Shown: positions 1-64,000 of the stretch, one piece after another
How positions within the stretch are numbered: the first letter of the stretch is position 1
How the letters are laid out: every line of letters starts with the position of its first letter
Assembly: GCA_051362555.1 (NCBI GenBank)
Contig: CM120644.1
Span: 876,954-940,953 of the forward strand
Direction: 5' to 3'
DNA from: Lingula anatina
Taxonomy: Eukaryota > Animalia > Brachiopoda
Length of the DNA stretch: 64,000 nt
Notes under the pieces: generated by a model
What the model was told of the DNA's origin: nothing
Database searches by the model: none
What the model saw: only the letters and a program-made list of their open reading frames with translations
Translations under genes and position numbers: made by a program

Positions 1-269
1 CATGTATTGACACAGTCTTCGGGTGAAAATATGAATGCTATTGTCTATATTAACAATGAGATGCACTAATATCGATCTTTAAACCATTATAACTTTTGAG
101 AAATCATTGAAACACAGGATTTTTAGAAAGTTTTTCCAAGTATCATGCTTAATTTACAAGTGATAAGACTTGAAATCTTGCCCCAGACAAACATAGCATT
201 GTATCTAATTCAGGGGACTGCTTCCTATGGATATATTAATTTTGTAAAGATGCTCTATATAGGACAGGA

Positions 270-434
270 GGGCGTCTCGATAGTCCGAAGGTTCATTGGT
301 CCAAAAAGTGGTAACATTTTCATCGATTTTTTTTTCAAGGGTTCATTGGTCAGAAGGTTCTATAGTGAATTTCTATATAAAATATAGTTCTATATCCTTC
401 GGACTATTGAACCTTCGGACTATTGCTACGGCAC
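270..434. mobile_element. Small degenerate MITE-like inverted-repeat element
   Basis: ATAGTCCGAAGGTTCA near 280 is inverted relative to TGAACCTTCGGACTAT near 408; internal repeats of AAGGTTCATTGGTC. Confidence 0.45.
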
Positions 435-1540
435 GTAGGACAGATCAAGTGTTATTTTAGCTAATGAATTTTTATTGTTATAAATGTATAGGCATAATCA
501 GAATGCAGTTAGTTCACAAATCAAATATGGCAATACTTGAAAGTATGCTGCACAATATCCTGACAATTAATAATGAACTAGTACTATAGTTAAAGATTCC
601 CAGCCTCACACGTGCATTGTCCTAGCTAGCAGAAGCAGAGTAATAAAATCTGGGCATGGGACATGCTATATGTGCCTTATGTGATAGCTTATATTTAAAA
701 CTAAATGGAGTAGGCCTATTCAGTATCTCCTTCTCAAATTTTACAGATTACATTTAACATTTGTGAAGTTTATAGAGTGCCTAACACCACTGTTGATGTC
801 AGATTGAGTCATAGAGCACCTTAGGAAATGCTTACCAATTTACACAAGCCTGTTTCACAAAACTTACTGGTGTGCCTACAGTATGTATATCTTCTCAAGA
901 AACTTCTTCACTGTTAGTTGCTCTCCACACATGCTGCCTTTTCACTGTTGGTCTCCTAAAACATTCTTAATTTGGAAAGTTGTTAGCCATGTCACTAATG
1001 AAAAAAACTTTGAAACAGAAAAAAGAAGGTTAGTAATCAAACAGCTACTGGAATATTATTACGGACACCAGCCTACACAGCAATGTAACCTAAATAAAGT
1101 ACCTAAAACATTATTTGGATCACTTGTTTTTATCTGAAACTCAAACTGCAATAAGAAGGTATAAATCAGTACCTATTATGGTCTGTCACTTTATCATAAA
1201 CTTACAATGAAAAGCTTCTTGAATCTTTCTTACTACGTGGGTCGTACAAAACAGGCGTCGACACTATCAATACACAAAATCCCTAAAATATCACTTTTGC
1301 ATATATCCATTTCACTTGATATGCACACCAAGTCAAGAAAGTGATCTTTCATCACCTATGGAAAGTGATCTTTCATCACCTGTCAATACACCCTAAAAAA
1401 TATCAAATTCAGAGTTTGGAAAAATAATTCATCAAATCAAAGGCGACCAGACTCAAACAATTTACAAAGTCGCTGAATTATCAAATATAAATAAACGTTT
1501 CAACAAATATATATATTTTAAAAATCAGAAAGTGATCTGT

Positions 1541-1800
1541 ACTCACCTTGGGTTACATTTCGTTGGTCATTGTACCCCCAAATATCTTAAATTCGGAGTT
1601 TGAAAAAAATGTTTTACAAATCGGACGTATTTTCGCAGCCGGAAGTTTCGGTATCCAAAATGCGCATCCAAAACGTACATATTTTGGCAAGGACTTGTTT
1701 TTGCAAAACACCGGATGAATTGAGGCGAGATTTAACTACTGTACCCCTGCAGGGACGACGCATGGGGAGACGGGTGACAGGCGGAGAACCCATAACAGGT
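1541..1800. promoter_or_regulatory. Possible CpG-richer bidirectional promoter upstream of NLR-1
   Basis: ETS-type GCCGGAAGT at about 1638, locally more CpG, and a strong minus-strand donor (AG|GTGAGT at 1547/1546-1541) suggesting the first exon of a divergent gene. No transcript evidence. Confidence 0.3.
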
Positions 1801-2098
1801 TTAAGCGATCTTCCTTTCATGTAGGTCTGCCATATCTAGCATTGTTGCATGAAAAGACATTAAAATGACCTGAAATGTTTTTATTTTTGGTACAAAACAC
1901 AGGTACACGATCATAACGTACACTGTAAAAACATCCAAGTGCCTGTTTTGTCTGATTTTTTTCAATGCATTTAGCTCCTAAGCATGTTTTACACCTAAGC
2001 ATGGTGCACCTTTTTAGCCTGGATGTGTTTAGCAGTAGGACATGTTTGATGGCTAAATATACGTAGGGTATATGGCCTTTAAGTTAGGATTTACAAAG

Positions 2099-2099
<1 letters not shown>

Positions 2100-2147
<48 letters not shown>
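2100..2147. repeat. (TA)n microsatellite
   Basis: Perfect TA run. Confidence 0.95.
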
Positions 2148-2148
<1 letters not shown>

Positions 2149-2589
2149 CAAAGTCACAGTCACCTCAACCTGTCAGTCTATATCAGGGTACCGAGAACTG
2201 TCAACTTTGTTAACTTCGCTCCATTACATTTACAGCAACTTATTCATCCTAGTGTTAGCTGACCTTGCAAGGAAGTCAATGGCTAAAATACAACGTTGAG
2301 TCAACGTCACATTATGACGGTGTTTTGACGTGGCTGGATTAACGTTGATTTTACGTTGAATTAAGGTAGATCAAGGGCAATTCAACGTATCAACCTGTTT
2401 TCAACCTCTTTCTTGTGCTCCTCTAATCTAGTTTCTAGTTTTCTTCCCGTCTCTCCAACATATACTCTGTCACAACTCCCACAGCTGATCTCATATACTA
2501 TTCCACATTCTTATTGGTGATTATTAAATTACACTGCATTGCCTTAATTTCCAGATTAGAAAGGAAAGGACTTCTAAGTGACCGTTACC

Positions 2590-3400
2590 ATGGCAACATC
2601 ATTTAGAACGGACACGGACCAGGAGAATTTCTTTCGCATGAGCATTCTAATTGTAGATTATGCCATGAAAATATTGCAAGATGTTCTCCAGCTACAGCTA
2701 AGAAAAAAGTATCCCAATTTATTTGACCCCAGCACAGGGTTGCTGAATAAGGTGCTTGGTGATGCAACTGTCACAACAACACTGTTTATATTACCATCAA
2801 GAGTGTTTAATCACCACCAACGAAAACAACTCTATCCTGCTGGGAAGCCTTCCACATCAGTAACTGTTGGAGATTTAGACATCACATTGACTGTGCTTTT
2901 GTTGAGAAACATCACCACGTTGAATCCTCGTCCTCGGTCGAAAGCATGGGATAACCCCTCTGACACAGACACATCAACAGAGGCCACGATTGGGAGAGTT
3001 AAAAGATATCGGAATGTTGTGTATGGCCATGCAAACAAGGCAGCAATAAGCGATCGAGAATTCTTGGAACATTTCAGAGGGCTCAAGTCCAATCTCCAGG
3101 CTCTTTCTAGAAAGTTCACCGATGAGGAATATGACGATATATTGTCTAAACCTTTCAATGCTGCTTTACTGGAGACAAACCAAAGCATTCTCAAAGAATG
3201 GTTTGGTTATGACAAAGATGTGAAAGACGAGTTGTTAAGCATGAAAGCTACAGTGGAGGAAATGCCAAAGCAGCTTAGCCATATAGAACAGGTTCAAAAA
3301 GGTAGTGAAGACACTGTTATCAGAGAGATGAGAAGTGAAACCCAGAGTACACGTGAACAAATCGAGAAATTGGGATTTTCACTTGAACAAAAGACAGAAG
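2590..3400 (+). CDS. NLR-1 exon 1: DZIP3/hRUL138-like HEPN domain plus coiled-coil linker
   Basis: Motifs ENFFRMSILIVD, QLYP, DLDITLTVLLLRNI, IGRVKRYRNVVYGHA. Acceptor ccag at 2554 and donor AG|GTACAG at 3400. Confidence 0.8.
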
Positions 3401-5105
3401 GTACAGATTATATAATTTTAGGCATTGTTTTTATATTATAAACCAAGAAAATAACACACGATTTAAAATGCTATTGTGGCTCACATTTGGTTTTCAGGAG
3501 CAACTTTATTTTCAACATTTTTATGGATGTGAAGAAGTAAAAAGTAATGAAAAAGTATAACCACTGAGGTAAAAGATCTTTAAGATTATTGATTTGATTG
3601 CTACTACCTGAGCTTGACATCTCATTGTGTTTTGGTTTCAGAAATTAAGGACCAACTCCAAGCGATTTATGGCAGGGATCGAGACAGACCAGAAAGTCAG
3701 AAAATCCCAGGTAATGTGCTGTAATAAACTCTAGGTACAGGAAACCAGATACATCTATGCATGGGGACGTGTCTTGTTTACCACTAATTTAAGTACATTA
3801 GCATTATATATGTAGTCCGTTGTGTCCTTTCATCCTCAACTTTAAATTTGTTATATATAAGCTAGGGCATATCAACTTATATTCCTAAAATATACGTATG
3901 AGAAATCCGCTTTTTTTGTTTACAAAATAATAATACAAATATTTTGGATTGGATTATAAACAAAGTGACCCTCCCCCCCCCCTACAAAATTAAAGAAAAT
4001 CAAAGAAATTTGCTGGACTTAAACTTCAATTTTTTGTGCACGATCATTCCCAAAATTTAAAGTAATCTTGATCACTTTGCTCCAAACGGCCTCCAAGAAC
4101 TGGCAGCACACCTGCGTACACCACACAAAATGTCTATTACATAAATATATTCCTCATTCGGGATTTCCCTGATTTTTGCTGTTACTTTTCTGCAGATCAG
4201 TCTTAAAATCGCTCTCTCAGCCAGGCTGTGGAGTATTTTAAACCACAATCCATCTTGACAGCGGCGGATTTAGGGTTTCTGAAAAATATATCACACCAGT
4301 TTTCCCCTCTTGAAATTAGAATTTTGAATAGTTCTAAATCATCGTTCTAAACCGTACCAAAGGGCACTGTTTGCTCTCCAGAAAAAAAATTCAGGGCCCT
4401 TGAGCAGGCCCCCAACCCCACAACAAGGGGGCGATGGTCAGCCTCGTATTCGAGGTGTGTCGTACCGCCCCCCCCCATCTCCCCCTTCAAATAATCCTAG
4501 GTCAGCCCCTGCTTGATCTGCCACTCCACAACATTCAACGCCGCAGTGACCATTAAAAAAAGAACATAATAACTTTTATGCAAAGCTACCAAGATTACTC
4601 AAAATTTTGGTAATGATGATGCGCATACTGAAAATTAAGTCTAGGAAATTTCATGGTGATGTGATCCCCAGTACAGGTAGCCCTCTCTCCCTCTCTTGTG
4701 ATCCCCAGTACAGGTAGCCCTCTCTCCCTCTCTTGTGATCCCCAGTACAGGTAGCCCTCTCTCCCTCTCTTGTGATCCCCAGTACAGGTAGCCCTCTCTC
4801 CCTCTCTTGTGAACATACATGTATCTAGCTTAAAAATGGTAAAACTGCATGGTAATTTGTCCCTGGATCATGTAACATGATAATATGTAGCAGTATGAAG
4901 TTATTGTTTTACCCCCACCAATGAAGTTGTGTTTTTGCCTTTGTTTGTTATAGTCTATATTTGTTAAGGGCAACCAAACCCTAATAAGTTGTGGACCAAT
5001 TTTGATGAAAAATTCCGGAAAGATCAGAAAAGGGCCAGCTTAGAATTTTTAAGATTTTGGTGAGGAAAAATTCATTGATTAATGATGAAAATTAAGGTGG
5101 CTTTC

Positions 5106-5143
<38 letters not shown>

Positions 5144-8100
5144 TTATTGAGCCAATAAAATACAAATGTATAAAATCGGGAATCTTTTGCCCTGTAGTAG
5201 CGCCATTGAAATATAAAGAATGAAACTTAAAATTACATGTTAGAGTTAAAAATAGTTACTGCCGAAGGATAAAAGCTATTTAAAAATCGCTTACTACCCT
5301 TAAAAGCTAAGAGTCTCGAATTGCTAGGTAAAAATTTAAAAAAGGGTATGGGCTGGATGGGAACTGTCTGTCATTATTGATAACGTTTTGTTTTTAGTCC
5401 TGTCTAGATATATAGTATGGACGGAGTTAGATCTGTTCCAATTACAATCCCTGCAGTTTCGACGATCTTTTCCAACTTGTTCCTCTCCTCCACAGTTGCG
5501 CGTCCATTCCAAACAGTTACTGAATAAATTAAAACACTCTCTAAAACACACCTGCAAAAGTTCGTTAAAATAAACACATTTCTGGTAAAAGCTTTCAATT
5601 TCCTTAAGAAATACAGGGGCGGATTTAGGCCGTCTTCTGGGTCTTCCGGAAGACGGTCAGATTTTCAAGTTTACATTGACGGGTATCTATTTTTTTCTGT
5701 CGGAAGACGGTCAAAAAATGGAGGATGGATCATCAAATATAATATGGAAGACTGTCAGAAAATATCTCTGGATCCGCCCCTGAAATACATTCGTTGATGT
5801 GCCTTTTTCAATAGCTTCGTAATGTTATCGCCCCAGGTTAGCCTATTGAAGCACACTGAATATTTTTGTATTTCTCTGCTGAAGTCTACCTGGACACCTG
5901 AAGTAAGCAACTCTAACACAAGTGAACAATAACTAACTACTGCACTAGCTGTGCAGCTCTTTATTATAGTGCCAGTTATGCAAATGACCCAATGCTACAA
6001 GTCCAATAAATATGATTGGCCAGTTCACCACTGCATGACCACTGCAATGCAACACTTGACCATAATTGTTTGAGATGTTATCACATAGTCATATTCAGCT
6101 GATCCCCTAGTAATTTATAATTAGAAACCTGTTCGACCGCTTTACCGTTAACTTCCAAGGGATTTTTACTTATCTGATTTCTTTTGAAGTCAATAATCAT
6201 TGCTTTTGTTTTGCTCACTTTTAATATCAAGTCATTGTCTATGCACCAATTTACTAAACTTGTAACTGACTGCCTGTATGACATCTCATCATTATGGTGT
6301 ATCAAGCCGACTAAAGTTGTGTCATCGGCAAACCTCATTGAAATGTATTTTCCTCCCTCGCCACACAGTCGTGGGTGATTAACGTATATAAACAATATGA
6401 TAAGACGCAGTCCTGGGTGTGCCAGTGTTTAAAAAACTATAGTGTCCGAGAAGTTAAAACCGACTTTTACTGACTGTTTTCTGTTTAAAAGAAAATCTAA
6501 AATCCAATCGCAGAGTGCTGGTGGAAAATTAAGAGATCTTTGCTTTGTGCATGCTTTATTTTTAGTCCTTTATCTGTTTTACTCTTTTCAATTATTTTTT
6601 TTGTTTGGGGAGCTTCAGTTGGACAGTGAATTGTTATACGTGCTTTGCACATTCAAAATATGAGATTGTAGGATATTTCCAATAAGGCAACAGATAACAA
6701 TGTATTAATTTTAATTTTACAGGCAAACATGTGATGGTAGATCGCAGTACTGACAAGTCCGAAGATCATCCTGCAAAACGTAAGTCATCCCAGCCGGCAT
6801 TTGCTCTAGGACAGACAAAACTAATCCTGTGACATTGATTAATGCTTTGCTTGCTGTTTTTTAAAAAATATTTTTGAAAGGTTATGTCTTCCTTTTTATT
6901 TAACACAATATTACTTCGTGAAGGCACTTTTCATTCTTTCACAATGAATGATGAGGCTTATACCAGCCTCAAAATAAAGAAATACAATATTTTACTTGAA
7001 GTTTGATTGAAAAAATGGCACAGTGAACTTAAAAAAAGAACTTTATCCAAAACAGAAATTACATTAAGTGATATAAGTGCTGTTTGTGCTGAAGTTAAAA
7101 AGTATGTGTTATATTCTTATCCAAACTTTGAAATCAAAATATCTTTGTAAAATACAGGTACTTTTCTTTTACAGGCAGCAGGCTCCATACAATCAAACCA
7201 GATCCCCTCTATCAGGTAGGTTAAATAAGATGCTTAACCTATCAGGTAGGTTAAGCATCTTACTATATTTAAATATTTGAAACTTGTTGTTAATCAGTGG
7301 TTCATGATTTCATGAAAATATCAAACTTTTGCATCTTTCATCTTAACGCCATGTTCCATGATAACATATTTAATGATGATGGTTCATAAGCTTAAGTGTA
7401 GACAAACAATAATATTTGGGGTCTTACTAAAACCTACATTACATTTGCCATGGGCGCCATCTACTCAGTACCTCCGTTGAGACGCTGTACGAAAAGGGAA
7501 TTACGGGTAGTGTACGGGCACCGTACTTGCATCGCATTTCAAATGTAATGTTTGTTTTACATGGCTAAATAAGATATCCCCTTGTCAAGAGTACATCTTA
7601 CTATTGTAGTTCACTGGTGTTGTGCTTCTGTAGAGTTATCTTTCTCTGCTGCTTTATGAAACCACGACCTCTTATCAATTACTATTACAAGCCATGTTAT
7701 ATAGTGCACACAGTCCATATCTATATTTAAAAATCGTATGTAACATTTCATAATAGATATTGTGAATTATGAACCGGCTTCTATATTTTTTGATTTTGTC
7801 ATTTTGAGTAAGAAGTTGCTGGGTCTGATATTTCTCAGCTTTAATTGTACATTTCATTCCAGTCTGTAATATAAGCTTTAAAACCTGAATCAGTCTTCTA
7901 ATTTTCAGGCACCTGTAATGAGCCCAACTCACAACAACCTGTTGTTACAAAAGCGTCCAATGCTGATAAAAGACCTCCAAGTTGAGGACATCATCCCACA
8001 CATGGTAGCCAGGGGAATCCTCAGTGAACGTAATGCAGATAAGATAAAGGCTCAAAAGACGGAACAGGAACAAGCATTTGAATTTCTCTGTATTTTACCA

Positions 8101-10782
8101 AAATGTGGTCCTCGTGCATTTGACACCTTTGTTGAAGTGTTGAGAGAGCACAACAAGAAAGAACTCGCAGATTTGTTAGCAGAAAAGGCGACCACTTGTA
8201 GTAGTAAAAACCAAATAGCAAATTTCTACATCAGTCACATGAGCCAGATACAGCGACTGCCCTGGGACCCCGACGATACCATGCACATGGACGAAGTGTA
8301 TGTTAACTTACAGTGGGTACAAGAAGAAACCAAACCCACAGGCACTAGTTCTAAATCAGTTGAAAACTACACATCGATATTTGAAGATACCAAACAAGGC
8401 AAACGACCAAAGAGAATATTGGTCAGAGGAAAAGCAGGTATCGGCAAAACCACATTTACACAGAAGATGGCAACAGATTGGGCAAACAATGCAGTCGGAT
8501 TAAAAAAATGTGAAGAAGTTTTGTCAAAATATGAACATCTTATCATATTAAATCTACGCAGCATTCAGCCTGGTCAAACACTGAAGGAAGCAATTGGAAT
8601 ACAAATTCCTTGTTCTGCAGAAATTACGAAGGTAGTGGCAGAGGAAACCATGTATGCTCTGGACAATAACAGTGACCATGTGCTGTTGGTCTTTGACGGT
8701 TATGATGAATATGATCCCAACACTTCACAAGAAATCACAGAAGTTATCAATCGTACACGATACCAGGATGTATGCACCGTCATTACAACACGTCCATGGA
8801 AGGCAGAAGAGTTGATGAACAGACGAATAATGGACAGTGTGTATGAAATCACTGGGCTAACAAAGGACAATATAGCTCAGTATGTTGCAAATTTCTTTGA
8901 TAAGAAAGAAATAAGGAAGGGTCTTTTAAGATACCTAGATAAAATGAGTCTTATGTCTCTGGCAGAGGTCCCAATACTTTTACTATTCATTTGCCTTCTG
9001 TGGGAAGATCAGATAAATGATTCATGTTCAGGTTCACTTCCAGGTTCATACACACTGCTATATGAGAACCTCATACAGTTGCTCATAAGACGAAGATATA
9101 ACATCAGGTCACAGAAAAAAGTGAGTGAATATCTTGAAAAACTGAAACACACTTTTTTCAATATTGGTAAGCTGGCTTTAGAGGGTCTGCTTAAACCAGA
9201 TGGGGGTCTTGTATTTGATGAAGAAGATTTAAAGTTGATTCCAAACATCAGTGAGTTGTACAGTTTAGGTCTCCTCAACAAGTCCAAAGTACACTGTAAC
9301 CTTGATGTGAAATATCAAGTAACATTTCTTCATAAAACCATTCAAGAACTATTTGCTGCAGAATACCTTGCTGGGACAATAGGTGAAAATGATCATGTTT
9401 TAGATGAATTTCTGGGACGCTTAAATACTATTGACAGGCTCTACGACATGGAGTATGTGCTGCGCTTCTTATGTGGGTTATCAGAGCAGGCGATTGCCAA
9501 AGTGCGACCAAGAGCTCAAGAACTGGCGAAGATGGATGCATCTCTAAAACACATTTATTCTTCAAATACTGAAATTGAAACTAGTGGTTTATTCAACATA
9601 CAAAACCTCCCAATCAGGTTTATCGGTGTTGTTCCCTTTGACATTCATATTGCTAACAAGTACATACAACATTTTAATAACTTCCTCCTAGAACACTGGT
9701 ATGGCCACTGTCACGAGGAAAGAGATTTGACTCCTGAGCTTACCCCCTGGCACACCATACTCAGCATACCATACTCATTTAAACACTCTGATCCCAGATT
9801 TCAAGAGGTCTTGGACAACAGTTTATACAGTAACGAACAGATATGGAAAAATGTATTCCAAGATGTCACTACTGTGATTTGGGACCACACTAGAGATACA
9901 TCAAATCAAGCGATTCACTTATCAATGATATGTGAAGTATTCAGGAATCTTTCATTCATATTTTGGATTGAAGCAATATCCATGGATTCTAATTGCGCTA
10001 GCAGTGCCGTAAAACATGTATTGTCCAATGCGCCTAACTTAAACACACTTTGTATCAATAGATTCTTTGATAGTTCATGTCTATCCTTGATACCAAACCC
10101 TGCAAAATTGCGTAACCTACTTGTAAGTGACTGGGATGATCTTAGTGTACCACCGGAACTAGTAGACACTCAGATTCTTAGGCAGATGTCATCATTGAAG
10201 TATTTACATCTAGAACAAGGTACATGTGAAAGCTTGAAAAAAATTAATGGCCTATGGGGTCAGCTTCCGTTCAGTCTGACGCACTTAGTGATTAGGTATT
10301 TTCCCCTTGCTGCTGAGTGTGTCAAGATATTGGGGAAAAACCTTCATCATGTGCCAGGACTGGAATACTTAAAACTGGTACATGTGCATAATCCAGACAC
10401 ATTTCTGGAAAGGACAAATTTGAATATTACCCAGAAGTTTCTCTTAAGGAGATGGATGTATTACAAAAGCTGTCTAAAAATTGATCAGCAAGAAGATGAA
10501 AACCATGGTTGCCGGGATTATTGTGAAGCTTTGCTTGTACTGGGCCACGGTGTGACACACACTCCTAAGTTGAAATATTTCTCGTTGGCAAACAATGACT
10601 TGGGTGCGTATTGTGGTATCACCAGTCCACTCACAGCATTGGTACAGTCCCTCTGTACAGTGTCAGAGCAGACCAGAATGGAGATTGACTTATCTCTTAA
10701 TTATGTACACCATGTTGACGGTCTCAAGGAACAAATAGAGAGCATTGCCAGTTCCTACCCGCACGTGACCCTGACATTTTAG
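2590..10782 (+). CDS. NLR-1: HEPN(DZIP3-like)-coiled coil-CARD-NACHT-LRR-like protein, about 1283 aa, 5 coding exons
   Basis: Exons 2590-3400, 3642-3710, 6723-6779, 7175-7215 and 7909-10782. All are GT-AG with phases 1,1,1,0 and give one open frame. ATG in accATGG with an in-frame TAA upstream. Exon 1 has DLDITLTVLLLRN and RNVVYGH (HEPN Rx4-6H). The last exon has a CARD-like start, Walker A GKAGIGKT, Walker B LLVFDGYDE, sensor ITTRP, winged-helix FLHKTIQELFAA and LxxLxL repeats. Confidence 0.85.
4259..4511. mobile_element. Non-autonomous DNA transposon (CAG...CTG ends, 5-bp TSD)
   Basis: CAGCGGCGGATTT...GTCAGCCCCTG flanked by CTTGA on both sides. Confidence 0.6.
4661..4812. repeat. 37-bp minisatellite x4
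   Basis: GTGATCCCCAGTACAGGTAGCCCTCTCTCCCTCTCTT repeated perfectly four times. Confidence 0.95.
5106..6530 (-). mobile_element. 5'-truncated, decayed non-LTR retrotransposon (Rex1/Babar-like, CR1/L2 group) in NLR-1 intron 2
   Basis: Minus-strand RT fragments LCDWILDFL, FADDTTLVGLI...NWCIDNDLIL.VSKTK.MIIDF, QRMYFLRKLK, LESVLIYSVTVW and DSSHPAHTLF, ending in a (TTA)n tail at 5106-5143. Contains stops and frameshifts and is interrupted by insertions at 5614-5782 and about 5850-6100. Confidence 0.85.
5614..5782. mobile_element. MITE (CAGGGGCGGAT TIR family) nested in the LINE
   Basis: CAGGGGCGGATT...GATCCGCCCCTG with AAATA duplicated; near-identical copy at 42323-42490. Confidence 0.85.
7909..10782 (+). 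CDS. NLR-1 terminal exon: CARD-NACHT-LRR-like
   Basis: 954-aa ORF 7918-10782 extended to the acceptor at 7908; NACHT motifs intact. Confidence 0.92.
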   Translation, partial: APVMSPTHNNLLLQKRPMLIKDLQVEDIIPHMVARGILSERNADKIKAQKTEQEQAFEFLCILPKCGPRAFDTFVEVLREHNKKELADLLAEKATTCSSKNQIANFYISHMSQIQRLPWDPDDTMHMDEVYVNLQWVQEETKPTGTSSKSVENYTSIFEDTKQGKRPKRILVRGKAGIGKTTFTQKMATDWANNAVGLKKCEEVLSKYEHLIILNLRSIQPGQTLKEAIGIQIPCSAEITKVVAEETMYALDNNSDHVLLVFDGYDEYDPNTSQEITEVINRTRYQDVCTVITTRPWKAEELMNRRIMDSVYEITGLTKDNIAQYVANFFDKKEIRKGLLRYLDKMSLMSLAEVPILLLFICLLWEDQINDSCSGSLPGSYTLLYENLIQLLIRRRYNIRSQKKVSEYLEKLKHTFFNIGKLALEGLLKPDGGLVFDEEDLKLIPNISELYSLGLLNKSKVHCNLDVKYQVTFLHKTIQELFAAEYLAGTIGENDHVLDEFLGRLNTIDRLYDMEYVLRFLCGLSEQAIAKVRPRAQELAKMDASLKHIYSSNTEIETSGLFNIQNLPIRFIGVVPFDIHIANKYIQHFNNFLLEHWYGHCHEERDLTPELTPWHTILSIPYSFKHSDPRFQEVLDNSLYSNEQIWKNVFQDVTTVIWDHTRDTSNQAIHLSMICEVFRNLSFIFWIEAISMDSNCASSAVKHVLSNAPNLNTLCINRFFDSSCLSLIPNPAKLRNLLVSDWDDLSVPPELVDTQILRQMSSLKYLHLEQGTCESLKKINGLWGQLPFSLTHLVIRYFPLAAECVKILGKNLHHVPGLEYLKLVHVHNPDTFLERTNLNITQKFLLRRWMYYKSCLKIDQQEDENHGCRDYCEALLVLGHGVTHTPKLKYFSLANNDLGAYCGITSPLTALVQSLCTVSEQTRMEIDLSLNYVHHVDGLKEQIESIASSYPHVTLTF

Positions 10783-11993
10783 ACAATGTAACTTCTTTGG
10801 GCAGATTTTTCTTGTGAAGAGTAATCGGAGGGATTGCTGTCATGTACTGTGTTTATAAGCATAAATTTCCTGGTCGAGATACAGTCTTAAAAAGCATGAG
10901 TGGATAAAGAAAAAAAAAAACATACGGAGATTATTTGTAAAATGATGCATATGTAGTGGCCATTAAAAGTGGGGAACGTGCTCCAGTTTGCCTTCCCCTT
11001 TACAAAACTTGATGTGAGTGATAATATTGTTTTTTCATTTTATCACCATGTTCATGTCCTGGCCGTAATGGTGCAATAATTGTAAAATTTAAAGATATTG
11101 TATTTTAACGAACAGACACAGATGTGGCTGAGCATATACATGTAGTTGTCACTGTTGTAAGAGGATTTAAACTAATCGAAATTTAATGTAAAATAATGCA
11201 CATGCATAGTGGACATTTAACGCAGGACCGCGTTGTTTAAAGGTTGTCTCACCTACACTTGCCAACTTGGATTGAAAATATTGTATGGCACCCTTCCTTT
11301 AGTTACAAGGGTTGAGGTTAGCCTGAACTTAGTGGTTCAACATCCAGGGTGAGGATCACCTGTATGAATGGGTAGCAGACATTCTGTTATGGGGGACTCT
11401 CTGTCACGTGACACCGGCATGCCAGTATTGGCTGACTGCAAGTGCACCGGCAATTTGAAGCTTTTCTCCACTGTGTAGTGTATTCGAAATGGCATTAACA
11501 TGTTATAATTAAAATGAGTGTATAAATGGTCATACATATATATATATAAAGTAGTTTGTTTGTAATTTATGTAAGTTGTAAATAAAATAGTTTTATAAGG
11601 TTAAACATTTTTTCTTATATGCATGCCCATTATTTGGAACACAATAAATTGCTCACGGCATTTAATAATTTAAGTGTAAATTACATCTATGCCATTGTTA
11701 GCATTCCCTGTTGATAAAATAGCCATATGCATGCAAAACACCTTTATAAGGCATTCGGAATAACTTGATACGCGGACTAGCAGATCCGAGGACTAAACTC
11801 GGCCGAGTCACTTACAAGGAGTGCTGACTAATTCTCTAATGGCCTCCCTGCCTCCACATGCGCCGACGCTGCAAGGACTTGGCAATTAAACCTCAAAGCC
11901 AAGATTTAATACAATTGATGACGCGTTTGGAGGCGGGGAGATCATCAAGGGTTTAAGACTTATCGTCCATAAAACCAAAAGTAGAAAAAAACT

Positions 11994-12305
11994 CCACTGT
12001 CACATACTGTCACATCTAACACAATCCACTGTCACATACGGTCACATCTAACACAATCCACTGTCACATACTGTCACATCTAACACAATCCACTGTCACA
12101 TACTGTCACAGCTAACACAATCCACGGCCACATACTGTCACATCTAACACAATCCACTGTCACATACTGTCACATCTAACACAATCCACTGCCACATACT
12201 GTCACATCTAACACAATCCACTGTCACATCTAACACAATCCACTGCCACATACTGTCACATCTAACATAACCCACTGTCACATACTGTCACATCTAACAC
12301 AATAC
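11994..12305. repeat. About 32-bp minisatellite (CCACTGTCACATACTGTCACATCTAACACAAT)
   Basis: About 10 units; a shorter homologous array lies at 27183-27308. Confidence 0.9.
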
Positions 12306-12876
12306 AACGTCAATACACATAATACAATACAACGTCAAATTCATACATCACTTATATCATTGCTTATGGAAATTGTGTATTTTATTTTTACTTGGCAATG
12401 TGTCGCATTTTGAACTTAAAGAATTGGAATGTATGTTGTTGGGGGTTCGGAGTAACGGTTTGCAGTAGTATCCTTACGGGAGATTATCGGTGCTGGGATA
12501 TAAAGACGCAGGGGAGTGTCGATGAGGGGAAGTATTGGTTCAGGGGAGTATAGGATGTGATAGTACTGGTGAATGATTTCTATATATTCTTCCTCTGCCG
12601 TGAAATGGGCTCCGTACTCCCCCGAATTGATGTAAGAACACTTAACGGACCAATAGAGACCTGGGCTCGGAATCTCGAAAGGATCGCTATGTTGCGCACG
12701 CGCTATAGCATAGCTAGCGTGCGCTATTTGCTAGTGCGATTGCACCCACCTGCTATCTCGAAGCCTTAGCAAACGCAACGCAATAAATGCCTGCCCGGAA
12801 GTACAATGTTAGTCTCGAACACACGCCAAGCGGTTCTTTTTTGTTTGGAGGGACGATATAGAAAATCGCACGTGAA

Positions 12877-13447
12877 ATGGAGAAACAGCAGGGAGCGTTA
12901 TAAGACCGATGAGCTCGCGGTGTTGGTGGCGGAGGTATCGTGTAGACCTCCAGTATTTGGCCCCTTCACCAACACCGTGACTCTAAAGTCCAAAGAAAAA
13001 CAATGGGCTGAAGTTGCCGAAAAGTAAGTTGAATAATTATGATTAACAGTCCTCTTCCTTTAATCGTAGTCTGTATGCCATTATATCCATTAGGCCCCCT
13101 ATATTTAATTATTGCTTATTGATGATTTAGTTTGGTATGTTGATGTAGTTATTCAATAAAAGTAAATGTAATTGCTCTCTATTAACACATCTTGACATAG
13201 TCATGTAGGCCCACATGTATGATGAAGCAATAAAGTGGTGATTCTTATTTTTTTTATTAAAATTATGAATACTTTCCTTCTAGAGTTAACCGTATTTCAC
13301 ATATAAAGAGGAGTTTCCGAGAGGTCAGGAAAAAATGTCATGACCTCACGTCTCGCACTAAGCGCAAAGAGGCCAAACGCCGAGCAGCAATGCGGCAGAC
13401 AGGTGGTGGTGTGGGGCCCAGTCCACTGTCAGAGTGGGAGAAGAACG
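12877..13447 (+). pseudogene. Harbinger Myb/SANT-like DNA-binding protein relic (2 exons)
   Basis: RERYKTDELAVLVAEV...KSKEKQWAEVAEK, intron GTAAGT...AG, then VNRISHIKRSFREVRKKCHDL...RQTGGG. The start region appears frameshifted. Confidence 0.7.
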
Positions 13448-14516
13448 TGTTATTTTGTTATTTTGTATTTTGTTATTAAAAATGAATTTTTATATTAAAT
13501 TGCATAATGGCTAACTTCGTTTTATATTTAATTGCTTAAAGAACCTCAAGATGATATTAAGTAGAGTAATTAACTTAGACTCTGTGAATATGAATACTTA
13601 AACACTGAGTTTCACAGAGATACCCTATTGGAATGTCCAATCACCAGGAGGCATTTTTTATACATAGGGCCTACATATATCTCTATATATTTATACTGAT
13701 CAGGTAATAGAGATAATTGGAGAAACTGCATTAGAGGGTATCTAATACATTTGACTGTATTATTTTTTCCTTTAATTTATGCAATTTCTTTTTGATAATT
13801 TTTCAGTATTTTTCATTCAGTAATTTACAATATTTGAATCAGTTTGATCATTCAGTACTGTCTTTTAAACTTAGTTTATGACCTCAGCAAAGAACTAGAA
13901 TTTGTTACAAATCTTTTATAAGGGACAGTTTTCATTTGCTTTTGTCCTTGAAAAGGACTTTATTTTTATATTGTACTTATTCACCTTAAGTTAGACAAGA
14001 ATATACATTTAGGAAATTGTTTATAAAATTATTTTTATATTTTATTTTATATTTTCATCATGTTATTGTTTCATAAAATAAAAAAAAATTATGTTAAATA
14101 TAACTTGACTGTCTGTTTTGTTTCTTACATTAACTTAAAATTGATTTTATTTTGCCCTGATTGCATTGAATGTGTACTTCAAAAGTAATTGACTTAAAGT
14201 ATCAGTCTTTTTGATTCCTGAAATTCGTTATTAAATTCCCTGCATGAACACTAGCTGTTATATTAAATCAAATTTTTACACCTTTGTTATTTTGTACACT
14301 TATTTTAAATTTCAGTTCTTAGTATTATATGCAAAATATGTATGCAAAATATAATTAAATATGACATTTTAAAGAGAAAATCAGTTTTCGTTGTTTTATT
14401 TAATTTTTAATGAAAAAATAATCCTTAATCATCCCTCAATGATTCATAAATGATCCAACTGAGAGTTAGATAAAAATACCAGGAGCATATGGAAGTGTGT
14501 GTGAGACTCAGAGATC

Positions 14517-14702
14517 CTATGCAAGTACACGTAAAGCAGCAAGAACTTGGGTAGTAAGTGATAGTGCTCGGGACCTCGTAGTCGGTCTTTTCAAAGGTAC
14601 TTCAATAATATTGGTCAGTTTGAGCACATTCTCCTGCGTCATGCGGTATCTCTGATGAAAAATATGGGGTTGGAACTCTACCATAGGACCTATATGTCTC
14701 AC
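14517..14702 (-). pseudogene. Harbinger transposase N-terminal fragment
   Basis: FHQRYRMT...LKRPTTRSRALSLTTQVLAALRVLA matches the HARBI1-like N-terminal pattern; the DDE core is absent. Confidence 0.75.
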
Positions 14703-16074
14703 ACACCTTCTTTTAGCATTTTCCTGGCATTTTTCTCTTATAACAATAAACTAGCCGTAAGGACGATTTCACTATAATGACCAAGTACGCATGCATAAAC
14801 ACACTTGCGTCTAGTTTGTATCGCCGCAAATAATAGCCTCGAAACTAATGGTGATTTGGACAATTAGCGCACAGCTGGGATTTGCGAAGCTTTCGAGATA
14901 CGGGATAGCGCACGCTAGCCATGATAGCGAAGTCGCTCAAAATAGCGATGCTTTCGAGATACGGGATAGCGCACGCTAGCCATGCTAGAGCGCGTGCGCA
15001 ACATAGCGAACCTTTCGAGATTCCGAGCCCTGGCGTACATGGCGAAGTCGACTGCCTCTTTTATATTCCACATCTAGCTATAAAACCCAATTACTTGTAT
15101 AAACAGCGAATTGGTACGCGGTATATAGAAATATCCAGGTCAAAAGGTTCATGACACCACTGAATGAGTGCCGGATGCGGATTCAGATAACTAGTGAATA
15201 AACCATCTGTGGCTCAGGTTATTGGATCGTTTTTCACATCCTTCCATGGGGACCGATTTTTTGTTCCACGCACTTTCAAAAGACACGCTTTAATCTAGTT
15301 TTTGGAATCGAAAACAAGTTCAGCTAAGGTCACATCATAACACTGGACCATTGTCTGCTGAATGTCTAATTGCATCAATAACTGCATCAACACTTCCTGG
15401 TAAAAAAGTTTTGTGACTTGATCATCGATAAAGGAAACTATGCCTGCTTTGTGAATATTTCTGCAATTAATTGGCAGCATGAATAAATAATGGTTTATGT
15501 CAATATTATCAATACGGAAACTAAACAGGTGCGTATTTTACCTCCCCCAAAAAGTAACCCATCAAATCTGAGATGGCAAAACTATAGAACTTTAAGAATA
15601 TGCATTCCCTAGGACAGAAGGTCTCTGGAATGTCAGAGTGAAGACATTATTTTTGTTGAATAATCTGCTGCACTGTGGAACCTGATGGAGAATAAACTCC
15701 ATCTGAAGTGTTAGTTGAGGGTTAAGAATACTGAAATGACAGATGTGCGGAATAAGGCGCTAGGAATAGAAGACTTTTCAGGTATACTAGCAGGCTTAGT
15801 CGTAACCAATTTACAAAACAGTCATAATCGACTGAACGTCGTATATGATGCTTTTTAAAATTAACTCTAACTGAACGTTGTTCTCCATGTTGTTAGGGTC
15901 TCTCTTGGCAACATGTCCACATAAAAAGACTGTTTTACTTATTTTCTGTGAATGAACATGTCTCTTTTTCTATTATTGTTATTGCTTTCTTGGAGTATAT
16001 ATTTTGAAGTTGTTGAAAATAAAACAACGCTGTCGTCATTTCAGGCTTCTAGCTGACCCGTAGACAAGTTCAAC

Positions 16075-19000
16075 ATGGAGTCAGAAACAGGTTCAGGTAA
16101 GAAGTTGAGGACAGTAGTTGTGTTAATGCCGGTGTGGCAGGAGTGCACGTCCTAGTAACGCAAGTCCGCCCGGACACTAAGTCCTGGGAATGCAAGTCCT
16201 AGGGCATGTATTGCTAGGTATGGAAGTCCTAGGACATACGTTTCTAAGATTTAATGTTCGTAGGACAAAGGCTCCCAAGTAGTGCAAGTCCTACGTGTAG
16301 TAATGCACGTCCTAATGGGACGTGAGTTCCTGACATTTTAGTAACGCATGTCCTATATAGTTTATCCCAAGAAATGAAATGAATAAATAAATATAGAGAC
16401 ATACTAGTTTTAAAAATATAATAAACGTTTGCTTTATTCTATTTATATGACATTTTATATTTATATTTTACAATGTTTTCCGATAGGCAGTTTATATGCA
16501 TATTAATGAAAAAACAAAAGCAATTAATTTATTTTATGTGTATTCTTCATCTAGTAAACCCAAATTTTGACTTGTTAAAACGCATATTTTTGGCATACTC
16601 CTCCCTCAGTGCACAATATGTCTGAGCCTGGTTTGCCCGATATTTTTTTCACAAAATAATTCACCATCCAAAGGCATCCCTTATTTTCATCCCGTGAGGT
16701 ATATGTACAGTGTATATTATTTTATGTCCTTTTCTACTGGAGTGTACCTTTTGTGTTTTGTGTCGAAATTCTTATTTTCTCTCCCTCTCTCTCTTTTTCA
16801 AAACCTTAGTTTCCTAAGAGAAAAATCACTTTACACAAAACACGGGATCTCCGTTCTTAGATTTATTTTTCGGTTTACACTGAAATTGAAAAATAACCTC
16901 AAACTCGCTGGAAATTTGCTCTTGGAAAGTATGGACGGAGATTTAAGACAAATCAAGACAGTTAAGAAATTGAAAATTGCAATATATGTATATAATGTTC
17001 TGTAATAACCCTTTGCTATTTTGGTGCTTTGATACTTAAAAGACAAAACAAAAAAGTTGTAAATGTAATGAGCACGGAATTTCGAACACATATTAGACAT
17101 TAAAAACACCATTAAACATTTTGCTACAAGTAATAAATAGGGGTAAGAGGGGGGTATGGTCAAGTCAAAGATAGGTCTCGAACCCATAGATACAATAGAA
17201 CGATTGATGATATCTTACCTCGTAGTCTTGCACACTAACCACTAGACAGACGAGCTGAAGTTGCAAACCTCTCATTTTTTGTCTGATATATGGCTCACCA
17301 GAAGGATTTCATATACATTTATAGTTTTATCATTTAACGGTGATGTTGCCTAAGAATAGGACTTTCAAATGGCTGGAATGTAACAGGAATAAAAGTCCGA
17401 CAGTAGTACAAGTCCTACCTACTCTAATTATGAGCCAGGAACCTAATCCCTGTAGGACTACTATTCCCAAGTAATGTTAGTCTTATGGACCTCGGTTCCT
17501 GGGGGACTTGGATTACTGTTACATGTACACCGGGTAAATTAATGCAACAGAGGTGGTTATTCTTACACTAGAGCAGCAAATTTGTGCCAATTATTGGTTT
17601 GAGGATGTAATGTAAAACATTTCTTCACGACATAACATTAAGGTCAAACACATTGTCAGCTTTGAATATTTATTTTTAGTTAGTATCTGTAATCCGCCAT
17701 GAATTCTCGCAACCTCGTTTGTTGATGCGTTTAACAGTTTAATTCATTTTTACGTTTTCTCAGTTAATCTATCTAGATTTCTTCATTTGTATTTTAAAAT
17801 TTTATAAAGCGTGCCTAAGTCAAAATAAAAAAGCAATTAAAAGTTTAAAAAGATAAAATAATTTAAAAATAATGCGAATTTTATTTTATTTACATGCTTA
17901 TTGCATAATCAAATTAAAATTAATATCTACAAGTGTTCCATTTAGGTGAAATGCAACAATTTTGAAAACGTATTCAACTTATTTTCCTTTTGAGACAGTT
18001 TCTCAACACTTTTTAGGTCGAATCGAATACGGAGAATTAAAAAAAAGTCCTACTTATATTAATATCCTGCTGATTTGTTGTAATGAGCGACATTTGAAAA
18101 ACATTGTCGTTAGATTGCTCCTATTTTAACCTTCCCTGTATGATTATAATCATTGCACCAAATGCCATTTCATCTGCTTTCTGAAAGTACCTATGTTTTA
18201 TGTATAGATGAATTTCTAATTATCTTAATAATCTTGTGATCCTATTTGTTATCAACTGACAATGATAAAGAAGACAGACATGGTCATCATCCATATTATA
18301 TGAATGCATACTGTACAGCCTGCAAATTTCACCTTGAGTAATGAAAAAGGCAAAACAAAAAAATTTGCAACTGCATACTGTTACAACAACAAAAAGGGTA
18401 TGAGATAAGGACAATGGAATATGTGTTATAAGAACTTTATATTTACATGTATTATATGTGACGTTGAAACTTTTTAATGCCAACGCGAAAATAACTAATG
18501 TGAAGTTGGTTTGATGAAACAAAAAATCAGTAAAGACTGACTTCTGCTGAAGCCATTAACAAACGTCAACCAAAGTTTTTATGTATGCAAGGATTATTTC
18601 CTCATAGGTTGGCTACTATAAGGTTTTTTTGTTTTATTGCTAAACTTGTCTTTTTGTTTATATACATGTTTTAACATGTCATGTATGTTTCTTCTAATTA
18701 TTGTTCAATTTTATACCATTTGCATGTGTTAGTCTTCGTTTGTTTTTGTATCTCCCCTATCTTAGTGTGACGTGTCCTTCGATGCATGCAGCACAGGGGG
18801 ATTCCAATTCGATATCAATATGAATACCTTCCATGTGGTAATGAATCAATGTGATCTAGGATAATAATGATCAAATCTTCATTTTGAATTCAAAAGAAGA
18901 ATTTACTGGTCATTTTCAATAAGACGAAATTTAACATATGTCTTTCTTTCAGATTCATGTCCTCAAGTGGACTCCACTGAGTCGTCAACTACGGACGTAG

Positions 19001-22000
19001 TAGACACCCAGCATTTATATCCTCCATTACCAACTGAAGAGACAATGAATACACAGACCACAGTGACAGGTCTTGCAAGTGTTGATGTGGGAACCAGTTC
19101 AGGTAATACCCTTTCCCTCCCTCCCTCTCTCCCTCCCCCCTCTCTCTCTTAGCTCTGTGTCACCGCATCAGGGCCTCCGTCGACGTCACTTTTCTGACGT
19201 CAGCATAACACCATTTTGACCTATGGCTCTGTCTCCACACCTGGGCTACATGTACCACGAGGACATATAAATAGAGTACCTGCCATGACCAGATGACCAT
19301 TTGTGATGTCTAACTTTATATTTTATGCGTGATGGAGTGCCTCAGTTAGATGTGACTGCCTGTTTTCTTTAACAAAATCGACTCAGTTAACCGTGCAGTT
19401 ATCATATACATGTATATATTGTGTTGCTTCGGGCCCGTCATTTAGATTACCTTTGAAAATATTTAAATTTGAGGCGTTCGTATGGTACTCATGGTTATGG
19501 GTGTATCTATTTATTATTGAAATTATAATACCCCCACAGATGTTATGCTTTGCCCTGGTTAGTTTTTAATTTAACGATCTACTTGTTGTAACTCAAAAAG
19601 TTTTAAAAGGACACATTTCAATAAAAAATACAGGATCAGCCAGAAATGTGCTGATCTAGAATCAACTGAACTTTAAAAAACGCTCAATATATTCATTACC
19701 AATGGGAAATGAGCTGACTTGGCGTGGGTCTGCACCCTTTGATGGTTTTATTTCCAGTCATTATTTTTTTCAGTAACAAGTGCTAGATGCATGGGATTTC
19801 AATTCGATATCAATATGAATACCTTCCATGTGGTAATGAATTAATGTGATCTTGGATTAAAAAATAATCAAATCTTCATTTCACATATTCAAAATATGAC
19901 TAAACTAAACGTTTTCAATAATACTAGAATTAAACATATATTTTTATATTATATTCTATAGGCAAACATGCGATAGGAGACGCCAGAACAGACAAGTCAG
20001 AAGTTAATCCTGCAAAACGTGAGTCATGTCAGCCGTCATGTATTCTTATGACCAACAATGTCTGATACAGTTCGTCAACAATACCATATCCCTATTAACT
20101 TGATCATTGTTTAGTTTGCTGTGTTGTAAAAATGGGAATTTTAGTCGTTCACGTTTTCTTTTCATATAGCTTGGTTGGATTTTGATGCCATGTGAGGCAT
20201 ACTTTTACAATAATGAAATTAAACTTATACATATTCCCAAAAATGAAAACCGTAAACTTTCCAGAAGGATATTTAAATAATCCATTCTGGACAAAATTAA
20301 ATAAAAAGAACTACATTTAAATTTAAAATTGCATCGTTTTAACAAGTGTGATACCTACTGAATTTGTTTATTTTGCCTCATATTTTTTTATTCTAAGAAC
20401 TACATACACTGTAGTTGAAAGAAATATACTTTTTTTGCAGGCAGCAAACTCCATACGACCGAACCAGATGCTGCCTTTTGTCAGGTACATTCAGAATTTT
20501 CATCACTCAGCCTAAATTGTTTTTGCTTCGTTGGGGGGAGGGGGTATTTTAAGGACCCATTTAATTCCACTCTGTATACAGGGGCATAAAATGTGCACTA
20601 CGTTTGTATATCTTATACCCCCTTTACACTGGACGGCGTCCTTCCTACGTCCTTTCTGCGATCATGAAATTTGGCATTGCTGTGGTCTTAATAAGGAGGC
20701 ACGAGCATTGATTTTGTATAAGAATGAATGCTCAATGATCGACCAGTTGTAGGCACGTAAAGTATTATAATTTTTAACTCTTAAATGGGGCCGTGCTACT
20801 GGACGCAGAAAGGACGCCGTCCAGTGTAAAGGGGGCTTTAGTTAATCTTATACTTCACATGTGGTATATTTATTTGTGCTGAGCTGTCGTTCTCTGTATT
20901 CACTTTATTTCTCTTTAATACTTTAAGTTACCAGGCATATGTTGCACTATACTTTATAGTCTTATTTAGCTTTTCACAATGAATATAGGAAACCACCAAC
21001 CTGCTTTTCCAACTTTTTCATTGTATTGTTCATGAATAAGAACTACTAGCAGGTGGCACTCATGTTTTTCAATTTCAGCTTTAAGTTTCATTTCAGTTTC
21101 TAATATTAGCACAAAAACTTAAAATTGTCTTCTAATTATCAGGTACCTGTAATGAGCCCAACACACAAAAACCTGTTGGTACAAATGCGCCAAATGCTGA
21201 TAACAGATCTCCAAGTTGAGGGCATCATCCCGGATATGGTGGCCAGCGGCATCCTTAGTAAACTTAATGCAGATAAGATAAAGGCTCAAAAGACGGAACA
21301 AGACCAAGCTTTTGAATTTCTCTGTATTCTACCGAAATGTGGTCCTCGTGCATTTGACACCTTTGTTGAAGTGTTGAGAAAACACAACAAAAAAGAACTT
21401 GCAGGTTCGTTAGCAGAAAAGGCGACCAGTTGTTGTAGTAAAAACCAAATAGCAAACGTTTACATCAATCATATGAGCCAGATACAGCGACTTCCCTGGG
21501 ACCCCGACGATACAATGCACATGGACGATGTGTATGTTAACTTACAATGGGTACAAGAAAAAAGAGAACCCAAAGGCATAAGTTGTAATTCAGTTGAAAG
21601 TTACACCTCAATATTTAAAAATACTGAACAAGGCAAAAAACCAAAAAGAATATTGGTCAGAGGCAAAGCAGGTATTGGCAAAACCACTTTTACACAGAAG
21701 ATGGCAACAGACTGGGCAAATGCCACACTAGGATTGAAAGACTGTAACAATGTTCTGTCAAAATATAAACATCTTATCATATTAAATCTACGCAGCATTC
21801 AGCCTGGTCAAACACTGAAAGAAGCAATTGAAATACAAATTCCTTGTTCTGAAGAAAATACGAAAGCAGTGGTAGAGGAGACCATGCATGCTCTAGACTT
21901 TGACGGTGACCAAGTGCTATTGGTCTTTGACGGTTATGATGAATACGACCCCAAGACTTCACAAGAAATTAGAGATGTCATCAATCGCAGACGATACCAG

Positions 22001-24142
22001 GATGTATGCACCATCATCACAACTCGTCCATGGAAAGCAGTAGAGTTGATGAACAGACGTATTATGGACAGTGTGTATGAAATCACTGGGCTAACAGAGG
22101 GCAATATAGCTCAGTATGCTGCAAATTTCTTTGATGACAAAGAAACATATGATGAATACCTGAAATTGGAGAACATGACTAGAGAAGAAATCCGTGATTT
22201 TGAAGAAGCTCATGATATTCGTATTGATCATTTTGAGTGTTGTTGGGACACATATGGTGAAATAGGGAAGGGTCTTTTAGGATACCTAAGGAAAATGAAT
22301 CTCATGTCCCTTGCAAATATACCAATACTTTTACTGTTCATTTGTCTTTTGTGGGAAGATTCTAAGAAAGATTCACTTTTAGGTTCCTACACACTGCTAT
22401 ATGAGAACCTTATACACTTGCTCATAAGACGAAGACATGGAATCATTTCACAGGAAAAATTGGATGAAAAGTTGGGAGAATTCAAGGGGGCCTTTTTCAA
22501 GCTTGGTAAGCTGGCTTTAGAGGGTCTGTTTAAACCAGATGGGGGTCTTGTATTTGATGAAGAAGACTTGAAATCGATTCCAAACATCAGTGAGTTGTAC
22601 AGTTTAGGTCTCCTCAACAAGTCCAAAGTACATTGTAACTTTGATGTGAAATATCAAGTAACATTTCCTCATAAAACCATCCAAGAACTATTTGCTGCAA
22701 AATACCTTTCTTGGACAATAAGTGAAAAGGATCATGTTTTAGATGAATTTTTAGGACGCTTAAACACCCTTGACAGGCTCTACGACATGAACTATGTGCT
22801 GTGCTTCTTATGTGGGTTATCAGAGCAGGCGATTGGCAAAGTGCGACCTAGAGTTCAAGAGCTGGCAAAGATGGATGCAACTCTAAAACACATTTATTCT
22901 CCAAATACTGGAGGTGAAACCAGTATTTTCTACAACAGACATACCATCTCGCTGTATTATCCCTTTGACAGTAATATTGCTGACTCATACATTCAATATT
23001 TTAACGATCTCCTCCTAGAACACTGGTATGCCCACTGTACCCAGGAAAGTGATTTGACTCCTGAGCTTGCCCTCTGGCACACCATACTCCGCATACCACA
23101 CTCCTTTAGACACTATGATCCCAGATTTCAGGAGGTCTTGGACAACAGTTTACGCAATAATAAACAGATATGGAAAAATGTATTCCAAGATGCCAATACT
23201 GTCATTTCTGACTGCAAACCATACTCATGGGACGACGAATTTGAAAGGCATGAAATACAGCAAATGGAAGATAAAACGATCCCCTTATTAATGATGTGTA
23301 AAGTATTCAGGAATCTTTCATTTGTATTTTGGGATGATAGCCAAAAATGTAATAATCTCGGTACCGATGCTATAAAACATGTATTGTCCAATGCGCCTAA
23401 CTTAAACACACTTTGTATCGATAGAGACTTTGATAGTTCATACCTATCTTTAATACAAAACCCCGCAAATTTCCGCAACCTGCTTGTTAGACAATGGAAG
23501 GATCTTAGTGAAGCACCAGAACCAGTTAGTGAAGCACCAGAACCAGTAGACACTCAGATCCTTAGGCAGATGTCAGCATTGAAGTGTTTACATTTAGAAC
23601 GCGTTACATGTCAAAACTTGAAAAAAGACATAGGAGGTCAGCTGCCGTTCAGTCGTGGTCTGACGCACTTAGCGATTATTGATTTTCTCCTTACTGCTGA
23701 GTGTGTTATGATACTAGGGAAGAACCTTCAATATGTGTCAGGACTGGAACAAATAAAACTGGAAGGTGTATTTGATTGGAAATATATCACCTACTTTTAC
23801 CAGCTTTTCGAGTATGACAATTGTCCATATATTGATCAGGTTGAGAATGAAGAACATGGGTGCCCGGATGTTTGTGAAGCTGTGTTTGAACTGGGCCACG
23901 GTGTGACACACACTCCTAAGCTGAAACACTTCTCATTGGCAGACAATAAGTTGGGTTTGCACTGTGGTATTACCAGACCACTCACAGCATTGGTGCAATC
24001 TCTATGTACAGTGTCAGAGCAGATCGGAATGGAGATTGACTTATCTCGTAATTGGGAAGACAGAGTAGACGGCCTCAAGGAGCAGATAGAGTGCATTGTC
24101 AGGTCATACCCACACGTGACCCTGACCTTTAAGTGGAGGTAG
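16075..24142 (+). CDS. NLR-2: Ser/Thr-rich leader-CARD-NACHT-LRR-like protein, about 1090 aa, 5 coding exons
   Basis: Exons 16075-16096, 18953-19102, 19962-20018, 20441-20484 and 21143-24142 with phases 1,1,1,0. Exons 3-5 are clear paralogues of NLR-1 exons 3-5. The first two exons are inferred from splice sites and phase only. Confidence 0.75.
16129..17533. mobile_element. Probable non-autonomous TIR element in NLR-2 intron 1
   Basis: CCGGTGT...ACACCGG ends with many subterminal AAGTCCTAGG / AGGAC repeats at both ends; TSD not resolved. Confidence 0.45.
20618..20835. mobile_element. MITE with TIR CCCCCTTTACACTGGACGGCGTCC
   Basis: Perfect inverted terminal repeat of about 24 bp. Confidence 0.8.
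21143..24142 (+). CDS. NLR-2 terminal exon: CARD-NACHT-LRR-like
   Basis: Part of ORF 21125-24142; GKAGIGKT, LLVFDGYDE, ITTRP and FPHKTIQELFAA intact. Confidence 0.92.
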   Translation, partial: VPVMSPTHKNLLVQMRQMLITDLQVEGIIPDMVASGILSKLNADKIKAQKTEQDQAFEFLCILPKCGPRAFDTFVEVLRKHNKKELAGSLAEKATSCCSKNQIANVYINHMSQIQRLPWDPDDTMHMDDVYVNLQWVQEKREPKGISCNSVESYTSIFKNTEQGKKPKRILVRGKAGIGKTTFTQKMATDWANATLGLKDCNNVLSKYKHLIILNLRSIQPGQTLKEAIEIQIPCSEENTKAVVEETMHALDFDGDQVLLVFDGYDEYDPKTSQEIRDVINRRRYQDVCTIITTRPWKAVELMNRRIMDSVYEITGLTEGNIAQYAANFFDDKETYDEYLKLENMTREEIRDFEEAHDIRIDHFECCWDTYGEIGKGLLGYLRKMNLMSLANIPILLLFICLLWEDSKKDSLLGSYTLLYENLIHLLIRRRHGIISQEKLDEKLGEFKGAFFKLGKLALEGLFKPDGGLVFDEEDLKSIPNISELYSLGLLNKSKVHCNFDVKYQVTFPHKTIQELFAAKYLSWTISEKDHVLDEFLGRLNTLDRLYDMNYVLCFLCGLSEQAIGKVRPRVQELAKMDATLKHIYSPNTGGETSIFYNRHTISLYYPFDSNIADSYIQYFNDLLLEHWYAHCTQESDLTPELALWHTILRIPHSFRHYDPRFQEVLDNSLRNNKQIWKNVFQDANTVISDCKPYSWDDEFERHEIQQMEDKTIPLLMMCKVFRNLSFVFWDDSQKCNNLGTDAIKHVLSNAPNLNTLCIDRDFDSSYLSLIQNPANFRNLLVRQWKDLSEAPEPVSEAPEPVDTQILRQMSALKCLHLERVTCQNLKKDIGGQLPFSRGLTHLAIIDFLLTAECVMILGKNLQYVSGLEQIKLEGVFDWKYITYFYQLFEYDNCPYIDQVENEEHGCPDVCEAVFELGHGVTHTPKLKHFSLADNKLGLHCGITRPLTALVQSLCTVSEQIGMEIDLSRNWEDRVDGLKEQIECIVRSYPHVTLTFKWR

Positions 24143-25519
24143 AGAGCACTGTCTGTCAGTTCTTATCCGCACGTGACCGTGACCTTTAAGACAATGTAAC
24201 TTCTTTGAGCACATTGCCTTGTGAAGAGTAATCTGAGGGATTGTTATTTGGTCGAGATAGGCCCTACATTTTTTAAAAGCATAAGTGGATAAAGAAAAAC
24301 TCACGTAGATTAAATGTTAAGTGGTGTGTATATAATGGCCATTGAAAGTGGGGAATGTGTTACTGTTTGCCTCACCTTTGCCAAACATGGTGTGAGTGAT
24401 AATATTGTTTTGTCATCTTATCACCATGTTCATGAACTGGCATGTCTATATTTATGTATTTGATTATCATTGCCCAGACTGATAGTTGACTGGTAAAGTG
24501 AAAATAATATGACAAATTGTCATTTTATACGGTGAATATATATGATAATGGCTGTATAATTCCATCGGGGACATTGTAAACATATTGTATTTTAGTGAAC
24601 AGGCACAGATGTGTATGTACATATAGTTGTATGCATGTCATAAGTGGATAAACATAATCCAGATTTAATGCGAAATGATGTGTAGTGTATGTGCATAGTG
24701 GTCATTGAAAGTGGGACCTAGAATTCAGTTTCAATGTAATTCTTTTTTAACGAAAAATGTTCTAAATCAATTTGAAGGATTTCCCAAAACAATTCCCAAA
24801 CTGTGACATTCATTACAGAAAAAACATCTGAACTGTAAAAAGTACACCAAATGTTCTAGAATAGATTGAGAACCATAAATGAACGCCAAATGAGACAATT
24901 TTTTTTGCAGGGGCTACACTTGCTAAAATTGATGCTGCTTTATAATGTGAGTGCAAATATTGTTTTATCATTTTTATCTACATGTTCATGAACTATATCC
25001 CGACATTCCAATATTTCTGTATTTGATAATTATAAAATATTGCCTGACTGGCAATGTGAAGTTTCCAATGGCATTTACATGTTAATCAAGCTTAAAATAA
25101 GTGTATATCAATGGTCATATGTGGTATATATTTATTTTTTTATTAAGTAGTCTTTTTGTTATCTAATAATGTAAGTTGTAAATAAAATAGTTTTATCAGG
25201 TTAAAATGTGTTTCTTATATGCATGTCCATTATTTGCAGCACAATTTATTGATCACAGCTTATAATAATTTAAGTGTAAATTACATCTATGCCATTGTTA
25301 GCATTCCCTGTTGATAAAATAGCCATATGCATGCAAAACACCTTTATAAGGCATTCAGAATAACTTGATCCGCGGACTAGCAGATCTAAGGACTAAATAT
25401 GGCCGAGTCACTGAAAAGGAGCACCGACTAATACTCTGATGGCCTCCCTGCCTACACACACGCCGTCGATTTAAAGACCTGGCAATTAAACCTAAAAGCC
25501 AAGATTTAACCCATTTAAT

Positions 25520-27110
25520 TAAAAAATTAAACGAAACTTACCGAAGTTGAAGTTTGATTGTAATTCTACTTCATCGCTGGAAAGGAATGTAGGAATGGAG
25601 ATTCAACTATAATTTTCTTTTGTAATAATCTCTGTATTTCCTTTTCTATTTCTACGGTTTCAGAGGCATTGAATTTTGCCTCCCTTATTGGCCTTGCCTG
25701 CACTGGCATTACACGGAAATCTAGTTCCATGCCTTTAATTATTCTTAATATTTCTTTGTCGGAGGTTATAGATCTCCATTCGTCTATAAAATACCGTAAT
25801 CTGCCTCCTTCAAAAGTTAGAATATCATAGTTAGCCTTTTTAACGGCATCTAAAATAAACAGTGAAAATTCACTTTTAAATGTTTCTAGAGTCCTCACCT
25901 TCATAGTGGGTTCTACTCTTTCTTGAACTTCTTTCCCCTTCTCACGCCACTCGGCCCTGGTTTGTTGAACCAGTCCTGGGGGTGTCCTTCTCGGGAATTG
26001 TAGCCCTGTCCGTGCCGGGGGTTGTACCCCGGCCTCTTCCAGTTTTTTGGCTGGTACGGTTGGACGCGTCCCGGCCCACCTTTTCCATTTCCCGTATATC
26101 TTTGACGGATTTTGGCAGGTCGTCACCAAATAGTAAAGAGGTTACGGGTATGTTGGCATCGCATAACCCGGCGTGAGCGCTTTTAAGCACGGGCCGTAGT
26201 AATTCCCGCCTTTGTAGCGACACTGACGTGTGCGCATGCCCGAGCAGAAATACGGCATCTAAACATGCGCGTATGGATTGTTCTGTCGAAGGCTCGGCGG
26301 GTTTGATTAGCAAGTTTTCCGCAACGGATAACTTTGCAAAGGTGCTTTTAGTGATAGCACTTTGGATGGAAGAAAATCTCAGATCTCTTTTCTTGAGATA
26401 GTTCTGTTTGCGCATTCTGCGCCAAATTTCTTTGTTAACCCGAAGCACTGTGACTTTGTCACAGTTCTGTGGCCTCAAATACAACTCCTTCTTCTTTTTT
26501 ACTTTTTCTGTCGCCAGTGGCTTAGAAAAAGCTTTATTGGCAATTTCAGCCAATTTAGCGCTTATATTCGGCCCAGTATCCTCCTCATCTTCAAATGATG
26601 CGCTTACATCTTCTAAGACAGCAGTACTGTCACTTTTTGCCGCCTTTGGTTGTTTTCCCGCGGCATTGAAGAGGCTCGCAACGTCGTCTTCGTCCTGATG
26701 GTCCATAGGACTGTCAATATCGGAGCAGGAGGAGTCGTCTCCTTCCTCTTCTTCTTCAAAGACCGTCGCAGAGCGTTTGGAAGGTTTCTTTTCGGCTGCC
26801 ATTGTCGCCCAAACCTCGCCCATTTTCTGTATATTTTTAGGCAACAGCCTCCATAGTGCCCTTAAGGCCATCAATCGCTGAGAAAATGTTTCTCGATTCA
26901 GAGGGGGTAATACCCACCCCTGACCCCAGTAGGGCGTCTTCTTCTTGAGGAGAAATATTGAAGGTTTCCATCAAAAAATGAAAAAACCGCGTAGGAAGAA
27001 ATGTTATGCGTCCGTCTGGAAGTCCAGTTGGTTGCGCACTGAAGTCCGATACGCCTGCGCTATCTCATGTGGTTCCGTAATGAACTTGACAGTGATGAAG
27101 TAGAATGGTG
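25520..27110 (-). mobile_element. DIRS-like (tyrosine-recombinase retrotransposon) relic with gag-like ORF and truncated RT ORF
   Basis: ORF 26874-25942 has P.NC...VNKEIW, RRELLRP and LFGDDL. The overlapping ORF 26129-25566 has GGRLRYFIDEWRSITSD.EIL.IIKG..LDF...EIQRLLQK, the typical DIRS RT N-terminus, and then breaks off. Short inverted repeat ATTCTACTTCATC (about 25563) / GATGAAGTAGAAT (about 27094). True ends uncertain. Confidence 0.75.
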
Positions 27111-27182
27111 GTGTGGAGGCGAGGAGAACATCAAGGGTTTTAAACTTATCGCCCATAAAACCAAAAGTAGAAAAAAAAAACT

Positions 27183-27308
27183 CCACTGTCACATACTGTC
27201 ACATCTAACACAATCCACTGTCACATACTGTCACATCTAACACAATCCACTGTCATATCTTACACAATCCACTGTCACATACTGTCACATCTAACACAAC
27301 CCACTGCC
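27183..27308. repeat. 32-bp minisatellite, about 4 units (homologue of 11994-12305)
   Basis: Same unit and same flanks as the first array. Confidence 0.9.
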
Positions 27309-28268
27309 ATAATACAATACAACGTCAAATTCATACATCACTTATATCATTGCTAATAAAAATTATATACTTCATTTTTCTTGACAACATGTTTTTTTCA
27401 ATTTGGCCAAGCGGTCGCAAACCCTGTGGGATATTATATCGCCTTCATGAGTACCGCAGGCGGTTATATAAAACCGCCTGCAAGTATTGGAAGCCTTTAG
27501 CAGCTGTCCTCAATTTTTCTTCTCAGCCATTAAACCCATACTGCAGTACAAATTTTGATTCCCTCTCAATATTATCAGAAGCAAAAATGTATACAATAAG
27601 TATAGCAAGTTTTTTTTTTCAAAATAGAACATTTTGTGGATGAAGTAGAGAACAGGAGAAACATGATCATGGTATACTCACTGACCACAGGGGTCACCAG
27701 TGGTTTTTGGGAAATAGTCGAATCTTCTATTTTGCGCCAGACCCCAGTGACATCAGGGGCTAATGGTTTCTTGTCGGTACTCCCACACACTCATACTCCC
27801 TCCTAGAAAATTTCTGAATTATGCTCATCGATACAGCCCCACATCGATAGATCCCCGCATCGAACATGCCCTGTGAACTTATCGTTATACGTTACCCCCC
27901 ACACTGTTACTCCCCTGCATCGTTGCTTCCCTGCATCGTTACTCCCCCGTATGCAATGTTTTCCTATTACCGACATTGGTATTACATTACAAATGTACAA
28001 TAGAGCCTACCCATTACCGGAGGAAATAATCTTTTTACATATGTAAAAACGGATTGGGTATTGGTGTGTAATGTGGAAACATTTACAATTAGCCATATGG
28101 AAGCCCTTCATGGTATTTCTTTAACGCTTTTAAATTGCGTACACTTTGGATTGGACAACCCTTTGAATAAACAGTATTTAAAAATGCTGATTGATCACAA
28201 AATTTAGTTGCTATTCTCATTAACCATGGTTGAATTAAAACTGAAATTCGTCTACCAACCATGTTTAC

Positions 28269-29123
28269 CAGGGGCGTCACCAGACCTTTAAAAATTGTAC
28301 GCACAGATCTTAAAATTCCCAGCACGTACAGCAAAATTTAAACTAACTCAATAGATGAAGGACAGCGTAATCACAGCATATGTACCACACATCGTAGCTT
28401 AATTTCCATTAAGAATAAAATCATCATTTAAATTTTAATTCAAAAATATTATCGCGATATGATAAAGTTTCAATATTCTAATTTACCCAGAACGGTATAT
28501 TTATTTAAAAAGAGGCTAATTGAAACATAAACTTAAGTTTAATTATTTGTTTGTGAAAATTGCCCTTGTCACCCTGTTAGTTTGAAAGGCTAAGCTGGAT
28601 CAAGTCCGTCTTAAAATTCCTATGAAGCTTTGTCGGAAAAATTCTTCCTTTGTTTCTCTAGCTCTTTATTAAACTTGGTGTCCAGATTTAATCTCGTGCC
28701 CCTAGGCCCGCTGGAGCTGCTCTTTGAAAATAACCAAGAGGTAGATTTTTACCTGCGATAAATATCACCAGCGAGAGTGTGTTCGATACTCTGAAGACAA
28801 AGGCTACAGGAGAGTTGAAGGCCACTTAACACTCTGATTAAGAGGTAAAGAAAATTCCAGTTAGATGGACGATTAAGATGGACTTGTAAATATATCAGGC
28901 ATTGTTTACCTCAGTTGAATAAAAGTATGCAAAATGGGATGTCAGAACAATGGTGCGTATACAATTGATACAGAGGGTTTGTACACACAGGTGACTTTAA
29001 CTCGCAGAGGATTTTATATTATATTCCGTGAAAACTACACTAAATTTCTATGAAATAATATCATGGTTGCCCCAAAAAACTGCACGCACAGTGCATCCGT
29101 GCGTATGCCTAGTTACGCCCATG
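28269..29123. mobile_element. Non-autonomous DNA transposon, 855 bp, 5-bp TSD
   Basis: CAGGGGCGTCAC...GTTACGCCCATG flanked by TTTAC on both sides. Confidence 0.7.
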
Positions 29124-29420
29124 TTTACATACAGTCGCCACTTGTAAACCAAGTTAACAATTTTGTTTAGCATAATGCTACGTAGATCTACAGTGCGTAA
29201 CCTGAATTTTCTAGAGGCTCAAAGGCCATCATAATCTCCATTAATGTGGAGGTGCTCTGTCCCGCACCAGTGACTGTAAATGCTAGTTTCCATACCATTA
29301 TCAAACATAGCCAAACTTTGTCATCGATACAGGTAAGTCTATCACTGATTCTTTTTTTTACTAGCTTAACAGGGCTGGATGTGGCAAGAGTACATCAAGG
29401 TGGTATAAGATAAAAGATTA

Positions 29421-29527
29421 CAGGGCCGTAGCGAGCAATTTCAAAATTTTACCATGAAACCTGCACGTACCTAGATAAAATTTTACCCAGAGTGGACCTT
29501 TTTTTCAGCAAAAGGGCTACGGGCCTG
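29421..29527. mobile_element. Short copy of the CAGGCCCGTAGCC MITE family
   Basis: CAGGGCCGTAGC...GCTACGGGCCTG; internal similarity to copies at 35867, 38769 and 48167. Confidence 0.7.
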
Positions 29528-30819
29528 GATTTGTAGTTATTGTTATTGTACGACGCTCTCGCAGCTGGCAATACGTACAGCTGTACTCTCGGATGTGTGT
29601 CGGTATGTACAGGTAGGAATGGTGGTCTGCTATCAACCAAACTAGTTACTGAGTCTGTTTGACCCCGATACCTGGCTTAATCATATGAGTTGCAAGATTC
29701 ACAATATCCCATCGTTTAATTGGAATTCTTGATTTTGCATTTAAGCTATATTTTTTCTCTCGTCCTTGATAGATGTTTAATACAAATGATATCTTTAAAA
29801 ACAGTATTACAGCCTATGTAACTTGTTTAGCGGTTTTTGCAATCAACAGTTCTTTCAATTTTTACAGCGTTAAATGTTAATTTTCATATTTTTACAAAGA
29901 CAAATTAATTAGATACTGCTTTTTTATTTCTCAATTCATTGAATTGAACGGTGCCTGAAGAGACAATGATACGTTATTTATCTTTGGATAAAAAAACTTT
30001 AATCAATACTGAGAACTAAACAAATAAAAAAGATGAAGAACGAAGTAAAGTAAATTTCAAAGTTCAAAATCATCCCAATATGTTGTTGTACATAATGGAG
30101 TTTAAATTTGTTTTAACTTTTAAACAATTTTATCAGAATGCTTCAAAGCCTTGATCTTATCAGTGGAGGTATAATTAGAGTAGTCTTTGTATTTTCAATA
30201 AGACTTGTTGTAATTTTACATATTTTTTATCAAATAATGTTGTAAATTGTGAAAGTTATAAGGTAAGAATGCATTTTTCTTGCATGCATGCTCATCATTT
30301 GAATCTTTTCAACTATTATAACATACAATTATTTTAATACCAAGTGAAGTAATTATGTGATCTTTTCCAAGGTCAACATTTATCAAACTATCAGATACAT
30401 AATTTTATAATTATATTTCTGTATAGCATTTCTGGTGCTTTGACAGCATAGGATACAACCATAGAGTAGCCTGCTTCTAATTTGATGCTACCACTCAGTA
30501 AAAATGTTGTACTTAAAAGAAATTAAGACTTTAAATACGGCATCTGTAAAAGCCACGATTTACTACTATTGAAAAGATTGAGTAATTATAGTTTTAATGC
30601 AACATATATACTTCCTGTGATTCAAAATAACCATAAATCTTACTCAATTTTCATCTTTTATTTTAAGTTTGTATGTCAAGACTTATGTTCAATAAATACT
30701 TTTTTTTACTATGAATTGTTATTGTAATCAAAGCTACAACAAACAAATTAGTAAGTTTGTATGTCAAGACTTATGATCTATAAATAATTTTTATTGATTG
30801 TTATTCTAGTCTCAGCTAC

Positions 30820-33722
30820 AACTAGAGGATACCGCCTCCAAATATTGTACCACCAGCTGGAGCAAGCGCATTCGTATAGACCCCCACATACACAAAATAA
30901 GCCACCAGTTTTGTGCTTGACAAGCTGTAAAAATGCAATCAACAAGAATTTTTAAACTATTGCAAAAAAAATATAGGGTACAATCAAATTTAAGTTCTTC
31001 GTAAGGTAGGTCAAGGGTCAATTTCAAGGTCACAGTAAATTGCCAGTATATGACTTCCTATTCAAGTTCAAGAGTAACTATGGACCTATCTCTGTCAAGT
31101 TTGAAGTTAAAAGAGAAAGAAATTAGCAGAGTTCAGTTCATGATAAAAAGTAGGTCAAAGGTCAATTTCAAGGTCACACTTAGATTGCCAGTATAGGACT
31201 TCCTATTTAACTTTTATAGTAACTATGGACCTATCTCAGCCAGTTTTGGAGATAAAAGGGAAGCAAATTTTGCAAAATTCAGTTCATGGTGAAAAGTAGG
31301 TCAAAGGTCAATTTCAAGGTCACATTTAGATTGCCAGTATATGACTTTCTATTCAAGTTCAATAGTAACTATGGACCTATCTCTGCCAGATTTGGAGATA
31401 AAAGGGAAGCAAAATTTGCAAAGTTCAGTTTATGGTGAAAAGTAGGACAAAGGTCAATTTTAATGTCACATTTATAATGCCAGTATATGACTTCCTATTC
31501 AACTTCAATAGTAACTATGGACCTATCTCTGCCAGTTTTGGAGATAAAAGGGAAGAAAATTTGCAAAGGTCAGTTCATGGTGAAAAGTAGGTCAAAGGTC
31601 AATTTAAAGGTCACATTTAGATTGCCAGTATATGACTTCCTATTCAAGTTCAATAGTAACTATGGACCTATCTCTGCCAATTTTGGAGATAAAAGGGAAG
31701 CAAATTTTGCAAAGTTCAGTTTATGGTGAAAAGTAGGTCAAAGGTCAATTTTAAGGTCACTTTTAGATTGCCAGTATATGACTTCCTATTCAAGTTCAAT
31801 AGTAACTATGGACCTATCTCAGCCAGTTTTGGAGATAAAAGGAAAGCAAAATTTGCAAAATTCAGTTCATAGTGAAAAGTAGGTCAAAGGTCAATTTTAA
31901 TGTCACATATAGATTGCCAGTATATGACTTCCTATTCAAGTTCAATAGTAACTATGGACCTACCTCTGCCAGTTTTGGAGATAAAAGGAAAGCAAAATTT
32001 GCAAAATTCAGTTCATGGTGTAAAGTAGGTCAAAGGTCAATTTTAAGGTCACATTTAGATTGCCAGTATATGACTTCCTATTCAAGTTCAATAGTAACTA
32101 TGGACCTATCTCTGCCAGTTTTGGAGATAAAAGGGAAGCAAATTTTGCAAAGTTCAGTTTATGGTGAAAAGTAGGTCAAAGGTCAATTTTAAGGTCACTT
32201 TCAGATTGCCAGTATATGACTTCCTATTCAAGTTCAATAGTAACTATGGACCTATCTCAGCCAGTTTTGGAGATAAAAGGAAAGCAAAATTTGCAAAATT
32301 TGCAAAATTCAGTTCATGGTGAAAAGTAGGTCAAAGGTCAATTTTAATGTCACATATAGATTGCCAGTATATGACTTCCTATTCAAGTTCAATAGTAACT
32401 ACGGACCTACCTCTGCCAGTTTTGGAGATAAAAGGAAAGCAAAATTTGCAAAATTCAGTTCATGGTGTAAAGTAGGTCAAAGGTCAATTTTAAGGTCACA
32501 TTTAGATTGCCAGTATATGACTTCCTATTCAAGTTCAATAGTAACTATGGACCTATCTCTGCCAGTTTTGGAGATAAAAGGGAAGAAAAGTTTGCAAAGT
32601 TCAGTTCATGGTGAAAAGTAGGTCAAAGGTCAATTTCAAGGTCATAGTAAGATTGCCAGTATATGACTTCCTATTCAACTTCAATAGTAACTATGGACCT
32701 ATCTCTGCCAGTTTTGGAGATATAAGGGACTAGATGTTATAATTTTGGAGTTACCATAATGTGCCTTAAATTTCGTACAGAAAAAATTAATTAAAATAAA
32801 GAAAATGTCATTTTGGTCAAAATTCTTGAAATAGGAGGTGCTCTGAAGTTTCAGAAGTTCAAATTTGATGAAATAATGTCATTTTTGAACACAAGTTGTC
32901 TGCTTTGCCAAGCCTTATGTTTTATTTTTCCAGAGTTCAAAATTTATTATCTATTACCGTACTGCACATTTTGCTTTTACCACCAATATGTACTTTTTGA
33001 TACAGCGTAACTCGAAAACCGTATGGAATACAAAAAAACCGAGACCACCTCCAGTGTTGGGCTTTACATGCTCTACAAAATGCAAAAAAGAATGGGTCTC
33101 TAGCATTAACGGTTCCCGAATTAGAGACAGTTTTCAGTTTCGGTATCTTATGGCCGCTACTCCCGTGAAAATGCACCGATTGACCCCAAATTCATGGAGA
33201 TGAAAGATGACCTGAAGGGTAACACTTTCCAATAATATTATTGGTTAAGTCTGTGTGGTGTCTGAATAACAGGGCAAAAAATTTTTTTTCGTAAAAAATT
33301 TCATTTTTTTGAAAATTTTGGCCCATTTGACCTTGAAGTAGAGGTCAAAGGTCAAATCCAAGGGTATATTTGAAATCTACACATATGACTTTTGGAAAGC
33401 CGTCTATAGAAATTTTTCCCATAACTCCTTCCGTAGGGTAGATAATTAGCATTTAATTTTGCTATTTTTAGACAAGGGTGCATTGCAATGAGTGCCACAC
33501 CCAGACCCCAATACCGACAAAGCCCAAATTTTACGTGGAACGAGTTGAGATTATAGGTGACCTAAATCCATGAGATGGGTACGGGGGCCCTTACCGTCTA
33601 GGAGGAGAAGCGGTAACGGTAGCCGTCCGGCGGAGCCGGCGGAGCCAGCGGAGCCGGCGGAACGATCTGGACGGGACCGAAACCATGTGTACCGCCAGTG
33701 CTAACGCTGGTGGTACAATAAA
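30820..33722 (-). mobile_element. Helentron-associated (HINE/DINE-1-like) non-autonomous element with internal satellite
   Basis: Subterminal inverted repeats TATTGTACCACCAGC (30843) and GCTGGTGGTACAATA (33706). An extra IR at 33688 forms a 5' stem. A 3' hairpin GAGG..CCTC is followed by TAGTT on the minus strand. GC-rich short repeats near the 5' end and a central tandem array; no TSD seen. Confidence 0.7.
31003..32730. repeat. About 146-bp satellite, 12 units
   Basis: GTAGGTCAAAGGTCAATTT...GATTGCCAGTATATGACTTCCTATTCAAGTTCAATAGTAACTATGGACC recurs at 31150, 31296, 31442, 31587, 31733 and onward. Confidence 0.95.
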
Positions 33723-34405
33723 GAACTAGTAAGTTCTTACATGGAGAGATATATAAAACTGACACAAGCTGTGACATAAAAACAATCTTAAAATGATGAA
33801 TTGTCAATTTAATGATGAAAGTGCCCCAAATATTCTTTGTCAATTAAAAAATGTTACAAAATATTTAACAGAATAGAATAAGTTTTTTCTTATGGGTTAC
33901 TGTTCATGTTCAGACAATACAACTACCACAGGACTTCAGACCCATGGGAGTTCAAAGTCATAATCTTAAATTGGCTGTATCAGAAAACTAAAAAATTTGA
34001 GAGAGAGAGAGATAAAAAAGACTTCATCGTCCTGATTTTCAATGCTTTTAGTTTAAAAAAATCTAAGAACTGTAACTGCAATAAATATGTAGCATGATTT
34101 TCTTTTGAAAGTATCAACGATGGTAGTATGGGTAAATGACAATTGCAAAGGTGGCAATAATGACGATGCTAACAGCAAAACCAGATGCTTAATACCCTGC
34201 ATATGAAAAAATTGATATGAACTTCAATCACACTTTCAATATCAAAAGAAATATAGATCTTAACAAGCAGGATTTGGCACAATCTCAACTAACACAATGT
34301 CTTGTGTCTCAACTAACACAATGTCTGTCTCAAGCAGCTGCTCACACAATTTCTCATGTCACAACTAACACAATATTTAACTGCAGATGCCAGATCTCAG
34401 CAGTA

Positions 34406-37400
34406 TCATGTGATTGTGTTGGGATCCCAGCAGTAGTGTTTTTGTGTATCCAGACTGTTTAATGTCTGCATTTCTTCTTGGCTGAGTTCCATGTCAAAGA
34501 TATCCATGTTCTCCCTGATGTGGCTTGGATTGGTTGACTTGGGTATTACACCTGGAAGTTTGTACATATGGAAATAGAACAATGTGTATGTTATCACAGG
34601 TTATAACAGCAGAGAGCATGTTATTTTTAAGTGAAAAGGAATTAACTGTACTTACCATTCTTAAAATGATCAATAAAAAATAGAAAGTTGCATTTATAAA
34701 AATTGAAAACAAATACTGCAATCTCTTTAAAAAAAATGTTCTGAAAATTTGTTCACAACTTGAACTAAAACTTAAATAAGATATTCACCAAAAATTCTGA
34801 AGGCAGAGGTAAGACATATATAATTTACCTATTCCTTGCTGCACTGCCCACCTCAGCAATACCTGGGCAACAGTCTTCTTCTTCTTGGCAGCTACTGCCT
34901 CCACTGCTGGGTCTGATAGAAGCTGGGAAATAAATCAGTGGATAAAATAATTAATACTGGTGCTGTGTATGATAACACAGGGGGTGACAGCATTAGCACC
35001 TGTCATGGGTGTCTCTAAAAGTTCTTGTACTGTAAACAATGGGTCAAATGTTTAAAAAGGGGTGCAATTTCAGGGCTTGCCATTTGTATAACTTTCCATT
35101 TGATCCGTAAGAGAGGGATAACAGAAAGTTAATATATTTTTTTAAATATATATACATATATATATAAATTGGAAAGCAAATCAAATAAAAGTTTATATAT
35201 TTTTAAAATACAAACAAAAATATCTAATTTAGAATTGCCATAAAAAATAAATAAAAACTTTATCTGGTGACCCTAGCATGTGTACTCCGTAATTCACAAC
35301 ACAATTAAGAGTCCAAAATGTAGAGTTACAGGTAAATAAAATATTACCTTGTTTGTGTCAGATGTTGTACCCAGGGAAGAGTAAGCCTGGAAAAGTATTC
35401 CCTTGGAGCGACACATTTTCACCAGTTCATGCTGGATGAGATGTGGATGATGTTCTATCTGGAACATACAGAAATGAGGCAATACATGATAATCATTAAT
35501 AAGTTTAAGGTACAGTGTATGCATCTGAACATATCCCAAAGTCATATTTTGTATACATTACTGCATATCCTGCAAATATATATATCATTCCAATTTCACT
35601 CCTGAAAAACAATATTTTAAAACCCCTCAGATAAATTACCTGACACTGACACTCCTACTAAAATGCACAGACTTTTAGAGCAAGACTTTTAAAGGTTTGT
35701 TTTAAGTCCATGAAAGTTGTTTTTATATAAACCGGTAATTCCAAGGTAAAGGAAAATAAACGATTTATATGTATCATAAAAAATTACCATAATATACATT
35801 AGGCTCCATTTTCATTTCAATTCCTGAGCAGAAACACCAGAGTTTTATACCAAACATGAGGGCTCACAGGCCCGTAGCCAGCAAATTCAAAAGGGGGGTT
35901 CTTTTTCAGAAAAAGTGGACCCTTTACAATGAAACTTATGTGTACCTAGTTAAAATTCCACTCAAAGTGGACCTTTTCCTGGCAAAAGGGGTGGTTCTTT
36001 CGAACCCCCCGAAACCCCCCCTGGCTAAGGGCCTGACTCATGATGGTGAGAGATGGTAACTAGTGCTCTGGGGATGGGGGTATCAAGAAAGAGACTATTA
36101 ACTAAGAAAGCAAAATTTTTACATCAGATCAGTAACCAGTAGTATAAAAATATTCTTCATAATGTATCTGAATGCTTTTTTCAGCTGTTATTTGTCAATT
36201 TTGTGCCCTTAAAAACTCGTCTCACCTGTAGCACTGCTGGACAGATGTCAGAGTGCTGTAGTAACTCCTCCATGTGTCTGGGGGTGTAGTTGGACACTCC
36301 AATTGATTTAATTAAACCTGAAATATAAATATTTGTACTTTAAAATTTTCAACCCAACGGTCACTTTGACTCGTAGACCTCAGAAAACTATTGAACTAAT
36401 CAAATTCAAAAACAACTAGCGTGAAAACAAAAAGTATTGTTTTTAGGATAAATTATTTAAACCACCACCAAAATCCCTCAAGTATAGTATATACAGTATA
36501 TACTACAGTATAGTTACTTTAGAATATCAGATTTGTAACCACTGAATATCTGTAACAATCTGGACAGTAAGACATTTGCCTCAGACCAATGGCTTACACT
36601 GCAGAATTTCTTTGTATAATTGCAATTTCTCTTGTTGAATTGATCTGACTCAACTTTGTACAAATTGCTACTCTGTACCCAACTGAAAGCCTGACGTCTA
36701 ATTCTCAAATTGACACTGAATCGATTCCCAACAGGGATTACGCAGCAAGGTTTCAAGTGTGTCAGCCATATTTGACCTGTAGATCTGTAAGTCCGGGAAT
36801 CAGCTATGGTTGTGAATGGGGCCGCTGATGTGGAAAGGGAATCATTAACCATTGGTAATTATCGAACATTTTCCTTTATTCCCGGAAAATCTATTTTTTG
36901 GCCAAAATGAACAGTTGTTATCCCTTTAAAACTCACCTTCCTGGTGCATCTTCTGCATCTCCTCCCAGCTCTGTCGTCTCAGAGTTCTGTTGCCGTCATC
37001 GCTGTGTTGGAAGCCCTGCGCACCCGGCCAGTGAATCAGGTAGAGGTCCAGGTATCCACACTGGAGGTCTGAGATGGACTTGAGGCAAGCTTGTCGACAT
37101 TTCTCACTGCCCTGGTCTCTAGGAGCTGGAGTGTAGAGTATGTGTGTATTATATAGTATAATATGTGTGTGTATTATTTGGATGCAGTTTGAAGTGCACT
37201 GCCCTACTGGCCTGTGACTGGTAGCCAAAACAATCAGATATATTGTATCTTCCTACTTAGCAACTTCCAATTATCAGACATGAGCCTAAGTGTAAAAAAA
37301 AGCCTCTGAACATTTATTGAATATCAGACAAGATGAATCTCGGGAACCATCAGAATTGAATTTAAAAACTCGGAATTCAGTGTTTCCAGGGAAAAAGCTC

Positions 37401-40400
37401 ATGTCTGAATTATCATTTCAATATTGATCCCTTACTGAATATGGAAACAGCTGAAGTAAATACAAAACTTAAGTTGAGAAAATCATGAATGTCATAATCT
37501 TCATCATATATTAATGTACGGAGTTTACAGGTACATAAAATAAGTAAGTATTTCCTTATAATCCACATCATGGCAGTAAATAGCTAGATACCACAGTGAC
37601 TGCAGTTCATATAAAGTATCATTTAGCTGTAAAAAAAAAATTAGTCAGTAACTTTTACAAGTACAAACCTAATTTACTGGTGATGAACAAATCTTTCCTG
37701 CTTAACCCAAACTTTGGCAAAAGCTCCTGCAGTGAATCTCCAATGTCTTTCTCATTTCTATAGACAGAAGCTGTATCTAAAGAGAAAAATGTTTTTCTTT
37801 ACAAAAATAATTAAGGTTCTTAGGATAGGTCATTTGCTTTTATACAAACCTAATTTGCTGGTGAGGAACACATTCTTGCGCTCTAACCCGCATTTTGGCA
37901 TAAGCTTCTGTAGCGAATGTCCTATGTCTTTTTCATTGTTGTATCCACCTGCTGTGTCTGAGAAAATTTAACCTTTTATTTAACCTTTAAATTTAATTAT
38001 TTTCTTTAATTTTTCAAAATTATACACATCAGTCTTCATCTCAATTCTCAAATCCATCAGTTTCTCTAAACTTAAAATCTCAAGACAGTACAAAAGACTG
38101 AAAATTTTATCAGATTTAACTGATCCAGATAGACACTGGGAAAGTTAGTCTAACACAGATATTTAAGCTGAGTAATGACTACACAGGCAAATACTGATGA
38201 ACACTTGCAGATAAATTAAACAGAAGCTTTGGCTCACTGATGCAGAATAGACGAAGGAAGAAAAAGGAAATACATACATGAAGAACACTGCTATCGAACA
38301 CTTACATTTAACTATGTGTTTGAAATGACCAATCAAGTTGGCTGGTTTATATCATTTTATTTTTTAATGCAATGACCAATGCAACATCATGGGTCAGAAC
38401 TAAACTGTCTTTGTGCTTTATTAACTCACCTATAGAACGATAGCCACTTGACAATGCAGCTTCCAGGGTCTTCCTAATTTGCTCTGAGCCAGTAATTCTG
38501 AATGTCCCTACTAGAAAGAGGTAAAAAAATTGGGACCATTTAGATCGAGAGGAGACGAGTGCTAGCAAAGGCGCTACCTAAATATGGCGAACCTACAGGG
38601 ACATGAAAGGAAGACTGCTTAATCTTGTGACGGGTTCTCTGCCTCTCACACGTCTCTGCACGCGATGTCCGTGCAGGGGCACAATACTAGTAATTAAGTC
38701 TCGACTCAATTCAACCAGTCAAGATTCGACGAGTAGGGAGGCGTGTGAGAGGCAGAGAGACCATTACACAGGCACATAGCCAGGGGGGGTTCATGGGGTT
38801 TGAAAGAACCGCCCCTTTTGCTGGGAAAAGGTCTACTATGGGTAAAATTTGATCTACAGTGTAGGTACATGAAGTTTTTATGGGAAAAGGTCCACTTTTT
38901 CAGAAAAAGAACCCCCCTTGTGAAATTGCTGGCTACGGGCCTGATTACAGGATTATGCGGTCTTCCTTTCAAGTAGGTCCGCCATATTTAGGTTGTAGCC
39001 TTGCTGGCACTGGGCTCTTCTAGATCTCAATAGTCATATATTCTGAAATGGTTAAACTGATCAATATATACAGTATACAGATTTCAAGCATCCCACTGTC
39101 CTCATAGCTGTCCAAATGTCCTTCATCCCATCCACCAGTATTTGTATTGTCTTTTTTTTTAAATCTAATTTTATGATGTACACAGTGTTTCTTGGTAGAC
39201 CTGGCCCCAGTTTAACAAAAAAACTTAAGTCAGTTCCCTGGCTTAGTTGACTAGGACTTCCACGAGGGTGCTGTAACACTGCTCCTGACAGGGTAAGATA
39301 AGCCCTTGTGACCTTGTAACCTTGGTAATTAAGTTCTTAGCCAGGGAACCAAACTTAACTTTTTTTGTGAAACAGGGGCCAGACATTTCCAACAGGATTT
39401 AAGTCCTGAGACGCAAGGGGTGCCTTGAACCAGTAGATTCTTTCATTACTCTTCTGTACTGGTAACCCCTTATGCAGATAGGCGTTGTCTGGCTGTAACC
39501 TGTGGTGGTTTGGCAAGTGGTCCCTGACCAGTGGCTCTGAATGTTTCTCCAGGACTTTACGATTATGCTCTGAGTTCATCTCTCAAGTAAACATTGCTAT
39601 TTTTGCCTCCACTATATTTTTTTGCCAATTCTATCCCAGGCAAATGTTAAGCATGCCTAATTTAAATTACATTAGAACAATATTCTGGCAGATCTAATCT
39701 GAAGTTGTGTGTACATGTGTGTGTATGCACATGCGTGGTGAGAGTTATGTACATGTGATGCATGGGTGTAAAAGGGGGTTAAACTGGAATAGGGGTAAAA
39801 ATTACACTACAGTGTCTTTCTTGAATTCTCCATATATTAGTAGTATACTGTATGTGCATGTGTACCATACCTTACCAGTGCATATACTATTAAATACATA
39901 CATGTAATGGATTATATAGGTGCAATGATTGCACTGGCAGTACTAGCAGTGCAACTAGCACAATCTCAGTCTCTCCACTTATAATTTGCATAAGTGAGAA
40001 GTAGTCCACGTGACCTGCTAGCCTTTTCTGTGCTGAATTTGGCAGACATATTAAAGTAGTGAGACAGGCAAGACCTTAGCTTAGGAGACCTTAGAAGATA
40101 GCAAATAAAAAGTTTTAACACTCAAAGTGAATGAAACTGAGTGGACTGGAACATAGCCAACTTATTGAAGAAATAGGAATTTAATGTTTCACGATTGATT
40201 CAAGAAGAATAAAGAATACAGTACAACCCATTAGCATTCCCTCTTGTTACCTGCCTGTCTGTCTACAAAGTGAAACATTTCTTAGAGTTCAAGGAGTGCC
40301 TACCAAGGCTCATAATCATGGCTGCATGAGTGAGGACCCCAGTAATACGCATAGAGGTGTTAAGTGAAAGGGCAGAGGCACTAAAATTGTCCAGAGCCGC

Positions 40401-41902
40401 ATATATGTAACAGATGACTAAACTCTACAATAAAATGAAAATTTTAATGTTTGAATTTGATAACTATCAGGCAGTGATCAAGAAAAAAGAACTTGAATGA
40501 AGCCTTTGAGAAGCTGAAACCAATCCAATTAGAGTCTGCTGATATTTTAAGCCATCTAGAGCTTACAGACCAATTGAATGATGCAAATGCAGTTTATGAT
40601 AGTGTAGTTAAAAATAAACTGGAATTTGACCAAAGTCTTTTAGAATAGGCAGAAATAAATTTTTTTTCGCAAAAAAATTCCCTTTTTTAGAAAATTTTGG
40701 CCCGTTTGACCTTGAAATAAAGAGCATATTTGAAATCTCCACATATGACTTTCGGTCAGCTGTTTGTAGAAATTTTTCCCATAATTCCTTAGGTATGGTA
40801 GATAATTAGCATTTAATTTTGCCATTTTTGGGCAAGGGTGCATTGTAATGAGCGCCACACATAGACCCCAGCACCGACAAAGCCCAAATTTTACATGGAA
40901 TGCGTTGAGATTATAGGTGACCTAAATCCAAGAGATGGATACGCAGGCCCTTGTAGTCTAGGAGGAGAAGCGGTAACGGTAAACATGGCGGCGGAGCCAG
41001 AGGAGCCGGCGGAACATGCGGGTCGGGCCTAAAACCATGTGTACCGCCAGCGCCTACGCTGGTGGTACAATAAGAATCAAGCCTTGAAACCAAGATCTCG
41101 ACATCGTTAAGAAGGAAAATACTATCAAAAGGACAGGTAAATGTCAAGAAAACACTGACCAAAGAAAGCGTGTTACATGTAGACAGACAGTGGTTGTGTG
41201 CAGATAATTAGATAAGCATCTGCTCATCACCTTAAATGAGGCCAACTTACTTCACTTACCCCAGCTGTGTTAACCCTGTCATTATGTTTTACATACAATA
41301 CGTAAGGTTAGGGTGGTTAATCCATATCCATACTATAGTCCCGCCTTCTCTGCACAAAATGGTAGTTCAGCAGTATATCTTAATTATATAACAATATCTT
41401 TGTAAACAAAATCATATGCTATATCATTGATGTTTAACACGTGTATGTCATCTAGGGTAAAAATTACACAACGGAGATTTTTATGAATTCTCCATATGCA
41501 AGTAGTACATGTGCATCACATATCTACAATGTACATGTACACTGTACCAGTGCATGTATAAATACACTGTACTTAAATGGGCAATCCCTTTTTGTTAGCA
41601 GTGTACAGTATATCTTAACAATATAAGTTAACAATAACATAAACAATATCTTCGTTAACAAAATTATATGCTATATCGCTTTTTGACACATGTAAGCCAT
41701 ACATAAGTTATATTTTCAAAATAATACAGACAAGTCACTTTCAATTTCATCTTTTACACTAGTACTAGCAGTACTAAATACCCTGTAGTAAATTCACCCG
41801 TACTAACTTGTCTCATTATAAACCACATAACCCCTGACATGCAAAACACTTACAACCAAGTATAGGCATGGAACACCCGGTATTCAAAACCACGTGTTTC
41901 AT
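34406..41902 (-). CDS. Aldo-keto reductase (AKR superfamily), 289 aa per isoform
   Basis: Exons 41902-41854, 38510-38430, [37957-37850 or 37776-37669], 37125-36937, 36317-36226, 35458-35348, 34922-34829 and 34551-34406, all GT-AG and in frame. Motifs [52 protein letters not shown]. Confidence 0.92.
35867..36035. mobile_element. MITE, CAGGCCCGTAGCC family
   Basis: TIR CAGGCCCGTAGCCAG / CTGGCTAAGGGCCTG; homologous to 38769-38943 and 48167-48344. Confidence 0.8.
37669..37776 (-). CDS. AKR alternative exon 3b ([36 protein letters not shown])
   Basis: 108 nt, ttttctctttag acceptor, GTTTGT donor, phase 1-1, no stops. Confidence 0.85.
37850..37957 (-). CDS. AKR alternative exon 3a ([36 protein letters not shown])
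   Basis: 108 nt, ttttctcag acceptor, GTTTGT donor, phase 1-1, no stops. Confidence 0.8.
38532..39035. mobile_element. MITE with long imperfect TIRs, hosting a nested MITE
   Basis: GCAAAGGCGCTACCTAAATATGGCGAACCTAC is inverted relative to GTAGGTCCGCCATATTTAGGTTGTAGCCTTGC. Confidence 0.65.
38769..38943. mobile_element. MITE, CAGGCCCGTAGCC family, 6-bp TSD
   Basis: Flanked by ATTACA on both sides. Confidence 0.85.
40650..41073 (-). mobile_element. Partial second copy of the HINE-like element (terminal part only)
   Basis: Aligns by eye to about 33280-33722, including GCTGGTGGTACAATAA. Confidence 0.8.
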
Positions 41903-41989
41903 CTCTGCCTCTTGCTGCTGAGCACGTACATCACCCTTCAGACAATTTGAGCACGTACATCACCCTTCAGACAATTTCACTGAGACAAT

Positions 41990-42212
41990 TTCAACGAGGC
42001 ATGCCGCACTTGTTTTATACAACCCGGAAGTAGCTCGCTTGACCTCAGCGAAAGGTCAACCAGAGTCGCGCGCATCTGATCAACTTCCGCTGTTCAGAAA
42101 CCGGAAAAAATCTGCGAACAGCTCGTTTTTCTGCCATATGTTTACGACGAGTTGACAGAGGAGAAGTTCAGCGCTTGTGCTGCTGTGTATAGATTAGGAC
42201 ATTATCTTCAGC
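41990..42212. promoter_or_regulatory. Bidirectional promoter between AKR (-) and the probable non-coding first exon of cytochrome b561-1 (+)
   Basis: CpG-rich patch with ETS-type CCGGAAGT, ACTTCCG and CCGGAA, about 100-200 bp from the AKR ATG; + strand donor GC|GTGAGT at 42212. Confidence 0.55.
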
Positions 42213-42293
42213 GTGAGTAAAGTTATTTAATTGCATTTATTTGTGCTGTGCTGGGTTAAGATTGCAATATTCGAGTGTGAAGCTCACAGAATT

Positions 42294-42651
42294 CTGGTAC
42301 TTTTGTAGTATACCCCCCACCCCAGGGGCGGATTTAGGCCGTCTTCTGGGTCTTCCGGAAGACGGTCAGATTTTCAAGTTTACATTAATGGGTATCTAAT
42401 TTTTTCTGTCGGAAGACGGTCAAAAATGAAGGATAAATCAACAAAGATAATTTGGAAGACTGTCAGAAAATATCTTTGGGTCCGCCCCTGCCACCCTGTG
42501 ATTAAAACTAATAAAAAGACCACAGGTAATTACAAAAACATTTTATTTCAACAGCTTTGACATAGGTGAAAAAGACAAAGTAAAAAAAAGTTTGAAAAAT
42601 GAAAGTTTCAGGAAGTTACAGGGTGGGGGGGGTATACTACAAAAGTACCAG
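42294..42651. mobile_element. MITE with a nested CAGGGGCGGAT MITE (42323-42490)
   Basis: Outer TIR CTGGTACTTTTGTAGTATACCCCCC / GGGGGGTATACTACAAAAGTACCAG; inner element flanked by a CCACCC duplication. Confidence 0.85.
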
Positions 42652-43064
42652 CTCCATTGATACTGATTACTGTGAGTCTGTGACAGTGTGAAGCGTCACT
42701 CTAAGACAAACTGGACACCTACACGTTAAGCAGTGAAGACCTACGAGTAATGAAAATAGAAAATAACCCTGGCTATTGCAACAGCACACCAGGTTACTGA
42801 CTCAAATTTATTTAATTATTAAAATTATTATTTATTACCGTAATTTATTTGGTAGCAACTTATTGTGCAGACGCGCCGAACCATTCTCACTAAACTGTCC
42901 TCTGTCAGTTTCCTTAAACTTTGTATTCATGGACTTCTCCTTAATTGAGGTAAATCAAAATTTTCATTCTTCGTGTATGCACTGGCTTTTGCCATTTGTC
43001 AAAGGTCCAATCCCAGATGAACTAATAACTATCACATTTTACACTGGTGAGCCATGTACTGTAT

Positions 43065-43280
43065 GGCTCTATTCCCATAGATTTTAGATTGATCTATCCC
43101 CGCGGGGAGTCTCACTAGATTACTTTCAGATAATTCGACTTAAATGGCCGTCCCGCCTACTACAAGCTGTAAGGGGATAATTAACTTTCGTGTCCGCCCG
43201 GCTGACAGCTATTTAGCGTGAACCCCCAGGGAGTTAGGTCGATCTAAAGTAGGTCGATCTAATCTATGGAAATGGGGTGT
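43065..43280. mobile_element. About 215-bp MITE (TAGATCGATCTA family), copy 1
   Basis: Reverse-orientation homologue of 48820-49042 and 54499-54713. Confidence 0.8.
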
Positions 43281-45207
43281 ATGCTTGCTTTCCACCCCTG
43301 CTTGTAGTACAATGTACCTGCTTTATATTTGTTATAAGTCAGACACTACTACATCACATATCTACATGTACATCACATATCTACATATGGACCTATATGT
43401 ACTAGTAATCACCTAATAAACTGATACAATTAGTGTTCTGGTTTGTTACAACTGATGGACAACAGGACTTTATCAGCATGCTTATCCCTATAATCAGACG
43501 ACAACAGAGTTCATGTTGTGCAGTATTTGGACTATAGTATTAGTAGTATGACAAAGTGATTGTCATTCAAATATTTGAGTAATTTGATTAAAGTCTATTG
43601 TCCATTGAGGTCACTGACCACTGTTGATATATGGTTCAGTATATTTGATTACCTCAGGGTCAGAGAACCAAAGAGCAACTGCAGACTAATTAAGGCATGT
43701 ATCTTGTGAAAATGTTTTTGAGATAATGTATTATATATAAAAAATATGAAGTTTTTTTTTTTTTCAGTTCTAGGCAGCATAAGGTTGAACAATGTCTATA
43801 TGTTATTGTTATTAAAATGCTGTTCGCTAGCTGCTTATTCAGGTCTACAGTCCATTATAACAACCTTCTTTTTTCCTTTTTTTTTTGAGAGTTAGCCAGG
43901 GATGAAAAAATAACATCCTTGATAGTAGAAACTTAATACTCATTTCTGAAAAGAAAATAACATTGCTGGTAACAGTACCTGGAAAACCTGCTGGTCTGTT
44001 GTCTGGGTAGCTCACTACTGAGAAATACATGCTTTTATAAAGGTCTTATCTTTGTGATGTCTCATTTGACATTGAGTCATATTATTTCAGTTTTCTTCCT
44101 TTTGGTTTTGAAAGAAATGAACACAACAGTAAGGTAATTTAATATGCCTTTTTTTTTGGTAGGTGTCTTAGATAAAGATGTCTGATGCTTTAGAATTTTT
44201 GAAAATTCAAGAACTTTTACCTGTAGCAAGTAGCTCTGATTTGATGTAATCCACATAGAGCTCGGGTCTTTGCACAAAAAAAAAAACACACACACACACA
44301 CTGACACAAATGTTCATACATGCACCTACAGTTCACAGTGAGTCTTTTCATCCCGAGTTCACATTCATGCTATCAAGAATGATCACTCAGAATATTGAAC
44401 CAAAATGCCCCAAGTCAGCCTGTTATAGTGTCACATCTATACTAGTAGTCAGTTTCTGTACTAGTAGTCAGTTTATAATGGGATGTGTAGGTTGTTATTC
44501 TACCTGAGAACTCATGAAGACTTCATCTTTCTGTATGTGTCATTTGACATCATTTTATTCATTATTTGACATGAAGTGTGAGTATAATTGGCATTTGAAT
44601 GAGTCTCTACACCCAAATCAACTGACTCAATAGTACCAACTTCTTTCGAAAGGAATAATTTAATAATACTTGATAAACATTGAAAATAGAAGCCAGTACT
44701 AGTTCTTGATGCTGTTCACATAAGAATTGTAATTATCAGCCACAAACTCTCCCCATATGTCATTCTACAGCAACCCAATACCAGTGGATATATATCTGTT
44801 CCTACCAGTGGAATTGTGAGCAGATAATTGCTTCGGGTACTAGTAATTGCTTCAGGCTTACATTGTTTATAATTCTGTATTTTTGTTTTATATACATGAA
44901 TGACCCTCTTTCTAAGCCATGAATTGTTGAGTGACGTGGAAAAAAATGAAAAGATTGTTCATCATTCCTGCTTACCCAATGCTTAATATACATTAATGAC
45001 CCTCTTTCCAAACCGTGGATTGTTGAGTAGCAAAAATGAAAAAAAAAATTGTTCATCATTCCTGCTCACCCAGTGAGGATATATGTTGACACATAATTAT
45101 CAATTGCTTTGCTTATTCTTTTATCCAAATGCCAGAATCTTGTTGTGGGAGATTTCTCAGCCATGGTAACATATCTTTTCCATTATATGTGACGAAAGAA
45201 AAATGGG

Positions 45208-45281
45208 AAGAGAGAGAGAGGGATGGAGAGAGAGGGAGAGAGAGAAGGGAGAACGAGAGAATGAGAAAAGGAGAGCGAAAT

Positions 45282-45314
<33 letters not shown>

Positions 45315-45324
45315 AAGGGAGAGT

Positions 45325-45357
<33 letters not shown>

Positions 45358-45378
45358 TGAGAGAGAAAGCAAGAGAGC
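45208..45378. repeat. GA-rich microsatellite
   Basis: Imperfect (GA)n tract. Confidence 0.9.
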
Positions 45379-46567
45379 AATCTAGTCTAATCGTGGGTGT
45401 GTATTGATGTATGGTCCCAATTAACAAACTCCAAATCAGTTTATATTTAATCTGCCAGGAGAAATTGAAGGAAAGAAAAAAAGCGGTATAGTCTAATCGT
45501 GGGTGTGTTTTCTATTGATGCGTGATCCCAATTAACAAACCCCAGATCAGTTTATATTTAATCTGCCAGGAGAAGTTGAAGCTGCAGTCAACCTCATATT
45601 ATACTGGCTGCAATCTTGCATCTGCTGTGTATTGATTTTTGTCGCCGCATTCACTCAGACTTCTTTGATTCGGTCTTTATACTTAAGTCTTTATACTGTT
45701 AATCAGCCAGGTGTACTATCATCTAGTCATACTGATCTGTTCTCTAGTCTTTAGATCATTATTTCCATTTTTTTTCCTGTATGAATGGCTGGAAATAATT
45801 GAATACATTTCATTATCTTGCATTATAACGTAATTAACACGTTGAAAACACATGAATCTATGGACAGATTTCTGCTATAATCACAGAATCCTACTACAAT
45901 CCAGTCACAGCCCTTTGAAGCCATATAAAAGGTTTTAAAAAAAACCCATTCAGTCCATCCAAATCTTGTGTGGACACTTTCTCATATTTTTCACAAGGAA
46001 AGGAAGTGTAGTATCTGACTGCATGTTGAGAGTTATGTTGGGTGGTGTTATTACGTCAGGTAATTATCTACTGGTGATATTGGCACCTTGATAAAAACAC
46101 TGATGGCAGTGTTGAAGATTGATCTTCCGTATCTGCCTGGCATGAAAAATAATTAAACTCTGTACTAGTATGTATCTTGAATTTTATTGTTTTACTGAAT
46201 AGACCCTTCCCTAAACTTGAACACACTTAATATGAAAATGAAGAGACAAATGTTGTAGTAGTGAACGTTAGATTGTTTCATAAAAGAGATACCCTAAAAC
46301 ACACACATGCACACAGACACACCCACACACACACGTGTGTACATGCTTGTCTATATAAATTGATCTTAAAGTGAAGTGACAAATATAGTCAAAAAAAAAA
46401 AAAAATTATGACATGAACACATGTGTGCAGATTTATGAAAGTCTTCAGAATTATAAAAAAATATTTGGTTGAGAATTATTCTGATGTTTCCCAGTGCTCC
46501 TGACCAAATCATGCTGAATAGTGCCTACTAGTAGACTACTGCTAGTACAGTGACAAAAGCTCTGAAG

Positions 46568-47516
46568 CAGGCCTTCCCAACTACCAGACTCGGCACCTAC
46601 GGGTCCAGTATAAACCGGTTTATCAGACCACACTACCCGTTTTCAAGGTGTGTGTCAGATCGCATTACAGAGTATCAGCCACCACACTGATTTTGCCTGT
46701 GCGCGATGTGATAGCAATGATCCTAAGCGGGGTTGGAAAGTAGTGCATCTCATCTAGATTCATGCGCTGCTGCAATTTTCTCTGTTTATGCTAAAATCTG
46801 ACAGTACCGCAATTTTTAACATAAAATTTAGGTTCGGACATAGCCAATGATGTTTTGCAAACTTGTATATTAATTTAGAAAAGTAGACCTAATTTTGATA
46901 GCGGAAGCATATTCTGTCGGGGGTTAAATATTTTCATGACTACCGGGATGGACGAGATTGAGAGCAGGGGTAATCCTAGAGAGGGGTAAGAAACGTCCAT
47001 TGTTCTCGTCAGCGAGGCTGTCCTTTTTCAGGGTTTGTACGCACGGACAGAAAACTTAAGTATTGTGGGAACGTTACTAATGAAGCCACTGGTAGTACTA
47101 GTAGATATCAGCCTGTAGTCTTGAACAAGCGCCTCGATGACGAGTGAACAGTTGTCAAAAACAAAAGACCCAGGTGTGGTAGTTCAACTACTGTTCATGC
47201 GTGCCGCAACGACCAAACCTAATTGCTCCTCAAGGTCACAAAACAATAACCGGTACTGACGGCTAGGCTCGTCTTAATCATATAAGTAGCGCGTTTCCAC
47301 CCCCTGATTGAGGGAGTCGTCTGTTGTATTCATACGACTTCTACTTGACGAAAACGAGACGCGATACCCGGATGACAGGTAGGCTTACAGAATTTGTGAT
47401 AGGGTATGATACTCTTTTATGCGATCTGACACACACCTTGAAAACGGGTTGTGTGGTCAGATATACCGGTTTATTCTGGACCCGTAGGTGCCGAGTCTGG
47501 TAGTTGGGAAGGCCTG
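46568..47516. mobile_element. Non-autonomous DNA transposon, 949 bp, about 100-bp TIRs, 5-bp TSD
   Basis: CAGGCCTTCCCAACTACCAGACTCGGCACCTACGGGTCCAG... inverted at the right end; TGAAG duplicated on both flanks. Confidence 0.9.
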
Positions 47517-48166
47517 TGAAGTAGGCAGAGGGAGATGGTGGCAAATAGTTCGCCCAGTGTGAGTACTAGTACTATAACTGCCCGCTGCCCTCTGTGTTCC
47601 TGTTCAGTAATTAATCTGGTAAAATGTCACATCAAATGTGCATCTGGGGAAAGTAATGACACAGTGGCTATGGAAATGACTCTTAATTTCCGCTATATTT
47701 GTCTGCTATATTTGTCCTCTCCCCGCATGTCACAGTGTACTGGGAAGTAGAAATACTCCTGGTCTGTTATGTGCATGTTCACATCTGGGTTGAGATAAGT
47801 CATGGCTGGCCCTTGAGATTCAGGGTGCTCATCACTCACTTTATAAATGTACAATACATCAGAATAGCAGATTAATTGTGTTTATGTTTTCATAGTTTAT
47901 CACACGTGCTGCCAAGAGAACTTTATGCTTCCTGATGTAAAAACATTTATTTATTAAGTAAAGGTTATGAACAGCAATATAAATGTTTTCAATGATAAAT
48001 ACTAGTAGGGGTGTAAAAGATGAACTTCAGAATGACATGACTTCATATGATATGTACTAGTAGGAGTTCTATGCAGAGTAGTTAAACTGATTTTACCTTT
48101 TATGAAAAATATTTTTAAACTAAAGCCTAGTACAGCATTTTATTCATTTATTATCTCTGGCAAAGG

Positions 48167-48344
48167 CAGGCCCATAGCCAGGGGGAGTTTGGGGGGGGGG
48201 GGGGGGTCGAAAGAACCGCCCCTTTTGCTGGAAAAAGGTCCACTCTGGGTAAAATTTGATCTAGGTACATGAAGTTTTTTTTGGGAAAAGGTCCATTTTT
48301 TCAGAAAAATAACCCCCCTTTTGAAATTGCTGGCTACGGGCCTG
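48167..48344. mobile_element. MITE, CAGGCCCGTAGCC family
   Basis: CAGGCCCATAGCCAG...CTGGCTACGGGCCTG. Confidence 0.8.
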
Positions 48345-48554
48345 AAGGGGTTGTGTTTTTGTTACAGTTTGTTTTCTCTGTCAGTGTACAGATGCATGAT
48401 GACATTTTCTGGGTAGGTCACAAATTATGAACCAAGGAAGACATTAGATTTTTGTGATGATCAATTGATTAATTAATTGATTAAGAAATGATTAAGTATT
48501 AGTTCATTATTTATTTTATATTTTAGGTTTAAGTCAGCCCCATAGTACAGCAAG

Positions 48555-51310
48555 ATGCAGAAGAGTTACGATGAGATCCAGCCACAGCCGACCTCGCTGC
48601 GGTTCTTCACGCTATTCGTGGTGCTGTCACAGATCCTGGGGGTACTGGTGGTGGTGATGGTCGGGGTATGGATGGGTCACTTCCACGGGGGGTTTGGCTG
48701 GATGGAGAACCCTGGGCTAGAGTTTAACTACCACCCCTTGTTTATGGTCTTGGGGCTGGTGTTCTTGTATGGAGATGGTGAGTGTGATGGACAGAGGGTG
48801 GACCTCTCCTGTGTCCTAGGGTGTATTCCCAGAGATTTAGATCGATCCAGGGATTAAGATTTAGATCGACCTAACTCCCTGGGGGTTTAAGTTAAATTGC
48901 AGACAGCCGAGCGGACACCATAGTTAATTACCCCCTTACAGCTTTTAGTAGGCCGGACAGACGCTTAAGCCAGCTAAGCTGACAGTAATCTAGTGAGACT
49001 CCCCACAGGGATAGATCGATCTAAAATCTATGGAAATGGGGTCCTAGACACTTTGGACACTTTTAATTTGTTCAGATGTTCTACACAGTCTAGTTTGGCT
49101 AAAAAAAAGAGTGTAAAATTTGTTTTTAGTTAAATTTATAGTTTGATTCAAATGTTCCACACGTTCTAGTTTGGCTAAGAAAAAGTGGAAAATTTGTGTT
49201 GTTTTTAGTTAAATTTATAGTTTGATTCAAATGTTCCACATGTTCTAATTTGGCTAAGAAAAAGTGGAAAATTTGTGTTGTTTTTAGTTAAATTTATAGT
49301 TTGATTCAAATGTTCCACATGTTCTAATTTGGCTAAGAAAAAGTGGAAAATTTGTGTTGTTTTTAGTTAAATTTATAGTTTGATTCAAATGTTCCACACG
49401 TTCTAATTTGGCTATGAAAAAGTGGAAAATGTGTTGTTTTTAGTTAAATTTACAGTTTCATTCAAATGTTCCACACGTTCTAGTTTAACTAAGAAAAAGT
49501 GGAAAATTTGTGTTGTTTTTAGGAAATTTTATAGTTTAGTCGACCTTGAAATTTTTAATTTGGTATTGTACTAGTTTGTGTGGTCAAGCAAGATGTATAA
49601 TAAATGAAAGAAAGGACTTTTTCCAAATGAAAATTTTGAACTGAAACTATGATAGTTTTTGCTGCAAACAGTCATATTTTCTCAACTTTCCTCATTCAAA
49701 TGAGAGCTGGTGTGTTTAAGATAGCAATATGTGGTGTGTTTAAAAATACAGCTTTCTCTTTAGAAGAGTAAGTTTTGTCCATTTGCTCAACTTACTCATC
49801 AGAGCTGGCGTCATGTTTGAACATTTTTTGTTGTCATTAAAATGTGTATCGCAAGTACTAATTCATAGGCATTGTCATAGTTATTATAAAATATGTACTG
49901 TACTAGGCCTAGTTTACAAACAAAAAAGTCTAAAACTGAAATCTATTTCCAGCCATGTTAGCGTACCGCGTCTTCCGCTACGAGAGGAAGCTGTACATCA
50001 AGATAGTCCACACCTGTCTCCATGCGGGAGCCATCATATTTGCAGCTGTGGGACTGAAAGCCGTGTTCGACTCTCACAATCTCGCCAAACCCAAGCCCAT
50101 CCCCAATCTGTACAGCTGGCATGCCTGGATGGGTCTCGCCACTGTGATTCTCTTTGCCAGTCAGGTATTGCTGGGACAGACACTTTCTATGATAAAAACT
50201 TGAAAACTGAAAGTCTGTCTGGAAAATTTTATTTGAAGACGATTCTCTGCTTACACTTTGAAAATTGTGTGAAACTTGAAAATAGGCCTCTTGATAATTT
50301 TGAAAAGTTTGTCCCTGTAAATGAATATTAGTGTTTAGTTCATTGATTAAAATACCTAATCAGTCGCATACATACCTGGTTAAGAAATAGTTGAAAATAT
50401 AAGTAGTTTGGCTTTGGTCAGAAGGTTAGATAAGTTTTAAACCAAGTATGAAGATGGTTTGTTATTGTAACATGAACTCTACCCAAGCTATTTATCTTAA
50501 ACATTGTGCAAAAATAAACTTTTGCTTTTCTTTTTGTTTCTCAAGTGCTTTGAATTTTACTTAATGACATTGAGTGATGAAATGACATCCTTAATGTAAT
50601 AATGACTGGGATTTTCTTTCAGTTTGTCTTTGGCTTTGTAAGCTACCTATGGCCCAAGCTGAGCCAGAATGCGCGAGAGTTGTACATGCCTCTCCACCGT
50701 TTCTGGGGAATGGCGATATACGTCATGGCTATAGCCACAGCCTTCATGGGGATGATAGAAAAAATAGGATTTATTGGTTTGTAAGTATGACAGGTCTTAT
50801 ATTAAACGAACATTATTTGAGATATATGCATGAAAGCTCTAGCAACGGTTTGTATATAGGGAAGAAATCATACATTGTTAATTTGTTTAAAATTAGTTTA
50901 CATTTTAAATTAAATCTATTTTAGATAATAAAATATGTGAGCCTCCACATGCACTGTCCATTTATTCCATTAATGGCATGTGTTGAGGCGTGGAGAGCAT
51001 TGGTAGATTAGTCAGCTCTTCTTTCATGAAGGGTCTGCCATATTTGATCCCTGGATCAGTAAGTCCTTGGATCTTATGTTCTGAATGGTCTCTTATAAAT
51101 GACTATTAATTGGGATATTAAAAGGTTCCCCCCTGTGGTCATTGCAGGACGTCCAGTCTCCAGGACCCTGAGCGACTACTGACCAACATGCTGGGACTGG
51201 CATTGCTGTGTCTGGGTCTGGTGGTCATTTACGTGGTCAGTCACCCAGACTACAAGAGACAACCACTGGCCGAGGAGCAGACGCTACAGCTTCAGGAATA
51301 CCAAGAATAA
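48555..51310 (+). CDS. Cytochrome b561 family transmembrane ascorbate-dependent reductase (CYB561/CYBRD1-like), 251 aa
   Basis: Exons 48555-48777, 49953-50164, 50623-50780 and 51148-51310 in frame. Motifs [46 protein letters not shown], with four heme-ligand His. Confidence 0.92.
48820..49042. mobile_element. MITE (TAGATCGATCTA family), copy 2
   Basis: Homologous to the copies at 43065 and 54499. Confidence 0.8.
49085..49538. repeat. 79-bp minisatellite, about 6 units
   Basis: TTCTAGTTTGGCTAAGAAAAAGTGGAAAATTTGTG... recurs at 49164, 49243, 49322 and onward. Confidence 0.92.
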
Positions 51311-54300
51311 GGGATCATTCCCAGCCCCTATCGTACTAACTGTGGATGGATCTGTCTCCAAGGGGATTCTCTTTAAATTGCAATCAACTTAAGGGGCTGA
51401 GATGTCTGGCACTCCTACTGCTGCTTGAGGGGTAATTAATTATCATTTAACAGCTTCAGAAGGCGTGCTTAAGCTAAAAGCAATTTAGCTAGATCCCCTT
51501 GGAGATGGATCGATCCTGTTAGATCAATCTAGGCATGGGAATCCAGTCGTCCAAGAGTTGGTCTCAGTGATAGTGGTTTCCCATGTGTTTTCCAACTGTG
51601 CTAACAGCTTGACTGGCTTGGTGTTGTGTTCTGGTGTTGTTAAAAACAAGATTGTCAAAGGCATGTTAAGTTTTCCAGAGCACTTAGATAATTTCAGTAG
51701 AAAAGATGTGCTTTCTACAGTGTTTACAGTTACATTCGTCACTTGTTTAACAAATTTTTTTTGACTCTTATTCCACCCTAACTGCAAGTGAATCCAGGAT
51801 CACAGCAGGGGGATGGAGAGTTAATCACAAGTTTATGGATGGGAACTCATAAATACAAAATTTGAGAGGTACTTTTTAATGTGTTTATGTGGCTTCCTAC
51901 AGTGTATAGATATAAATCAGGATTCACATGTGTTTCAACTGGTGCTCATATACATACAGCACATATTGGAGGCATGTAATGAATGATACACTGGTTTTGA
52001 AACAATTTACAACACAGAAATTATCTCTTGCTGTATTTGATCTTTGTGGAGCTCACTTTTTGGTTGGTGGAGTCGTGGCATTCATTCATAAAAATTAGGT
52101 CAGTCTAATTAAAATTATTATTAAAAGACAGTAGGTTACTGTTAGTAATGGTTAACATCTGAGGACAAGTGCTGCTAAAAATTTGCACACTACTAAACAT
52201 TTATCCTCGCTAAAGTTAGATTAATATTTTTAGGCAAGAATTATTGAAAAAGACTAACCTTTGACTTGGCTTTTGAGTCAAGATGTTCCAAGTTGCTGTG
52301 AACTGACAGGACTTAGTGACGCACATTGTAACACAGTGGTAAACTGAAGAATCTCGTACATTTGAGCAAAGCATTAGAACCTGTATTCTGTGTATAGCGT
52401 TTGAAATCATATCAGTTTTGGTTGAAACATTTCAGAGAAGAAAAACTGTGTAAGTTGCCCTTCAGAAAGAACTGACAATTCTTCTTGTTTGGAAGAGAAA
52501 CTAATGTAATGATAACTGTATGTAACTCTGATACTGGAACTTGAGTTAGCAACTGACTGAAGTTGCAGTCTTAACCTGAGACTTCTAGCTAGGAAAATGG
52601 CGTGGATGGACTGGTCACCTGATCTACTGGTACTGTCACATGACTGGCAATCGTCTCCAGTGCCCCTTCCCATGTGTGTGTGAAAGGTAAAACCTGGGGT
52701 CTCCTTTTCTGTTGAGTGGTGGGTTTTCCGTTGCTCCCAGATAGCCTCTTTGATGCCATGTTTGCTCCAGTTTTCCTCCAGATCAAGAATGGGGAAATCC
52801 TTTTCATCTTTTATTTGACCAGTATCTCTGGCATGTGGGGAAATTGCAGTGAAGGTCAGTTGCTAATGTAAGTTCCAATATCAAAGGTATACATAGATAG
52901 CATTCTAATTCTATTGAAATTATAACTCAAAAACATTCACTCATTTGAGAAACTAATATAATTATGGTTAAATAATATGATATTGGTGTTATGTAAATTT
53001 TATTAGTGGTATAACAGTAGATAATATTACATTTGCCCAGGATAACTACTGAACTGCCATCTATTGGTGGCTAAGTACATCATGTGAGAGAATAAAAATT
53101 AAGTGGAAATGTAGTAAGTGTGATAGCTTTTTTTTTTTTTTTTTATATTTTTTAATGTAGGTAATGTAAGTTAATCTCTGCTAGGGTCCATGTGAGGCAT
53201 TCCTGTCTGCTCAATACTTCAGTGAGTGTGTGCTGAGGATTTGAGAGTAGATTATTTTCACTAAAGTCGGACAAATACAGACTGGTTTTCTAAGCAAAAG
53301 AACAGAATTATTGAATTCCCATAGAATTTAAATCATAGGTTATTCTGAATAAAGAGTAGATTGTGATTCCAAAGGCAGGTGTTTATTTGACTAGTCCAAA
53401 AAGTTAATTCATTTTGATGATGCCTTTGGTGTATGTGAAGTGTATTAAATTTGGGGATAATTGTCATCATGTTATATCTGATGTATTCCATTGATATATG
53501 AAACCCAGTGTTGTGCAGTTTCAAATTTACAATGTTATTACTTATTAATTGCCATATAATCTGCCATGTGAGGAAATGACACCTGTGATGTTATTTCTGA
53601 AACACTGTGTAAAAGTTCTTACTGTACATACAAGTGCGGACGGAAGCTGTCTTCTGGGTATTTCAGAAAATGCTCATAATTTTTCAAGTTTACATCTGTC
53701 AGAACACCTGGAATACCTGGATATCCAGAGAAGATGTCGCTCTGTGGTGCAGGTAGAGAGAGCAGGCCAGCTGTGGGAGGAAATTACTGAATGTGAATTG
53801 TGAAACCTTTTGTGAAAAAACTGAAAACATTTGAATACTTCTGTTGATATAAAGTGCTGAGGGAGCTGCCCCAGGAGGAAAATGTCAAATCTGAATTTGT
53901 GAAAAAAACTTGAAGTATATGGATATTTTTTGATACAAATTGTAATTTTTGAGCAGGGGTTGTGATTTTATTGAAGTTTTACAGAAAAATTGGAAGATAT
54001 AAGATGAGAAAAATCACACATCTGCTGTCTCAACATAAATGCCATCCTTGTAGATGTATGAGGTTATCAATATGCTTAATTATGAATGGAGTGAGGTGTA
54101 TAAAAGAAACTATAAAGTTACAAGCTAAAATGTCTTTCAAAATATAATACAGTGAATGAATAATTAGTGTTATATGTTTAAATCTAACTGTAGTGGAATA
54201 TCATATATGATAATTATTCAATGCAAGCTGAAAATGAGTACCATTTGCTTGCGACCAGCATGGACATAAGCCTTCATCAGACTGACCTGAGTTCTTACTA

Positions 54301-54498
54301 TTATCAAGCTAACAGTATGAGATTGTTTTCAGCTGGTGTTATGTAATTATCATATATGATCCAACTACCAAGCTAATGCACATTATTGCTCATGTATTGT
54401 AATATGTTACAAGATATGATGGATATAAGATAAAACTGTTTTTTTCAGCTACTGCTATATTGTACTGTAAAGCAGTAGTGAATGTGTTATCAGTGGTA

Positions 54499-54713
54499 GA
54501 CCCCATTTCCAGAAATTAGATCGATCCACTATAGATCGACCTAACTCCCTGGGGGTTCACGCTAAATAGCTGTCAGCCGAGCGGACCCGAAAGTTAATTA
54601 CCCCCTTACAGCTTGTAGTAGGCGGGACGGACATTTAAGCCGGATTATCTGACAGTAATCTAGTGAGACTCCCTGCGGGGATAGATCGATCTAAAAGCTC
54701 TGGGAATACAGCC
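54499..54713. mobile_element. MITE (TAGATCGATCTA family), copy 3
   Basis: GACCCCATTTCCAGAAATTAGATCGATC...GATCGATCTAAAAGCTCTGGGAATACAGCC. Confidence 0.8.
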
Positions 54714-54751
54714 GTAGATGTAAGATTTTGTTACAGGTGGAAGGGAAGGGT

Positions 54752-54930
54752 AAGCCCCATTCAGAGTAGGGGACTAACTAGTCCCAGGGTCAAATGTGGC
54801 AACCCACTACAAAGCTTGTCATCTCATCCGCTAATAAACACTGAATAGATTCCCCGTGTGGAAGTATTCAAGTGGGTCGGCCATATCTGACCATCGGACT
54901 AGTTAGTACCCTGTTCTGTATGGGACCTTA
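54752..54930. mobile_element. MITE with GACTAACTAGTCC inverted repeats
   Basis: Related copy at about 58450-58643. Confidence 0.6.
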
Positions 54931-55368
54931 GATTGCTCCTCACCTGACATTGCTTGCCATTTTACATGCAGATCAGTTTTTTATTTAACTTTTTTTGGGA
55001 GTGGGGTTCAGTGGAGTTTGAAGTTAAGAGCCGAGCACTGTGAACAGCATTTAAGAAATGATATATTTTATACACAAGTCAGTCAGCCCTAACTATTGCA
55101 CCAGTCATATAGAGAAAATGAGGACCTGTACATGTATATGGATTTTTTTTTTTTAGAAAGTGCAATACTTACCCAGCTCATGTTGAGATACAGTCTGTGT
55201 TAGGAAGAAAAGTTACATTTAAGGCACCAGACAGTTTTTCTTAATTTCAGTACAGTAATTGTTGATTTATAGGCACTGAAGGAATTAATTAATAACCATT
55301 TTAATTATTCTATCGGTTAGAATTATTGTAAATATACTGTTCAAACTGAAAAGTTTTTTTTTGTGAAA

Positions 55369-55585
55369 ATTTGATGGCGTCGCACTACCAGATGAGGTGG
55401 AATAGTTTGTAATGTGTAACCAGAACTGAAATCCTCGGCAAGTTTTTTTTTTTTAATATATTCATATGAGGAGAAATGACTTTTATTCTGACTCGGTACT
55501 CTAAGTGCAATACTCACAAGCACGTCAACTAGTAGGTACACAGATAAAGTTATACGATTGTTAGAATTTTTACGTTGTCAAACCT
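55369..55585. repeat. About 215-bp dispersed repeat, second copy at 58223-58437
   Basis: ATTTGATGGCGTCGCACTACC...TGTCAAACCT nearly identical in both places. Confidence 0.85.
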
Positions 55586-58055
55586 GAAGCACCAAGAAAT
55601 AATAAATGTATCAAGTGTTGTACCTGAATGTTCCTTCAGCGTTATTTTGTCTGTAATCTTTCTTTAGAAATTTCACATAAAACGGTGGCAGGGGTTGGAA
55701 AGAGAGGGCTGGGCGGGGCGGGGGGGGGGGGGGGTTATCAGATAAAACCAAAATCTTCAATTCAGCAGAGAGGCACGGCAAACGTAAGAGGTTACTACAG
55801 AGCGCTTCCATTGTCTGCCGAAACTTTACATAAGTCCTACTTATTTTGCTTTTCCTTCATATTATACTTTATTAAGAATATATTATCTTCAAATGAATCC
55901 CCTTACCAACTTCTTACCTAAAACTTGACAATATCAGATGATAACCCTACTTCATGGAAAATATATGAGATCCTGCGTATCTCACGTTGATTGGGGCGTG
56001 ACTTTTAGTTAAACTACTAAATTGAAATGTGTATACTGAGACTTGGACTGAAGATTCTGTTGACGGCGCTCTGTATTAGAACATACCCGTATTCTATACG
56101 TAATCAACGTAAGTCTACTTCTATGGTATAACAAATTACGCATTGTGTATTTCGGCCTATAATGCTGTCTACGTGAATAGTAATACGTTCTAAGGTTACA
56201 TATGGCTCTAGCCTAGGGGTAGCTACAACAGTCTTTCCTGGAAGTAGCAAGAATGATAAAATACCAAAGTGCAATAAATTAAATGAACCCGAGGTGTACC
56301 TGTCATCCTTGCACCGCCATCAGTATTTATTTTCTTACCAACGTCTTCTGGGGATTCTGGATGATGATAAAATGTTGCAATATCCTTTATTTCCTGACGC
56401 AACTCCTCGAGTAGCTAGTTAATTAGTTAATTATCCAACCCAAGAAGGCATGTCAGATATTTAAACCGCGATTAAAGTGATTGCACTTAGGGAGAATATC
56501 CTGCTGAGTTAGATCGATGTAGCTTGTGCGATAGGTTTATGTGAACGCTCCCATATATAATAGTTTAGGCAGCAGTTTTCGTTCTTACAGGCAAATTCAA
56601 CATACTAGCATGATCAGAGTTTATTTATTTATTTATTTATTTATTTATATCTGAAGCTGGGTCTTGCAGTATGAGCAGTCTACGATATGCCCGTCTAACC
56701 TAAGTGTAGGAATCAGAATAATGAAGTTAATGATTCACCTAATGACGGTCCCAGATAGTCGCTGTTATTGGGATGGGTCGACTCCGCACGTGACGTCCCT
56801 GATTAACGTTACCCCCGCTACTATATAGGACCATAACAGATAGAGCGGAAAGGCAACCTGTCATTTACGGCAAAACGGCGACAAGGGCAGGTAAAGTTCA
56901 GCACTGCTTGTGTGTTGATGTTTTGAATTTTCTTATTGTTTATACTCAGGGGTATATCGTACGCCAAGCTTGCGCGCGAATGAGTGCACGTGTGTGTGTG
57001 TGTGTGTGTGGGCGTGTTTGGGAACAAGCGTGCATGTGCAATATGAAACGGACAATCGTATTTACCGAATGAGACAAGAGTATAGGCCTATCAAGATATC
57101 CCATTTTGGCATGCATTTTCCTTGTAATTTTTCAATAAGGGCACACGATTATGTTGATTTTAAGCAGTAATTGCAATGTGATTACGTTTTGACATTAAGA
57201 AGAATGTGAAGACTTCAGAAGGATGGTTCATTTATATGATGGCTAGTATGTGGAGAGAGAGAGAGAGAGGGAGAGAGAAAGAATTGCCGCTATAAGCAGT
57301 TTATGCAGTGCTAGTTAAGCATAGATAAAATCGTTTATATGGTATGGCAACTTAACTAAGAATGTATTTTCTGTGCTTGCCTGAACATTTATAATACTGT
57401 CCGTAGTCACACACACACACACATTACTGGGCATGTCCGTCACTATTTTTCTGGAAATGCCCTGCTATCGGTGTTGGTGAAGGCGTGTAAAATACCCATC
57501 AGGATTTTTCTCTAGAAAAACAAATTTTTTCTCCTGTCAGAAATGAATTTCATCAGCTGTGTTACATATTGAAATTGTATGCCTCCACTGTCAGTTCAAG
57601 CATCTTCATCAAGGCTAGAAAAAACTGAAAAGCAACTGGTAAAATTTAAGAATCACCTGGCAAACATCACAATATTGGAGGTAAACAAATTCATTATTTA
57701 GCTGTTGATTGAAGAACAATTTTCTTTATTCTTCATGACGAACTCTAAAACTGTTTCATTTCTACACAAGGTAAAAGCGCACCTGGAAGACTCTCGTCCC
57801 AATACTTGGGACTTCACCTCCGGCTTATGAATTCTATCTCAACCCACCCTTGCACCCGGACCCTCGTATTATGTTCTTCCTAATTAAATAATTAGATAAC
57901 GCAGTGCTAATTGACTGGCCAGATGTCACACCTCTCTACTTTCCTGCACATTTTAGAAGGTACAATCGACGCCAGGTACTTTTTATTTGAGTTTTTTTTT
58001 TATTTTTAAGGCTGAACTGCGAGAGTTAAGGATCTCTACAGGTCGTTGAGACAAA

Positions 58056-58643
58056 GACCCCATTCTCAGAGATTAGATCGATCTACTTTAGATCGACCTA
58101 AATCCCTGGGGGTTCACGCTGAATAGCTGTCAGCCGAGCGGGCACGAAAGTTAATTCCCCCCTCACAGCTTGTAGTAGGCGGGACAGACATTTAAGCCAG
58201 ATTATCTGACAGTAATTTAATAATTTGATGGCGTCGCACTACCAGATGAGGTGGAATAGTTTGTAATGTGTAATCAGAACTGAAATCCTCGGCTAGTTTT
58301 TTTAAAATATATTCATATGAGGAGAAATGACTTTTGTTCTGACTCGGTACTTCAAGTGCAATACTCACAAGCACGTCTACTAGTACGTACACAGATAAAG
58401 TTACACGATTGTAAGAATTTTTACTTTGTCAAACCTAGGCATAGACAATTGCTACATTCAGAATAGTGGACAGTCGACTAACTAGTCCGAGGGTCAAATA
58501 TGGAGACCTACTAAAAAAAGAACTTGCCGTCTAATCTGGTAACAGACCATGGACACTGAATAGATTTCCCGCTTGGAAGTATTCATGTGGGTCGGACATA
58601 TCTGACACGTTAACTAGTTAGTCCGATGTTCTGAACGCGGCCA
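58056..58643. mobile_element. Composite of three repeats: truncated TAGATCGATCTA MITE, 215-bp repeat and GACTAACTAGTCC MITE
   Basis: Segments match 54499-54660, 55369-55585 and 54752-54930 respectively. Confidence 0.7.
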
Positions 58644-60888
58644 TAGAGAAATGAGTCCACAAAGCGGCAATACACAGTTAGAGGCTTACACCGTGGCGGA
58701 GGGGACGAGTTAATCATCAACTGTTCTTTAAATAGTACGGATGAAGACAGATATAATCTTTTCAGTTCATCCCGTTATATCAGTGTGCATGACATATGGA
58801 ATAATTGGAAGAGTTTGGGTACATGTGCACGCACACACACACACGCGCACATACACACACAAAAGGAGCGGCACGCAAAGAATCGTTGAACCGAGCAGGG
58901 CCGAGCTATCTTCAGTGTAAACACGCCTTCTGTCAGCATTAGCGTCGGCTACCCACGTGTCGTTTTTAAGTACCAGCATATGAGGGCACACTGGGTGAAA
59001 CATACCGAAAATAATAACTTGATTACATTTCATGACTATTAAGTCAATGTTGAGATATACTTTAAAAATGAATAAAATGCACGTGGTCGAAGAGTTGTCA
59101 ATCGTTTAAATTTTTTTCCTGCATCTTAAGCAACCATCGAAGTATGTCCTAATATACATGGAAGGGGAATCGTGCTGAATTGTCTCAGTTTGACAGCAAT
59201 GGTTGTCGTAGGAATGTAAGTCCGGGCTTCCATGTATTTTGTTCAGGTCACGGTTAGCCGGAGTATGGGTTTTGTACCCCCGGGGATATATGGGACAAAT
59301 GTCACCTGTAGAAATTAACGGTGATCGGACTGCGGTTCTTAGCGGACTACCATACCTGTCACACCGGCCGTGCCGAGTCAGATCTGAAATGCGCAGCTGA
59401 ACTGCAATCAGGCGACCGTGTGAACGTGTCCCAGTGCCGTAGGCCTACAATGGGTTAGATAAGGAACCCGTCTTTGAAGTATTTGTGTTATGTTATCACT
59501 CCCAGGCGGTTCATCATTAGATTAACTGTCCTCTTCTAATGTTTACTAGACCAAGGGTTCACGCGTTGGTATTGTTTAGGGACCGAGTTGGGGGTGGATG
59601 GGGGGGGGGGGGGGGGGGGGGGTCAGGGGTGCGTTTTCAATCAGATTAATTAGGTTGACATAATTTAGGGAGGCCACCTGATCGCAATGTCTGTAACCTA
59701 GCTTGGGAAACCCGTCTATTTTCGCGCCGCCTGTATACATTATCCTTGCTCTGGTAGGCCTATATATGTCTGTTGAAATATAGATTGATAACAGTATATC
59801 AGAAAATAACTTGAACACTTATTTTGTACATATTTTTTGTGATATGTGCAGGGTGGTACAATGCAGGGATTAGACTGGCTTGTTACGGTGAGCTTCTCGT
59901 AATAAGGAGCTCGAGGACTGTAGAGATTGCATATAATAAGATCGTCCGAGCCACATTAAAATAATAATAATTTACCTCTCTGTTTCTTTATTTCCCGATG
60001 GACAATTAACTCAATCACAATCACCTCAAGTCCTGTTTACCTGCATCATTTCAGAGAAATCGTCCTCAGACCTTCATCCGTCAGAATGGACTACAGCACA
60101 GAGCTCAATTCCCGGCCCCGGCAGCCAGCGTCCTCATTCACATATTTCTGGCTCATCTTCGCCCTGTCCCAAGCCCTGGGGGTGGCATTCGTGGTAATGT
60201 TGGGAGTGTGGCTTTACAAATACCAAAAGGGGTTCGCGTGGACGGAGAAACCCGAGATTGAGTTCAACTACCACCCTCTGTTCATGGTGATAGGGCTAGT
60301 GTTTCTGTATGGAGAGGGTAAGGCGCCATTTCAGTCAATTTTGGAACACAAAGCATTTTGGTCAGATCAAAATCGTCTGGAATTAGAGGAAAGCCAAAAT
60401 GGCCGCCAACAGGTACAACTATGTTTGAGGACAGCTCTTTGAGATCGCTGAATCGCCTAAACCATCGCATCCGTGGTACAAATTAAGTAGCATTCTAATG
60501 CAGGTAGTCTTATATACATGTATACAGTCTAAACATATAAGAATGACAAACCTTGTAATTAAATATTCACTCGCACAGTAGCGCATTGAAAATCAACCTG
60601 AATAATATAATAAATTCAATAAATCTGATCATGTTTGTATCAACCCTCTATCCCAGGTATTCTGGTGTACAGAGTGTTCCGAAATCAAAAGAAGATCTAC
60701 ATCAAAGTGGTCCACGCCTCCATGCAGGCCATTGTCGTCATCTTCATCATAGTGGGGTTGAAGGCAGTCTTTGACTCCCACAACCTGGTCCAGTACAAGA
60801 TTGCCAACCTGTATAGTATTCACAGCTGGCTGGGGCTAGCGACCATTATACTGTTTGGGTTGCAGGTAAATACCGTGGTCTCCCCCCA

Positions 60889-60922
60889 TCTCTCTCTCTC
60901 TCTCTCTCTCTCTCTGACATGT

Positions 60923-60986
<64 letters not shown>
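60889..60986. repeat. Compound (CT)n/(CA)n/(CT)n microsatellite
   Basis: Directly visible. Confidence 0.95.
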
Positions 60987-60989
<3 letters not shown>

Positions 60990-61581
60990 ATGTGTTTTAT
61001 CGAGTTGGTTCCTTTTAAGTAGACAAACTCAGTATCAATTTCTCAATCATCCAAAAGATAGACGTGCAAGCAAATATACAAACTTGAAACGAACAAACGT
61101 AGAACATTAAAAAATGGACGAGAAGACGGAAAAAATCTGTAAGCCCGAGTGTTAACATTTGACGGTTGACATAACTTCGCGATAACATCCAGTATTTGGG
61201 TACACGTGGACTTTGAAAGCACCCGCCATAACGTGACCTAATTCACACCCGTTGACCTAATTTGAGCATTTGTTTGTAAACCTAGTATAAACAATTAAAG
61301 AGGCCGTGAGGATGTGGCACTGGTTTTGAGGCTGCGTTCCCGTGGTTGCTTGCCTCCTAACGTAAGAAGTAGACACTTCGATCACCCCAGCGTGAAATCG
61401 CTTTTTTATTCGATATCATTTTTATTTTTTGCTGGTGGTAGTTTGGGAGGGGATCAAAATGCTTTAATGCGTCCAATGAAGATAGGGGTATTATTTTGAG
61501 CAGGCCATAACAGAGGCACACCCTTCTATCTTTAACAACGCCCTAGGCATTTGGACAAGAGGAAGGCGAGGGCGTGTGAGA

Positions 61582-61842
61582 CTGGGTTCCCATATACCTG
61601 GATCGATCTGACAGGATTGGTCCATCTGCACAGGGTTTCTCGCTCAATTGCTTTCAGCCTACATGTATGTGGCTTAGATGTCTGACACGCCTACTAAAGC
61701 TGCTAAACGAAAGTTAATTACCCCCTATCAGCGTCAGTAGGCGTGACAGACATCTAAGCCACATAAGCTGAAAGCAATTGAGCGAGAAACCCCGTGTAGA
61801 TTGTTCGATTCAAAATTAGTACGATAGTCTCTGGGAATGGTC
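61582..61842. mobile_element. Diverged relative of the TAGATCGATCTA MITE family with a long internal inverted repeat
   Basis: GGGTTTCTCGCTCAATTGCTTTCAGC / GCTGAAAGCAATTGAGCGAGAAACCC; shares the CGAAAGTTAATTACCCC core. Confidence 0.65.
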
Positions 61843-62761
61843 TCTTGCCGGCACCATGTTATGTCGTCCGATCACCGCTGGAAATTTAAACGATAGCTGC
61901 AAGTTTGGTCGGCTTGTCAGAATTCGAAGGCCACAAGTGGATTAAGATATCAACAAGATTGCGATAAAAACTATTTGCATGTAGTAGAAAACAAGCTTTG
62001 GATTTCAGGATACGTGTACGCGTTGATAACTATAGGCAGTCAACACAAGTAAGTACACGTGAACGTACAAAGGGAATGTTTTTACATTCACACTCACAGA
62101 TTCAGACATTTTGGTACAGACGTCCTCAGCTTGGCCAAGCACGTGGTCTGAATACAGAGTCAGCTCGTGCAGTTGGCGGGAATACAGGGCGATTATTAGT
62201 TGACGGAGATGAGATAACGGTAGAGTGCGCGTGTACGTGTACTGCTTGTTTTCCATTTAATTCACAATCTTTTTTTTTGTGTGCAGAACGCGCTGAATGC
62301 GGTACGTTACTAACTTTCAGAATATATCCGTTGGAAAGGAAACCTAACTTTAACATAACTGATTCTGAGACAGAATATGAGGGCCCCACGACAAACAACA
62401 AACAAACAAATGAATTTTAAAAAATAATTACATAAATAAATAGATCTACGCCCCTTTAACTTCCCCATCTAGAATGACAATCTAATTTCTAGAGCTCAAA
62501 TCGAAGAATCCGTCACGTGATCACGGTCGTTTGATGGATCGAAACATGGCTAAGAGGTAAAAACACTTTCAGTCATTTCAGAGATTTCCCTTTTTTAACT
62601 ACCTTCTAACATGAGACAACAAAAACCAATTTAACCCTCTTTATTTTCAGTATATATTTGGCTTCGTGGCTTTTATGTATCCCAAGTTGGGCCAAAATGG
62701 CCGCGAGATGCTGATGCCTCTACATCGGTACTGGGGCGTCGCCGTGTATGGGTTGGCTATA

Positions 62762-63045
62762 CCCGCACGAAAATGCAGTAGTATCGAAGTAGTAAAGAAG
62801 CATTAACGCAGTAGTGGTGTGGAGCATATTTGCAGTAGAAATGCAGTAGAGTCTACTTCAATTCTACTTCAAAAATTACATAGGGTTGTACAGAGGAGGA
62901 GCATTAATGCAGTAGATTAGCAGCATGATAGAAGCATGTTTCAAATATGCTAATTAGCTCCCACATCGAAGCAGATTTGAAGCATGTTTGCAGTATGATT
63001 GCAGTAGTCTACTGCGCTGGAGTATCTACTTCGTTTTCTTGCGGG
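62762..63045. mobile_element. 284-bp non-autonomous TIR element (CCC...GGG ends, TA duplication; CMC/EnSpm-like) in a coding exon
   Basis: CCCGCACGAAAATGCAGTAG versus CTACTTCGTTTTCTTGCGGG, with TA on both flanks. Removing the element plus one TA restores GLAI-ATSLMG, matching paralogue 1 [10 protein letters not shown]. Confidence 0.9.
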
Positions 63046-64000
63046 TAGCCACATCACTGATGGGAATGGTGGAGAAAATCATATTTAGTGTGTAAGTAAA
63101 TGTAGCCTATCTACACTAGGTGTTGTAAAGACATGTGTTAAGATACTTCATGGTATATTACCACTTCATAGGATAAGAATTACTACTTCATGATAGAAGG
63201 CGACTTCATTGGTTAAAAAATAAGGACCCTTAGGAGACTTCGTAGTATATTACCACTTCATGGTACATTGTATCCAAACATGTTTCAGTTCTGGTTGGAT
63301 GTGGAAATTAGGCGTAAAGGTCGATATGAAGTTTCATTCTAGACCATGATTTCCAGAGTGACGTGTGTATTTGAAATGGTGTGTGTGTGTGTGTGTGGGG
63401 GGGGGGGGGGTAACATTACTCATGATAGTGCGTATTTTATCTCGTTGGAGTTTAATGAAGCTGTTATTTTCAGATGTTCTCGTAGATACCCGTGAGATTA
63501 ACTTCTATAAATAATGTATTTTATCTCAAGAGCTCCGATCCAGCGACGGAAAGCATAAAGCTAGTTTTTTGTTTTACCCATTTAGTTTTGACATTTTTCA
63601 GATTTCAGGACGATTAAAAACTGACAATATTTGGACGTTGAATCATGGCGGGTCTAAGGCACTAGATGTATAAGACAAACGAAGTGTATAAATAAACACA
63701 TAGCCTGCCTTTAAACTAGGGCATAAAACTGTGCTTTGATTGACGGCGCAGGTTTATAGATGTGGCTAGTACACAGTAGCAAGAATGTATGTGTTTCCAC
63801 TGTAGGTAGAGAACTCTACTAGGCAGAGAGGTTTTAATTTTGCTCCACACTAGGTGTACATTAATATCTTTAACAAACCGTCTATTCCATTATTCGTGTT
63901 ATAGAAGTATCTCTTTTGTAACTATGACATAAATGTTATGACTTGCAATAACAAGCTGTAAAAATAGGCTTTTCTATTGATATGCAACATAAATGTTTCG

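What the first reader, a model, noticed from the sequence alone, without database searches (positions are those of the whole stretch)
2590..10782. Dual-effector animal NLR: HEPN putative RNase fused in front of CARD-NACHT-LRR
Seen: the 287-aa and 954-aa ORFs, listed separately in the ORF track, join through three micro-exons (69, 57 and 41 nt) into one frame of about 1283 aa, with an intact RNVVYGH motif. Known: HEPN domains with Rx4-6H are dimerisation-activated RNases (RNase L, Ire1, Cas13, many bacterial defence toxins), DZIP3-type HEPNs occur on invertebrate STAND NTPases, and NACHT proteins oligomerise on ligand sensing. Inference: oligomerisation could both switch on RNA cleavage and recruit a caspase or adaptor through the internal CARD. 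HEPN-NLRs as a class are described; the HEPN+CARD combination and any activity are what may be new.
Basis: partly seen in the sequence, partly recalled or inferred. Interest (0 to 1): 0.8.

Follow-up and report, generated by a model that had tools for sequence, protein, structure and literature searches.

The report
Brachiopod immune receptor with RNase head
This stretch, likely from the lamp shell Lingula, holds five in-frame exons that are predicted to encode an intracellular immune receptor with a likely RNA-cutting domain in front of a death-signalling domain; the layout is already on record in paralogs and in a sea slug, and neither the joined transcript nor the RNA cutting has been shown.

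Summary
Five GT-AG exons join into one open 1283-aa frame with Pfam HEPN_DZIP3, CARD and NACHT and a fold-supported LRR end. All three micro-exons have homologues elsewhere: exon 2 follows the HEPN in 8 of 9 relatives; exons 3-4 recur in the HEPN-less tandem paralog next door, which is 99% identical to a Lingula anatina RefSeq protein. The join itself is not shown: seven RNA runs gave no junction read and almost no depth on the micro-exons. The combination is not new: two RefSeq Lingula models are HEPN-CARD-NACHT, two more loci have HEPN and CARD-NACHT models side by side, and an Aplysia NLR with HEPN, death-like, NACHT and LRR domains is in print. Most likely mechanism: ligand-driven NACHT oligomerisation pairs HEPN domains into an RNase, with the CARD as second output; untested. 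The scan held no look-alike of this DNA. Verdict: new member of a known kind, with useful natural controls (an R-to-Q paralog, a HEPN-less paralog).

The parts
2590..3400 (+). First coding exon: start codon, HEPN domain and a following helical, probably coiled-coil stretch; phase-1 donor
   Evidence: in-frame stop just upstream of the ATG; AG acceptor near 2555 seen by eye
2737..3168 (+). HEPN_DZIP3 domain (PF18738), aa 50-193
   Evidence: E 7.6e-40, 136.5 bits against a cut-off of 27; model pLDDT 86.5, all-helical
3010..3030 (+). Rx5H motif RNVVYGH (R141, H147), at the end of helix 130-145
   Evidence: R in 153 of 165 and H in 155 of 163 aligned rows
3642..3710 (+). Micro-exon 2 (69 nt, phase 1-1): last exon of the HEPN cassette
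   Evidence: homologous segment follows the HEPN in 8 of 9 relatives; tblastn of P0002 E 1.6e-4
3722..3728 (+). In-frame stop and overlapping AATAAA just inside intron 2: possible short HEPN-only product of 297 aa
   Evidence: AATAAA occurs 6 times in 4341 intron nt, so chance is not excluded; no RNA support
6723..6779 (+). Micro-exon 3 (57 nt, phase 1-1), linker, shared with the tandem paralog (19962-20018)
7175..7215 (+). Micro-exon 4 (41 nt, phase 1-0), sets the frame of the large exon; 44 nt in the paralog (20441-20484)
7909..10782 (+). Large last exon: CARD, NACHT, helical domains, LRR, stop
7936..8181 (+). CARD (PF00619), aa 336-417
   Evidence: E 4.6e-17; dN/dS 0.21 against the paralog
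8413..8904 (+). NACHT NTPase (PF05729), aa 495-658, with intact Walker A (8428-8451) and Walker B (8686-8709)
   Evidence: E 6.7e-21; motifs
9871..10776 (+). Divergent leucine-rich repeat solenoid, about ten strand-helix units
   Evidence: no Pfam LRR hit; model mean pLDDT 62.4; Foldseek best rows SKP2-complex, NAIP/NLRC4, FBXL17, E 5e-6 to 7e-5
16075..24142 (+). Tandem paralog without HEPN: exons 16075-16096, 18953-19102, 19962-20018, 20441-20484, 21143-24142; 1090-aa CARD-NACHT-LRR
   Evidence: 1068 of 1078 residues identical to RefSeq XP_013405311.1; no HEPN match outside 2590-3720 in the window

Best explanation
The five exons form one open frame for a HEPN-coiled coil-CARD-NACHT-LRR protein, likely spliced as one transcript, which would act as a cytosolic immune receptor: ligand binding at the LRR end would let the NACHT domains oligomerise, which would pair the HEPN domains into a likely active RNase, with the CARD likely serving as a second output to a caspase or adaptor. 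Shown here: frame, splice signals, domains, intact Rx5H and Walker motifs, paralog support for each exon. Inferred from established knowledge of NLRC4-type NLRs and of HEPN RNases (Csm6, AbiF, RNase L): ligand gating, oligomerisation, dimer-dependent cleavage, CARD partner. The HEPN head is probably ancestral in this Lingula NLR clade and lost in the neighbouring paralog.
For: Open 1283-aa frame with four GT-AG introns. HEPN_DZIP3 7.6e-40, CARD 4.6e-17, NACHT 6.7e-21. Two RefSeq models at other loci have the same order (P0001, P0005). At two more loci a HEPN-only model and a CARD-NACHT model carry consecutive accessions on contigs of the same length (XP_013389014/015 and XP_013382036/037). Exon 2 belongs to the HEPN cassette and ends in phase 1; exons 3-4 belong to the NLR and begin in phase 1. 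No match to the paralog's own leader exons lies in intron 2. Motif R and H are kept in 153 of 165 and 155 of 163 rows, Rx5H in 130 of 165. The best structural match of the HEPN model is Csm6 (Z 6.8, rmsd 3.2, 116 aligned) and rank 4 is AbiF (Z 5.8, rmsd 5.2, 159 aligned). dN/dS against the paralog is under 1 in all 7 regions, lowest in CARD (0.21) and highest in HD2 and LRR (0.76, 0.66), the pattern expected of a kept signalling end and a varying sensor end.
Against: No read joins any of the four introns in 7 runs; micro-exon bins have depth under 1, and at 95% likeness only X7 touches the coding exons, thinly, so expression of this allele is not shown. RefSeq splits HEPN from CARD-NACHT at two sister loci, and its nearest relative of the large exon (P0008) starts at the Met of that exon without a HEPN. 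A stop and AATAAA just inside intron 2 offer a HEPN-only exit. P0005 keeps the whole architecture with Q in place of the motif R, so catalysis is not needed in every copy. The fold match is weak (Z under 8; Foldseek none at E 0.001). No paper found tests RNase activity of a DZIP3-type HEPN.
Confidence: 0.5

Rival explanations
1. Two units, not one: exons 1-2 make a free HEPN-coiled-coil protein (ending in intron 2), and the CARD-NACHT-LRR is made separately from a Met in exon 3 or at the start of the large exon.
For: Read-through of the exon-2 donor gives a 297-aa product with AATAAA at the stop. RefSeq P0084 appears to end by such a read-through and lies beside a separately annotated CARD-NACHT gene. 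P0008, P0010 and P0013 start at the Met of the large exon. No junction read.
Against: Phases match across intron 2 and all splice signals are intact. No leader exon like the paralog's in intron 2. P0001 and P0005 are joined models. RefSeq starts at an exon's first Met often mark 5'-incomplete models (own knowledge). AATAAA is common in these introns (6 in 4341 nt). Both products could coexist as isoforms.
Confidence: 0.2
2. One protein, but the HEPN is a non-cutting RNA-binding sensor, decoy or dimerisation scaffold, and the CARD is the only real output, as in NLRC4.
For: P0005 has lost the motif R. The neighbouring paralog has no HEPN and is intact. TIAMMAt proposes HEPN-NLRs may act as RNA sensors. 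Some HEPN families are described as inactive.
Against: R, N and H are kept in over 90% of aligned rows; 194 of 202 pearl-oyster proteins keep the motif (PMC9646362). The HEPN sits at the N-terminal effector position.
Confidence: 0.18
3. One protein with one output: the CARD serves self-assembly (CARD-CARD or with HEPN-less CARD-NLR paralogs) that helps pair the HEPN domains, and recruits no caspase.
For: The CARD is internal, behind about 330 residues. HEPN-less and HEPN-bearing paralogs with 84% identical CARDs lie in tandem, as sensor-helper pairs might.
Against: The linker between coiled coil and CARD is about 55 low-complexity, variable residues and would leave the CARD reachable. L. anatina has CARD caspases and is predicted to have an NLRC-caspase-GSDME route (PMC11508797, a prediction).
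Confidence: 0.12

Closest known systems
Lingula anatina RefSeq models XP_013379433.1 (LOC106150941) and XP_013408965.1 (LOC106172698)
   Same: HEPN_DZIP3, CARD, NACHT in the same order; HEPN 77% and 71% identical; homologous exon-2 segment
   Different: Different middle linker; XP_013408965 has Q for the motif R; XP_013379433 stops before the LRRs and has an N-terminal hydrophobic extension; their NACHT is not the window gene's nearest. Named 'uncharacterized protein'.
Aplysia californica NLR LOC101849611 (PMC9334734)
   Same: [quoted passage not shown]
   Different: Death-like domain not named as CARD; domain order not given in the passage; sequence not compared here.
Invertebrate HEPN-NLRs (DZIP3/hRUL138-like HEPN on NACHT) of corals, bivalves and cephalochordates
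   Same: N-terminal PF18738 with Rx4-6H on a NACHT; tandem, haplotype-variable clusters (PMC8260672, PMC9646362, PMC8662601, 10.1101/2025.07.21.665930). 16 of 50 long relatives scanned carry HEPN and NACHT.
   Different: Most have no death-fold domain: 0 of those 50 had a CARD hit at E 1e-6; in the cnidarian table 1 of 20 'death' places is a HEPN-bearing NACHT row, XP_020628669.1.
Lingula HEPN-coiled coil-TRADD-N proteins with RIG-I-like helicase, GTPase or SF2 helicase (XP_013399073.1, XP_013399072.1, XP_013416013.1)
   Same: Same HEPN cassette, 74% identical, with the exon-2 segment; listed with these architectures in the supplement of PMC8195603
   Different: Different sensor, TRADD-N adaptors in place of CARD, no NACHT.
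NLRC4 / NAIP (vertebrate CARD-NACHT-LRR inflammasome)
   Same: CARD-NACHT-HD-LRR chassis; LRR model matches NAIP/NLRC4 structures
   Different: No enzyme domain; orthology not tested.
Csm6, AbiF and RNase L type HEPN RNases
   Same: All-helical fold with R..H motif; weak structural match to Csm6 and AbiF; PMC12165695 reports Cas13an HEPNs as structurally similar to Swt1, DZIP3 and AbiD/F
   Different: Switched by cyclic oligoadenylate, ncRNA or 2-5A, not by a NACHT (own knowledge); no sequence match in the PDB or PADLOC.

Membership tests
DZIP3/hRUL138-like HEPN (PF18738) | Profile match above the curated cut-off | tested here: met
   136.5 bits against 27, profile 2-140 of 144
DZIP3/hRUL138-like HEPN (PF18738) | Rx4-6H motif | tested here: met
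   RNVVYGH, Rx5H, the commonest form among relatives, 130 of 165 rows
HEPN RNases | HEPN fold by structure comparison | tested here: inconclusive
   Model pLDDT 86.5; best VIA row Csm6 Z 6.8, rmsd 3.2, 116 aligned; AbiF Z 5.8; both under the level that stands clear of helical bundles
HEPN RNases | Composite active site in a HEPN dimer | not tested
HEPN RNases | RNA cleavage | not testable with these tools
   needs a bench assay
Animal NLR (NACHT-LRR) | NACHT domain with Walker A and B | tested here: met
   E 6.7e-21; motifs at aa 500 and 586
Animal NLR (NACHT-LRR) | Winged-helix and HD2 after the NACHT | tested here: inconclusive
   NLRC4_HD2 E 0.0018 and NOD2_WH E 0.024, both under cut-off; HD2 E 3.6e-7 in paralog P0005
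Animal NLR (NACHT-LRR) | C-terminal LRRs | tested here: met
   No Pfam hit, but a strand-helix solenoid in the model and 50 Foldseek matches at E 0.001 or better, led by LRR proteins including NAIP/NLRC4
Animal NLR (NACHT-LRR) | Death-fold effector domain (CARD) | tested here: met
   CARD E 4.6e-17, 62.2 bits against 23.9; it is internal, not N-terminal
HEPN-NLR (single polypeptide) | HEPN and NACHT on one transcript | tested here: inconclusive
   Open frame and joined paralog models; no junction read, depth under 1 on the micro-exons
Animal NLR (NACHT-LRR) | Ligand-induced oligomerisation and signalling | not testable with these tools
   needs a bench assay

The most novel reading that the evidence does not exclude
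An animal NLR that is itself a ligand-gated RNase and also calls a caspase: an RNase L-like and an inflammasome-like output from one oligomer. The two-exon HEPN cassette is a movable effector that Lingula has placed on NLRs, a RIG-I-like helicase, a GTPase and CARD adaptors through a phase-1 intron, and early polyadenylation in intron 2 would switch between a free HEPN and the receptor-gated form.
Probability: 0.22. Interest if true: 0.7.

Novelty: new member of a known kind. Interest (0 to 1): 0.3.

Why it matters
HEPN-NLRs are among the commonest NLR types in corals and bivalves, yet I found no test of their RNase activity in the library searched. If this protein cuts RNA on oligomerisation, animals would use an NLR as a direct enzyme effector, as bacterial STAND defence proteins do. 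The Lingula clade is a handy test set: intact copy (this gene), a copy with the motif R lost (XP_013408965), a HEPN-less neighbour, and the same cassette on a RIG-I-like helicase. The gene itself adds one more copy of a layout already in databases.

Tried and rejected
No whole genome is held for this window, so sister loci were judged from RefSeq proteins only. Run search: no RNA holder listed; nine raw-read runs of the same species label were offered, seven were laid (X1, X2, X3, X4, X7, X8, X9); no joint at any predicted intron; the listed joints all lie in intronic repeats. PDB by sequence: nothing significant for the HEPN; Foldseek pdb: none at E 0.001; PADLOC: none. Rejected: that the HEPN-RLR, HEPN-GTPase and HEPN-helicase fusions are new (listed in the supplement of PMC8195603). 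Rejected as unproven: that this gene's HEPN was grafted separately from the RLR-type copies; the HEPN tree does not place it with starred support, and with the two split loci counted a single gain with loss in the neighbour is simpler. The profile hit on exon 2 is circular (the window's own sequence was in the profile) and is not used. A first model of the paralog had an off-by-one acceptor, corrected. Gerdol 2018 on Lingula immunity is not held; the pearl-oyster supplement could not be read; the column heads of TIAMMAt Supplementary Table 6 were lost in text conversion. Any of these may already list HEPN-CARD-NACHT in Lingula.
Full report
The observation. The five proposed exons are bounded by AG and GT, have intron phases 1, 1, 1, 0 and join into 3852 nt, 1283 aa, with no internal stop; of 8 exon combinations only the 4 holding the 41-nt exon are open. 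Pfam gives HEPN_DZIP3 (aa 50-193, E 7.6e-40), CARD (4.6e-17) and NACHT (6.7e-21). The motif RNVVYGH is R141-H147 at 3010-3030, and Walker A and B are intact. Pfam finds no LRR, but a model of the last 457 residues (mean pLDDT 62.4) shows about ten strand-helix units and Foldseek returns 50 matches at E 0.001 or better, led by LRR proteins including NAIP/NLRC4.

Where it comes from. All 7 long relatives of the HEPN exon and the top 10 of 77 relatives of the large exon are Lingula anatina RefSeq proteins. A tandem paralog at 16075-24142 translates to 1090 aa, with 1068 of 1078 aligned residues identical to XP_013405311.1. So the window is by inference L. anatina, from an assembly or haplotype other than RefSeq's. 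The nearest RefSeq relative of the large exon, XP_023932819.1, lies on a contig of the same length as XP_013405311.1 but is only 68% identical (CARD 78 of 83, NACHT 144 of 164, LRR region 188 of 323): a divergent allele or another tandem copy, annotated without a HEPN.

Are the micro-exons real? Each has a homologue. Exon 2 matches the segment after the HEPN and coiled coil in 8 of 9 HEPN relatives, above at least 299 of 300 shuffles each; P0006 is the miss. Exons 3 and 4 recur in the neighbour with the same phases (57 and 57 nt; 41 and 44 nt, a frame-keeping change) and are part of its RefSeq model. Of 1319 open AG..GT candidate readings between the two large exons, the top scores against four homologous linkers fall on the proposed exons. 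Thus exons 1-2 are a HEPN cassette, exons 3-5 are the NLR, and intron 2 (3711-6722, phase 1) is the seam. No match to the neighbour's own leader exons lies in that intron.

Is the seam spliced? Not shown. Seven RNA runs were laid. At 95% likeness only X7 touches the coding exons, thinly. At 85% X7, X8 and X9 cover the HEPN exon and the CARD-NACHT part at tens of reads deep, but at the listed places nearly all reads carry other letters, so they come from paralogs or divergent alleles; the bins holding the micro-exons have depth under 1 and no joint matches a predicted intron. The family is transcribed; this allele's junctions are untested. Indirect support: RefSeq joins HEPN, CARD and NACHT at two other loci (P0001, P0005), and at two more a HEPN-only model and a CARD-NACHT model have consecutive accessions on contigs of equal length (XP_013389014/015, XP_013382036/037). 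The same facts feed the main rival: RefSeq split those two, and reading through the exon-2 donor here gives a 297-aa product with AATAAA at its stop (6 such hexamers in 4341 intron nt, so possibly chance).

The HEPN. In 166 aligned rows from 154 relatives, 165 cover the motif: 130 Rx5H, 15 Rx4H, 20 none; R is kept in 153 of 165, H in 155 of 163. The model is confident (pLDDT 86.5) and all-helical, with the motif at the end of helix 130-145. Against 48,161 solved chains the best row is Csm6 (Z 6.8, rmsd 3.2, 116 aligned) and rank 4 is AbiF (Z 5.8, rmsd 5.2, 159 aligned), but ranks 2 and 3 are unrelated helical bundles and Z under 8 is not decisive; Foldseek gave no match at E 0.001. P0005 has Q for R.

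History. In a CARD-NACHT tree of 9 rows the three joined HEPN-bearing proteins are rejected as one clade (p-AU 1e-83); this gene groups with P0008 and the HEPN-less neighbour at 100/99 (P0011 and P0014, long rows, left out). With the two split loci counted as HEPN-bearing, one gain and a loss in the neighbour is the simplest reading (inference). In a 12-row HEPN tree the NLR-linked copies and P0006 group together, at 81/83, not starred. P0001 and P0005 are 97% identical from linker to NACHT but 79% in the HEPN part, which points to exchange of the head. The same cassette, 74% identical, heads a RIG-I-like helicase, an interferon-inducible-type GTPase and a helicase. Pairwise dN/dS against the neighbour rises from 0.21 (CARD) and 0.34 (NACHT) to 0.76 (HD2) and 0.66 (LRR); boundaries are approximate.

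How it most likely works. By established knowledge of NLRC4-type receptors, the LRR end holds the NACHT closed until a ligand binds; nucleotide exchange then drives oligomerisation. By established knowledge of HEPN RNases, two R..H motifs form one site at a dimer interface (PMC12165695 states that HEPN proteins typically homodimerise). Oligomerisation would crowd the N-terminal HEPN-coiled-coil heads and switch on RNA cleavage; the CARD, about 55 variable linker residues further in, would recruit a CARD caspase or adaptor. I put this at 0.5; two separate units 0.2; non-cutting HEPN 0.18; CARD for self-assembly only 0.12. No ligand, substrate or partner is known.

What is in print. Eight searches. 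PMC3710099 (passages): Table 1 lists DZIP3-HEPN fusions to CARD, NACHT, DEATH and LRR in animals, and the text proposes for the related CXorf38 family that DEATH and NACHT modules link HEPN action to apoptosis or RNA degradation. [quoted passage not shown] PMC8260672 (passages and a search of Table 5): HEPN is the commonest NACHT partner in nine cnidarians; one row has NACHT, HEPN and death; 'CARD' does not occur in the table. PMC9646362 (passages; supplement unreadable): over 50 HEPN-NACHT genes in pearl oyster, haplotype-variable. PMC8662601 (passages, section 7, supplement part 8): HEPN-NLRs in nine invertebrate taxa, function untested. PMC8195603 (passages; 12 of 13 supplements searched, one cut): lists the Lingula HEPN-RLR, HEPN-GTPase and HEPN-helicase proteins, not P0001 or P0005. 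10.1101/2025.07.21.665930, PMC8998645, PMC11508797 and PMC12165695: passages only. Gerdol 2018 was not seen. I found no paper that names HEPN-CARD-NACHT-LRR in Lingula and none that assays a DZIP3-type HEPN; the library lacks most subscription papers.

How rare the exact layout is. Of 53 unnamed relatives of 430 aa or more, 50 were scanned (P0211, P0219, P0226 dropped for the residue cap): 16 had HEPN and NACHT, none a CARD at E 1e-6. Of 19 long proteins found with a 58-row profile, 2 have HEPN, CARD and NACHT, both Lingula (only 7988 candidates scored, so weak evidence of absence). The CARD version looks Lingula-specific so far; the HEPN plus death-fold theme is not.

Earlier notes of this scan: none on this genome or this sequence; five notes on other HEPN or STAND proteins, one of which reached a similar verdict. 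They did not change my reading.

Verdict. A real, intact, well-supported gene model of a known kind: interest 0.3. The open question, RNase activity of animal HEPN-NLRs, is worth testing, and this clade offers good natural controls.

Noticed in passing
window 16075-24142: Intact HEPN-less tandem paralog, 99% identical to XP_013405311.1 but 12 aa longer; the shared duplicated unit runs on past both stops (11488-11909 with 25067-25509; 11925-12398 with 27111-27387).
   Followed up: yes
window 18798-18956 and 19793-19956: The acceptor regions of the paralog's 150-nt and 57-nt exons are 81% identical: the linker seems to grow by duplication of phase 1-1 exons.
   Followed up: partly
window 5336-6428, minus strand: Broken reverse-transcriptase-like stretch in intron 2 (RVT_1 E 0.0016, under cut-off), interrupted by a 169-nt repeat at 5614-5782 that has a 93% copy at 42323-42490 and draws hundreds of RNA reads from other loci.
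   Followed up: partly
window 12660-15033: Element with 68-nt terminal inverted repeats, 94% complementary, between the two NLR genes; ORF pieces look like a Harbinger/PIF transposon by recall, not by a tool match.
   Followed up: partly
P0086 (XP_013385614.2), P0006 (XP_013415833.1): Other Lingula HEPN fusions: HEPN with the start of a caspase domain and HEPN with a hydrophobic middle and a C-terminal CARD.
   Followed up: no
P0007, P0087, P0088, P0090, P0240-P0242: A second expansion of HEPN-NB-ARC-TPR or HEPN-TPR proteins, 45-49% identical in the HEPN; those with names are Lingula.
   Followed up: no
window 25566-26970, minus strand: Two overlapping ORFs (342 and 191 codons, stop to stop) in a GC-richer stretch with no Pfam match; unexplained, perhaps a mobile element.
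   Followed up: partly
window 31006-32729 and 49067-49537: Tandem arrays with periods 146 and 79.
   Followed up: no
window 23505-23547: 21-nt in-frame tandem duplication inside the paralog's LRR region, also present in the RefSeq protein.
   Followed up: no
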